Origin: Saprospiraceae bacterium
Lineage (GTDB): Bacteria > Bacteroidota > Bacteroidia > Chitinophagales > Saprospiraceae
Assembly (NCBI GenBank): GCA_013361075.1
Contig: JABWAJ010000001.1
Location: 1 to 37,941, forward strand
DNA length: 37,941 bases
Reading direction: 5' to 3'
In this document: piece by piece, positions 1 to 37,941 of the stretch
How positions within the stretch are numbered: the stretch's first letter is position 1
How the letters are laid out: each line of letters begins with the position of its first letter
The notes under the pieces: generated by a model
Databases searched by the model: none
Told to the model about the DNA's origin: nothing
Seen by the model: the letters and a program-made list of their open reading frames with translations, nothing else
Program-made: the position numbers and the translations under genes

Positions 1-1
1 G

Positions 2-250
2 GCGCAGACGCCTCCGGCGAGCGCGGGATCGAGCGGCGAGTGGGTCGGGTTCCTGCGCTCTCGTCCCGAGAACGGCGGGCTCGCGTACTCGATCGAGCAG
101 GGCTCGCGCGTGCTCGTCCGCATCGACGCCACGTCGAAGCGCTATCGGTGGACGGACTTCGTCGGGCTGCAGGTGCGCGTGCGCGGTCGCGTGAGTCAGT
201 CGGGCGCGGTGCCGACGATCGACGTCACGAAGCTCGAGATCCAGCGCTGA
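2..250 (+). CDS. 3' end of an unidentified gene carried on high-GC DNA (5' end lies outside the window)
   Basis: Frame 2 is open from the window edge to TGA 248-250 (...GEWVGFLRSRPENGGLAYSIEQGSRVLVRIDATSKRYRWTDFVGLQVRVRGRVSQSGAVPTIDVTKLEIQR*). Nearly every codon ends in G/C, the hallmark of the real frame in ~70% GC DNA. It is absent from the ORF track because it has no start codon in the window. No family recognised. Confidence 0.4.
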   Translation, partial: AQTPPASAGSSGEWVGFLRSRPENGGLAYSIEQGSRVLVRIDATSKRYRWTDFVGLQVRVRGRVSQSGAVPTIDVTKLEIQR

Positions 251-446
251 CGTTCGCGTCCTCGGGGCGCACCAGCGCGAGGACTTCGCGCGCGACCGTT
301 TCCGCGGCGTCGGGCAGTGCGAGGCCCAGAGCTCGCTCGCTCATCGTCGCGCGGCGCGCGTCGTCCGACAGCAATGCGTCGACGACACCAGCGAGATCGC
401 GCTTGTGCTTGACCGCGACGGCGCATCCCGCGCGGACGAAGAACTC
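225..446 (-). CDS. C-terminal fragment of a GT-B type glycosyltransferase (MurG / MGDG-synthase-like tail), high-GC origin
   Basis: Distal part of track ORF 225..866: ...EFFVRAGCAVAVKHKRDLAGVVDALLSDDARRATMSERALGLALPDAAETVAREVLALV... resembles the C-terminal tail of GT28-like enzymes (N-x-x-F-L-x-x-x-G-A-A ... L-L-x-D-x-x-x-R-x-x-M). Codons are G/C-ending. The stop at 225-227 overlaps the convergent + strand gene end by 26 nt. The upper boundary (~446) is where codon style changes, not a gene start. Confidence 0.4.
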   Translation of the reverse strand, partial: EFFVRAGCAVAVKHKRDLAGVVDALLSDDARRATMSERALGLALPDAAETVAREVLALVRPEDANVSAGSRAS

Positions 447-866
447 CTGATTGCGCGCTTCCTGGAGGCGTTCCATGTCGCGTTCATTGGCTTTGCGAAC
501 GACTTCCTGGGTAATGCTTTCTTCACTGGTTCGTTTTTTCTTCATTTGCATGCGCACCAGGTCTCCGCTCAGGCTGATCCGGCCCACATCGTAACCATTA
601 CCGGTATCTACAATGACCATATCACCGGTTGAGGCAGGCGACAAGTTGCGGAAAAATTGTTTCCGGGCGCCGTTTTTAAAGCTAACCTCTACAATTTCAT
701 ATCCATCTACATCGTAGATATCCATATCCGAGAGCCAGTCGAAGGTATTGAGGCGATTGCAGCCCCCGGTGGAACAACCGGTTGAGGCGCATCCGCCCTT
801 GCTATTGCATCCGGCAACTTTTCCGTCGCCGGTGCTTACTGAACATCCTAAACATCCCATTTTCAC
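447..866 (-). pseudogene. PSP1 (YaaT/RicT-like) domain protein, N-terminal ~140 codons only; the 3' half is replaced by foreign high-GC sequence
   Basis: Proximal part of track ORF 225..866: MKMGCLGCSVSTGDGKVAGCNSKGGCASTGCSTGGCNRLNTFDWLSDM...VEVSFKNGARKQFFRN...GDMVIVDTGNGYDVGRISLSGDLVRMQMKKK. This is the Cys/Gly-rich leader plus PSP1 core typically found just downstream of holB in Bacteroidota. The conserved C-terminal half of the family is missing. Confidence 0.6.
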
Positions 867-1008
867 TCATTTATTAAGCCCCCTGGCCCACTCCTTCGAC
901 TGCGCTCAGGCAGTAAAGGGGGAATCAGGGTTGGGTTCTACGAAAATGATTGATTAATTCGTACGCTACATTCCATTATAAAAAAATTCCCTTCCCTTCT
1001 TTCGGGGT

Positions 1009-2118
1009 TCAGGGGGTTGTTTTCATCACCCGGTTCGCCTGAATGCAGGCGTCCAAAAACAAGATTTTGGGGTTGGCATTTCGTTCTATGAAATATGCAT
1101 TTTCAGTCAACAAATGTACAATTTGAGCCACCTGTTCAAAACTCAGTACCGATGCCAGCCGCTTTCCGGTTTCCAGTTCATTGGGCTGAAGTCTTACGGC
1201 GTCGGGACCATTGATTTTAAGCGCAATGAATTCACGCAAAAAATGGAGGGCGTACTGGACGAAAAACTTCTGGCCTTCACGGCCCAATTTGGCAAACCGC
1301 TCTACCCAGTCCAGCATTTCCCGGCCATCTCCTTTGTAGCAACGCCGCATCCAGTCCAGAAACAACGCACTGTGGTCATTGTCCTTGTGTGCAGACAAAC
1401 GCAGTGCTTCGTTAAAATTTCCATTGGCTAAGTACGCTATTCCCGCTGCCTCTTCGGCTTTAGCGCCGGTTTTTTCGATCAAACCCGCGACCACATCTGC
1501 ATCCTCCAAAGCCGGCACTTTCACCAACTGGCACCTCGACAAAATGGTATTGAGGATTTGTTCGGTGTCTTCTGCAACTAAAATAAAAATTGTGTTCTCC
1601 GGTGGCTCCTCAATCAGCTTCAACAGGCGGTTGCCTTCTTTGCCAAGGTATTCGGGCAACCACTGGATCAGGATTTTGTGCCGCGCTTCAAATGTTTTCA
1701 GGCTGAATTTCCGGATGATATTGACGCATTCTTCTTTGGTAATATTGCCTTGCTTGTTTTCCGCCCCGATGCTTTGAAGCCAATCATTCACATCAAGCCA
1801 GGGATTTTGCTCCAAAGCACTGCGCCATTGCGTCAAAAAAGCCTCACTGGTTGCATTAGGCCCTATGGCAGGGAAAGAAAAATGCACATCGGGATGAATG
1901 AGCCGGCTCGTTTTGAGGCAGGCCGGGCATTTCCCACAGGCATCTTCAGACGAGCGTTGTTCACAAAGTACGAATTGCGCCAGGGCCAGTGCTAAGGGCA
2001 AACTACCGCTTCCAGGCGGTCCGAGCAGCAGCAGGGCATGGGGCAGGCGTTCGCCTCCTGCCATTTTCCGCAGGGCTGTTTTGGTTGCATTTTGGCCAAT
2101 GACGTGTTGAAACAACAT
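1009..2118 (-). CDS. holB: DNA polymerase III subunit delta' (clamp-loader)
   Basis: Track ORF 1009..2142; the likely start is ATG at 2118 (MLFQHVIGQ...). Motifs: P-loop-like LLLLGPPGSGSLPLALALAQFVLC, zinc module CGKCPACLK, sensor motif ILSRCQLVKV. Sits in the holB-PSP1 arrangement. Confidence 0.85.
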   Translation of the reverse strand: MLFQHVIGQNATKTALRKMAGGERLPHALLLLGPPGSGSLPLALALAQFVLCEQRSSEDACGKCPACLKTSRLIHPDVHFSFPAIGPNATSEAFLTQWRSALEQNPWLDVNDWLQSIGAENKQGNITKEECVNIIRKFSLKTFEARHKILIQWLPEYLGKEGNRLLKLIEEPPENTIFILVAEDTEQILNTILSRCQLVKVPALEDADVVAGLIEKTGAKAEEAAGIAYLANGNFNEALRLSAHKDNDHSALFLDWMRRCYKGDGREMLDWVERFAKLGREGQKFFVQYALHFLREFIALKINGPDAVRLQPNELETGKRLASVLSFEQVAQIVHLLTENAYFIERNANPKILFLDACIQANRVMKTTP

Positions 2119-2570
2119 AGTCGTATCCGTGAAAAAGCCCAAGTAGTGCGCTCATGATACGCTGTTGTGGCAGGAAGGATATTGAGCGTTGCCCATCCGG
2201 CAACCATATCGCTGGCAGAGTGGCAGAGGAGACTGGGTACTAAGCAGTTATTTTCATCCAGCAGGTATTTTTGCAGAATGCCATTTGTCTGAAAATGCTT
2301 TGTAAATCTCTTGCAATTGATCGGACTGTGGGGTATATCCGCATTCCGACGCTGTTTACTATGATGAGTTTTTGCCTTTAAACTAAGCAAAATCAATCTC
2401 TCCGCCTGCAATTCCTTCCACCATAAACAGGTGTCATCGCATGCACGGTCATCGTGCTTTGGTTATAATACGGGATAAAAATAGGAATTTCCTGATAACG
2501 GACAGCAGGTTTTTTTTTCGTCCCCCATTCTTAACGGGTAAAGTGTTGAAAAATCGGGGAGTTTTCAAAC

Positions 2571-3200
2571 TCAGGCCTGCACGTAAACAGCAAATTTTTC
2601 TTCGTAATAAGCCTCTTTAAAAAAATCGGAAAGTGGGTACAATTCGGTGTAAGAACCGCGTGGTAAAGCCTTGATTTCCTGCTTTACGTTACCGCCTTTG
2701 AGTGCAATAAGGCCGTTGGGTATGGCGTGTTGCTGCTTATTTTTGATCAGGCGAAGCCCCCAGGCAGCGAGTAAAGGTAGTTCGGCTACTGCGCGCGACA
2801 CCACAAAATCAAAGTTTGGTCCTTTCAGTTCTTCTGCACGAACGTGTTGTGCCGTTACATTTTCCAGTTGTAGCTGGCTGGCGATGTCCTGCACAACCAT
2901 AATTTTTTTGCCGGTACCATCGATGAGGGTAAACTGGGTTTCAGGAAAAAGAATGGCCAGCGGAATGCCCGGAAAACCGCCGCCGGTGCCAATATCGAGT
3001 ACTGCAGCTCCTGGTTTGAAGGTCAGCACTCCGGAAATGGCCAACGAATGCAGGATGTGGTGGTCGTACAAAAACTCAATGTCCTTGCGGGAAATGAGGT
3101 TGATCTTCTGATTCCAGTCCTGATAAAGCGGCCCCAACTGTTCGAAACGACTAAGCTGCGTTTTGTCGAGATTGGGGAAGTATTTTTTTATGATGTCCAT
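2571..3200 (-). CDS. rsmG: 16S rRNA (guanine527-N7)-methyltransferase RsmG (GidB)
   Basis: 209 aa. WNQKINLIS... N-terminal signature, SAM-binding DIGTGGGFPGIPLAILFP, FDFVVSRAVA. The length is typical of RsmG. Confidence 0.9.
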   Translation of the reverse strand: MDIIKKYFPNLDKTQLSRFEQLGPLYQDWNQKINLISRKDIEFLYDHHILHSLAISGVLTFKPGAAVLDIGTGGGFPGIPLAILFPETQFTLIDGTGKKIMVVQDIASQLQLENVTAQHVRAEELKGPNFDFVVSRAVAELPLLAAWGLRLIKNKQQHAIPNGLIALKGGNVKQEIKALPRGSYTELYPLSDFFKEAYYEEKFAVYVQA

Positions 3201-3636
3201 CTTTTTTGAGTTTGCAGTTTTTCAGGGGCAGTTGGCAGTTTTGGGTGTACTTCTGATTTTGTTGGGTATTCAAATGGAGTTGACGGGTGGAACAATTGGC
3301 AGTTTTTCAGCTTTCCAGTTGGCAGTTTTGTTATTACTCTTGATGTAGTTCCATTTTCAAATCGAGCAGTTTGCAGCTTTTCAGTTTGCAGACTTGGTCT
3401 TACTTCAAAATAATTTCATTTTCAAATCGAGAACAGAAAGCTCGATTGTTTGGGATTGTTTAGTACCCAACATCCTCAACCCTGAAACCTCCTGCCAACT
3501 GTAACCCTGCCAACTGCCAACTTTTTTGTAGCTAGCACTCAGCATGATGAACCACAAAAGCCCCTGCCCACTACATCCTGCCCACTCCACCATCGTTTAC
3601 ATCCAATATGATAGGACCTGCCTACTGCCAACTACT
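3201..3636. repeat. 436-nt structured spacer built from ~7-nt-spaced words (CAGTTGGCAG / CAGTTTGCAG) on the left and their reverse complements (CTGCCAACTG) on the right, with an internal 15-bp direct repeat
   Basis: CAGTTGGCAG at 3229-3238 and 3316-3325. CTGCCAACTG at 3492-3501 and 3507-3516. CATTTTCAAATCGAG at 3352-3366 and 3417-3431. Hairpin AATCGAG-N9-CTCGATT at 3425-3447. No credible ORF. Confidence 0.7.
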
Positions 3637-4332
3637 CTAATGTTTCTCCAAAAGCGGTGCAAATGCTTCCCAAACCGGGTCACCCGCAGGAGGAGGCGCA
3701 GTCAGTTCCACGGCCTCGCCCGAAACCGGATGGGTAAAAGCCAGTTTCCAGGCATGCAGGTGAATGGAGCGATCGCGGTTGCCGCGCCGGGCGCCGTATT
3801 TCACATCGCCTTTGATGGGGCACCCGATGGCCGCCAACTGGGCCCTGACCTGGTGGTGCCTGCCTGTGATGAGGTTGATTTCCAGCAAGTGATAGCGGTC
3901 ACTACTGCCCAGCAAGCGGTAGCTGAGTACAGCTTCTTTCAGGTCCGGGTCTTCTGTTGCTTCTGCCGAAGACCGGTTAGCCGTACTTTTTTTACCTACA
4001 AAATGCTTCAGTTCCCCTTCGGGTGCCGGAGGCATTTCCTGCACGACAGCAAGGTAGGTTTTCCGGATCTGGCGGCTGCGGAATTGCTCATTCAGGGCCA
4101 CCAGTGCGTTTTGGGTTTTGGAAAATAAAACCACCCCGCTGGCCGGACGGTCGAGCCGGTGGATAACCTGTAGTTTCGATTGGGTATAGATCGAACCCAG
4201 AGCGAGGAGGGATTTGTCGCCCGTAGTATCATCCTGCACCGGAATCCCGGCAGGTTTATTGAAAGCGACAAGCTGGTTATTTTTATACAAAACCAAATCG
4301 CCGATGCGAAAATCAGGCACAGGGTGCTCCAT
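3637..4332 (-). CDS. RluA-family pseudouridine synthase
   Basis: 231 aa. Catalytic-Asp motif HRLDRPASGVVLFSKT, KTYLAVV, and HHQVRAQLAAIGCPIKGDVKYG, all typical of the RluA/RsuA superfamily. Confidence 0.85.
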   Translation of the reverse strand: MEHPVPDFRIGDLVLYKNNQLVAFNKPAGIPVQDDTTGDKSLLALGSIYTQSKLQVIHRLDRPASGVVLFSKTQNALVALNEQFRSRQIRKTYLAVVQEMPPAPEGELKHFVGKKSTANRSSAEATEDPDLKEAVLSYRLLGSSDRYHLLEINLITGRHHQVRAQLAAIGCPIKGDVKYGARRGNRDRSIHLHAWKLAFTHPVSGEAVELTAPPPAGDPVWEAFAPLLEKH

Positions 4333-4346
4333 TTCAAAGAATTGAG

Positions 4347-4535
4347 TTAGTCTACTTCTTCATAATCCACATATTCACCCCGGCTATCTTTTTTACGATA
4401 GGGCTCATCAACCGGTTTTTTTGGGTCGGGCCCTCTGTTAGAAATGACCGGCGGCGCAATAAAAAAGCGGTAAGCAAAGTAAATAACGGCGATGGTGATG
4501 AGTAGCTTGACCATGGTGAATGAATTTGAAGACAC
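4347..4535 (-). CDS. small membrane protein, DUF4834-like
   Basis: 62 aa with one N-terminal TM helix (VKLLITIAVIYFAYRFFI) and a C-terminal GEYVDYEEVD tail characteristic of the Bacteroidota DUF4834 family. The overlapping 4352..4537 ORF was rejected. Confidence 0.55.
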   Translation of the reverse strand: MSSNSFTMVKLLITIAVIYFAYRFFIAPPVISNRGPDPKKPVDEPYRKKDSRGEYVDYEEVD

Positions 4536-4616
4536 AAAGTTAAGGATAAATTATCACAAGCCTGTTCCGGAATCGGTTTAGCAAAGCCTACGCCGGGGCT
4601 TTTAGGATCATTTTGC

Positions 4617-4624
4617 TACCTTTG
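4617..4624 (+). promoter_or_regulatory. candidate Bacteroidota sigma-A -7 box (TAccTTTG) upstream of the Wzz-like gene
   Basis: Exact match to the TAnnTTTG consensus, 72 nt upstream of ATG 4696. No good -33 TTG. Confidence 0.3.
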
Positions 4625-4695
4625 CCGACCAGATTTGCGTTTTGTGTTTCTGAATCAACCAAAATTCAGCATTGAACGCGGAATAAGCAACATAA

Positions 4696-5799
4696 ATGGA
4701 AAAAAAAGACAACCTGTTGGGCGTACTTCAAACGCTCTTTAAGTGGCGAAAGCCAATTTTTTATACCTGCCTCGCTGCAGGCGTGGGCACGGCCATCATT
4801 TCCCTGCTCCTGCCCACCTATTACAAAGCCACCACCATTTTTCTGGCAGCCAGCCCCGATCAGGCCAAGCCTGAACTTATGTTTGGCGAAGGAGAACTGG
4901 AAGCCGAGTTTTATGGCAATGAAAACGATATTGATCGGATTTTTACCATCGCAGAATCAAGCGAACTGGCAGATTATCTGATTGATACATTTGATCTTTA
5001 TACCCACTACGACATTGATCCCAATGGCGCTAAAGCACCTTATAAGGTACGGGAAGCTTTTTTTGACTTGTACGAAGTGACGAAAACCAAGCGCGACGCC
5101 ATCGAATTGACCATTGAAGACACCGACAAAGTGCTGGCAGCAAAGATAGCCAATGCTGCCCGTGACAGAATTGACGCCATTGTTCAGAAGCTGATGAAAG
5201 AAGCTCATTCCAAAACAATCAATGCGTATAAGTCTTCCATTATACAAAAGCAGCAACAATTGCTGGTCATCAGTGATTCTCTGAATCATTTGCGCAGCGC
5301 CTATGGTGTGTACAACGCCGACGCACAAATCGAAAGCATTATGGCCCAATTGTATGGTACCCAGGCGATGCTGGTACGCGATAAAGGAAAACTGGAAGTA
5401 CTAGAAAAAGCACCCGGCATCCGTCGGGACACCATTACTTTTATGCGGGCAAAGGTAACCGGGATGGAAGCCGAAGTAAAGTCTCTCGAAGAAAAAGTCA
5501 AAAACATCAACGACGGGATGCCCAAAATTTCCATTTGGGAAAAGCAGTATTGGGATGCCAATACAGCTTTGGGGAACAACCGCGTCCGGTTGAAACAATT
5601 TGAAGCAGCTTTTGAATCGGATATCCCGAGCATCATCCTGGTAGAAAAAGCCCACGAACCGTTGATCAAATCGCGCCCCAAACGCTCTCTGATTGTCATC
5701 GCTGCAGTAGTAATCGCGTTTTTCTTCAGCATCGCCGGGGTATTGTTAATTGATGCATACCAGGGCACCAACTGGCGCCAGGTGTTTCATGATCGTTGA
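4696..5799 (+). CDS. Wzz/polysaccharide co-polymerase (chain-length determinant)-like protein
   Basis: 367 aa. N-terminal TM (IFYTCLAAGVGTAIISLLLPTYYKATTIFLA), a long helical periplasmic region, and a C-terminal TM (SLIVIAAVVIAFFFSIAGVLLIDAY). This topology and its position beside an O-antigen-ligase-like gene fit the PCP/Wzz family. Confidence 0.65.
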   Translation: MEKKDNLLGVLQTLFKWRKPIFYTCLAAGVGTAIISLLLPTYYKATTIFLAASPDQAKPELMFGEGELEAEFYGNENDIDRIFTIAESSELADYLIDTFDLYTHYDIDPNGAKAPYKVREAFFDLYEVTKTKRDAIELTIEDTDKVLAAKIANAARDRIDAIVQKLMKEAHSKTINAYKSSIIQKQQQLLVISDSLNHLRSAYGVYNADAQIESIMAQLYGTQAMLVRDKGKLEVLEKAPGIRRDTITFMRAKVTGMEAEVKSLEEKVKNINDGMPKISIWEKQYWDANTALGNNRVRLKQFEAAFESDIPSIILVEKAHEPLIKSRPKRSLIVIAAVVIAFFFSIAGVLLIDAYQGTNWRQVFHDR

Positions 5800-7336
5800 C
5801 CGAATCAAAATATGGATGACTCAGGCACCTGAATACAAGTTGTTTTCAGGTTTCGCGGTGCTTGTTCTGCTTAGCCTTTACGGGGCAGCAGCCACCGGGT
5901 ATTTTGTATTGGCCGGGCTGCCTGTGCTGTTCCTTTTTGCCTGGGTTTGCCTGCTCGATTTCAGTAAAATTTACTACCTGCTTCTTTTTTTTCTGCCCTT
6001 GTCTACCGAAGTTTACCTCCCCGGAGGGTTGGGTACCGATCTGCCAACTGAACCCATTATCGTCGCGCTCATGTTGATTTTTGGTGCTTTTGCATTGCAA
6101 CGCAACTCTGGAGCAGCGATTGAAAAACATTTTTTTACCCACCCCATTGCGCTGCTGCTGCTGGTACACGTCGGGTGGATTTATGCCACGACCATTACCT
6201 CTGAGCTATTTCTGGTATCTCTGAAATTTTCATTGGCCAAAACCTGGTACGTTGCTGTCTTTTTTTTCCTGAGCGGATACCTGATACACACCGAACGCGA
6301 TTACAAAACCCTGTTTTGGGTTGTTTTTATCCCATTGATGTTTACCGTTCTGGTCACCCAGGTTCGGCATGCTGCTTATGGTTTTTCATTTCGGGATATC
6401 CACAAAGTGTTGCACCCTTTCCAGCGCAATCACGTGAATTACGCGGCGATGCTGGCCCTCTTTTTCCCGTTTCTTTTTTTAGCCATAGGTTGGTACCGGC
6501 GTTATTCCCGGATTTGGTGGACGCTCGTGGTGAGTGTGGTTGTCATGCTCGTCGCGATTTATTTTGCCTACACGCGTGCCGCTTATGTGGCACTGTTGTT
6601 TGCAGCGGGCGCTTATGTTGCCATTCGCCTGCGTTTGGTGCGGTACGTACTGGCTGCAGGATTATTGAGCATGATCCTGATCGTTGGATCAATGGTTTAC
6701 AACAACCGCTATCTTGAGTACGCTCCGAATTACGACCGTACGATTACCCATTACAAGTTTGACAACCTGATTGAAGCCACCTATAAAATGGAGGATATTT
6801 CCACCATGGAGCGTGTTTACCGCTGGGTGGCGGGTGCGCACATGAGCGCGAAAAATCCGGTTTTGGGCTTTGGCCCGGGCAATTTTGTCAATTTTTACAA
6901 ACCTTACGCTGTTACAAGTTTTCAGACGTACGTCAGCAACAACAAAGAAAATTCGGGGATCCACAGTTATTTCCTGATGACCCTGGTAGAGCAGGGGTGG
7001 CCGGGCTTGCTGCTTTTTATGGCCCTCTTGTTTTATACGCTTATCAAAGGAGAAAATATTTACCACGAAACCCGCGACCCTGACCGGCGACGGCTCCTGC
7101 TCATGGCCCTCCTTTGCCTCGTCGTCATTGATGCTTTTTTGCTCATCAATGATATGATTGAAACCGATAAAGTTGGTTCTTTCTTTTTTATCTGCCTGGC
7201 CATGCTGATCAATCTGGATCTGGCAAACCGAAGGGAGCGAATAGTTGGCACTCAGCATGATGAACCACAAAAGCCCCTGCCAACTGAATCAGACTGCAAA
7301 CTTATACAAAATGACACCACAGGAAAAAGCGGCTAA
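5789..7336 (+). CDS. O-antigen ligase / Wzy_C family polytopic membrane protein
   Basis: Track ORF 5750..7336; the likely start is ATG 5789 (MIVDRIK), overlapping the upstream stop by 11 nt. At least 10 hydrophobic helices and a YTRAAYVALLFAAGAYVAI type Wzy_C core. The last ~30 codons read through repeat copy 7248-7285, so the true C-terminus is uncertain. Confidence 0.7.
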   Translation: MIVDRIKIWMTQAPEYKLFSGFAVLVLLSLYGAAATGYFVLAGLPVLFLFAWVCLLDFSKIYYLLLFFLPLSTEVYLPGGLGTDLPTEPIIVALMLIFGAFALQRNSGAAIEKHFFTHPIALLLLVHVGWIYATTITSELFLVSLKFSLAKTWYVAVFFFLSGYLIHTERDYKTLFWVVFIPLMFTVLVTQVRHAAYGFSFRDIHKVLHPFQRNHVNYAAMLALFFPFLFLAIGWYRRYSRIWWTLVVSVVVMLVAIYFAYTRAAYVALLFAAGAYVAIRLRLVRYVLAAGLLSMILIVGSMVYNNRYLEYAPNYDRTITHYKFDNLIEATYKMEDISTMERVYRWVAGAHMSAKNPVLGFGPGNFVNFYKPYAVTSFQTYVSNNKENSGIHSYFLMTLVEQGWPGLLLFMALLFYTLIKGENIYHETRDPDRRRLLLMALLCLVVIDAFLLINDMIETDKVGSFFFICLAMLINLDLANRRERIVGTQHDEPQKPLPTESDCKLIQNDTTGKSG

Positions 7337-7730
7337 AATCGCCAAGGATATGTTTGCCAACGATGCATTCAGCCAATGGTTGGGAATCGAACAACTCGAG
7401 CTGGGCATTGGAACCTGCAAACTACGCATGACCGTACGCCCCGAAATGCTCAATGGTTTTGGCATTGCCCATGGCGCCATCACTTACGCCCTGGCTGATA
7501 GTGCCCTGGCGTTTGCCTGTAATTCACAGGGAAGGCACGCCGTTTCTATTGAAACCAGCATCTCTCATACCCAGGCGGTTCAGGCGGGAGACGGCCTCCT
7601 CGCCATTGCAGAAGAAGAACAACTCGGCAATAAGGTAGCCTTTTACCGCGTGCGGGTGCTGGAGGAGCAGTCCGGCCGGGTTGTTGGCTTATTTAAAGGC
7701 ACGGTTTACCGCAGCTCGAGGAACTGGTAG
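7311..7730 (+). CDS. paaI: hydroxyphenylacetyl-CoA thioesterase PaaI (hotdog fold)
   Basis: Track ORF 7245..7730; the likely start is ATG 7311 (MTPQEK...). ...MLNGFGIAHGAITYALADSALAFACNSQG... closely parallels the E. coli PaaI core (MLNGHQSCHGGQLFSLADTAFAYACNSQG). Confidence 0.8.
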   Translation: MTPQEKAAKIAKDMFANDAFSQWLGIEQLELGIGTCKLRMTVRPEMLNGFGIAHGAITYALADSALAFACNSQGRHAVSIETSISHTQAVQAGDGLLAIAEEEQLGNKVAFYRVRVLEEQSGRVVGLFKGTVYRSSRNW

Positions 7731-7877
7731 CTGGTTATTGGTTGAAATTCGTTGTTTGTTGCTCGTTATATGTTGTTCGTTAGGTTTGGAATGTTTGGAG
7801 CGACGAAAGCACGATCTGTTTCGGGACTACCAATAACCAGTAACCAGTAACCAGTAACCAATGCACCAGTGACCAAA
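7731..7877. repeat. 147-nt convergent-gene spacer made of heptanucleotide-periodic repeats, closed by an 11-bp perfect inverted repeat
   Basis: CTGGTTATTGG at 7731-7741 pairs with CCAATAACCAG at 7830-7840. GTT recurs at an exact 7-nt period five times in 7751-7781 (TCGTTGT TTGTTGC TCGTTAT ATGTTGT TCGTTAG). AACCAGT is tandem x3, plus degenerate copies, in 7835-7877. Confidence 0.75.
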
Positions 7878-8936
7878 TTACTGCTTCACTATCTGCCGGT
7901 AAATTACCCCGTTTTCGGTTTGGAGGGCACACCAATACCACCCCGAAGGCATTTCATACAGATTCAGTGAAAAAACACCGGTCGGGGGTGCTGTTTCCGA
8001 CAGGTAAAGTTTGCCGCTAAGGTCAAACACGCGTACTTCCAGAACATTCAGTTTGCCCGGATCAATCCATACCGATGCCCATGCAGGCGTGGGGTATATT
8101 TTTAAATCCTCCAGCGGCGATGTTTCGCCAATGCCTGTAATGGTAAAGAGGAAAGGCGCTGAAAAAACCGTACAGCCGCTGTTGTCGCTAACCCTTACCG
8201 TATAGGTCCCGTTTTCCACCGGGGTATAGGTGCCAGCTGTTGCACCGGGGATCGTTTGACCGTTCAACAACCACTGGAAGGCCGGACCGGAAGAACTAAT
8301 GAGTGTAGTGCCTTGCTGGGTAATAACGGGTACAGCAGGCCCGAGGAAAGTAAATGTGGGGCCTACGCCTGAGTTGAGTACGATTTCAGGGCAAACTGCC
8401 GGAGAAGCAAAAATGACGTAAGTACCTGATTCCCTGACCCAGAAATTGGATTCGGTAGCGCCTGCAATGGGTTCGCCATCCTGGTACCATTGAAAATTGA
8501 CATACCCGCCGAAAGGAACGTAAATTTCTGTGGAATCACCATTGCAAAATTCGCTTTGCCCATCGGAGGCGATTACCGGCGATAAAAAAGCCCAGGAATC
8601 AATCAACACGGCAGGAGAAGCTTCGGAACAGCCATTTTTTGTAGCCACTACATAAAAGTAGGCAAAACCCCAGTAGCTGATGTCTACCAGATACAATTCG
8701 CTCGTAGCCCCGTCAATGGCCGTACCTCCGGTGTTGGTGTTGCTGAAGGAATAATACCACTGATAAGAATCAAACGCTCCGGCACTCAGTTTAACCGTAT
8801 CACCAGGGCAATACACATTGCCGTCTGCCATCGGATCAATCCCAATGGCTACCTCAAAATCACACTGAGCAACAAGCGGTTGGGTGCCCATCAGCAGAAA
8901 AAAAAGAATGGTAAGAATAAACAGTCGTTGATGCAT
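7878..8936 (-). CDS. secreted Ig-like-repeat protein with T9SS type A C-terminal sorting domain
   Basis: Track ORF 7878..8972; the likely start is 8936 (MHQRLFILTILFFLLMGTQPLVAQ signal peptide). Three repeats of the type C-x-GD(S/T)...(F/Y)QW(Y/L)..G..I.GAT...Y....G.Y.V. C-terminal LKIYPTPAWASVWID...VRVFDLSGKLY...GWYWCALQTENGVIYRQIVKQ is T9SS CTD-like. Confidence 0.75.
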   Translation of the reverse strand: MHQRLFILTILFFLLMGTQPLVAQCDFEVAIGIDPMADGNVYCPGDTVKLSAGAFDSYQWYYSFSNTNTGGTAIDGATSELYLVDISYWGFAYFYVVATKNGCSEASPAVLIDSWAFLSPVIASDGQSEFCNGDSTEIYVPFGGYVNFQWYQDGEPIAGATESNFWVRESGTYVIFASPAVCPEIVLNSGVGPTFTFLGPAVPVITQQGTTLISSSGPAFQWLLNGQTIPGATAGTYTPVENGTYTVRVSDNSGCTVFSAPFLFTITGIGETSPLEDLKIYPTPAWASVWIDPGKLNVLEVRVFDLSGKLYLSETAPPTGVFSLNLYEMPSGWYWCALQTENGVIYRQIVKQ

Positions 8937-9064
8937 CGTTATTTTTTTTAGGTCAAGACGGTCCTTAATCACCGTCGGGTTGGGCAGGACCTTTCAACCA
9001 GGTTAATCTTTCTGGTTAAAGTATCCCCGTAGTTGCGTAATTTTAACGCCACATTCTTTATTTC

Positions 9065-10252
9065 ATGGATCGCGAAGCAACCAACCTTTTTGAAGCGTTT
9101 CCGGAGATTTCCAAAGCGCAGTGGATCGAGCAAATTGGCAAAGACCTCAAAGGGAAACCTTATGCCGATTTGTTATGGCAATTGGAACCCGACCTCGTTA
9201 TGGAACCCTTTTACCATCCCGACGATGGTTTTTCGGCCATGGAGCCGCTTACCGGCGGCAAACATTTCAACGACTGGGAAGTAGGAGAATCCATTGACGT
9301 AACGGATGAAGGCAAAGCCAATACCGAAGCCATTGAAGCTTTGATGGGCGGGGTAAACGCACCGCTTTTTGCTTTGAAAAAACCAGTGGACGATGCCGGG
9401 ATGGATCGCTTGCTGGCACGGATCGAGCCGGAATATGTCTCCCTTCATTTTGGAGAATACCACAGCGATAAAGACCCTGGCCATCTTTTTGAATTGTTGC
9501 AGCAATGGGTTACCCGCCAGGGTAAGGACCCTGTTTTGGTAAAAGCCTCGCTGGATTTTGACCCGTTTTTCGACTGGAGTCAGCCCCCTGTAGCGTTGCT
9601 GGCCGATATGATTCGCTCCTGCGAAGCCGAATGGCCCTCTTTTAAACCCCTACAGGTCAATACCGGCCGGTTTTATGCCGGTACCGAAGCCACAAGCGAC
9701 GAGCTGGCGCTTTCCATAGCGAAAGGCAGCGATTATCTGGCTTTGCTTGGCGCAAAAGGGTTGGCACCGGAACTCGTAAACCGCCACCTGCAATTTGCCG
9801 TAGATATTGGTACCAGTTATTTTGTTCAGATTGCCAAAATCCGGGCGCTTCGCCTGTTGTGGGCCAACGTACTGGCCGGGTATGGGGTTAGTGATGCTCC
9901 GGCTGTGCCAATTATAGCCCATTTTGCTAAAGAATCGCAGGATGAAAATGTGCACACCAATATGATCCGGGCGGCTACCCAGGCCATGTCGGCCATAATT
10001 GGCGGGGCTGATCGGCTGTATGTGCTGCCTGCCGGCGCTTCAATCGGCGACGAAGCTACGCCCTTTCACCGGCGGATCGCGCGCAACGTGCAGCATTTGC
10101 TCCAGTTGGAAAGCCACCTCGGGTACGTGACAGACCCCGCAGCGGGCAGTTACTACATCGAGCGATTGACGACTCTGCTTGCTGAAAAAGCCTGGAGTAA
10201 GTTTCAGGATATTGAGAAAAACGGAGGGTATCTGAGCTTTAAGGGGTTTTGA
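9065..10252 (+). CDS. mutA: methylmalonyl-CoA mutase small (beta) subunit-like protein, apparently C-terminally truncated; no mutB follows
   Basis: 395 aa. ...FPEISKAQWIEQIGKDLKGKPYADLLW...EPFYHPDD..., IAKIRALRLLWANVL, MSAIIGGADRLYVLP, RIARNVQHLLQLESHL, DPAAGSYYIERLT, FQDIEKNGGYL match the MutA family. Family members I recall continue for roughly 60-90 further residues after ...KNGGFL.... Here the frame stops 7 codons later. Confidence 0.7.
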   Translation: MDREATNLFEAFPEISKAQWIEQIGKDLKGKPYADLLWQLEPDLVMEPFYHPDDGFSAMEPLTGGKHFNDWEVGESIDVTDEGKANTEAIEALMGGVNAPLFALKKPVDDAGMDRLLARIEPEYVSLHFGEYHSDKDPGHLFELLQQWVTRQGKDPVLVKASLDFDPFFDWSQPPVALLADMIRSCEAEWPSFKPLQVNTGRFYAGTEATSDELALSIAKGSDYLALLGAKGLAPELVNRHLQFAVDIGTSYFVQIAKIRALRLLWANVLAGYGVSDAPAVPIIAHFAKESQDENVHTNMIRAATQAMSAIIGGADRLYVLPAGASIGDEATPFHRRIARNVQHLLQLESHLGYVTDPAAGSYYIERLTTLLAEKAWSKFQDIEKNGGYLSFKGF

Positions 10253-10406
10253 ATACTATCAAAGAGGACAGGAATTCGCCATCCTGACCGCTGAAATCAG
10301 TCGCGCAACCTTCGGGCTTACGCCTTCCAAATACAAAGACCTGAAAGGGTTGACTTGTGAGAATCTGCGCGACCACATGACCGGTCTGGAGTTGATCTTT
10401 TTCTAA
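10236..10406 (+). pseudogene. internal fragment of a DinD (DNA-damage-inducible protein D)-like gene, with no start codon
   Basis: Frame 3 is open 10236-10403 with stop 10404-10406: ...FEYYQRGQEFAILTAEISRATFGLTPSKYKDLKGLTCENLRDHMTGLELIFF*. It parallels E. coli DinD ...DFAIFQNHGYQGLYGGLDQKAIHQRKGLKKNQKILDHMGSTELAANLF.... Both the N- and C-terminal parts of the family are missing. Confidence 0.45.
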
Positions 10407-10473
10407 CAAAATAAAATTTGGACACTACCGCTTTAGCTGCCTTCCCTAAACATTTCTTTAAGCCCCTTTTACT

Positions 10474-10481
10474 TATTTTTG
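10474..10481 (+). promoter_or_regulatory. candidate -7 box (TAttTTTG) upstream of the Y_Y_Y/LuxR regulator gene
   Basis: Match to Bacteroidota TAnnTTTG, 27 nt upstream of the GTG start at 10508. No clear -33 element. Confidence 0.3.
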
Positions 10482-10507
10482 CCTCATAAATGAGATAAGC
10501 AGATAAC

Positions 10508-13300
10508 GTGTACGACCTATTTAAGCATAAATTTTTCAAAATATGGCTCCTTCTGCTCCCCGCAAGTAGCCCGCTCTTCCTGTTTGCTCTCGAAGCGCCC
10601 CGGGTCATCAATTTTTCCAAAGCGCAATACCAGGCACAAAACCAAAACTGGATGATTGCCCAGGACAACGACTGGCGCATGTATTTTGCCAATTCTGCCG
10701 GACTGATGCAGTTTGACGGCACCAAATGGAAAGTGCAACCCATCGCCGACCGACGTACACCGAGGGCCATTGTGTGCGACAAAAAAGGGCGCTTGTATTG
10801 GGGTGCTTTTGGGGCATTCGGGTATTCAGAAGGGATTGGTTCTCCGGAAAAAGAACATCAACTTTGGCGATTGCTGCGCGATACGGTAAGTGTGCAAAAA
10901 GCACAGCGCGAAGAAATCTGGAATATTTTGATACACAATGACTTTGTGTTGTTCCAGTCTTTTGCAATCATTTATAAATACTACCCGGAAACGAACGTAC
11001 TTGAAGACATTACACCACCGGGTAACATCATGTTTGTGCACGACCTGGGCGAAAAGCTGCTGGTGCAGGTCATTGGCAAAGGCATTTACGAACTCACCCC
11101 CCGCAATGAATTCATTTTTCAGGAAGGCACACAACAGCTGGGAACCGCCATTGTAAAAAGCATCCTTCCTGCCTCCGACGGCAGTTGCCTCATTGCCACA
11201 GAACACAACGGGGTATTCCGGTACGCATCCGGCTCCCTGAAAACCTGGAATGCCAACTTTGATGCCATTGCGCGCATCAACCAACTCAACAAAGGCATCC
11301 GGCTTGCCAATGGCAATTATGCATTCGGCACGATCCTCGACGGGGTCTTTATTCTGGATCCGAACGGCGCGCTCCTTTACCACCTCAATCGAAGCGAGGG
11401 GCTGCAAAACAATACAGTACTGGCTCTTTACGAAGACAACACCGGAAACCTCTGGCTGGGATTGGATAAGGGCATAGATTTGATCGAACTGAATTCCCCG
11501 GTGGTGTATTACACCGATAAAAAAGGCAAACCCGGGGCCGTTTACACCGCTGCCATTTTTGAAAATAATTTGTACATCGGAGCCAATCAGGGGGTGTTTT
11601 ACAAACCCTGGCCTTCTACCGGAAAAGATTTTCAGTTGCTGGAAGGCACACAGGGGCAGGTTTGGGAGCTTCGCGTTCTGGACGGGCAATTGTTGTGCGG
11701 CCACAACGAAGGCACTTTTGCCATTGCCGGAAAAAAAGTGTCAAAAATATCTTCCGTCACTGGCGGCTGGGTCATGCAACTCCACCCTACCCAACCCGAC
11801 ATCCTGCTGCAAGGTACCTATACCGGGGTTATTGTGTTGCGCAAAAACAAGGCTGGACGGTGGCAATTCTCCCACCGCATCGAAGGATTCATTGAACCAG
11901 TGAAGCGTCTGTTGTTTGACTCGGAGGGGTACGTTTGGGTTGCCAATCCCTACAAAGGCTTGTATCGGCTGAAGTTGTCCGAAAATTTGCAGTCCTGGAC
12001 TGAAATCAGGCCATACGGCACAAAAGATGGACTGCCTTCCGAATTTAAAGCCGATATTTTTCGGTTTAATGGTGCCCTGGTGACCCATTCGGCCGGAAAG
12101 CTGTTTTTTTATGACAAAAACAACCAGTGGAAGCCATTTGAACAACTCCAGGGGACGGGCAGGGCTTTTACGTTTGCTCCCGGCGAATGGTTTGAAGTGT
12201 ATGCAGATGAGGTGAAATGGGTGCGGGCCAAAAGCACTCATACCCTTCCCCTGTCGCTGATTCCGGATTTTGAAAGCATTTTGTCGCTGGGTGACGGCAG
12301 CTATCTTTTTTGTCTGGAAGACGGGTATGCACTGATTGACGGCAACCACGCCCGCCATAATTTCTCGCAAACACTCCCCCCGCCAATGATTCTGGAGGTA
12401 GGAATCGGGGGCCCCGACCCTCTGAACATTTATCTTGGCAAACAAACCGGAGAATGGGTTTTATTGCCCACTCAAAATGATTTTATTTTTCAGTTCACTT
12501 TACCCATATACACCAAAGCGCCTGATTTTCAATACCAATTAGAAGGTTTTTCTTCAGAATGGTCGCCATGGGGCAAAGTATCCGTCAAAGAATTCACCAA
12601 CCTGCCGCCGGGGAAATATACCTTCCGCGTCCGGTCCGGTTCTTCCGATGAGGTACTCAATTTTCCTTTTTTGATTCGTCCGCATTGGTATCAAACGGCT
12701 TGGGCGGCCTTGCTGTTTCTTTTGCTGGTGTGGATGCTGATTGCCATCGGCCTGGTTTGGCACCGCCAGCGGCTCGGAAAACAGCGCCGCCGCCTGTTGC
12801 TGGAAAAAGAACGCGAACTGGAACAACAGCGCATCCGGGCTGCCAATGAAAAACTGCAATCTGATGTCATTGGAAAAAGTCAGGAACTGGCCAATTCTAC
12901 CATGAACCTTGTGCGCAAAAACGAAACCCTGATGGAAATCAAAGAAGAGTTGGCACAAGCCAAATCCAATGCAGGCGGTACTTTTCCAACAGCCAATTAC
13001 CGCAAATTGCAACGCCTGATCGAGGACAACCTTTCTTCTGAGCAGGACTGGAAGCTGTTTGAAACCAATTTTAATCAGGTGCATGAGGCTTTTTTCAACC
13101 GCCTGAAAGCGCAATTCCCGGAACTTACCCCCGGTGATCTGAAACTCGCCGCTTATCTGAAAATGAATTTATCCTCGAAAGAAATCGCTCCCCTCCTCAA
13201 TATTTCCGTTCGTGGTGTAGAAAACAAACGCTACCGGCTGCGTCAGAAAGTGCATCTAGACAATGACGCCAACCTTACCGAGTTTATGATCCATTTCTGA
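10508..13300 (+). CDS. one-component sensor-regulator: two-component-regulator beta-propeller repeats + Y_Y_Y domain + TM + LuxR-type HTH
   Basis: 930 aa, GTG start per the track. Propeller-blade motifs (GLMQFDGTKW, NGVFRY, DGVFILD, NTVLALYEDNTGNLWLGLDKGI, QGVFYKP). Y_Y_Y region FQYQLEGFSSEWSPWGKVSVKEFTNLPPGKYTFRVR. TM helix AALLFLLLVWMLIAIGLVW. C-terminal HTH LTPGDLKLAAYLKMNLSSKEIAPLLNISVRGVENKRYRLRQKV. Confidence 0.8.
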   Translation: MYDLFKHKFFKIWLLLLPASSPLFLFALEAPRVINFSKAQYQAQNQNWMIAQDNDWRMYFANSAGLMQFDGTKWKVQPIADRRTPRAIVCDKKGRLYWGAFGAFGYSEGIGSPEKEHQLWRLLRDTVSVQKAQREEIWNILIHNDFVLFQSFAIIYKYYPETNVLEDITPPGNIMFVHDLGEKLLVQVIGKGIYELTPRNEFIFQEGTQQLGTAIVKSILPASDGSCLIATEHNGVFRYASGSLKTWNANFDAIARINQLNKGIRLANGNYAFGTILDGVFILDPNGALLYHLNRSEGLQNNTVLALYEDNTGNLWLGLDKGIDLIELNSPVVYYTDKKGKPGAVYTAAIFENNLYIGANQGVFYKPWPSTGKDFQLLEGTQGQVWELRVLDGQLLCGHNEGTFAIAGKKVSKISSVTGGWVMQLHPTQPDILLQGTYTGVIVLRKNKAGRWQFSHRIEGFIEPVKRLLFDSEGYVWVANPYKGLYRLKLSENLQSWTEIRPYGTKDGLPSEFKADIFRFNGALVTHSAGKLFFYDKNNQWKPFEQLQGTGRAFTFAPGEWFEVYADEVKWVRAKSTHTLPLSLIPDFESILSLGDGSYLFCLEDGYALIDGNHARHNFSQTLPPPMILEVGIGGPDPLNIYLGKQTGEWVLLPTQNDFIFQFTLPIYTKAPDFQYQLEGFSSEWSPWGKVSVKEFTNLPPGKYTFRVRSGSSDEVLNFPFLIRPHWYQTAWAALLFLLLVWMLIAIGLVWHRQRLGKQRRRLLLEKERELEQQRIRAANEKLQSDVIGKSQELANSTMNLVRKNETLMEIKEELAQAKSNAGGTFPTANYRKLQRLIEDNLSSEQDWKLFETNFNQVHEAFFNRLKAQFPELTPGDLKLAAYLKMNLSSKEIAPLLNISVRGVENKRYRLRQKVHLDNDANLTEFMIHF

Positions 13301-13551
13301 TTCATGGATTTATGGGCTGTTTTTCCGGATATTTTTCGGACAGTTCCTAAAAAATTTCCGAAAAAACAGGGCTGAATTTCCTGAAATACAATTCCATTAT
13401 TTCATTATCCCTGTATTATCAGTGAATTATAAATTGAAAAATTGAATGCATGGGAAATCCTGTCTTTTGGCGCTATTTTTTCAATAGACAAGGCATTACC
13501 GGTTGCAACTGAGTTTGACTGAAACACTATTCAGAAACAAATTTCTAGATC

Positions 13552-13947
13552 ATGGCAACTGCATTCATCTTTCTGGTTGTGGCTTTGGTCGCAATCGGGC
13601 TGGTAACAACAGTGGAGGGAAATGCAAAGCGCCGGTCTGAATACTATGAGGAAAGAAACAAAGAAGTTATTCCGTTTGATAAACGCAATTTGTTGCCTCG
13701 TGGCTACCAAGGCCGGGTTTTGGCTATGCCTGCCCACACTCAAGGAGTTTACGACGACGCGTATGCTGCCGCATACACCCAAGACAGAAGAAACAGGAAG
13801 TCAAATAGATCTGGCAACCAAAGACTTACAGCAACATTGCTGTTTTCAATGCTCATTATCATCACTCTGGCTTATGCTGCCATGCGCAAAAAAGAGCACA
13901 CAGCATCGAGCCCATTCAACAAGGCGGAGCTTTACCTTAAATATTGA
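13552..13947 (+). CDS. hypothetical small membrane protein (2 predicted TM helices)
   Basis: 131 aa. N-terminal TM AFIFLVVALVAIGLVTTV, a charged middle, and a second TM LTATLLFSMLIIITLAYAAM. Followed by a good terminator. Preferred over the overlapping 13622..13963 ORF. No family recognised. Confidence 0.45.
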   Translation: MATAFIFLVVALVAIGLVTTVEGNAKRRSEYYEERNKEVIPFDKRNLLPRGYQGRVLAMPAHTQGVYDDAYAAAYTQDRRNRKSNRSGNQRLTATLLFSMLIIITLAYAAMRKKEHTASSPFNKAELYLKY

Positions 13948-13964
13948 AATCTCATGTACTTAGG

Positions 13965-14001
13965 GAGGTCTGCGGTCTTTGTACCGCAGGCCTTTCATTT
14001 T
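13965..14001 (+). terminator. rho-independent terminator-like hairpin after the 131-aa gene
   Basis: GGTCTGCGGT (13967-13976) pairs with ACCGCAGGCC (13983-13992): 10 bp with one G-U, 6-nt loop. Followed by TTTCATTTT. Confidence 0.55.
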
Positions 14002-14282
14002 GAACATGCTTTACACCGCCCCTGAGGAAGTTTATACTGAGATTGGCATATTTTTTGAGGCTTTTGTGGAACGAATATACGACTGTTACACGTAGAGAAA
14101 CCACTCCTCCTTTGCTTCAGTTTTGCGTTAAGCATTTCAGCAAATTAAAAAAAAACAGACCACCAAAAGGCGGGCCCCTCCCGCGCCTTGCGGTAAGTTA
14201 CCGACGATACTATCGAAACCGACGTTGGAGCAACACACAAAAGGTATGAGCGAACATACACACTTTTTTGAAAAAAAAATGA

Positions 14283-15653
14283 GTGGCCATGACAGCATCC
14301 AAGTATGTTTCAAGGCATCTCCCGCAAATTCCTAAGAAGGGGAAAAAAGAGATTCCTGCCTATCGGCTTCGTTTGGAAACGTACCTCAAAAACGAACTTA
14401 CGAAGCTCAAAAAACTGCACGTTGGGTCGCCCGACGATGCCCATACCTTTTTATTGCTGGACCGCAAGATCGCAGATAAACCTGTACGGGCCTTTTTTGC
14501 AGGTGAAATATTCGCGTTTATCCGGCGATCTGCCCAACAGGAAGGTCTGTTGCTGCATACGGAAGACTCCCATCTCTTCAGGCAGGTGATTCCTTTCGTA
14601 ACCGAAGTTGTCATTTCCATCCAGTATTTTCACAACCAGATACTGGACAGCAAAGCGGGGGTTACTTGCCGCAATAAAAAACAAATAGATCAAAACCTGC
14701 TTTCAGCTAACCTCCTCAAAGAATACCTCTACGAATACATCGAACAGGAAACTGCGCCGGAACACGCGGGGATCATCACCCGGTACGTACGTCGCATTTT
14801 TAAATATGTGGACGTCGGTCAGCAAACCGAAAAAAAATGGAATACTTACGAAAGCTTCGAACAGGGTTCTTACAAAAACAGGCAATTTCATCCGGAAATT
14901 GAAGCTTTTGCAAACCCGGAACGGGTGGCTCCCCTGCTGGAAACCCTGCGCAGGTTCTACCCCGAGCGCGGCGACTATGCAGATGCTTACCTGCAGCGCA
15001 TTGCACTCACTTCGGCAGCTTTGTTCGTACTTAATGCCGAAATGATCCTGGAATTGAGCGGATATACAGGCAACGCCCGGCAACCCATACTGGAGTTTGC
15101 CTGGTTTTATGGCATGATGCAACAAGTCATCAACGACAATGCCGATGTGGTGCCTTCCCGGTTCAACCACGAAACAACTGAAAAAACTGCCAGTGACGCC
15201 TTCAGCGATGCCCGCAACCACAATGTAACGCTGCCTTTGTTCCTGCATCTGGAAAACATGCGCCATGTACCGGAAAACTATGAACCTGACCTGGTTAAAT
15301 CCATCCTGCAACGCCCTTTCCATGTAACGCTGACCAACCGCGAAGAAGAACGGATGTTTCTGGAATTGAGGACTTCCGGTGCCCTTTACCTGTCGATTGA
15401 TATTGGCAAATATTTCGCAGCCATGGCGCAAAATTGTTTAACCGATGCTGCTTTGTCCGATTGTCAAAGCCTCTTGTCGCTGTGCGAAGTAGCAGACTGG
15501 AACCGATACATTTACGACTGTTACAACAAAAAGGATCCGCACAACAAACGACTGCGCAAACGCTATAAAGACAGCCCGCTTTACGCGGCCATGTCCGCAC
15601 TGACCGGGCATGCCAAATCAGCAGCCGTGCAGCATCAAATGGTCAATCCTTGA
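14283..15653 (+). CDS. trans-isoprenyl diphosphate (polyprenyl) synthase-fold protein with degenerate Asp-rich motifs; function unknown
   Basis: 456 aa (GTG 14283, or more likely ATG 14289). It is collinear with polyprenyl synthase landmarks. DKPVRAFFAGEIFAFI matches GKRxRPxL. EVVISIQYFHNQILDSK matches vELIHtaSLiHDDlxD. VGQQTE matches GQxxD. YLQRIALTSAALF matches YxxxIxxKTAxLf. FAWFYGMMQQVINDNADV matches fGxxlGxaFQIxDDxlD. KTASDAFSDARNHNVTLPLFL matches GKxxgxDlxxgKxTxPxl. FARM is H-N-Q-I-L-D (14631-14648) and SARM is N-D-N-A-D (15132-15146). Confidence 0.6.
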   Translation: MAMTASKYVSRHLPQIPKKGKKEIPAYRLRLETYLKNELTKLKKLHVGSPDDAHTFLLLDRKIADKPVRAFFAGEIFAFIRRSAQQEGLLLHTEDSHLFRQVIPFVTEVVISIQYFHNQILDSKAGVTCRNKKQIDQNLLSANLLKEYLYEYIEQETAPEHAGIITRYVRRIFKYVDVGQQTEKKWNTYESFEQGSYKNRQFHPEIEAFANPERVAPLLETLRRFYPERGDYADAYLQRIALTSAALFVLNAEMILELSGYTGNARQPILEFAWFYGMMQQVINDNADVVPSRFNHETTEKTASDAFSDARNHNVTLPLFLHLENMRHVPENYEPDLVKSILQRPFHVTLTNREEERMFLELRTSGALYLSIDIGKYFAAMAQNCLTDAALSDCQSLLSLCEVADWNRYIYDCYNKKDPHNKRLRKRYKDSPLYAAMSALTGHAKSAAVQHQMVNP

Positions 15654-15759
15654 TGCGAAGGATTGCTTGGGAAGCAGAAAACCTTGCCCCAAAAACCCTA
15701 AAGAACAGGGCGCAACAAAATGCTTGCTTGCCGCAATGAATTTCCTTGAGCACAACCGT

Positions 15760-15788
15760 TTGCAATCCAGCCAATTTCGCTAATTTTG
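15760..15788 (+). promoter_or_regulatory. candidate Bacteroidota sigma-A promoter (-33 TTG / -7 TAatTTTG) for the 1138-aa gene
   Basis: TTG at 15760-15762, an 18-nt spacer, then TAATTTTG at 15781-15788 (consensus TTG-N17-23-TAnnTTTG), 51 nt upstream of ATG 15839. Confidence 0.45.
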
Positions 15789-15838
15789 AGCACGGCAACA
15801 CGCCGGTAGCATTGGGAAACACAAAAAAATAGCGGATC

Positions 15839-18800
15839 ATGCCGGAAATTAAACTCAGGGAAATTGTATCCTTTGCGAACCAGGAGGAATTTCATGACCT
15901 GTTACTTGACCGCCTGCACGGGGCCATCCACCGGGTGCTCGACATTGATGAAGGCGACTACACCATGTTCATGGTAACGATTCCAAGGGGGCAGGACGTA
16001 GAAATCAACCCCTATTTGCAACAGGAACAGCTCATCTATGGGGGCGTGGACGCCCAGCGGCGACTGCTCGAAGCCGGCGTTGTCCTCAAAAACACGGCAG
16101 CCAGCTGGGATTACCTCAAATACGAAGAGTTCTACACCGAAGAGACTTACCTGACCCGCAATACATTCAATGAATTGGAAGCGGGGCAATATTCCATTGA
16201 AGACATTCCCGTGAAGTTTTCCGGCGACTTGTACGATTATTTTGCCGACCAGCGGGCTTCCCCGCCCGAAAACCCTCAGGCACCTGCCAACCTGAAAGAA
16301 GCGGAATACTGGATTCTGCGCGAACACTTTGATTTTAAGACGCGTTTGTCGGATAAATTCCTGTCGCTACCCCTGATTCAGTACCTCGAATTCGACGGGG
16401 TATTGCACTTTATTTACAAAAGAAAACATTCCAGAAAAGTCTTCCCGCAAGGGCTGAAAGACATTTCTGTGGTAAAAAAGCTGATCCGGGAATTCAACAA
16501 CCTCTACGACGAAATTATCCTCGATTGGGACATTGAATCCGGCAACTTCCAGAAGCGCGAAATTGTGGATAACATCCTGCTGTACAGCAATGACCCCGCC
16601 TTTCAGGAACGCAAAAACAGAAACCCGATCCTCCGCGAATTGCGCTACCTCGAATACTACCAGAACCACTTCCACTACTACAAACGCCGCGTAGAATATG
16701 GCCGGCAGGTGCCCGCTCTTTTCTATGAGCGCTATCTGCTGCAGGCCATCGTTCACATCCTCATTGACTCGTATGCACATAACGTGAGCGCGCATAGCTT
16801 AGTGGCACTCAATTGGTATTTCCAGTTGCGCTCCGAATATTACGGTCACGATGTGCACCAGCGCGATGCCATCTGGAGCGCCTACAAGTCGAAGTTATTG
16901 TCGGCAGTAGATACTGGTACTGGCTGGCGGCGCGATATGGCTGACTGGATCGAAGACCAGATTTTTGAAAACAGGGTAAGTGATGATGAGAACCTGCACG
17001 ATGTGGTGAGCCAACACCCGCTGGTACAGTACTCAGGGCGGTTGGACAAAGAAATCCATGTGTTGCTGAAGTTTATGCTCGAAAAGGGCGCTTTCTGGAG
17101 TGGGGTTACCCGTGACATCCATTTCGGCGGCAAAATCATTGGCCTGTACAGCCTGCTTTGGAACGATTTCATCAACAATCCACTCTACCTCGGCACCATT
17201 GCCCGCTCAGAAGGCATCGAACGCATCAACCTGAAAATTACCATTTTTGCCCCGGAAGGCCCAACTTCCTACACGCATGGCGCTTACCGCAATCCGAAGC
17301 ACGTTCAGGTGGAAGGCATTCTGGCCACGGTGGATCTGCGCCGCATCCGCAGCAAAGACGCTTCGGTAAACGGCAACGGAGAAGCAGAATACCTGACCAT
17401 GCCCGATGGAGAAAAATTGTTTTACGAAGACCACCCTTCGCTGAAAAACCGGAGCGTTTTTGTAGAACCGGGCCCCAACTACACCGCATTGAAAAAAGCG
17501 CTCAAAGCAGTGCGCATCTTTTTCCCGGGCGACCTCGTCGGCAAACACGCTTTCCTCACCATCCTGGAAAATGAGATTCGAAACGTCAAGCATTACAAGG
17601 GAGAGGCTTTGCGCCAAATGCACACAGAAGGACTGACGCTGAATATTTCTATTCAGGAAGCTTCGGTAAAGCCAGGTGCCCCAATCCATGAATTGTACAA
17701 AACCGGCATCTGGCTGGAAGCACCAACCGCGTTGAAAAAAGGACGCGACAGCGAAATGCCGCCCCTGATTACCCGAAAATTCAATGCCCTGCGCGGTGAT
17801 GTCATGAACTCAACGGAAGGTGAATTTTTGCCGCGACTCGGGGGCAACTACCAGGATAAAATCTGCGCCGCCATGTTGTTCAACAACCGGTTTGCCAGTG
17901 TGCAAAAAGGAGATACGGGTACCAGCCGAAGCAAAAATGAAGATACTGACCGCGACCGCGCGTATTACCCGTGGCTTATTCCGGCCAGTTGCCCGTTGCC
18001 TGACTACAGCGGCGTACACGACGATATGGAATTGAGCCTGCGGGAAGCGCGCAGAATTTACGGGTATTTCGACCGCCGCAAAGCTGCGGAAATCGAACCT
18101 ATGGCCAAAGCTTACCTTGAGGCATTTGAAGAAGCATATACCCAGGAAGTCGGCTACATCAAAAAATACTTTTACGTCTGGAAAGGAGAAAACCTTCACC
18201 GGCACCGGGAAACAACCGACCTGACCTGGGAAAACATCGGACGTTTTCGCTTTGTCTGCGTACCCGACAAATCGCCTAAAGCATTTGAAAGCGTTCGGCG
18301 GCAAGGTGTGGTCCGTATTCTGGAATCGAACGAAATCCGCCCGGAAGACAGCCTTACCCAAACCTACCACCGCTGGCTAAAAAAGTGGCTGGGCACTGAA
18401 AAACAGGTATTGCTGCTTCAAAAAGACAACAACATTGACGATGGTATGTTTGTCTTTAATCCATCCCCGGCAGAGGTGCTGCACTACTACAACATGCAGG
18501 AAACCATGGAATACCTGCAGGGCAACGGCCAGCCGGTGAAAACGACCCACCTGCGCTATGCCCACCGCGTGGATTCCGACACCGACCAGGAACGCATCAG
18601 CTACCGCAGCAATGGCATCCTGAAAACGTATTTTGTAGACCCCGCCTACCGCGCCGAAAAGGGGATTTCGCTGGGGCATATCCCCGCTGAACGCCAGGCA
18701 GAATTGTTCGAAACGCTGACGACCAAAGTATGCATGTTCGACAACCGCATCTGGCACCGCATCAAAGACCTGGGCCGTACCGATATTTACCGCGACATGA

Positions 18801-19255
18801 TGCACTTAGTTGTGCACAAAGAAGAAACACCGGGGCAGGCCGGCATGGAAGGCTTCCAGAACCTCTGGGAATACGAAAAGCAACACGCCATCAAGGAATG
18901 CCATTTTCTGGTGCTGCACCTGTCTTACATCGAACGTATCCTGGAAGAAAAATACGCTGGCCACCCCGCTTACACCGAAGGCGGCAACATTCAGCTTTTC
19001 CTTGAGCAGGAACTGCTGCCGGTGCTCACCGATCCGGAAACGGGCAAAATCCGCGACAATTTCATCCTCGTCATCACCACAGGCCGCGGCCGCATCAGCT
19101 GGTGGAAAGAAATTGAGCAGAAATACCCGCACTATACGTCGTTCATCATGTTCCGGACAGTGGAATCGCTGATTTCGAGTATTGAAAATGCAGTGGGGAT
19201 GAAGGATGATATTGAGTTGAAGTTTCGGTTGGTGAAGGTGTTGTTTGGGGCGTAG
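15839..19255 (+). CDS. 1138-aa uncharacterised protein with histidine-kinase/GHKL ATPase-like boxes and a receiver-like (pseudo-receiver) C-terminal domain
   Basis: Long uninterrupted ORF with native-looking codon usage. N-box-like ILENEIRNVKHY (aa 575-586, nt 17561-17596). F-box-like ITRKFNALRGD. G2-like RLGGNYQDKICAAML (aa 666-680, nt 17834-17878). Possible H-box DSYAHNVSAHSL (aa 310-321, nt 16766-16801). C-terminal alpha/beta pattern KVCMFDN (aa 963-969), FLVLHLS (His1027), ILVITTGRGR (aa 1076-1085). No Walker A and no recognisable nuclease motifs. Confidence 0.55.
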   Translation: MPEIKLREIVSFANQEEFHDLLLDRLHGAIHRVLDIDEGDYTMFMVTIPRGQDVEINPYLQQEQLIYGGVDAQRRLLEAGVVLKNTAASWDYLKYEEFYTEETYLTRNTFNELEAGQYSIEDIPVKFSGDLYDYFADQRASPPENPQAPANLKEAEYWILREHFDFKTRLSDKFLSLPLIQYLEFDGVLHFIYKRKHSRKVFPQGLKDISVVKKLIREFNNLYDEIILDWDIESGNFQKREIVDNILLYSNDPAFQERKNRNPILRELRYLEYYQNHFHYYKRRVEYGRQVPALFYERYLLQAIVHILIDSYAHNVSAHSLVALNWYFQLRSEYYGHDVHQRDAIWSAYKSKLLSAVDTGTGWRRDMADWIEDQIFENRVSDDENLHDVVSQHPLVQYSGRLDKEIHVLLKFMLEKGAFWSGVTRDIHFGGKIIGLYSLLWNDFINNPLYLGTIARSEGIERINLKITIFAPEGPTSYTHGAYRNPKHVQVEGILATVDLRRIRSKDASVNGNGEAEYLTMPDGEKLFYEDHPSLKNRSVFVEPGPNYTALKKALKAVRIFFPGDLVGKHAFLTILENEIRNVKHYKGEALRQMHTEGLTLNISIQEASVKPGAPIHELYKTGIWLEAPTALKKGRDSEMPPLITRKFNALRGDVMNSTEGEFLPRLGGNYQDKICAAMLFNNRFASVQKGDTGTSRSKNEDTDRDRAYYPWLIPASCPLPDYSGVHDDMELSLREARRIYGYFDRRKAAEIEPMAKAYLEAFEEAYTQEVGYIKKYFYVWKGENLHRHRETTDLTWENIGRFRFVCVPDKSPKAFESVRRQGVVRILESNEIRPEDSLTQTYHRWLKKWLGTEKQVLLLQKDNNIDDGMFVFNPSPAEVLHYYNMQETMEYLQGNGQPVKTTHLRYAHRVDSDTDQERISYRSNGILKTYFVDPAYRAEKGISLGHIPAERQAELFETLTTKVCMFDNRIWHRIKDLGRTDIYRDMMHLVVHKEETPGQAGMEGFQNLWEYEKQHAIKECHFLVLHLSYIERILEEKYAGHPAYTEGGNIQLFLEQELLPVLTDPETGKIRDNFILVITTGRGRISWWKEIEQKYPHYTSFIMFRTVESLISSIENAVGMKDDIELKFRLVKVLFGA

Positions 19256-19258
19256 TGT

Positions 19259-19275
19259 AAGGGTGGAACCCTTTT
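19259..19275 (+). terminator. weak terminator-like hairpin right after the 1138-aa gene
   Basis: AAGGGT-GGA-ACCCTT (6-bp stem, 3-nt loop), with only a short T run after it. Confidence 0.25.
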
Positions 19276-19312
19276 AATAGTAGACGCGAGGCCGGAGCCT
19301 CGGCGCCAGCGG
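19276..19312 (+). repeat. REP-like intergenic element, copy A
   Basis: AATAGTAGACGCGAGGCCGGAGCCTCGGCGCCAGCGG aligns with copies at 20365-20400 and 21647-21683. Core hairpin GAGGC-CGGA-GCCTC. Confidence 0.65.
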
Positions 19313-19361
19313 ACCTTTACGCGAGTGAGTTTTATCGCTTAATTCAGGTAAATCTTACAAA

Positions 19362-20168
19362 ATGGACAAAGAGCAATTGTTCGGCGATGCTTATCAGCCG
19401 GCAGAGATCGCGAAGCGGGTGCAAAACATGGGGGTAGCCAAAGCCCGGGCCGACGCGTTAACCCTATTGGTACTGGCCGTGCTGGCAGGTGCTTTCATTT
19501 CACTGGGCGCTCTTTTCTACACCTTTGTGGTCACCAACAGCAGCCTGGGATTCGGGTTGACGCGGTTGGCAGGCGGCCTGGCATTTTGCCTGGGATTGAT
19601 TCTGGTCGTGATTGGCGGCGCTAAGTTATTTACAGGCAATAACCTTCTTGCCATGGCCTGGGCAGGCAAACTCATTTCTACAAAAGACGTGCTGCGCAAC
19701 TGGAGCCTGGTCTATTTTGGAAATGTCGCGGGTTGCCTCGGTACGGTGGCGCTGGTTTTGTGGGCTGACATAGGCAGCATGGCCGGTGGTGCTGTTGGGG
19801 AAACCCTGCTGCAAATTGCGCAGACCAAAGCAGGGCTTTCCTTCGAAGCAGCCTTTACCAGGGGGATTTTGTGCAATACGCTGGTATGTCTGGCCGTCTG
19901 GCTTGCCATGGGAGGACACAGCGTAACCGATAAAATTCTTGCCATCCTTTTTCCGATTACCGGCTTCGTCACCATGGGGTTTGAACACTCCATTGCCAAC
20001 TGGTTTTTTCTGCCCATCGGGTTAGCCATGCAAACGCCTGATGCCACGATGCTGCCCGGCCTGGTCAACAACCTTATTGCCGTGAGTCTGGGCAATATTG
20101 TGGGGGGCACTTTATTGGTAGCAGGGGTGTATTGGGCTGCTTACCTCAGGGGAGGCATGCCGGAGTAA
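19362..20168 (+). CDS. formate/nitrite transporter (FNT) family channel
   Basis: 268 aa, 6 TM. LILVVIGGAKLFTGNN and GFEHSIANWFF signatures of the FocA/NirC family. Confidence 0.85.
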   Translation: MDKEQLFGDAYQPAEIAKRVQNMGVAKARADALTLLVLAVLAGAFISLGALFYTFVVTNSSLGFGLTRLAGGLAFCLGLILVVIGGAKLFTGNNLLAMAWAGKLISTKDVLRNWSLVYFGNVAGCLGTVALVLWADIGSMAGGAVGETLLQIAQTKAGLSFEAAFTRGILCNTLVCLAVWLAMGGHSVTDKILAILFPITGFVTMGFEHSIANWFFLPIGLAMQTPDATMLPGLVNNLIAVSLGNIVGGTLLVAGVYWAAYLRGGMPE

Positions 20169-20364
20169 ATATACTGCAATACAGCGATCGCGCCAACCAG
20201 TTGATTGTGGTGGTGGATGACCTTGAAAAAGGAATGGCGATAAACGCCGGGCAGTTATCCATCGTTTCGGATACAACCTCATTGACAAGGTAGTGAATGC
20301 CGAAGTCTGCATCCTGGCGATTATACATGGGAGTAGAAATCCTCAGAGTTGGCGGGATAGATAA

Positions 20365-20400
20365 AATAATGGGCACGAGGCGGAGCTTCGGCCAACGGGG
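20365..20400 (+). repeat. REP-like intergenic element, copy B
   Basis: AATAATGGGCACGAGGCGGAGCTTCGGCCAACGGGG, in the same orientation as copies A and C. Confidence 0.65.
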
Positions 20401-20448
20401 AATACTTGTGGAGCCTGATCCCAACCCCGGCACAAAAACAGCAATGCC

Positions 20449-20913
20449 ATGATTCAAACCATCAGAACCGATTCCAGTCACCCGGATTTTGTCGGGCTTG
20501 TAAAATATTTAGACGCGGATTTAGCCGAACGGGACGGGGCCGACAATGCTTTTTATGCGCAGTTTAATAAAATTGACAACATTAAATACGCCGTTGTTGC
20601 ATACGAAGACGGTCAGCCCGTGGGTTGTGGTGCCATTAAGGAATACGCCCCCAATGCAATGGAAGTCAAGCGCATGTACACCCTGCCAGCCGTCAGGGGC
20701 AAAGGAGTTGCCACCCGGATCCTGACGGAACTGGAAACCTGGGCGGCGGAATTATCTGCTGAAAAATGCGTACTCGAAACCGGCAAAAAACAGCCGGAAG
20801 CCATCGAACTCTACAAAAAGAACGGATACCGGATCATTCCAAACTATGGCCAGTACATCGGCATTGACAACAGTGTTTGCTTTGAAAAAGTAGTCTCCGG
20901 CCATACAGGATGA
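20449..20913 (+). CDS. GNAT family N-acetyltransferase
   Basis: 154 aa. Acetyl-CoA binding motif A LPAVRGKGVATRILTELETWA. The C-terminal YKKNGY motif is typical of GNATs. Confidence 0.8.
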   Translation: MIQTIRTDSSHPDFVGLVKYLDADLAERDGADNAFYAQFNKIDNIKYAVVAYEDGQPVGCGAIKEYAPNAMEVKRMYTLPAVRGKGVATRILTELETWAAELSAEKCVLETGKKQPEAIELYKKNGYRIIPNYGQYIGIDNSVCFEKVVSGHTG

Positions 20914-20973
20914 GGGACACAATACAGCGACCATCCGTGCGTTTTGCTTTTCAATTCAAAGAAAACACCCACC

Positions 20974-21636
20974 ATGATCGAAAAACTAAAAGCCTCGGGC
21001 CGATTGGAGATCACCCTGCTACTGATTGTCATGTCTCTGTTCTGTTTCGGGATTTCCATGACCCGCTACGTCCTTACCGACACCCGGGTTTTTCTATTTT
21101 TAAACTGGAACCTTTTTCTGGCTTTTATCCCCTGGGTGATCAGTTCCGCCATTCTCATACGGGGGTTGAACCACAAAGCCATCCTGGCGCTGCTCATCGC
21201 TGCCTGGCTGCTGTTTTTTCCGAATTCGCCGTACATTCTGACCGATTTATTCCACCTGAGGGCGCGCAATTCTGCCCCCATCTGGTTTGACCTGGTGGTG
21301 ATCCTGTCGTTTGCGTGGACGGGCCTGGTATACGGTTTCGTCAGCCTGATGGACATCGAAAAATTACTCAAAAAGTACATCAGCAGCCGCCTGATTACCA
21401 CCCTGACGATTTTGTTCCTGTTTTTGGCCAGTTTTGGCATTTATTTAGGCCGCTACCTGCGCTGGAACAGCTGGGACATCCTCAATAATCCGTTCGGATT
21501 GTTCAACGACATCTTCGACCGTGTCGTCAATCCCTTTGATCACCCGGCTACCTGGGGAATGACGATTTTGATGGGCGTACTGCTGAACATGATGTATTTT
21601 TCGATTAAGGTAATTCGGGGTAGTGGGGGTGGATGA
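20974..21636 (+). CDS. DUF1361 family integral membrane protein
   Basis: Track ORF 20944..21636 (TTG); ATG 20974 is more likely. WNLFLAFIPW and FFPNSPYILTDLFHL motifs, plus multiple TM helices. Confidence 0.7.
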   Translation: MIEKLKASGRLEITLLLIVMSLFCFGISMTRYVLTDTRVFLFLNWNLFLAFIPWVISSAILIRGLNHKAILALLIAAWLLFFPNSPYILTDLFHLRARNSAPIWFDLVVILSFAWTGLVYGFVSLMDIEKLLKKYISSRLITTLTILFLFLASFGIYLGRYLRWNSWDILNNPFGLFNDIFDRVVNPFDHPATWGMTILMGVLLNMMYFSIKVIRGSGGG

Positions 21637-21646
21637 ATGCAGGGTG

Positions 21647-21683
21647 AATAATGGTCATAAGGCGAAGCCTCGGCGCTACCAGG
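21647..21683 (+). repeat. REP-like intergenic element, copy C (at the left edge of the low-GC islet)
   Basis: AATAATGGTCATAAGGCGAAGCCTCGGCGCTACCAGG. Confidence 0.65.
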
Positions 21684-21719
21684 CATGGAAAAGATTATAG
21701 GGTATTAGATGAATATCAC

Positions 21720-21727
21720 TATTTTTG
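21720..21727 (+). promoter_or_regulatory. candidate -7 box (TAttTTTG) for the Mrr-like gene
   Basis: Exact TAnnTTTG match 44 nt upstream of ATG 21771, in AT-rich DNA. No -33 TTG seen. Confidence 0.35.
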
Positions 21728-21770
21728 ATTTTACAATCTTTTTAATAAATTTAAAATATTATAACCAATT

Positions 21771-22688
21771 ATGGGTAAAAAGAAAAATGGAAAAACAGAA
21801 TTTGTAAAGTGGTTTGGACCTGTTCTTGATGCATTGAGAGACTTAGGAGGTTCAGCTAAGCCGAGGGAAATTACTCAACGAATAGGTCTTCATTTAAATA
21901 TCCCAGATGAAATTTTGAATGAGCGGTATGAGAAATCAGGAGTTCTAAAATTTCAAAACCAAGTGGCCTGGGCAAGACAATATTTAGTTTGGGAGGAATT
22001 ACTTGAATCTTCAAAGCATGGTATTTGGACATTAACAAATAAAGGCTGGCAGACCAACCTTAGTGAAAACCAGGCACATGAAATTTTTATAAAATGGGTG
22101 AAAATTTTTCAAGAATTAAGAGAAAAAAAGAATATTGGGAGTGTTGAAACGGAAGCCCAAAAAATTATTCAGACACAAGAACAAACAGAACCTGAAAATA
22201 CACAGGTAAGTATTAGACCTACTTTAATTGACGTTTTACAGACAGTATCAGCAACAGGCTTTGAATATTTATGTGGTAGGCTTTTGAGAGAGTATGATTT
22301 TGAGAATGTTGAAATAACACAGCGCTCACATGACGGAGGGATTGATGGATATGCAACACTTAAAATAAATCCATTTGTAAGTCTTAGCGTTTTTTTTCAA
22401 TGTAAACGTTATAAAGGAACAGTTCCGACAGAAAAAGTTCAAGCTTTTATTGGTGTTATGGAGACGAATAAACGAAGCGTTGAAAAAGGGCTTTTGATAA
22501 CTACAGGCACATTTGCGAAAGCTGCTTATGAAATAGAAAAGTCGAACATAAAATTGGAACTAATTGATGGAGAAAAGCTTGTTGAAATGTTCGAAAAAGT
22601 TGAACTCGGCGTGAATCCCAAAGTAATTTATGAACCAGATTTAACCTTTTTTGAACAATACCGAGATAAATCAAAGAAAGAGGGCTAA
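21771..22688 (+). CDS. mrr: Mrr-type restriction endonuclease (Mrr_N winged-helix + Mrr_cat PD-(D/E)xK domain)
   Basis: 305 aa. N-terminal FVKWFGPVLDALRDLGGSAKPREITQRIG...FQNQVAWARQYLVWEELLESSKHGIWTLTNKG (Mrr_N). C-terminal FEYLCGRLLREYDFENVEITQRSHDGGIDGYA...FFQCKRYKGTVPTEKVQAFIG...GLLITTGTFAKAA (D...D-x-x-QCK core). Markedly lower GC than its neighbours. Confidence 0.85.
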   Translation: MGKKKNGKTEFVKWFGPVLDALRDLGGSAKPREITQRIGLHLNIPDEILNERYEKSGVLKFQNQVAWARQYLVWEELLESSKHGIWTLTNKGWQTNLSENQAHEIFIKWVKIFQELREKKNIGSVETEAQKIIQTQEQTEPENTQVSIRPTLIDVLQTVSATGFEYLCGRLLREYDFENVEITQRSHDGGIDGYATLKINPFVSLSVFFQCKRYKGTVPTEKVQAFIGVMETNKRSVEKGLLITTGTFAKAAYEIEKSNIKLELIDGEKLVEMFEKVELGVNPKVIYEPDLTFFEQYRDKSKKEG

Positions 22689-22697
22689 GATTTGGAG

Positions 22698-23183
22698 TTA
22701 TTCTCCTGCCAAAAGAAGCACCTCCTTTCTCAAAGCCTCACTCATCCAAAACCCTGCAAGTTTTTCAAGGTCGGTAAGAATGGAAGCAATTTCAGGAATC
22801 AATCCTTCTGATTTCGTTTTTAACAAAACTCCAAGCACCCCAATTGTCTTGAGTCCCATAGAATTCGCGATTTTCCAACCACGCCGTTCGTCAATGAGAA
22901 TAAAGTCGGCTTTCATTTCCATTGCCAACACGATGGCTTCACTTTCTCCCGGATCCAGTTGTTGAGATAACTCAGATACGGCAATTATATCTTCAGCAGA
23001 TTTTACTGTTATCCAAGCCTGATTGTTAATTGGTGAAATATCATAACCAAATTCGGCGAGTTTCGATAGTTCGTTAAGAACAGCGCCTGGCAAAATAATG
23101 TTACCAAAGAGTTTTTGCAGCAAATCTAATTTGCCAATAACGAACAAACTGGAAACGGGGGAAGCATCACTTACAACAACCAT
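22698..23183 (-). CDS. DUF3368 (PIN-like) toxin component of a type II TA pair
   Basis: 161 aa. VVSDASPVSSLFVIGKLDLLQKLFGNIILPGAV..EL, LDPGESEAIVLAMEMKADFILIDERRGWKIANSMGLKTIGVLGVLLKTKSEGLI match the DUF3368 consensus. Starts immediately after the antitoxin stop. Confidence 0.8.
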   Translation of the reverse strand: MVVVSDASPVSSLFVIGKLDLLQKLFGNIILPGAVLNELSKLAEFGYDISPINNQAWITVKSAEDIIAVSELSQQLDPGESEAIVLAMEMKADFILIDERRGWKIANSMGLKTIGVLGVLLKTKSEGLIPEIASILTDLEKLAGFWMSEALRKEVLLLAGE

Positions 23184-23423
23184 CTATGAAGCAAGATTTA
23201 AATGCTTAACATCCTCTCGCAGCTCCTCCACTCCATAATGAACAGCAATCTTCCGTTTGCCAAGCTCTTTTTGAAAAATCAATTGCGGAACCCCGGCCAA
23301 AGCAGCGGCTTGTCCGAGTGTCAATACCTCTTCTTTGAATAAGGCAATGGCAATCAGCATTTTGATTTCCTGCTCTGTCGTTTGTGCTTTCAGCAGGGTA
23401 GAATCATCGAGTTCAATTGTCAT
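23184..23423 (-). CDS. UPF0175 family antitoxin
   Basis: 79 aa. ...IKMLIAIALFKEEVLTLGQAAALAGVPQLIFQKELGKRKIAVHYGVEEL..D is typical of UPF0175. It lies upstream of, and is translationally abutted to, the PIN-like gene. Confidence 0.8.
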   Translation of the reverse strand: MTIELDDSTLLKAQTTEQEIKMLIAIALFKEEVLTLGQAAALAGVPQLIFQKELGKRKIAVHYGVEELREDVKHLNLAS

Positions 23424-23458
23424 AGTACCTGAATTTCTTGCAATTTACACCATTTTAC

Positions 23459-24754
23459 TCATCCCCGCAAATCCAAAATCCGCTTCAACTTCCCGCCTTC
23501 GCTCCTTGGAATGTCGCCCACTGCATGAAGCGTTACCCGCATCGAAATGCCGATATTGTCTTTGATTTTGCGCTGTAAATGTGTGGCTATGTGCTGCTGT
23601 TCCAGCATCTGTTGGTGAAGTTCTGAAATTTCCACCCGTACCTCTACCTCATCCAGTGTACCGGAGCGGGTCACCACCAACTGGTAATGCGCCGACAATT
23701 CCGGAATGTCGCTGATGAGCGCCTCCACCTGGGTATGAAACAGGTTGACACCCCGGATGATGAGCATGTCGTCGGCCCGCCCCGTGATCGCCGACATCTT
23801 GATGTGCGTGCGTTTGCCGCCCCGGTCGTAGTGCAGGCTGCAAATGTCGTTGGTCCAGTAGCGCAGCAGGGGCATGGCTTCTTTGGTGAGGGTCGTAAAA
23901 ACCAGCACCCCTTCCCTACCCTCCGGCAGCGGTTCCCCCGTATTTTTGTCAACTACCTCCGGGAAAAAATGGTCTTCCCAGACATAACTACCGCTCCCGC
24001 GCTCGTCCACATCTTCCTGCGACACGCCGGGACCAATGATTTCGCTCAGTCCGTAAATGTTGGTGGCACTGACGCTCAACCCCTGTTCCACATAAGCCCG
24101 CATGGTTTCCGTCCAAGGCTCGGCACCCAGCACCGCATAACGCAGGCTGAATTCAGCGAGGTCAATCCCGCGTTTGTTTACTTCTTCTGCCAGTGTCTGG
24201 GCATAAGAGGGCGTGCAACAGATCATCTCTGCCCCAAAATCCCGGAGGAGCAGCAATTGGCGGTCGGTCATGCCGCCGGAGACCGGCACCACCGTCATGC
24301 CAAGTTTTTCGCCACCGTAGTGCAGGCCGAGGCCGCCGGTAAACAGGCCATATCCATAAGCATTGTGCAGGATCATGCCCGGTTTTCCGCCCGCTGCAGC
24401 CAGCGACCGCGCCACTACTTCCGAAAACAGGTCAATGTCTGCCGGTGTGTAACCAACTACGGTAGGTTTTCCGGTGGTGCCGCTGCTTGCATGGATGCGC
24501 ACAAGCTCCGTGCGCGGAGTAGCCAGCAAGCCAAAGGGGTAATTGTCGCGAAGGTCGTTTTTAGTAGTAAACGGGAGCCTGCGGAGGTCTTCGACCGTCC
24601 GGATATCTGTTGGTGCCAGGCCAGCTGCATCGAATTTATGGCGGTACCACGGCACTTGCCGGTAAACCCGTTGGACCAGATTCCGGAGGCGTTCGTTTTG
24701 TAAGGCCCGGAGCCGGGGCAATGGCATTGTTTCTATGGTAGGATTGAAAAGCAT
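23459..24754 (-). CDS. paaK: phenylacetate--CoA ligase
   Basis: 431 aa. N-terminal LRALQNERLR...VPWYRHKFDAAGLAPTDIRTVEDLRRLPFTTKNDLRDNYPFG, P-loop SSGTTGKPTVVGYT, C-terminal GGKLKRILDLR. Classic PaaK. Confidence 0.9.
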   Translation of the reverse strand: MLFNPTIETMPLPRLRALQNERLRNLVQRVYRQVPWYRHKFDAAGLAPTDIRTVEDLRRLPFTTKNDLRDNYPFGLLATPRTELVRIHASSGTTGKPTVVGYTPADIDLFSEVVARSLAAAGGKPGMILHNAYGYGLFTGGLGLHYGGEKLGMTVVPVSGGMTDRQLLLLRDFGAEMICCTPSYAQTLAEEVNKRGIDLAEFSLRYAVLGAEPWTETMRAYVEQGLSVSATNIYGLSEIIGPGVSQEDVDERGSGSYVWEDHFFPEVVDKNTGEPLPEGREGVLVFTTLTKEAMPLLRYWTNDICSLHYDRGGKRTHIKMSAITGRADDMLIIRGVNLFHTQVEALISDIPELSAHYQLVVTRSGTLDEVEVRVEISELHQQMLEQQHIATHLQRKIKDNIGISMRVTLHAVGDIPRSEGGKLKRILDLRG

Positions 24755-24961
24755 ACTGGTGTTTTATGGCTGAAAACAAATCCGGGTTTACAGTTGGAAG
24801 CAGGTGGTTGAGCAGGCAGGGATTTATCAAAAATCCCCATTATGCAGCTGATATCACAACTATCCGGAAAAAAAGGATCGTATATTTGATCCATACTTGG
24901 CGCTTTGCCATGCGCGGTATAAAATTAAACAAAGACTGGTTATTTCAAAAAACGCCTCCTT

Positions 24962-25543
24962 ATGTCGCCGGAAAAAAACAAGCCTGACAATATTGATGCC
25001 TATATCGCTGGTTTCTCCGAAGAAATTCAGCAGGCTTTGCAGGCACTCCGGGCAACCATCCGCGCCGCTGCCCCTGAAGCTACAGAAGCCATCAGCTATC
25101 AAATCCCAACATTCAAGCTGAACGGTAAAAACCTTGTTCATTTCGCAGCATTCAAACACCACATCGGGTTTTATCCGGCACCACGGGGCATTGAAGCCTT
25201 TAAAGAAGCCTTGTCGGTTTATGACGGAGCAAAAGGTACGGTTAAGTTTCCTTTGAATCAATCCCTGCCCCTGGACCTTGTTGCTGAAATTGTAGGATTC
25301 CGGGTCAGGGAGACTCTGGAAGCAGCAACAAAAGGGAAGAAGAAGCCCGCAGCAGACTCCTTTTTTGCCGCACTGTCAGCCCCGGCAAGGCGGGCACTGG
25401 AAAACAAAGGCATTCAAACACCCCGGCAGTTGGCTCAGCATAGCGAAGCCGAAATTTTAACGCTTCATGGCATGGGGCCGGGTTCGATGCCGAAGCTTCG
25501 GGAGTTACTCTCCGCAAATGGCCTGGCTTTTAAAACCAGCTAA
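24962..25543 (+). CDS. DUF1801 (YdhG-like) domain protein with a C-terminal helix-hairpin-helix-like tail
   Basis: 193 aa. IDAYIAGFSEEIQQALQALRATIRAAAPEATEAISYQIPTFKLNGKNLVHFAAFKHHIGFYP is the DUF1801 core. The tail LTLHGMGPGSMPKLRELL is HhH-like. Confidence 0.7.
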   Translation: MSPEKNKPDNIDAYIAGFSEEIQQALQALRATIRAAAPEATEAISYQIPTFKLNGKNLVHFAAFKHHIGFYPAPRGIEAFKEALSVYDGAKGTVKFPLNQSLPLDLVAEIVGFRVRETLEAATKGKKKPAADSFFAALSAPARRALENKGIQTPRQLAQHSEAEILTLHGMGPGSMPKLRELLSANGLAFKTS

Positions 25544-25573
25544 AAATCAATTATTTACCACAAAATCAATGCC

Positions 25574-26095
25574 ATGTTTAAAGCCAACCTCATCAATAGC
25601 CCCCAGTATTACAAAGTTCGTCGCTTTGCATTGATCATGTTTTTGTATCCGGGTGCACTCGTGGTCGTGGTCGTCGGTCAGTTGCCGTGGTATTGGGCGG
25701 TTCCGGTTTTCCTGCTGGCCATGGGGATAGATTTGTGGAAAATAAAGGTCAATAAACAAGCAAAAGCACTTTCGACCGGCCACCGGATTGAAATCAGCGA
25801 CGAAGCCATCCGTATCCTCAGCGATTCCGGTGAAGTGGTAGAGGCCTTAAATGTAGCCGACGCGTCGGGCATTTTGGTCAAAGACGCTTATGGAATACCC
25901 GGCGATACCTTTTCGGGCTTTTTTAAAGAAGTGCAGGGCAAAACGCTTCAAAATTTCATTGTTTATCAGGCCGGCACCCAAAAGGTGCGCTACGACTTTG
26001 TCATTGAATCCAATTACATGATTGAACAATTGAAAAAAATAATCCAAAACTGGCAGGAAAAGGGCATTGTTGTCGGAATGGCGGAACGGGGTTGA
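25574..26095 (+). CDS. hypothetical membrane protein
   Basis: 173 aa with two N-terminal hydrophobic helices (FALIMFLYPGALVVVVVGQL, AVPVFLLAMGIDLW) followed by a soluble domain. No family recognised. Confidence 0.45.
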   Translation: MFKANLINSPQYYKVRRFALIMFLYPGALVVVVVGQLPWYWAVPVFLLAMGIDLWKIKVNKQAKALSTGHRIEISDEAIRILSDSGEVVEALNVADASGILVKDAYGIPGDTFSGFFKEVQGKTLQNFIVYQAGTQKVRYDFVIESNYMIEQLKKIIQNWQEKGIVVGMAERG

Positions 26096-26258
26096 TTTTT
26101 TTGCAGCCCCTTTAAGGGATGGGCGTTATGCGATTTTGGCAAAAATGTTCTCCGCCGTAAGTTGTATAGTTGCCAATTTGCATTGTTTTGGAATGGGCAT
26201 TGAATATAGAAATATCCTCCACACCGCCTGGTTTCAGGCACACCCTTTAAGATGACTA

Positions 26259-26813
26259 ATGACACCAACTTTTTTTAAAAATCAGGCTGAATTCAGGGCA
26301 TGGCTGGCTGAAAACTACCAAAAAGAAAAAGAAATATTGGTTGGTTTTTACAAAACGGGCAGTGGAAAGCTGAACATGACCTGGTCACAATCGGTAGATG
26401 AAGCGCTTTGCTTTGGTTGGATCGACGGGATTCGGAGGTCAATTGACAAAGACAGCTATTGCATCCGCTTTACGCCCCGAAAAGCCAACAGCATCTGGAG
26501 CGTGGTGAACATACAGAAAGTCGAAGCATTGACGAAAAGTGGGTTGATGCAACCGGCAGGACTGGAAGCGTTTAGTCGCCGGGTAGCTGAAAAATCCGGA
26601 ATTTATAGCTTTGAAGAGGGGGCAAAAAGTTTGGAAGACCACCTGGAACAACAATTTAAAGCCAACGAAGCAGCCTGGCAATTTTTTACCACCCAGGCAC
26701 CTTCGTATCAGAAAAACATCGTGCACTGGATTATGGCCGCCAAACAGGAAGCGACAAAACTTGCCCGCCTTGACAAAACGATTGCAGCAAGTGAGCAAAA
26801 AAAACGGCTTTAG
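26259..26813 (+). CDS. YdeI/OmpD-associated (OmdA) family protein
   Basis: 184 aa. FGWIDGIRRSIDKDSYCIRFTPRKANSIWS and the C-terminal PSYQKNIVHWIMAAKQEATKLARL are family signatures. Confidence 0.7.
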   Translation: MTPTFFKNQAEFRAWLAENYQKEKEILVGFYKTGSGKLNMTWSQSVDEALCFGWIDGIRRSIDKDSYCIRFTPRKANSIWSVVNIQKVEALTKSGLMQPAGLEAFSRRVAEKSGIYSFEEGAKSLEDHLEQQFKANEAAWQFFTTQAPSYQKNIVHWIMAAKQEATKLARLDKTIAASEQKKRL

Positions 26814-26860
26814 AGCTTTTTCGGGAATTCATCAACGGGCACCAAGCAATACTTTCTGAA

Positions 26861-27325
26861 ATGAAACCTTTAGTCAACCAAACCTATCTGCTCCAAAAAT
26901 TTCCGGGCAAAGGCGGATGGGTATACGCAGCCATTCCGGAAGTACTACAAAATAAAAACAACCCGTTTGGCTGGGTAAAAGTAAAAGGAAGCATCGACGG
27001 CTACGAATTCAGGCAATACAAGCTGATGCCGATGGGGAACGGGCAATTGTTCCTGCCGGTGAAAGCGGAAATCCGAAAAAAAATCGGCAAGCAGGAGGGT
27101 GATTTTGTGACCGTGGTGCTGTACGCTGACGATTCAGCCCTGGAAATCCCGGAAGACATCCTGGCTTGTTTTGAAAATGAGCCCCCGGCAATTTACCAAA
27201 GGTTTATTTCCCTGACAGAAGGCGAGCAAAAAGCTTACCTGGACTGGATTTACAGCGCAAAAACAGCCACAACACAAGCAGACCGGATTGTCCGAATGAT
27301 GGAACAGCTTCAGGAAAATTTATAA
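26861..27325 (+). CDS. DUF1905 domain protein with a YdeI-like C-terminal module
   Basis: 154 aa. GKGGWVYAAIPE...VKVKGSIDGYEF...MPMGNGQLFLPVKAEIRKKIGKQEGDFVTVVL (DUF1905) followed by EGEQKAYLDWIYSAKTATTQADRI. Confidence 0.7.
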   Translation: MKPLVNQTYLLQKFPGKGGWVYAAIPEVLQNKNNPFGWVKVKGSIDGYEFRQYKLMPMGNGQLFLPVKAEIRKKIGKQEGDFVTVVLYADDSALEIPEDILACFENEPPAIYQRFISLTEGEQKAYLDWIYSAKTATTQADRIVRMMEQLQENL

Positions 27326-27379
27326 TTTAACCGGGTTTCCCTGTTGGTTTTTCCAACTGGCCTGAGCAAAACAGAGCAT

Positions 27380-28303
27380 ATGAAGTACGGGTATTGCCTC
27401 CTTATTGGTTTGTTGTTGTCTTCTTCGGCCATTGCCCAGTCTGACAGCCTGCCCCATATCCTCGTCCTTGGTGTGGCTCAGGATGGTGGCTACCCGCATA
27501 TTGGATGCAGAAGGCCCTGTTGCGAAGCAACCCGGGAGCAACCCGCCAACCGGCAAAATGTGGTATCGCTGGCTTTGGTCAGTCCCGGAGAACGCAAGTG
27601 GTGGCTGTTTGAAGCCACACCCGACCTCAGCGACCAGCTCCACCTGTTTGCCACGCTTACAAAGGGGCAGTACAATTACCTGCCCGACGGGATTTTCCTG
27701 ACCCACGCGCACATTGGGCACTATACCGGGCTGATGGAACTGGGGCGGGAAGCAATGAACACCAGCCATGTTCCGGTTTACGCCTTACCCAAAATGAAGG
27801 CTTTTTTAACTAACAACGGGCCCTGGAGCCAATTGGTCCGTCTGCAAAACATAGACCTTCTGGAATTAACCGCCGATTCTGTCTTCCGGTGTTCCGGGGT
27901 CGTTCAGGTACAGCCGTTTTTGGTGCCGCACCGCGATGAATATTCGGAAACAGCAGGTTTTCGCATTGTCACCTCAGCAAAAAAATACCTCTTCATTCCG
28001 GACATTGACAAGTGGGCTAAGTATGAGAAAAGCATTGTTCAAGTAGTAAAAAATGTGGATATTGCTTTTTTGGACGCTACGTTTTACACAGCCGGTGAAC
28101 TGCCGTTCCGCAACATCGCAGAAGTGCCACACCCCTTTGTGTCGGAAACGATGACCTTGTTTGGACAGGAAGCATTAAGCGAACGCCGGAAAGTCTGTTT
28201 CATTCATTTTAACCATACCAACCCACTGATGTGGGACCCGGTAGTACGCACAGAAGTGGAGGAAAAAGGATTTTCGGTAGCGGTGCAGGGGAGCAGATGG
28301 TAA
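27380..28303 (+). CDS. secreted MBL-fold metallo-hydrolase (PqqB-like subgroup)
   Basis: Track ORF 27344..28303 (TTG); ATG 27380 gives the signal peptide MKYGYCLLIGLLLSSSAIAQ. LGVAQDGGYPHIGC and THAHIGHYTGL metal-binding region. Confidence 0.7.
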   Translation: MKYGYCLLIGLLLSSSAIAQSDSLPHILVLGVAQDGGYPHIGCRRPCCEATREQPANRQNVVSLALVSPGERKWWLFEATPDLSDQLHLFATLTKGQYNYLPDGIFLTHAHIGHYTGLMELGREAMNTSHVPVYALPKMKAFLTNNGPWSQLVRLQNIDLLELTADSVFRCSGVVQVQPFLVPHRDEYSETAGFRIVTSAKKYLFIPDIDKWAKYEKSIVQVVKNVDIAFLDATFYTAGELPFRNIAEVPHPFVSETMTLFGQEALSERRKVCFIHFNHTNPLMWDPVVRTEVEEKGFSVAVQGSRW

Positions 28304-28348
28304 GACATTCCATAGTACAAGCCCATACAGGCATCAACTTTATCAACA

Positions 28349-28870
28349 ATGGAGACAAGCATCCGGCCAGAACAACCTTCCGATATTCCGGCCATCCACG
28401 AAGTCAACCATTTGGCCTTTGGGCAAGCCGAAGAAGCCGTCCTGGTTGACAACCTGCGCAACAGTGATGCCTTCATTCCCGGCTTGTCGCTGGTGGCAGT
28501 AAAGGAAGGGCAAATTGTAGGGCATATCCTGTTTACAAAAATCAAAATTAAAGACGATCAGGGGAATGCATACAACAGCCTGGCGCTTGCACCCATGGCG
28601 GTCAGGCCCGAATTCCAGAACAAGGGAATCGGCGGACAATTGATCCGCTCCGGATTGGATCAGGCCAAAGCCCTTGGTCATGCTTCTGTGATTGTTTTGG
28701 GGCACGAGCATTATTATCCCCGGTTTGGCTTTGTTCCGGCAGAAAAATGGAACATCCGGGCACCTTTTGAGGTCCCGTCCGCTGCTTTTATGGGGATTGA
28801 ACTTCAGGAAGATGCCCTCGGAAATGTGCGTGGAATTGTTGAATATGACAAAGCGTTTGAAGGCGTTTGA
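28349..28870 (+). CDS. GNAT family N-acetyltransferase (YhbS-like)
   Basis: 173 aa. LAPMAVRPEFQNKGIGGQLIRSGLDQAKALG motif A. HEHYYPRFGF tail. Confidence 0.8.
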   Translation: METSIRPEQPSDIPAIHEVNHLAFGQAEEAVLVDNLRNSDAFIPGLSLVAVKEGQIVGHILFTKIKIKDDQGNAYNSLALAPMAVRPEFQNKGIGGQLIRSGLDQAKALGHASVIVLGHEHYYPRFGFVPAEKWNIRAPFEVPSAAFMGIELQEDALGNVRGIVEYDKAFEGV

Positions 28871-29063
28871 GAGACCCAGTACTCATAATCTTCCGATTGA
28901 GCCGGCAGGGAAAAGCAGACAAAGGAAAAAAGGAAAAAAAAGAGGGCCTTCATAATGTCGGGTATTTACGCAGATAAAGTCTTCACAAATTAAGTTTTTT
29001 TGCAAAAAAAAACCGAACTTTATTCGTGCCAAAGGGCGCATATTGTCGCCTTTTGAACAGATT

Positions 29064-29477
29064 ATGAAACGGCTTTTAACGATTGTTGCCGCCGTGCTTT
29101 TGCTCTTCAACGGGATTGGTGCCTTGTATGGTGGCTGGAGTTTAATGACATACCCCGACGGAAGTAATTTGCAACTACCTTTAGCCTGGCTGGAACACAC
29201 TCCATTTTCTGATTTTTTAATCCCCGGAATTGTCCTTTTTATTGCCAATGGTTTGTGCAGTATTTTTGTTTTTTCGGCGCTTTTATTTTCCTACAACAAA
29301 ACTGCTTTGCTGGTAATGGCCCAGGGCATCATCCTGATGGGGTGGATTGTTGTGCAGGTTTTACTGGTGCAGAAATATCATCCGCTTCAGTTACTTCTGG
29401 GAATTGTTGGTTTTTTGCTTTTTGTGACGGGGTGGGCGATGCGTAGAATCAATCAGAATAAGGAGGAGGGAAAATAA
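29064..29477 (+). CDS. hypothetical 4-TM membrane protein
   Basis: Track ORF 29043..29477 (TTG); ATG 29064 (MKRLLTIVAAVLLLF...). Four hydrophobic helices. No family recognised. Confidence 0.5.
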   Translation: MKRLLTIVAAVLLLFNGIGALYGGWSLMTYPDGSNLQLPLAWLEHTPFSDFLIPGIVLFIANGLCSIFVFSALLFSYNKTALLVMAQGIILMGWIVVQVLLVQKYHPLQLLLGIVGFLLFVTGWAMRRINQNKEEGK

Positions 29478-29898
29478 TTCACTGATGTTGTTCAAAGAGG
29501 CAAATAGCAAAGTTGAATTTTGTTTCGGGGCGTTCAGCGGTTTTTGGGGTTAAAGGCTTGTTCGGAAATCCATCAATTGACTTTGCTGAATCTTCAATTT
29601 GACTACAGCTGGCCAGCAGGCATTCGTTTGAAAAATATTTCAAATGTATTATTGTATTTAACAACAATTAATTGAGTTATTTTATTTATTATTTTTAAAT
29701 TTTATTTAAAAAAATTTTGGGAATAAATATTTTTGAACCTACTTTTGAGAATTCCTATCAACGAATCAGCAAAACTGTCCTGGTTTGAGGTGATTTCGTT
29801 TCAATATTTTTTTAAACACTCAACAAACACAATTTCATATAAACAAGCACTCGGCAAACACACCAAAGCCGATTTTTTCATTTAAACCATGCTTTCAT

Positions 29899-31269
29899 AT
29901 GAAACGAGTGTTTTTATTGTTGTCCCTTATGATTGGGTTCCTCTGCGGAGCTCAGGCAAATTCTACAATTGATTTTTGCGCAACGCCTGCGATGACAGGC
30001 AACACCTACTGTACCGGAGGAGAAGACTGTTCAGATTGCCTGGCAGACGAAGGCACTTTTCAGTGGATGCAATTTGGCCCGTGCTATCAGTATGGGTTTC
30101 GGCTTTCAGAGATTCCCACTTTAGGATGTTCGGGTTACTACTTAAATTACGTTTGGACAATTAATGGGCTTCCTGCGCCTGCCGGATTTTCTCCAACTTC
30201 GCGTTTGATTAATTTTACAGCCAATGGTACTTATACAGTATGCATTACCATACAAATAATACCAACGGGTAGTACAGAGCCTTGTCATTCCTACGATTTT
30301 TGCCAAACTGTAGAAATTAATTGTTTCCCTTGCGATTTACTGGATTGTGACAGCGTCATCATTACGAAAATAGACTCCAATCACGTCACTTTTACCATTC
30401 CTCCAACAGATTGTGAAACCTGCGAGAATCCGTATTATACCATTTCCTGGAAAAGAAAGGTAGATGATACCTGGAATGGAGGCGGATATTCGATTGTTGG
30501 CAATGAGGTTGACCTTTATTTCCTGGAGCCCTGTACGGAATATGAAATCCGTATTGAAATGAGCTGCGATGGCGAAGAAGGAGACATCATCACTTCCTGT
30601 ATTTTTGAATTTATGACAACAGGATGCGATAATGGGTGCCAGACCTGGCTTGACTGCAAATTTGTCGATACCGTTTACGTCCTCGATGATTTCATGGCGT
30701 TTGAATTCCAACCCATCGAAAAGTGTCCGAACTGCCCAAATCCTTATTATAATATCGGGTGGCGGGAATACTTGTCTGGCGATCCGTGGAATTATGGCGG
30801 TACTACTGTAGCACCTACTTTTGGAACCGGTACGATTTTTAGCCTTGATCCCTGCACAAGTTATGAGTTCATTATTGAGTTAAAATGCCCGGATACCACC
30901 ATTACGGATTATGAATGGCTTACTCCTACTGTTGCAGAATGTATTTTCAGTTACTTTACCACCGACTGTGTATTGCCCTTTGCAGCACCGGATCTGCCGG
31001 CTGCTCCCGCATCTTTTACCCGGATGATGGCTTTCCCGAACCCGGCTGTAGGCGAAGTAAATCTGCTCATCCTAAGCGATAAACAGGCAGAAGGGATGGT
31101 CCATATTTACAACAGCACGGGTGCTCTGGTGAAACAACTCAGCGCACAGACCAATATGACGCTGGAGGTGAGTCTGGAAAACCTGGCGCCCGGCGTTTAC
31201 CATTATTCGTTCACCGGAGAGACCGATGCCAATATTCGCATGGCTGGCAAGTTTTCCATCATGAAATAA
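29899..31269 (+). CDS. secreted Cys-rich protein with two FN3-like repeats and a T9SS type A C-terminal sorting domain
   Basis: 456 aa. Signal peptide MKRVFLLLSLMIGFLCGAQA. Two ~100-aa repeats sharing C(E/P)xC(E/P)NPYYxIxW(K/R)...(E/D)PCTxYE(I/F)xIE(M/L)xC...CIFx(F/Y)(M/F)TTxC. C-terminal FPNPAVGEVNLLI...VHIYNSTGALV...APGVYHY is the T9SS CTD. Confidence 0.75.
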   Translation: MKRVFLLLSLMIGFLCGAQANSTIDFCATPAMTGNTYCTGGEDCSDCLADEGTFQWMQFGPCYQYGFRLSEIPTLGCSGYYLNYVWTINGLPAPAGFSPTSRLINFTANGTYTVCITIQIIPTGSTEPCHSYDFCQTVEINCFPCDLLDCDSVIITKIDSNHVTFTIPPTDCETCENPYYTISWKRKVDDTWNGGGYSIVGNEVDLYFLEPCTEYEIRIEMSCDGEEGDIITSCIFEFMTTGCDNGCQTWLDCKFVDTVYVLDDFMAFEFQPIEKCPNCPNPYYNIGWREYLSGDPWNYGGTTVAPTFGTGTIFSLDPCTSYEFIIELKCPDTTITDYEWLTPTVAECIFSYFTTDCVLPFAAPDLPAAPASFTRMMAFPNPAVGEVNLLILSDKQAEGMVHIYNSTGALVKQLSAQTNMTLEVSLENLAPGVYHYSFTGETDANIRMAGKFSIMK

Positions 31270-31312
31270 AAAGCACAATCCCCCTTCGTGGATCAATTGT
31301 CATTCATTTTTT

Positions 31313-31351
31313 ATATGCAGCTGGCTGTGAAAGTCAGCTGCATATTTTTTT
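31313..31351 (+). terminator. strong rho-independent terminator
   Basis: ATATGCAGCTG (31313-31323) pairs perfectly with CAGCTGCATAT (31335-31345), giving an 11-bp stem, followed by a run of 7 T (31345-31351). Confidence 0.75.
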
Positions 31352-31465
31352 GGCGTTAATAATGCCAGGCTTTGGCGGCGGTTCGTGATTATTCGTGCTG
31401 TGATTATCGCGATTTTTCCCAAATTGCAGACGGATAAAACAGATGTTAAGGACACACTAACTACC

Positions 31466-32866
31466 ATGAAAAAAATTCTGATTGTATGTTCCCTTTTCTC
31501 CTGTCTCCGGGTTTTTGGGCAGGATGCACCGTATTCAACAGCTCAACTGAAGGCAGACCTTGAATTCCTGCATGCTGCCCTGAAAAAAAGCCATCCGGGG
31601 CTGTATTCCTATTCCACCAAAGAAGAAATAGATGCCCAGTTTAACAGTTTAGCCGCACAACTGCCAGCAACGATGAGCGGCCTGGAATTTTATGAATACC
31701 TCACCCCGCTTTGCGCAAAAATCAAGGATGGGCATACGCTGTTTAATCCGGCCGAAACGGTGACTGCTTACCACAATGAAAATTCCCGTTTTTTCCCATT
31801 TAAAATACACTGGGACGGCATAAAAATGTTTGTTGCTTTGAATTATGCTGCAACTGATGAAATTGACAACGGAGCCGAAATTGTAGCCATCAATGAAACG
31901 CCTGCGTTTGAAATCATAGAATACTGCCTGCTTCGGATGATGCGGGACGGAGAAAGCCCGGCTTACCCCATTTGGGTGCTCAACAACTGGTTCAATGAAT
32001 ATTACAGCTATTTTTACGGGCATCCAACCGAATTTGCCATCCATTACCGCCTGGGGAAAGGCCCGATACAAACCAAAACCATTCAGGCTCTATCCAAAAA
32101 GAGCATTTTTGAAAACCGGTCAAAACGCTACCCTGACCAGGCATTCAGCCGTACTGCTGATCAAAAGGAAGGCAATGGCTTAGTTTTAAAAATTGACCGG
32201 GAATTAAAATATGCCATCCTGACCATCAAAGACTTTGACAACACCATTCTCGAGGAAACGTACAAACAGCCTTTCAAAAAGACCATAGAGCAGTATTTTT
32301 CACAAATAGAAGCCGGGGGTGTTACAAAACTAATTCTGGATCTCCGCAACAATCAGGGCGGAGACGTTGAAAACGGGCGCCTCCTGTTGTCGTGGCTGAT
32401 GAATGTACCTTTTCAACTCGTGGCAGGCTACGCGAAAGTCAATGAACCCGGGGAAACTACGGAAGCAAAGCGCAATAAACCCTGCAAAGGGCCTGAAATG
32501 GGCGTTTTTCAGCCAAAATCACGTGCTTTTAAGGGGGAATTGTACGTATTGATCAACGGCGGAAGTTTTTCCAATTCCGGAATGGTCGGTGCTGCACTGC
32601 AATTTTATAAGCGAGGCCTTCTGATTGGCGAAGAAACGGGTGGAAATCAACACCTTCTTTGCGGCAATGAAGAAATCTTACTCCTCCCCAATACCCGGAT
32701 CAGTGTTGCCATTCCAACCCTTCAATACCAAATCAGGAAAGCAGATAAACTTAGCGGACACGGGGTCATCCCCGACATTGTCATCAAACCATCCATCCGG
32801 GAACTGATAAAAGGCGGGGATGAAATATTGAATCATGCGCTGAAACTCGTTTCCTTTGGGAAATAA
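31466..32866 (+). CDS. S41 family peptidase (secreted)
   Basis: Track ORF 31385..32866 (GTG); ATG 31466 gives the signal peptide MKKILIVCSLFSCLRVFGQ. LILDLRNNQGGDV, VLINGGSFSNSGM and GHGVIPDIVI are S41 core motifs. Confidence 0.75.
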   Translation: MKKILIVCSLFSCLRVFGQDAPYSTAQLKADLEFLHAALKKSHPGLYSYSTKEEIDAQFNSLAAQLPATMSGLEFYEYLTPLCAKIKDGHTLFNPAETVTAYHNENSRFFPFKIHWDGIKMFVALNYAATDEIDNGAEIVAINETPAFEIIEYCLLRMMRDGESPAYPIWVLNNWFNEYYSYFYGHPTEFAIHYRLGKGPIQTKTIQALSKKSIFENRSKRYPDQAFSRTADQKEGNGLVLKIDRELKYAILTIKDFDNTILEETYKQPFKKTIEQYFSQIEAGGVTKLILDLRNNQGGDVENGRLLLSWLMNVPFQLVAGYAKVNEPGETTEAKRNKPCKGPEMGVFQPKSRAFKGELYVLINGGSFSNSGMVGAALQFYKRGLLIGEETGGNQHLLCGNEEILLLPNTRISVAIPTLQYQIRKADKLSGHGVIPDIVIKPSIRELIKGGDEILNHALKLVSFGK

Positions 32867-32914
32867 ACCAGGCCAGGCAACCATTGCGCCTCTGAAAAAA
32901 ATGAGCATACCGGA

Positions 32915-34687
32915 ATGAACCAATACGAAGTACTCAGACAAAATCACCTGAACGATTACCTCCAATTGACCCGAAAGTACAACCTGCTGAGCGCTGTCAG
33001 GCTGGCGGTGGTATTGGGCAGCATCGTTGGATTCTATGATTATTTCCAGGCAGACCGCTTTGCATCGCTCTGGATTGCACTGTTTCTGGCGGCATTGTTT
33101 TTGGTGTTGATCAAAATCCACGATAAAATCTCCTGGAATCGAAAGGTAAAAAAAACGCTGGTCGGGATCAATGAAGACGAATTGGCTTACCTCAGCCACA
33201 CGGCGATCCCGTTTGAAGACGGTACGGACAAGATCGATCCTGCGCATGCTTATGCTTACGATCTGGATATTTTTGGAAAAAATTCACTTTTTCAGCACCT
33301 GAACAGAACGGCAACCTGGATTGGCAAAACCAAACTTGCGGAGTTGCTGCTTTCGCTACTGCCCAATACCGCCATCCACGCCAACCAGGCCGCAGTAAAG
33401 GAACTCGCCGAAAAAATCAATTGGAGGCAGGATGTGCTGGCGCTTGGGAAGTTGATCAGTGACAGTCGGGAAGCATATGATAAGTTAGTGGATTGGTCAA
33501 AGAACCAGGGGAAGGAAATGGCGCATATTTGGGTGTTGGCCATGTATGTGTCACCGATGGTTTTAATCGGGGCGTTCATCGGTTTTATTGCGACCAAAAA
33601 TACGGCATTTGGAGATACTGCAGTGGTTTTGTTCCTGTTAAACCTGGGTATCCTGATTGTGTTAAACAAACAAATCCGGCTCGAAATCGTGAATCTGGAC
33701 AAAGTTTCTGAAATCATCCGGATGTATGGTTTGATCCTTGAAAAAATCGGGCAGGAAAATTTTGAAGCAGATCGCCTGAATGCACTAAAAAACAAACTTC
33801 AGGACGGGACCGGAACAGCCAGTGTGCAAATCAAAAAGCTGTCAGCCTTATTTGCAAACTTAGACAGCATTCAGAATGGGCTGGCTGCTATTCTGTTTAA
33901 CGGGGTGTTTTTATACCATGCGCATGTGCTTCGGAGGCTTCTTCAATGGAAAAAAGCACATTCCGCACAAATTCCCGTCTGGCTGGATGTAATCGGCGAA
34001 ATTGAAACGCTGAACAGCCTTGCTAATTTTTCCTGCAACAATCCGGCCTTTGCATTTCCGGAGTTAAACGACCGCTTTGAAATCGAGTTCCGGCGCCTTG
34101 GCCATCCGCTCCTCCCGCAGGAAAAAAGAGTTTGCAACGACGTGGATTTTAACGTCCATCCTTTCATGATCCTGACCGGCTCCAACATGTCGGGCAAAAG
34201 TACATTTTTGAGAACCTTAGGCATCAATATGATTCTTGCGGGCGCAGGTGCCCCGGTTTGTGCAACACAAGCCCGTGTTCATCCATTGAATGTGCTGGTT
34301 TCCATGCGGTTGTCTGATTCCCTCAGCGATAGTGAATCTTATTTTTTCGCAGAAGTAAAAAGACTGAAAGGGATCATGAACGCACTCGGGACCCGGAATT
34401 GCTTTGTTTTGCTGGACGAGATCCTGCGGGGAACGAACTCCGACGATAAGCGAAGCGGAACCCTTGGTGTTATTAAAAAAATGGTGGCACACCACGCCAT
34501 TGGTGCCATTGCAACACATGACCTTGAAGTTTGCCTGATTGCCGATGACTACCCCGATACCCTCGTCAACCGATGTTTTGAAGTGGAAATTATTGACGAT
34601 GAATTGGTCTTTGATTATACCTTGAGGGCAGGTATTTGCAAAAATAAAAGCGCTACTTTTCTGATGAAAAAGATGGAGATTATTTAA
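32915..34687 (+). CDS. MutS-related protein (membrane-anchored, MutS domain V ATPase only)
   Basis: 590 aa. N-terminal TM helices. Walker A TGSNMSGKSTFLRTLG, Walker B FVLLDEILRGTNSDD, AIATHDLE. Confidence 0.85.
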   Translation: MNQYEVLRQNHLNDYLQLTRKYNLLSAVRLAVVLGSIVGFYDYFQADRFASLWIALFLAALFLVLIKIHDKISWNRKVKKTLVGINEDELAYLSHTAIPFEDGTDKIDPAHAYAYDLDIFGKNSLFQHLNRTATWIGKTKLAELLLSLLPNTAIHANQAAVKELAEKINWRQDVLALGKLISDSREAYDKLVDWSKNQGKEMAHIWVLAMYVSPMVLIGAFIGFIATKNTAFGDTAVVLFLLNLGILIVLNKQIRLEIVNLDKVSEIIRMYGLILEKIGQENFEADRLNALKNKLQDGTGTASVQIKKLSALFANLDSIQNGLAAILFNGVFLYHAHVLRRLLQWKKAHSAQIPVWLDVIGEIETLNSLANFSCNNPAFAFPELNDRFEIEFRRLGHPLLPQEKRVCNDVDFNVHPFMILTGSNMSGKSTFLRTLGINMILAGAGAPVCATQARVHPLNVLVSMRLSDSLSDSESYFFAEVKRLKGIMNALGTRNCFVLLDEILRGTNSDDKRSGTLGVIKKMVAHHAIGAIATHDLEVCLIADDYPDTLVNRCFEVEIIDDELVFDYTLRAGICKNKSATFLMKKMEII

Positions 34688-34774
34688 GGGTTTTCTGCTT
34701 TTACCGGGCTTCAGTGCGTATTTCTACGCGTTTTTATTTTACCGTATAAATGCGCAGGTTTTCAGAAGACAAGC

Positions 34775-34969
34775 ATGTTATCTTTAATGTTGGTATCTGG
34801 TTTCATCATCTGCCTCCTTAACGGGGTTAAAGCTCAATTTGCGCAGGCTGCTGGAGGAATTGAAAAAATGGACGGCGTGCCCGCTCTGGTACAAGTGAAA
34901 ATCCCGCTCAAAGATATTGCCCCAATTGTACCGATTAGTGACGACACCTTGGTTTTTTGTATTAACTAA
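34775..34969 (+). CDS. 64-codon ORF with a signal-peptide-like N-terminus, in-frame with the downstream GH18-like ORF (possibly its detached N-terminus)
   Basis: MLSLMLVSGFIICLLNGVKAQ... Stop TAA at 34967-34969 is in the same frame as ATG 34982. See the matching finding. Confidence 0.25.
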   Translation: MLSLMLVSGFIICLLNGVKAQFAQAAGGIEKMDGVPALVQVKIPLKDIAPIVPISDDTLVFCIN

Positions 34970-34981
34970 ACCCTCAACATC

Positions 34982-35911
34982 ATGAGTACATTCAATTATT
35001 CTTTTTACGGAGAAGGCATCATGTATCCGCCTGACCTTGCCCCCAACATCAGTGCCATTCAGCAAGCTGGCTGGACCTCTGTCATCCTGAGCCTGTTTCA
35101 CATTGACGCCAACGGCAACATCATTTACAACAACCCGATGATCATCCAAAATGGTACGTATGTGGGCGATCCGGCCTGGCCCGGTCAGGTTGCGCAGTTG
35201 AAAGGTGGCTCTGTGAATACCATTCTTGCTTCCATAGGAGGTTGGGACGTTTCTGATTTCAGCAACCTTAAGACCATTTACAACAACAACAACAATTCTT
35301 TCCAGGGCACGCTGCTGCAAAGTAATTTCCAGGTTTTTCGTACCACCTTCCCTGACATCAGCATCATTGATATGGATTGCGAAAACACCTACGACCAGGA
35401 TTCTTTTGTCGCTTTCTGCGAAATGCTGATTGAAATCGGCTTTGGCATTACGTTTTGCCCGTATGATCTGGGTGAATTGGATTTCTGGACGGGCTCCTTA
35501 GCCGCCATCCAATCGAACTATCCTGGCGGGGTGAAATGGTGGAATTTACAGTGCTACGCCGGAGGCGGGGGCAATACTCAGGGGGTACTTCCTATTTGGC
35601 TGAATGCCATTAGAAAAGCCATTCCGGGCTTTAATACCGATGGCTATATCCAGGTCAGCGACTGGAGCCGGTTCTGGAACGTACCGGAATACGGCCCCCC
35701 ATATTGGGATGGCGATTGCCCGCAAGCTGTACAAAACTGGATTTCCCAATTTAATGGAGACGCATCGGTTGGTGGTGCGTTCATCTGGAACCTCGATCAG
35801 ATTCTGACTTACGAAAGTACAGAACAGCAGCATCCCGACCCGCAAAGTTGCGGCAATGTCGGGATGACAGATTATGTAAACGCGATGAAGGCCGCTTTGG
35901 GGAGTTCCTAA
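34982..35911 (+). CDS. glycoside hydrolase family 18-like (chitinase-fold) protein, with no signal peptide as annotated
   Basis: 309 aa. ILASIGGWDV (SxGGW motif, 35231-35245), ISIIDMDCE (DxDxE catalytic-motif equivalent, 35369-35383), GAFIWNLDQ (G-x-x-x-W-x-x-D-x C-terminal motif). Confidence 0.55.
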   Translation: MSTFNYSFYGEGIMYPPDLAPNISAIQQAGWTSVILSLFHIDANGNIIYNNPMIIQNGTYVGDPAWPGQVAQLKGGSVNTILASIGGWDVSDFSNLKTIYNNNNNSFQGTLLQSNFQVFRTTFPDISIIDMDCENTYDQDSFVAFCEMLIEIGFGITFCPYDLGELDFWTGSLAAIQSNYPGGVKWWNLQCYAGGGGNTQGVLPIWLNAIRKAIPGFNTDGYIQVSDWSRFWNVPEYGPPYWDGDCPQAVQNWISQFNGDASVGGAFIWNLDQILTYESTEQQHPDPQSCGNVGMTDYVNAMKAALGSS

Positions 35912-37806
35912 TCTTCTAAAAATCCCTCCGGCGAAGCCGATTGTATGCCCCCGATCGAAAAAGGAATATTGAATCCGATAAACGAATAGGGAGTATCCAG
36001 GCCAAAATTCCAGCCCCAGCCTGCGCTGAGCAAATCCCGGAAGGCGGTTATCATGATGCCGGAACCAAATTCCGGGGTACCATCAAGGTTAAAATCCGGG
36101 GAAGAAAAGCCCAGACCAGCGCCAAAAGCAATGAAATCGTTGTAGAATTTGCTTTTGCGGCTGCCCCATTTCAGGATAATGCCGTAGGTGGGGCTGAACT
36201 GGAATTTGTTTTGCAGCGTAATGGCCGGGGTGGAAGCCCGGTTGTAAGGGTTGGCCAGGATGACCGAACCGCTCATTTTGACGTGTACGGCGATGCGCGA
36301 CATGGTTACATAGCGGCGAAGGAGTACTTTTTGTTCAAAATTGCGGTTGCCCTCTTTTTTTCCGCGCTCCAATACGGCTTTGATCAGAATTTCATCGCCC
36401 GCCTTGCGTTCGCCGATGTATTTCAGTTCGATCAGCCCGCTGGCTGGTATGCTGCCTGCTGTGAGCCGCCGAACCTGATCTGAAAAGTCTTCATTGGCTA
36501 AGTAAGCTTTTTTGAATGGATCCAGAATGCTGCGGATCGTAGAAAACAGCCCTTTGATTTCAGCAATGTCCTGATTTACCGAAGTCACATAATTGTCATA
36601 AGCGCCGACCAGATTGTCCAGGTCTGCCGCACCTGGTGCTGTTCCTCCGTCAGCCAGGGCTACTCCTTTTTGCTCGTAAGTAGTCACAGCATCTTTAAAG
36701 CTGGAAAAGGAACGAACAATCAGTGCTGAAAAATCATCAAAAGTTTTGTCAATATTTTCGCTGCTGAGCAACGCTTGCGGAAAGTTGCCGGCAAGATTCT
36801 GGTAGGTTTCAGTGGCTAAGGTATAAAATTGATCCACTTTACTGAGACTCAGATCATTTTCAATCAGAATCCGGGCAGCAGGTTTGGTAGCACTTGACTG
36901 GTTCAGCTCAGCCAGCGTGGTGTTGAATACTTTTTTGAATTTTACTCTCGAAGTATCCGACGGAAACAAGTTCCCAACCCTGGATTTGATGAGTTGACGA
37001 AAAGAAAAAGTTGCATTGGAGGTATTAACCTGAAGGCTGTCATTGAGCATGCTGGTTTCGCTAAGTGCATTTTTCTCAGCCGCCGACAAAGGAGCGCTGA
37101 AACTCGAAATTTCACTGTAGGCATCTGGTGCGATGTCGTCAAAATTTTCCACATGCACCGGCCTGCCGCCACTTTTGTTTTTGATGAAGGCGCCCAGTCT
37201 GAAAAAAATCAGGAGCGAACTATCCGTTTGGCCGTCCACCTGGAGTTGTTCCATCAGGTTATTCCTCAAATCCTGAGCTTTTTCCTGCAAAAAATTAATG
37301 ACAATGATGATGTAAGGCAGGCCGGAGGTTGCCAGCTGGTTTGCTACAATTGGACTGTTCGAAAGTTCTTCATACAATTCATCATCGAGCGTATTTTCAA
37401 GTTCTTCAAGAAACTCGTCAGATTGAGTCGCCAATTCCTTGTAGTCCTGCATGGTAGGCGTACCATTCCCCGAAAATTTTTCGTTGATGAGACCGATGAT
37501 TTTGTTTTGATTCCGAAGCAGGGTATTGAATTCCTTCAATTTTTGCAGGCGACTATCGGATCCTGAAATTCCCTGAAACCGAAACATTTCGTCTTCCAGT
37601 GCAGCAAGATCAATTTTGATATGCACCATGCTGTTGATGTCTACTATAGCCGGCCCGGTTGAGGGCAGCGTATCCATGTATTTCCCGGAAGTGCTTTCCT
37701 CTATCAGCGTAAAAATGCTTGACGGGGTCAATTGTGCCCGACAGGGAGCGGCAGCGAGGAAGAAAAACAGGGCTACAACTGCGGTATAAAATGGCATGGA
37801 TCTCAT
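35908..37806 (-). CDS. hypothetical secreted protein (632 aa)
   Basis: Signal peptide MRSMPFYTAVVALFFFLAAAPCRAQ. A long helical or low-complexity middle and a Gly/aromatic-rich C-terminal ~90 aa (...FGAGLGFSSPDFNLDGTPEFGSGIMITAF...GWGWNFGLDTPYSFIGFNIPFSIGG...). No family recognised. Confidence 0.55.
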   Translation of the reverse strand: MRSMPFYTAVVALFFFLAAAPCRAQLTPSSIFTLIEESTSGKYMDTLPSTGPAIVDINSMVHIKIDLAALEDEMFRFQGISGSDSRLQKLKEFNTLLRNQNKIIGLINEKFSGNGTPTMQDYKELATQSDEFLEELENTLDDELYEELSNSPIVANQLATSGLPYIIIVINFLQEKAQDLRNNLMEQLQVDGQTDSSLLIFFRLGAFIKNKSGGRPVHVENFDDIAPDAYSEISSFSAPLSAAEKNALSETSMLNDSLQVNTSNATFSFRQLIKSRVGNLFPSDTSRVKFKKVFNTTLAELNQSSATKPAARILIENDLSLSKVDQFYTLATETYQNLAGNFPQALLSSENIDKTFDDFSALIVRSFSSFKDAVTTYEQKGVALADGGTAPGAADLDNLVGAYDNYVTSVNQDIAEIKGLFSTIRSILDPFKKAYLANEDFSDQVRRLTAGSIPASGLIELKYIGERKAGDEILIKAVLERGKKEGNRNFEQKVLLRRYVTMSRIAVHVKMSGSVILANPYNRASTPAITLQNKFQFSPTYGIILKWGSRKSKFYNDFIAFGAGLGFSSPDFNLDGTPEFGSGIMITAFRDLLSAGWGWNFGLDTPYSFIGFNIPFSIGGIQSASPEGFLED

Positions 37807-37941
37807 ATATCGCGGGTATCAGGGATGAGGGAAATAGCAGCACTAAACGCGCGTTGCATTTGAAACATGCTGAGTGCTTTGCGTTTGTCAGTGGAATCTG
37901 GCGACAAAGAAGGATCTTTATAAATCAAATACGCCGCCTTG

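Follow-up and report, generated by a model that had tools for sequence, protein, structure and literature searches.

A stretch of 37,941 nucleotides from a Saprospiraceae bacterium, here called the window, harbors three open reading frames (ORFs) on the same strand at 13552-13947, 14283-15653 and 15839-19255 (genes 1, 2 and 3). An initial annotation had treated them as one undescribed block encoding a small protein with two transmembrane segments, a catalytically degenerate isoprenyl-diphosphate-synthase (IDS) homologue and a very large kinase-like protein, located in an accessory or defense-related context. The question is therefore which of these genes belong together and what they may do.

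Organization of the locus

All three ORFs were found again, with a likely shift in the start of gene 2 (Table 1). The listed ORF begins with GTG at 14283 (456 aa); the ATG at 14289, which gives 454 aa, is the likely start because database entry P0121 comprises 454 aa and the homologues begin with MTAS. Gene 1 does not belong to the block. It is most hydrophobic at residues 1-20 and ~93-111, and among the related loci compared homologues were found only in the clade of the window (L001-L003). Of its codon changes relative to L003, 20 are synonymous and 42 non-synonymous, hence its constraint is far weaker than that of genes 2 and 3. Furthermore, a strong terminator-like hairpin (dG -24.3 kcal/mol, z = -6.1, none of 200 shuffled sequences as stable) sets gene 1 apart from gene 2; gene 1 is probably a neighbor outside the gene 2-gene 3 module.

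Table 1. Features of the locus, given as positions in the window
Feature	Position	Strand	Evidence
Gene 1, small protein of 131 aa, two hydrophobic segments	13552..13947	+	ORF call, hydropathy
Intrinsic-terminator-like hairpin, 14-bp stem, followed by UUUCAUUUU (U-tract)	13963..13996	+	RNA fold
Gene 2, class I terpenoid-synthase (IDS) fold, non-canonical motifs	14289..15653	+	Pfam, AF2, Foldseek, profile
FARM-equivalent N118-Q119-I-L-D122 (456-aa numbering), replaces DDxxD	14634..14648	+	Family alignment, model helix
SARM-equivalent N284-D285-N-A-D288, replaces DDxxD	15132..15146	+	Alignment to canonical synthases
Bacteroidetes-type promoter motif TTTG-N18-TAATTTTG in the 185-nt gene 2-gene 3 spacer	15759..15788	+	Consensus match only
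Gene 3, 1138 aa, soluble, hybrid-histidine-kinase-like predicted architecture	15839..19255	+	ORF, AF2, Foldseek
Gene 3 residues 1-235, N-terminal alpha/beta, GAF-like	15839..16543	+	DSSP, weak structural matches
Gene 3 residues 236-425, helical, 82-residue helix 278-359	16544..17113	+	Invariant columns, model helix boundaries
Gene 3 residues 426-745, central alpha/beta, candidate GHKL-like ATP-binding core	17114..18073	+	Invariant columns, Foldseek
Gene 3 residues 746-960, alpha/beta domain	18074..18718	+	DSSP
Gene 3 residues 961-1138, C-terminal (beta-alpha)5 receiver-like topology	18719..19255	+	Strand/helix order, conservation

The promoter proposed between genes 2 and 3 was recovered as a match to the Bacteroidetes sigma-A consensus, one of four in the window against 1.2 expected; judged from this motif, gene 3 may have a promoter of its own. 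The adjacent Y_Y_Y/LuxR gene is present as described. The sequence downstream of gene 3 taken for REP-like elements is single-copy and not unusually structured.

Gene 2 encodes a predicted IDS-fold protein with conserved variant motifs

The model and profile matches assign gene 2 a trans-isoprenyl-diphosphate-synthase fold. Pfam polyprenyl_synt was matched at E 1e-4 with 22.1 bits, under the cut-off of 27. The AF2 model (pLDDT 84.5) retrieved Rv0562, IspB and HepPPS in Foldseek (E ~2e-7, target TM ~0.74), and a profile match to HepT (E 1.6e-9) covered the C-terminal half only.

The DDxxD motif was absent from all 193 family members analyzed. At the position of the first Asp-rich motif (FARM), N118 and D122 are invariant in these 193 proteins, residue 119 is Q in 157 and His in 22, and K124 is kept in 192. 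We infer that this NQxxD site is positionally equivalent to the FARM helix from the correspondence of E108..H117-N-Q-x-x-D with the canonical E..H-D-D-x-x-D and from model helix 96-121. The NDxxD motif, at the position of the second (SARM), aligns with 'IIDDILD' / 'LIDDLLD' of HepT, the S. aureus synthase and IspB; N284 and D285 occur in all 193 proteins and D288 in 192. Additionally, gene 2 retains R69, K124, K301, D305, D309 and T316-L-P318. As read from the alignment, these residues together with the near-invariant variant motifs indicate a constrained pocket. The trans-polyprenyl-synthase scaffold with altered Asp-rich motifs thus stands, but plain catalytic degeneracy does not: the site appears constrained rather than decayed, because nearly every family member keeps the replacement motifs.

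Gene 3 resembles hybrid histidine kinases at the level of predicted structure

Gene 3 lacks any hydrophobic segment in the hydropathy analysis and is therefore predicted to be soluble. Its sequence had no match in Pfam, NCBIfam, PADLOC or PDB sequences, and Pfam domains were absent from the 38 family members scanned. A profile search of PDB sequences gave no kinase or receiver domain match, and hhalign against seven canonical kinases and six receivers gave probabilities of at most 0.4. Sensitive searches placed neither gene 2 nor gene 3 in a well-characterized family with intact catalytic residues. The AF2 model (pLDDT 84.2, pTM 0.78) was most similar in BFVD to a Marseillevirus histidine kinase (Foldseek E 8e-7, prob 0.99), the EsV-1 and FirrV hybrid kinases also being among the matches. 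The best PDB matches include WalK (E 0.018), HK853, the DesK ATP-binding domain and GAF domains. Since the comparison used whole multidomain models, the TM-scores stay low (0.1-0.3).

All 91 homologues analyzed have H314, N582 and H1027. The N-terminal domain matched GAF and IclR ligand-binding domains at E 0.4-1 and is missing in distant homologues without gene 2. The 82-residue helix bears the invariant D310-S-x-A-H314-N-x-x-x-H319, in which H314 is a candidate phospho-acceptor, the role of the histidines being putative. Invariant motifs of the central domain are KGAFWSG, NNPLYLG, the N-box-like E577-x-x-x-R-N582-x-K-H585, and L-G-G-x-x-Q-D-K (667-674). Inspection of gene 3 found no conserved Asp equivalent to the adenine contact of the G1 box, hence ATP binding stays a candidate function; the GHKL-like assignment is tentative because hhalign against HisKA+HATPase_c was negative. 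For the alpha/beta domain at residues 746-960, Rossmann-like two-lobed matches (OTCase/ATCase, PBP/LacI) extended over ~350-400 columns at E 0.1-1. In the C-terminal domain, the receiver active site maps by eye to D968/N969, H1027 (in place of the acceptor Asp), T1080 and R1106 (in place of Lys); the resemblance is at topology level only, because hhalign against receivers gave a probability of 0.1. Altogether, the kinase/GHKL core and receiver-like C-terminus initially described find weak support in whole-model Foldseek and topology, but none in Pfam or hhalign.

Genes 2 and 3 form a conserved pair that in relatives heads a larger operon

A census with crudely called ORFs covered 78 related loci, nearly all from Saprospiraceae; its counts are not independent because the loci come from phylogenetically related MAGs. 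Among the 69 gene 3 loci whose upstream sequence extended to 2 kb or more, 58 carried a gene 2 homologue immediately upstream on the same strand, and at several loci the two ORFs overlap or lie a few bases apart. The two genes co-diverge: pairwise identities of gene 2 and gene 3 across the 58 pairs were correlated (r=0.84; 0.69 without close pairs), and paralogous pairs within a genome are equally old (33-36% identity for gene 3, 21-28% for gene 2). The proposed undescribed pair is thus conserved and syntenic.

The block as first drawn was incomplete, however, as elsewhere the pair heads a larger operon in the order gene 2 type, gene 3 type, a 300-aa unknown, a pseudo-receiver adaptor and an NtrC-type sigma-54 activator. 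These partners occur outside the window clade; at 63 gene 3 loci counted, the 300-aa unknown followed in 56 and at least two receiver-family genes in 55. The receiver-AAA+ activator (Sigma54_activat E 1.7e-58, Response_reg E 7.7e-17) has an intact receiver, with the hydrophobic-stretch-plus-Asp motif in 20/20. The ~255-aa adaptor has a conserved FFxGHG motif and a receiver-like N-terminus (hhalign probability 74-83%). No enrichment of sigma-54 -24/-12 promoters was detected within or near the operons. A canonical HisKA/HATPase_c kinase occurred only once among 1,160 ORFs at 79 loci, at a distance of 8.4 kb from gene 3, which leaves gene 3 as the sole conserved candidate for the phosphodonor. 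The operon family is widespread in Saprospiraceae and undescribed in the libraries searched. With somewhat better than even confidence, we read genes 2 and 3 as the input half of a two-component-like operon family with phosphotransfer via gene 3, the window copy being an orphan paralogue.

The input gene is exchangeable, since gene 2 was missing upstream of gene 3 at 11 of the 69 loci and is replaced in other phyla: there and at distant loci the slot is occupied by radical-SAM enzymes (BATS-type, KamA-like, B12-dependent) and Liv-type transporters. Such neighbors would also suit a small-molecule pathway, atypical terpenoid or other, in which gene 2 encodes a prenyltransferase or terpene synthase of non-canonical type, gene 3 supplies an ATP-dependent enzyme for tailoring or scaffolding, and the receiver and sigma-54 genes merely regulate. 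The near-invariant gene 2 motifs are what a working active site would show, and NDxxD is similar to motifs by which other prenyl enzymes bind metal. Terpene synthases have arisen repeatedly from IDS-fold proteins (PMC7484799). Nevertheless, we regard this reading as clearly unlikely: in gene 2, other residues stand in for two of the three acidic FARM residues and for the conserved 'KT' Lys; other biosynthetic genes (cyclases, P450s, transferases, exporters) are not conserved around the pair; kinases and sensor domains, rather than secondary-metabolism enzymes, are the best structural matches of gene 3; and all conserved partners are signaling proteins. The terpenoid-type pathway is the weakest of the three functions initially considered, and a signaling module the best supported.

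Variable effectors at the end of the operon

A large receiver-family gene was found downstream of gene 3 at 23 loci (24 genes, one locus having two), encoding proteins with a receiver of consensus LLDYLLG. Ten were scanned with Pfam: nine contain LRRs, eight of these also EAD11, TIR or caspase domains, and one gave no match. The terminal effector thus differs between loci, with EAD11, TIR, caspase or TIR+caspase fused to receiver-LRR; the caspase domain is recognized by the NCBIfam model 'caspase, EACC1-associated type'. In Ignavibacteriaceae, one locus encodes a corresponding protein with the Pfam domains HD-CE and TCAD9. By eye, this protein also contains a receiver, and deaminase-like and vWA-like genes lie nearby.

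Such effector swapping could mean that the family is primarily a biological-conflict system, anti-phage or for programmed cell death, in which a kinase senses infection or damage and then activates receiver-fused death effectors (TIR, caspase, EAD-recruited partners) and a transcriptional arm; the window pair would be an extra sensor. Domain families of this kind were defined in conflict systems of multicellular or filamentous bacteria, including one filamentous Bacteroidetes (PMC7159879, PMC8195603), and several paralogous operons exist per genome. In the window, the Mrr gene and toxin-antitoxin islet (DUF3368/UPF0175) noted previously are present ~2.5 kb downstream, but FocA, GNAT and DUF1361 stand between them and gene 3. 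The large effector gene is confined to the 23 loci, and the window with its closest clade carries none. PADLOC gave no match for gene 2, gene 3, the 300-aa unknown or the 255-aa protein, no plasmid or phage homologues of the module were found, and the evolution of gene 3 is slow and apparently vertical, which is atypical of defense genes. Many relatives adjoin lpxD-lpxC/fabZ-lpxA in conserved synteny (lpx identity by eye), which also speaks against this reading. We consider it possible, though rather improbable; the effectors favor it at family level, but the defense-island context claimed for the window found no support.

The pair in the window is an old copy under purifying selection

Homologues of the four downstream gene types were found neither in the window nor in the rest of its clade, therefore we regard the window pair as an orphan paralogue. 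Two MAGs contain both a window-type pair and a full operon, CALEYL01 (L003 + L027) and JBJXFD01 (L005 + L026). The missing partners, and a gene content 3' of gene 3 that varies even among relatives 85-91% identical, might also reflect a functionless remnant decaying after deletion of the downstream genes. This is very improbable: both ORFs are intact in the window and in five close relatives with enough sequence, and the pair is under purifying selection, synonymous codon changes relative to L003 exceeding non-synonymous ones (392 to 121 in gene 3, 157 to 104 in gene 2). Gene 3 of the window keeps all 65 family-invariant columns. Moreover, the pair is only ~40% identical to the nearest full-operon copies and hence old, not a recent truncation.

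Proposed mechanism and comparison with known systems

In the two-component-like reading, ligand binding, kinase activity and phosphotransfer would be coupled as follows. The gene 2 protein would have kept a diphosphate-binding pocket and lost the canonical metal triads, and would bind, or non-canonically make, a small phosphorylated ligand. It would signal to the N-terminal domain of the gene 3 protein, and the latter would serve the receiver proteins of the operon as a non-canonical kinase or phosphodonor, with H314 as the candidate residue. None of the downstream partners is left beside the window pair, an old paralogue; its signal probably acts in trans, on a full operon at another site of the genome or on a different regulator.

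The conflict reading overlaps with this mechanism and differs over what the system is for. Detocs is an example of two-component wiring that serves as a defense system (bioRxiv 10.1101/2023.01.24.525353); a conflict role would give the gene 2-gene 3 family a like logic.

A conserved pair of genes 2 and 3

Homologues of gene 3, which encodes the giant protein, were collected in a scan, guided by profiles, that covered one genome of each GTDB species. The resulting census comprised 78 loci (with designations such as L001); loci from MAGs are non-independent in this set, and ORFs were crudely called and then clustered. Nearly all loci belong to Saprospiraceae or Lewinellaceae, including those of Lewinella cohaerens DSM 23179 and Flavilitoribacter nigricans DSM 23189. 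Partial matches extending from residue ~290 to the end were obtained in Ignavibacteriaceae, Melioribacteraceae, Bacteroidales, a Eubacteriales MAG and a Promethearchaeota MAG.

Of the 69 gene-3 genes with 2 kb or more of upstream sequence, 58 are directly preceded on the same strand by a gene-2 homologue; in several loci, the ORFs of the pair overlap or lie only a few bases apart. Pairwise identities of gene 2 and gene 3 were correlated (r = 0.84; 0.69 without close pairs), and in genomes carrying two copies the paralogues are equally old for both genes. Adjacency and co-divergence rule out that the two genes became neighbors by chance and agree with the initial annotation, which had grouped them into one candidate system. 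The N-terminal domain of gene 3 and the gene-2 homologue tended to be present together (57 of 64 vs one of five, Fisher p = 0.002, confounded by phylogeny). The promoter predicted initially in the spacer between genes 2 and 3 was recovered as a consensus match; its position and those of the other features are compiled in the table.

Variations of this arrangement were observed. Tandem duplicates of the IDS-fold gene precede a single gene-3 copy in L029, L031, L037, L039, L057, L064, and L078; two gene-3 copies per locus occur in L048 and L064, and at least six MAGs harbor two separate loci. Unusually long spacers of 570-690 nt separate genes 2 and 3 in L010, L017, L034, L042, and L063, with small ORFs called in L034. 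A search of the window and four long-spacer loci (L010 and L017 among them) against Rfam returned tRNAs alone and nothing in the L010 and L017 spacers.

Positions of features in the window, in gene 3 and in related loci
Feature	Position	Strand	Description
Window, mutase-family ORF	9065-10252		395 aa, methylmalonyl-CoA mutase family
Window, gene 1	13552-13947	+	131 aa, two hydrophobic segments
Window, gene 2	14283-15653	+	456 aa counted from GTG
Window, promoter match	15759-15788		Bacteroidetes-type, TTTG-N18-TAnnTTTG
Window, gene 3	15839-19255	+	1138 aa, no hydrophobic segment
Window, Mrr segment	21771-23423		Full-length Mrr (Mrr_N and Mrr_cat); DUF3368/UPF0175 toxin-antitoxin-like pair
Window, low-GC kilobase	22001-23000		GC 0.368
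Window, second low-GC stretch	29001-30000		GC 0.382
Gene 3, N-terminal alpha/beta domain	residues 1-235		AF2 model
Gene 3, helical region	residues 278-359 (helix)		82-residue helix bearing H314 and H319; AF2 model
Gene 3, central alpha/beta region	residues 426-745		AF2 model
Gene 3, two more alpha/beta domains			Final one in (beta-alpha)5 order; AF2 model
L018, conserved protein after NtrC-like gene	16506-17042		179 aa
L023, gene in upstream slot	8098-9759		553-aa protein
L036, gene in upstream slot	8097-9760		553-aa protein, split into pieces
L037, terminal receiver-LRR gene	16686-19316
L045, terminal receiver-LRR gene	14415-17714
L068, Ignavibacteriaceae operon continuation	16446-22581		Includes protein with HD-CE and TCAD9 (APH-kinase-like) domains
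L075, gene-3 homologue, contig JAFGOA010000069.1	3737-7630		1297 aa, core motifs intact

Gene 2 encodes an IDS-fold protein with replaced motifs

Translation of gene 2 likely starts at the ATG at 14289, because the database entry comprises 454 aa and homologues begin with MTAS; residues are numbered here according to the 456-aa form. The match to Pfam PF00348 (polyprenyl_synt) stayed below threshold (E = 1e-4, 22.1 bits at a cut-off of 27, residues 233-325), and NCBIfam gave a weak match to HepT (TIGR02748, 24.8 at a cut-off of 456). An AlphaFold2 (AF2) model built from 15 sequences was confident (pLDDT 84.5, pTM 0.87) and contained the all-alpha class I terpenoid-synthase/isoprenyl diphosphate synthase (IDS) fold. 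Foldseek returned 193 PDB matches at E ≤ 1e-3, with E-values down to 2e-7 and target TM-scores up to 0.75; the best 50 of these 193 were all trans-IDS or annotated isoprenoid/polyprenyl synthases, and named structures resembling the model included Rv0562, IspB, HepPPS, and solanesyl-PP synthase.

Profile-to-sequence and profile-to-profile alignments covered the C-terminal half only. Here, the position of the second Asp-rich motif (SARM) reads N284-D285-x-x-D288 when aligned to DDxxD of HepT and IspB, and the "KT" lysine position of canonical synthases corresponds to L242-T243; K301, D305/D309, and T316-L-P318 are kept. Judging from the pattern E108..H117-N-Q-x-x-D and the model helix 96-121, N118-Q119-x-x-D122 is the probable equivalent of the first Asp-rich motif (FARM). 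An exhaustive profile search among 1.84 billion cluster representatives identified 237 members of the gene-2 family at E ≤ 1e-30; a second, word-indexed search with the gene-2 alignment added no new members, and in longer relatives (526-693 aa) scanned for informative fusions the IDS domain alone was recognized. In an alignment of 193 sequences (65 from related loci and 128 representatives), N118, D122, N284, and D285 were invariant (193/193), K124 and D288 were each present in 192, and position 119 was Q in 157 and H in 22. None of the 193 contained a canonical DDxxD.

The initial annotation had correctly recognized an IDS scaffold with non-canonical motifs; its description as degenerate is misleading, because the active site is rewired and strongly constrained. 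A simple "dead enzyme" was ruled out by the near invariance of the replacement motifs. The atypical terpenoid pathway envisaged initially, in which the pair would have a biosynthetic role, is the weakest of the readings because the surroundings of the pair contain no conserved pathway genes.

Gene 3 encodes a giant protein of predicted hybrid-kinase-like architecture

The gene-3 protein was matched by no model in Pfam, NCBIfam, or PADLOC, and Pfam gave no consistent match for the window protein together with 30 homologues and seven distant homologues. A gene-3 profile detected nothing among PDB sequences at E ≤ 10. The family comprises at least 315 clusters at 90% identity, and a Pfam domain was found on none of the 120 family members listed; clusters carrying a source name are all called "hypothetical protein" and originate from Saprospiraceae, Lewinella, Phaeodactylibacter, or unclassified Bacteroidota. 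Across 91 aligned sequences, 65 columns were invariant. They include D310-S-x-A-H314-N-x-x-x-H319, K416-G-A-x-W-x-G, N447..Y450, E577..R581-N582-x-K584-H585, L667-G-G-x-x-Q-D-K, D968, H1027, G1082-R-G, and R1106.

A good AF2 model was obtained from the 91 sequences (pLDDT 84.2, pTM 0.78). Foldseek with the whole model found nothing in PDB at E < 1e-3; the list was headed by WalK (E = 0.018) and further contained HK853 and the DesK ATP-binding domain (E = 0.3-1.1), a dual-sensor kinase, a phytochrome, GAF and IclR ligand-binding domains, the topoisomerase II ATPase, and two-lobed Rossmann proteins. In BFVD, a histidine kinase from a Marseillevirus ranked first (E = 8e-7, prob 0.99, over 1160 alignment columns), and the viral hybrid kinases of EsV-1 and FirrV came next. 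TM-scores were low because whole multidomain models were compared.

Profile comparison with hhalign of residues 270-745 or 540-745 with seven canonical kinases (PhoR, EnvZ, NtrB, PhoQ, CpxA, BaeS, and one Saprospiraceae kinase; a small template alignment of seven sequences, secondary structure not used) gave probabilities of 0.2-0.4. Values of 0.1-0.4 were obtained for residues 950-1138 against six E. coli receivers and the NtrC-like receivers of the operon itself. Candidates for a phospho-acceptor His on a dimerisation helix and for the kinase boxes were mapped by eye: H314 and H319 on the long helix, the N-box-like segment around N582, and the Gly-rich L667-G-G, all of them invariant; inspection revealed no conserved G1-type Asp. 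DSSP assigned a (beta-alpha)5 topology, with five strands alternating with helices, to residues 961-1138 of the predicted model. The receiver active-site positions, likewise mapped by eye, are D968/N969, H1027 in place of D, T1080, and R1106 in place of K, and both replacing residues are invariant. Definition as a pseudo-receiver requires computational recognition as a receiver (PMC12632262); the C-terminus of gene 3 was not recognized as PF00072 by Pfam or hhalign.

Judged by the predicted model, a hybrid-kinase-like architecture appears to be the best structural description of gene 3, to be read with the low TM-scores of a multidomain prediction and the mapping of residues to motifs by eye in mind. 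If it is accepted, the specific roles of H314, N582, and H1027 are left as candidate roles, given the negative hhalign results. The initial annotation could assign the block to no described pathway or defense system; genes 2 and 3 fail PF00348, HisKA/HATPase_c, and PF00072 at the motif or profile level.

In related loci, receivers, a sigma-54 activator and sometimes effectors follow gene 3

In 56 of 63 loci, gene 3 is followed by a protein of ~300 aa without known relatives. The next gene encodes a protein of ~255 aa whose N-terminus resembles a receiver (hhalign probability 74-83%) and which bears a conserved FFxGHG motif; then comes the gene for an NtrC-type receiver-AAA+ sigma-54 activator (Sigma54_activat, E = 1.7e-58). 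In 55 of 63 loci, gene 3 is followed by two or more receiver-family genes. Sequence profiles of the ~300-aa and ~255-aa proteins gave coiled-coil noise alone against PDB. PADLOC matched neither these two proteins nor the gene-3 homologues, and in the NtrC-like protein the generic sigma-54 AAA+ domain matched the RtcR/PspF models and nothing else. A scan for sigma-54 promoters of the -24/-12 type upstream of all operon genes showed no enrichment.

The operons encode two to three receiver proteins with an acceptor-like Asp motif and no canonical kinase; of 1,160 census ORFs, a single one is a canonical histidine kinase, located 8.4 kb away from gene 3. This combination is circumstantial evidence that gene 3 may autophosphorylate and pass the phosphoryl group to a receiver Asp.

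Twenty-three loci (24 genes, one locus with two) continue with a protein of 560-1100 aa from one receiver-containing cluster, with the receiver consensus LLVDDY/ILLDYLLG. Ten of these proteins were scanned: nine contained LRRs and one gave no Pfam match; of the nine, eight carried EAD11, TIR, caspase, or TIR plus caspase domains, and one had LRRs only. The caspase domain matches the NCBIfam entry "caspase, EACC1-associated type". Terminal receiver-LRR genes with a swappable C-terminal module were noted in L021, L025, L027, L028, L033, L037, L045, L052, L072, and L078, with LRRs alone listed for L021 and L072. In Lewinella-type loci, a conserved 179-aa protein is encoded after the NtrC-like gene (L018, and at the same position in L016, L017, L034, L041, and L053); it matched neither Pfam nor NCBIfam and may be a further operon member.

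A role in conflict or cell death has real support for part of the family, which carries TIR, caspase, and EAD11 outputs; parallels exist in the defensive two-component system Detocs (bioRxiv 10.1101/2023.01.24.525353) as well as in EAD systems known from multicellular bacteria (PMC7159879, PMC8195603). Against the window locus as a defense system speak several observations: PADLOC 2.0.0, a release from which Detocs models may be absent, matched none of genes 1 to 3; gene-3 homologues were found on neither plasmids nor phages; many loci lie beside lipid-A genes (lpx identity read by eye); and the nearest clade has no effectors. The conflict system considered in the initial annotation gains support from the effector outputs in part of the family and is not supported for the window.

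Upstream of gene 3, distant lineages carry Liv-type ABC transporter genes and radical-SAM enzymes in place of gene 2; in one Ignavibacteriaceae locus, the Liv-type genes are accompanied by a weakly methyltransferase-like protein instead of the radical-SAM enzyme. Two Lewinellaceae loci without an IDS-fold gene (L023, L036) contain a POT-family transporter and a 553-aa protein without family match. The input gene is exchangeable, the core is not.

The Ignavibacteriaceae operon L068 runs on into the HD-CE/TCAD9 protein, which by eye has an N-terminal receiver; the next ORFs appear cytidine-deaminase-like, HAD 5'-nucleotidase-like, and vWA-like. In the Promethearchaeota MAG (L075), the flanks of the gene-3 homologue contain genes for a LivK-like binding protein, a KamA-like radical-SAM protein, and a B12-radical-SAM-like protein; the occurrence of this homologue in an Asgard-binned contig could reflect horizontal transfer or a binning error.

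The window copy is an old orphan pair

None of the downstream genes of the full operon is present in the window or its five close relatives. Two MAGs contain a window-type pair and, on another contig, a full operon (L003 with L027, L005 with L026). The window pair is under purifying selection (for gene 3, 392 synonymous vs 121 non-synonymous codon differences) and is only ~40% identical to the nearest full-operon copies. The window pair is therefore an old orphan paralogue and no recent truncation; these selection data contradict the reading of the pair as a relic.

Gene 1, a small protein with two hydrophobic segments, was found only in the clade of the window; it is fast-evolving (20 synonymous vs 42 non-synonymous codon differences against L003) and is followed by a 14-bp hairpin with U-tract (dG -24.3, z -6.1). 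It is a separate transcription unit outside the conserved module, and its initial inclusion as a system component has to be withdrawn.

Loci 85-91% identical to the window originate from Saprospiraceae and "Chitinophagales" MAGs, which assigns the window to a member of Saprospiraceae. Several neighbors described initially were recovered, namely the upstream Y_Y_Y/Reg_prop/LuxR regulator and the Mrr and toxin-antitoxin islet with its DUF3368/UPF0175 pair in a low-GC kilobase; the sequence called REP-like downstream of gene 3 proved to be single-copy and of not unusual structure. A FocA/NirC transporter was confirmed downstream of gene 3 and lies, together with a GNAT and a DUF1361 gene, between gene 3 and the islet. 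The low-GC Mrr segment looks like a small horizontally acquired insert; L001 and L004 contain the same DUF3368/UPF0175 pair family in a different arrangement, and another low-GC stretch was noted further downstream. The mutase-family ORF covers positions 43-399 of the 512-position Pfam model, and the relatives L002 and L003 share the same 396-aa form.

Proposed function of the pair

According to the best-supported reading, genes 2 and 3 constitute the sensor/transducer half of a two-component-like system. In such a system, gene 2 would serve as a ligand-binding, or atypically catalytic, IDS-fold input partner, gene 3 would use ATP and act as a non-canonical phosphodonor for the receivers of the operon, and the window copy would signal in trans. 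Of this, the pairing, the composition of the operon, and the lack of another kinase were observed; binding of a ligand, use of ATP, and phosphotransfer are inferred. Genes 2 and 3 of the window are best entered in annotations as a conserved pair of unknown function, neither as a polyprenyl synthase and a hypothetical protein nor as a defense system.

A further-reaching proposal, which we regard as possible and rather doubtful, sees the pair as the sensing end of a novel class of immune or cell-fate systems, two-component-like in design, in filamentous Bacteroidota. Here, an IDS-fold pseudoenzyme acting as receptor for a small molecule with a diphosphate group, or a non-canonical synthase of it, would feed a giant kinase whose catalytic domains are too diverged to be recognized by sequence, which would signal via a pseudo-receiver adaptor to the sigma-54 activator and to receiver-LRR-TIR/caspase/EAD11 executioners; orphan pairs such as that of the window would widen the range of signals feeding one output. 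If true, a family of signaling proteins of ~1000-1200 residues has been missed entirely by current domain libraries, and the IDS fold would for the first time be found as the partner that feeds input into a kinase-like transducer. The wiring of two-component systems and transcription via sigma-54 would also be tied to effectors of the TIR, caspase, and EAD type in filamentous Bacteroidota, a link relevant to the question of how sensing is coupled to cell-fate or immune decisions in multicellular bacteria. The cultured strains L. cohaerens DSM 23179 and F. nigricans DSM 23189 carry full operons; the idea is thus directly testable.

Comparison with known systems

No description of the operon was found in Pfam (2025), NCBIfam (June 2026), PADLOC (2023), PDB sequences, or the literature searched, which provided general frameworks only. 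By analogy, the system may work like a hybrid-kinase phosphorelay or like Detocs. As in hybrid histidine kinases and NtrB-NtrC, gene 3 is large and soluble; in the predicted model, an N-terminal domain resembling small-molecule sensors is followed by a long helix that bears an invariant His, by an alpha/beta core, and at the C-terminus by a receiver-like fold. Histidine kinases are its best structural matches, and its operons also encode a receiver-AAA+ sigma-54 activator and more receiver proteins. In contrast to histidine kinases, HisKA and HATPase_c are undetectable by Pfam and hhalign and no clear G1-box Asp is present. Canonical histidine kinases have roughly 110 residues between the phospho-acceptor His and the N-box Asn, whereas ~268 residues separate the candidate His from the N-box-like Asn of gene 3. 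The His at the acceptor Asp position of the receiver-like fold and the two further partner proteins also distinguish the system from phosphorelays.

Two groups of proteins are the nearest precedents for gene 2, and neither pairs with a signaling protein: non-catalytic prenyltransferase small subunits (PMC7839719) and IDS-like terpene synthases (PMC7484799). Like the plant GPPS SSU, HexA, and HepS, gene 2 has the IDS fold without canonical DDxxD. Its partner is a kinase-like giant rather than a catalytic large subunit, which is missing nearby, and its motifs are replaced nearly invariantly instead of being merely absent, with SARM-side diphosphate-binding residues kept. IDS-like terpene synthases keep functional Asp-rich metal-binding motifs, whereas the putative FARM of gene 2 reads NQxxD and its partners are signaling proteins, with no terpenoid-pathway genes. 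Small subunits of this fold are considered to act via a partner protein and not alone (PMC7839719), as is proposed for gene 2. Fungal and insect terpene synthases derived from IDS show the fold in a new function and, like gene 2, are too divergent in sequence for routine annotation (PMC7484799).

Detocs consists of the kinase DtcA, the buffer receiver DtcB, and the receiver-effector DtcC (bioRxiv 10.1101/2023.01.24.525353). The full operon similarly combines a kinase-like sensor, a receiver-type protein without effector, and a receiver carrying an exchangeable effector of toxic type. It differs from Detocs in that gene 3 is no TPR-HisKA-HATPase_c kinase and that the effectors are LRR-TIR/caspase/EAD11 proteins and not PNP; it adds a sigma-54 activator, an IDS-fold protein, and the ~300-aa protein, and the window copy is without any receiver or effector gene.

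The conflict systems of Kaur, Burroughs, Iyer, and Aravind are, in passages of the 2020 and 2021 papers, built on STAND, MoxR-vWA, or GTPase cores (PMC7159879, PMC8195603). None of these passages describes such an operon; "polyprenyl", "sigma-54", and "EAD11" are absent from the 2020 main text, and "sigma" appears in the 2021 paper in ECF-sigma contexts alone. The present family resembles these systems of multicellular bacteria in its filamentous Bacteroidota hosts, in its several paralogues per genome, and, in part of the family, in the combination of LRRs with EAD11, TIR, or caspase domains on the terminal gene.

Follow-up and report, generated by a model that had tools for sequence, protein, structure and literature searches.

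Few enzyme scaffolds are understood as well as the trans-prenyl synthase fold, for which a pair of DDxxD motifs is regarded as diagnostic. In a 37,941-nucleotide stretch of a Saprospiraceae bacterium genome (contig JABWAJ010000001.1, positions 1 to 37,941; hereafter the window), one gene was predicted from its translation to encode a protein on a polyprenyl-synthase scaffold in which both of these motifs and the lysine of the KT motif are replaced. What does such a protein do, and is it still an enzyme?

The open reading frame at 14283–15653 on the forward strand is real and its frame is intact, and the peptides quoted in the original prediction lie where they had been placed (HNQILD at 14631–14648 and NDNAD at 15132–15146). 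The mechanical reading frame begins with GTG at 14283, and the gene callers and all homologues point to ATG at 14289 as the probable start. We call the product PSL, for prenyl-synthase-like protein, and its downstream partner BIG. The genes considered are the following:

14289..15653, + strand: coding sequence of PSL (P0001), 454 aa, based on gene callers, homologues, fold and homology
15839..19255, + strand: partner gene encoding BIG, a 1,138-aa protein with more than 65 invariant residues, located directly downstream of PSL in 35 of 36 related loci
13552..13947, + strand: 131-aa ORF whose N- and C-terminal segments are hydrophobic, also conserved ahead of PSL in the closest relatives; a possible accessory gene, of uncertain membership in the PSL unit

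Rfam and tRNA scans of the window gave no matches, and a scan for sigma-70 promoters and terminators gave background levels only.

PSL is a remote homologue of long-chain prenyl synthases

The window PSL matched PF00348 with an E value of 1e-4 and 22.1 bits, under the 27-bit gathering cutoff, and the HepT model TIGR02748 with an E value of 1e-5, whereas a few family members scored above the Pfam cutoff, at 29–32 bits. HMM alignment had been proposed originally against both PF00348 and the terpene-synthase families; the former gave this sub-cutoff match, and the latter gave no Pfam match at E ≤ 1. When a profile of 142 PSL family sequences was compared with the PDB, heptaprenyl, hexaprenyl and solanesyl-PP synthases were matched with E values from 1.4e-15 to 1e-9. 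HHalign aligned the family with E. coli IspB over 316 columns, corresponding to the whole fold (Prob 94.9%, E 4e-8). The short-chain synthase IspA, in contrast, gave a Prob of 7% with the N-terminal half misaligned, and the motif register was taken from IspB only.

The AF2 model of PSL (pLDDT 85, pTM 0.88) led to the same group of enzymes. In Foldseek, the top 40 or more matches were long-chain trans-isoprenyl diphosphate synthases (trans-IPPS), with E values of about 1e-6, prob 1.00 and target-normalised TM scores of 0.66–0.77; a fused cyclase/synthase entry appeared first at rank 43. The all-alpha fold with collinear regions I–VII that characterises trans-IPPS was recovered by AF2, Foldseek, HHalign and the PDB profile search. 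These results demonstrate that PSL is truly, if very remotely, homologous to the long-chain trans-prenyl diphosphate synthases, its resemblance to trans-IPPS being far beyond chance though weak for a single sequence. It belongs to an uncharacterised subfamily of this fold, closest to the long-chain (HepT/IspB/solanesyl-type) synthases. The predicted scaffold is confirmed by both profile and structure-based evidence.

PSL and the long-chain synthases (HepT/component II, HexPS-B, IspB and solanesyl-PP synthase; PF00348) share an all-alpha fold that aligns at about 385 positions with a TM of about 0.75; the seven conserved regions are collinear, and sequence identity is about 12–17%. The region II Glu, GQ, Y..R, Q..-D..D, K...D...D and TLP are retained in PSL. 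PSL departs from the long-chain synthases in having about 40 additional residues inserted between helices F and G, in being extended at its C-terminus, and in its genomic partner, the 1,100-aa unknown protein BIG. Its extra residues had been put at about 60 N-terminal and 110 C-terminal; relative to IspB they amount instead to about 20–45 at the N-terminus, the 40-aa internal insertion and a C-terminal tail of about 48 aa.

Might the resemblance be fortuitous, or the gene a decaying pseudogene? The sub-threshold Pfam score of the single sequence would fit either case. However, the profile, HHalign and structural matches are all significant, the frame is intact, and hundreds of homologues have invariant residues and conserved synteny. 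This evidence refutes both possibilities, and we give them practically no credence.

Replaced motifs and a conserved pocket

We assessed conservation in 142 diverse homologues that are 24–40% identical to the window protein. The positions of the conserved regions, with their family counts, are given below:

14472..14495, + strand: region I remnant ADKPVRAF, aligned to the GGKRIRP motif of IspB; R67 in 140/142, Lys variable (40/142); partly a weak-domain match
14604..14654, + strand: region II, EVVISIQYFHNQILDSK; the conserved Glu, E106, is kept; the equivalent of the first Asp-rich motif (FARM) is H-N-Q-I-L-D at 14631–14648; no RRG
14817..14831, + strand: region IV, GQQTE (canonical GQxxD); G177 in 137/142, Q178 invariant, position 181 E, D or Q
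14844..14972, + strand: stretch of about 40 aa inserted in this family after the GQ helix and before the next one; four short helices predicted
14988..15011, + strand: region V, YLQRIALT (canonical Y..RI..KT); Y234 invariant, R237 in 134/142
15123..15146, + strand: region VI, QVINDNAD (canonical FQxxDDxxD, the second Asp-rich motif, SARM); Q279 in 140/142, N282 and D283 invariant, D286 in 141/142
15183..15236, + strand: region VII, KTASDAFSDARNHNVTLP (canonical GK....D...GK.T.P); conserved K299, D303, D307 (invariant), N310, T314, L315 and P316
15507..15650, + strand: C-terminal extension of about 48 aa past the IspB-alignable fold (which ends ..WNR); helical, variable in length and sequence across the family

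In the HHalign alignment, H-N-Q-I-L-D of PSL was paired with H-D-D-V-V-D of IspB at a posterior of about 0.8, and the DDxxD of FARM is N-Q-x-x-D in PSL. Within the family Y113, N116 and D120 of this region are invariant, Q117 is present in 118 of 142 sequences and K122 in 141. The RRG that follows FARM is absent; the RR of IspB was aligned with V-T, and K122 is found nearby instead. In SARM, DDxxD is replaced by N-D-x-x-D, with QvINDnaD aligned to QIIDDilD, and NDNAD to the DDILD of HepT and HexPS. The KT lysine has become Leu (YLqRIaLTsaaL aligned with YLRRIkrKTALL), and this position, L240, is Leu in 130 of the 142 homologues and Lys in a single one. Region VII is closer to the canonical form, K..sD..sDlrN.nvTLP being aligned with GKp.ggDLlqGnvTLP. 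In region I, K-P-V-R was aligned with G-K-R-I-R of IspB, and the Arg alone is kept family-wide. The IPP-site His (H77 of IspB) was aligned with I109 of PSL; confidence in this N-terminal part of the alignment, which also covers the IPP-site GKRxR, is moderate.

The replacement of both Asp-rich motifs and of the KT lysine is upheld by the profile, HHalign and structure-based evidence. A register shift that would give back an intact DDxxD was ruled out, HMMER and HHalign both placing N/Q and N at the Asp positions. Two further features fared differently. GQQTE, taken originally as an altered GQxxD, is a conservative version of a motif that is not lost, with E in 98, D in 35 and Q in 9 sequences at its last position. 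The Cys-rich C-terminus is not a family feature: the tail cysteines are not conserved (C383 in 16/142, C392 in 9/142, C399 in 49/142 and C411 in 18/142), which rules out a Cys-rich metal site. The family medians are 57 for the Q178–Y234 spacing and 30 aa for the C-terminal tail.

Eight residues are invariant in all 142 sequences (Y113, N116, D120, Q178, Y234, N282, D283 and D307), and sixteen are near-invariant (R67, E106, K122, Y150, G177, R237, L240, Q279, D286, K299, D303, N310, T314, L315, P316 and N405). All 24 are located in canonical regions I–VII or at the C-terminal end of the fold, and the former active-site pocket is the most strongly conserved part of PSL. Judged from the alignment, the motif changes are remodelling and not decay, because the invariant residues sit in the former active-site regions across the 142 homologues. 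What has emerged is a sizeable family under purifying selection, comprising at least 238 clusters at 50% identity (E < 1e-30), in which both motifs, the KT lysine and RRG have been exchanged for another invariant set (x-N-Q-x-x-D-x-K and Q-x-x-N-D-x-x-D). With no register shift restoring DDxxD, the earlier view that canonical chain elongation is unlikely stands, and it is strengthened by the loss of RRG after FARM and the apparent loss of the IPP-site His. We consider canonical elongation by PSL, on the strength of these replacements, very unlikely.

Genomic partnership with BIG

Genomes were scanned for the family with a 16-sequence alignment. In most lineages PSL opens a tight operon of the order PSL, BIG (about 1,100 aa), a protein of about 300 aa, a protein of about 256 aa and an NtrC-type sigma-54 response regulator. 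This NtrC-family REC-AAA+ regulator closes the operon in 23–26 of the 30 loci with enough sequence, and in the alignment consensus its REC domain seems to have a canonical phospho-acceptor region. The PSL and BIG genes overlap or abut in divergent branches, and at one locus (L049) the pair has been duplicated in tandem as a unit. One locus (L002) carries PSL without BIG. In the clade of the window the pair persists alone, the response regulator and the two small genes not being adjacent. PSL is genetically locked to BIG, and this near-obligate pairing, with the sigma-54 operon in most relatives, is the most informative fact about the locus, one absent from the original prediction. No consistent match to a sigma-54 promoter (TGGCA-N7-8-TGC-like) was found upstream of PSL or BIG across loci.

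BIG gave no sequence match in Pfam, NCBIfam, PADLOC or the PDB, the two small operon proteins gave none in Pfam, NCBIfam or the PDB, and no histidine kinase was recognisable in the operon. The invariant residues of BIG include His, Asp, Glu, Cys and Arg. Its Foldseek matches were weak, all with E > 0.5; they included three GHKL ATP-binding domains (CheA P4, DesK CA and the topo II ATPase), along with GAF/IclR-type ligand-binding domains and flavodoxin-like folds. Its sequence contains an N-box-like motif (LENEIRNVKHY), invariant H314 and H319 in a 57-residue helix, and a C-terminal (beta-alpha)5 pattern. We treat as a lead only the idea that BIG, with a C-terminus resembling a receiver, may be a GHKL ATPase or histidine kinase: Pfam gave no match among 41 members and the PDB profile search none, and HHalign against CheA, BtsS, NtrB, NtrC and a 30-sequence REC profile gave Prob < 1%.

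The synteny of PSL and BIG is chromosomal and conserved. Membership of a known anti-phage defence system was rejected, PADLOC models giving no match to either protein at E ≤ 1. The gene for ComQ shares its operon with those for a sensor kinase and a response regulator, and the layout from PSL and BIG to the response regulator resembles ComQXPA superficially. However, BIG has no detectable histidine-kinase domain (no HisKA/HATPase match), and the regulator is a sigma-54 activator, not of the ComA type. A ComQXPA-type pheromone system was rejected: no small pheromone-precursor ORF is conserved between PSL and BIG, where the spacer is 1–45 nt in several lineages, and PSL lacks the FARM that ComQ and Ord1 have kept. 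The all-alpha prenyltransferases Ord1, XiaM and ComQ put the trans-IPPS fold to a non-elongation use, with a degenerate second motif (pseudo-SARM) and an intact FARM, which in Ord1 consists of D85, D86 and D89 and binds Mg2+-diphosphate (PMC12510300). Intact FARM is part of the definition of this class, to which PSL, having lost exactly that motif, does not belong.

Enzyme or ligand sensor

We weighed what a remodelled synthase fold could do in this setting. That PSL still elongates chains as an ordinary trans-prenyl diphosphate synthase, its unusual motifs notwithstanding, would agree with its weak PF00348 and TIGR02748 similarity, with the family members above the Pfam cutoff, and with an automatic IMG name. 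Yet the register shows replacements at five catalytic determinants (FARM D1 and D2, SARM D1, the KT Lys, RRG and, apparently, the IPP-site His), and PSL has neither the first DDx(2-4)D nor the second DDxxD, KT Lys or RRG of a catalytic trans-prenyl synthase. In FPP synthases, FARM Asp-to-Asn or Asp-to-Ala changes lower kcat by orders of magnitude, and RefSeq assigns no synthase name; we regard this reading as extremely improbable. The small non-catalytic subunits of heteromeric synthases are short proteins with little pocket conservation, and their genes lie next to that of the catalytic large subunit. They were offered originally as a precedent, and PSL, with its synthase-family fold and non-canonical Asp-rich motifs, might by analogy be a regulatory subunit (HepS-, HexA- or GPPS small subunit-like) that tunes the chain length of a canonical catalytic subunit encoded elsewhere. 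PSL fits this precedent poorly. It is longer even than catalytic subunits, resembles component II, which is catalytic, and not component I, and has its strongest conservation in the pocket; its constant neighbour is BIG, and tblastn with IspA and IspB (E ≤ 1e-3) revealed no canonical synthase gene either in the window or across about 40 related loci, nor did the Pfam lists of the neighbours show one. Heteromeric systems are well known in which members or relatives of the fold without DDxxD motifs serve as partners and have no catalysis alone (PMC7839719), and such a role for PSL is quite improbable.

An enzyme with a new activity is a more serious candidate. PSL may ionise or transfer a prenyl diphosphate, or act on another phosphorylated substrate, through a reduced metal site formed by N116/D120 and N282/D283/D286; the reaction could be a terpene-synthase-like cyclisation or hydrolysis, a coupling of irregular type, or the transfer of a prenyl group to an acceptor other than IPP. 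On this view the pathway would include BIG and the two small proteins as further enzymes or carriers, and the role of the sigma-54 regulator would simply be to control the operon. Polar and charged residues are strictly conserved exactly at the former catalytic positions, and the invariant residues of BIG look enzyme-like. In the second motif, N-D-x-x-D-x-x-P-S, residues N282, D286 and S290 stand at i, i+4 and i+8, which may recall, in spacing only, the NSE/DTE metal triad of class I terpene synthases. Chrysanthemyl-PP synthase is active with an NDxxD second motif, although, unlike PSL, it keeps a canonical FARM (the enzyme is mentioned in bioRxiv 10.1101/169417). New chemistry on trans-IPPS folds has further precedents in the indole/peptide prenyltransferases Ord1/XiaM/ComQ (PMC12510300) and in insect IDS-derived terpene synthases, which have the FPPS/GGPPS fold, have lost IPP binding (KKxR replaced) and gained a new activity while keeping FARM and SARM (PMC6140472). 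PSL differs from the insect enzymes in altering both motifs, in being bacterial and in stemming from the long-chain branch. UbiA and NphB are active prenyl-diphosphate enzymes with Asn for the first Asp of an Asp-rich motif (PMC7839719), but their folds are unrelated, and neither they nor chrysanthemyl-PP synthase combine NQxxD with NDxxD as PSL does. The first DDxxD initiates diphosphate ionisation and is kept by every characterised catalytic precedent (PMC6140472, PMC12510300), whereas PSL has Asn and Gln there in essentially all members. The diphosphate-binding Lys and Arg of KT and RRG are also gone, and the operon partners resemble no known biosynthetic enzyme. Class I terpene synthases and cyclases carry DDxxD on helix D and the NSE/DTE triad on helix H. 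The cyclases, also named originally as a precedent, fit poorly, keeping the very motif that is most altered in PSL; with NQxxD first, only an NSE-like spacing second and no terpene-synthase Pfam match, we rejected membership of PSL in this class. An enzyme with new activity, together with this view of its partners, is nevertheless possible, and nearly as likely as the ligand-sensing role that we prefer.

Our tentative preference is that PSL has lost elongation and acts as the ligand-binding sensor partner of BIG in a signalling module. It was chosen over the enzyme because of the operon context only. PSL would no longer condense IPP, and its remodelled pocket would bind an anionic amphiphilic ligand through two N-x-x-x-D pairs on the two motif helices and the retained Arg67, Lys122, Arg237, Lys299, Gln178 and Gln279. 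As ligand, a polyprenyl phosphate or diphosphate or some related phosphorylated molecule is the most economical guess, and it might be bound with fewer Mg2+ ions than three, the canonical number. In this role PSL would present the signal to BIG, which, as a guess from its motifs only, could control how the sigma-54 activator from the last gene of the operon is phosphorylated; of these genes, the PSL–BIG pair alone would have stayed together in the window lineage. Several observations count against the sensor. A strictly conserved polar pocket is equally expected of an enzyme with a new function, the kinase-like nature of BIG is without statistical support, the regulator and the two small genes are not adjacent in the window clade, and BIG is missing at L002. 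To our knowledge, no sensor protein with a trans-IPPS fold is known.

A bolder version, which we think unlikely, makes PSL and BIG a new cytoplasmic signalling pair, in which the sensor docks on BIG, taken as an unorthodox ATPase/kinase of about 1,100 aa, and BIG governs the NtrC-type sigma-54 activator through the two unknown proteins. If so, both the input and the transmitter module of this two-component-like pathway would be entirely novel: the input an isoprenoid-synthase fold turned into a sensor of small molecules, such as the polyprenyl phosphate pools tied to envelope synthesis, and the transmitter a BIG protein without detectable histidine-kinase homology. More generally, PSL probably binds or transforms a ligand by a mechanism not yet described; its invariant set suggests either that this fold has a chemistry or a mode of ligand recognition still to be described, or that it serves here for the first time as a sensor. 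The constant association of PSL with four proteins, without detectable homologues of known function up to the last, a sigma-54 response regulator, and with no recognisable kinase, extends the question to a whole conserved operon.

Literature searches for the PSL family or its operon returned nothing. At least one IMG entry names a family member 'geranylgeranyl pyrophosphate synthase', and RefSeq uses 'hypothetical protein'. As a practical point, the IMG label, a public annotation, is almost certainly wrong. The family was found only in Saprospiraceae and Lewinellaceae. Saprospiraceae are abundant in activated sludge and on marine particles, and at least one carrier of the family, Lewinella cohaerens DSM 23179, is in culture; the PSL of L. 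cohaerens is WP_156825678.1.

Relationship of PSL to trans-prenyl synthases

The open reading frame predicted at 14283-15653 (+) is present, and its start is the ATG at 14289 in gene callers and in all homologues, giving a prenyl-synthase-like protein (PSL, P0001) of 454 aa. Its resemblance to prenyl synthases is real and remote. PSL alone matched PF00348 with an E-value of 1e-4 (22.1 bits, below the 27-bit cutoff) and TIGR02748 (HepT) with 1e-5. A profile of 16 homologues matched heptaprenyl, hexaprenyl, and other long-chain synthases in the PDB at 9e-10, and with 142 homologues the long-chain synthases were matched at 1.4e-15. HHalign aligned the 142-sequence family with E. coli IspB at 94.9% probability over 316 columns (IspB residues 2 to 322), and with short-chain IspA at 7%. 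The AlphaFold2 model (pLDDT 85, pTM 0.88) gave only trans-prenyl synthases as top Foldseek matches, nearly all long-chain (prob 1.00, E ~1e-6, 385-430 aligned columns, TM 0.66-0.77 on target). The scaffold originally predicted was thus borne out by profile, HHalign, and model comparisons, with neither a register shift nor a missing relation to the fold. We conclude that PSL is a homologue of the trans-isoprenyl diphosphate synthase (trans-IPPS) fold derived from the long-chain branch.

Motif regions of PSL (P0001 numbering) in register with those of the synthases
Region I: D-K-P-V-R-A-F; canonical G-G-K-R-I-R-P
Region II: E106...Q-Y-F-H-N116-Q117-I-L-D120-S-K122; IspB E...L-L-H-D-D-V-V-D-E-S
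Region IV: G177-Q178-Q-T-E181; canonical GQxxD, conservatively kept
Region V: Y234-L-Q-R237-I-A-L240-T241; canonical Y-L-R-R-I-K-R-K-T
Region VI: Q279-V-I-N282-D283-N-A-D286; canonical Q-I-I-D-D-I-L-D
Region VII: K299...D303...D307..N310.N.T-L-P316; canonical G-K...G-D-L..G-N-V-T-L-P

The nucleotide coordinates first proposed for the motifs translate exactly as described. Region II aligned with IspB at a posterior of ~0.8, and the RRG after FARM (the first Asp-rich DDxxD motif) in IspB falls on V-T of PSL. In region I, the second Arg alone (R67, 140/142) is kept family-wide. GQQTE, once listed among the changed positions, is not a loss. Instead of the ~60 N-terminal and ~110 C-terminal extra residues that had been estimated, PSL has ~20-45 extra N-terminal residues, a ~40-aa insertion separating the GQ helix from the one that follows, and a ~48-aa tail; the cysteines of this tail, first described as Cys-rich, are not conserved.

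Searched exhaustively by HMM, a set of 1.84 billion representative proteins yielded 238 clusters (50% identity) with E<1e-30. The 142 that were aligned are 24-40% identical to the window PSL, except for its close relatives. Y113, N116, D120, Q178, Y234, N282, D283, and D307 are invariant, and R67, E106, K122, Y150, G177, R237, L240, Q279, D286, K299, D303, N310, T314, L315, P316, and N405 are at least 90% conserved; all lie within canonical active-site regions or where the fold ends. N116, Q117, L240, and N282, which stand in for the canonical residues, are themselves fixed; at position 115 the family has H, D, or E. Read from this alignment, the changes in PSL are remodelling, not decay. Both motif helices carry an N-x-x-x-D pair in place of the synthases' D-x-x-x-D, by which two or three negative charges are lost; positive charges go with the lysine of KT and the arginines of RRG. 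In trans-IPPSs, a trinuclear Mg2+ cluster is held on FARM and SARM (the second DDxxD motif), and Lys and Arg clamp the diphosphates. From this established mechanism, canonical elongation should be abolished in PSL, in line with the original prediction that it is unlikely. The pocket should instead hold something of different charge and metal requirement. In place of the machinery for elongation, PSL has a conserved pocket of another kind.

Genomic context of PSL

The most informative result on PSL is its genomic context.

Neighbours of PSL in the window
10508-13300 (+): Y_Y_Y/two-component-propeller protein, 930 aa, with a C-terminal LuxR/GerE-type HTH, upstream
13552-13947 (+): small ORF, hydrophobic towards both termini and charged in the middle, upstream
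15839-19255 (+): BIG, 1,138 aa, directly downstream

A homologue of BIG, a protein of ~1,100 aa, directly follows PSL in 35 of the 36 non-redundant loci with enough sequence; a single locus, L002, has PSL without it. A ~300-aa protein, a ~256-aa protein, and an NtrC-family REC-AAA+ sigma-54 activator then follow in 23 of 30 loci by our own thresholds, or 26 with divergent copies included; such sets lie at L001 15151-18300, L025 12955-16140, and L047 14514-17713. The five-gene operon is complete in most Saprospiraceae, and the window clade (the window and L007-L010) has PSL-BIG only, then a formate/nitrite transporter. The PSL and BIG genes abut or overlap in divergent branches (a called overlap of 19 nt in L047), are 1-45 nt apart in L018, L026, L027, L034, L037, and L043, and are separated by 200-690 nt in many lineages, such as L021 (9249-9934), L012 (9264-9866), and other Lewinella-type loci; no conserved ORF lies inside the long spacers. 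In L049 (1587-12764), the pair is tandemly duplicated ahead of one set of three downstream genes, in the order 591-aa PSL paralogue, 1,055-aa BIG paralogue, 391-aa PSL, and 1,091-aa BIG. An ~800-aa leucine-rich-repeat protein comes after the regulator in L047 and L049. We conclude that PSL works with BIG.

Upstream, an lpxD-lpxC/fabZ-lpxA-ABC cluster, present in about half of the PSL loci and absent from the window, is treated as synteny. The 930-aa protein is kept in the window clade (L008, L009), not in other clades. The small ORF is 67-89% conserved in the closest relatives (L007-L009); the L001/L012/L017 clade has a 101-aa ORF of similar layout in the same place (L001 9275-9580), with no detectable sequence similarity to it.

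Operon partners and possible roles of PSL

More than 315 homologues of BIG are known, none of them named, and over 65 of its residues are invariant. Sequence searches against Pfam, NCBIfam, PADLOC, and the PDB gave no match to it, even when 41 members were taken at E<=10. The AF2 model of BIG is confident (pLDDT 83), but Foldseek gave nothing significant (best matches E>0.5); among the non-significant matches are three ATP-binding domains of the GHKL type, domains of the GAF/IclR type, and flavodoxin-like folds. Inspected by eye, BIG shows a stretch, 'LENEIRNVKHY', that resembles an N-box; a 57-residue helix bearing two invariant histidines, H314 and H319; and, at the C-terminus, a (beta-alpha)5 domain in which D968, H1027, T1080, and R1106-P1107 are conserved at positions like those of a receiver. 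HHalign of BIG against CheA, BtsS, NtrB, NtrC, and a REC profile made from the regulators of these operons was non-significant throughout, and we regard the putative kinase- and receiver-like motifs as no more than a lead. Neither the ~300-aa nor the ~256-aa protein matched a detectable family, and both look like an alpha/beta N-terminal domain plus a helical C-terminal domain. The receiver domain of the regulator is normal-looking and therefore needs a phosphodonor; the operon visibly encodes none, with no recognisable histidine kinase among its five genes.

We tentatively favour PSL as a ligand-binding partner of BIG: it would bind a ligand, act with BIG, and so provide input to the sigma-54 response regulator. 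This reading is preferred because the operon centres on a regulator without a kinase, because PSL and BIG have been duplicated together ahead of a single regulator, in the manner of sensor modules, and because every characterised catalytic precedent for the fold retains the first DDxxD. Chrysanthemyl-PP synthase retains it. So do insect IDS-type terpene synthases (PMC6140472) and Ord1/XiaM/ComQ (PMC12510300). That PSL is a neo-enzyme is a possibility almost as likely.

Other readings carry little weight. PSL is unlikely to be the small subunit of a heteromeric synthase, and no canonical IspA/IspB-type gene was found in any PSL locus. A conventional synthase is more doubtful still beside the replaced metal and clamp residues, even though the IMG automatic name of one cluster member is 'geranylgeranyl pyrophosphate synthase'. 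That the similarity is an artefact is scarcely conceivable beside the profile, HHalign, and Foldseek matches. The fold is well known; what is new is the undescribed invariant motif set of PSL, whose operon otherwise consists of unknown proteins. On present evidence this is not a categorically new system, and its mechanism is a proposed one.

Distribution and chromosomal setting

Pattern matching over 185,579 species-representative genomes gave 37 loci, a lower bound under strict patterns. All were from Saprospiraceae, Lewinellaceae, Chitinophagales, or unclassified Bacteroidota MAGs, plus the cultured Lewinella cohaerens DSM 23179, and such a scan is no proof that the family is confined to them. 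The L. cohaerens protein (WP_156825678.1) is a 'hypothetical protein' in RefSeq, and literature searches on the family found nothing. PSL is a clean lead, open to testing, and one of its hosts is in culture.

The window is an ordinary piece of the chromosome of a Saprospiraceae-type Bacteroidota bacterium, with its nearest loci in Saprospiraceae and Chitinophagales MAGs. It encodes, among others, the DNA polymerase III delta' subunit, RsmG, a pseudouridine synthase, Wzz-like, O-antigen-ligase-like, and T9SS-sorted proteins, the Y_Y_Y/LuxR regulator, the formate/nitrite transporter, Mrr, and a MutS-like protein. A 213-aa ORF at 225-866 (-) has a weak, sub-threshold match to STALD (Sir2/TIR-associated SLOG; E 0.003). 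A second low-GC stretch (0.38) at 29001-30000 is found immediately upstream of the gene, at 29899-31269, for a T9SS-sorted (Por_Secre_tail) protein. The first is the segment at 21771-23183 (0.37 at 22-23 kb versus ~0.49 elsewhere), in which an Mrr-type restriction endonuclease (Mrr_N + Mrr_cat) adjoins an opposite-strand DUF3368 protein; its low GC suggests a small acquired islet.
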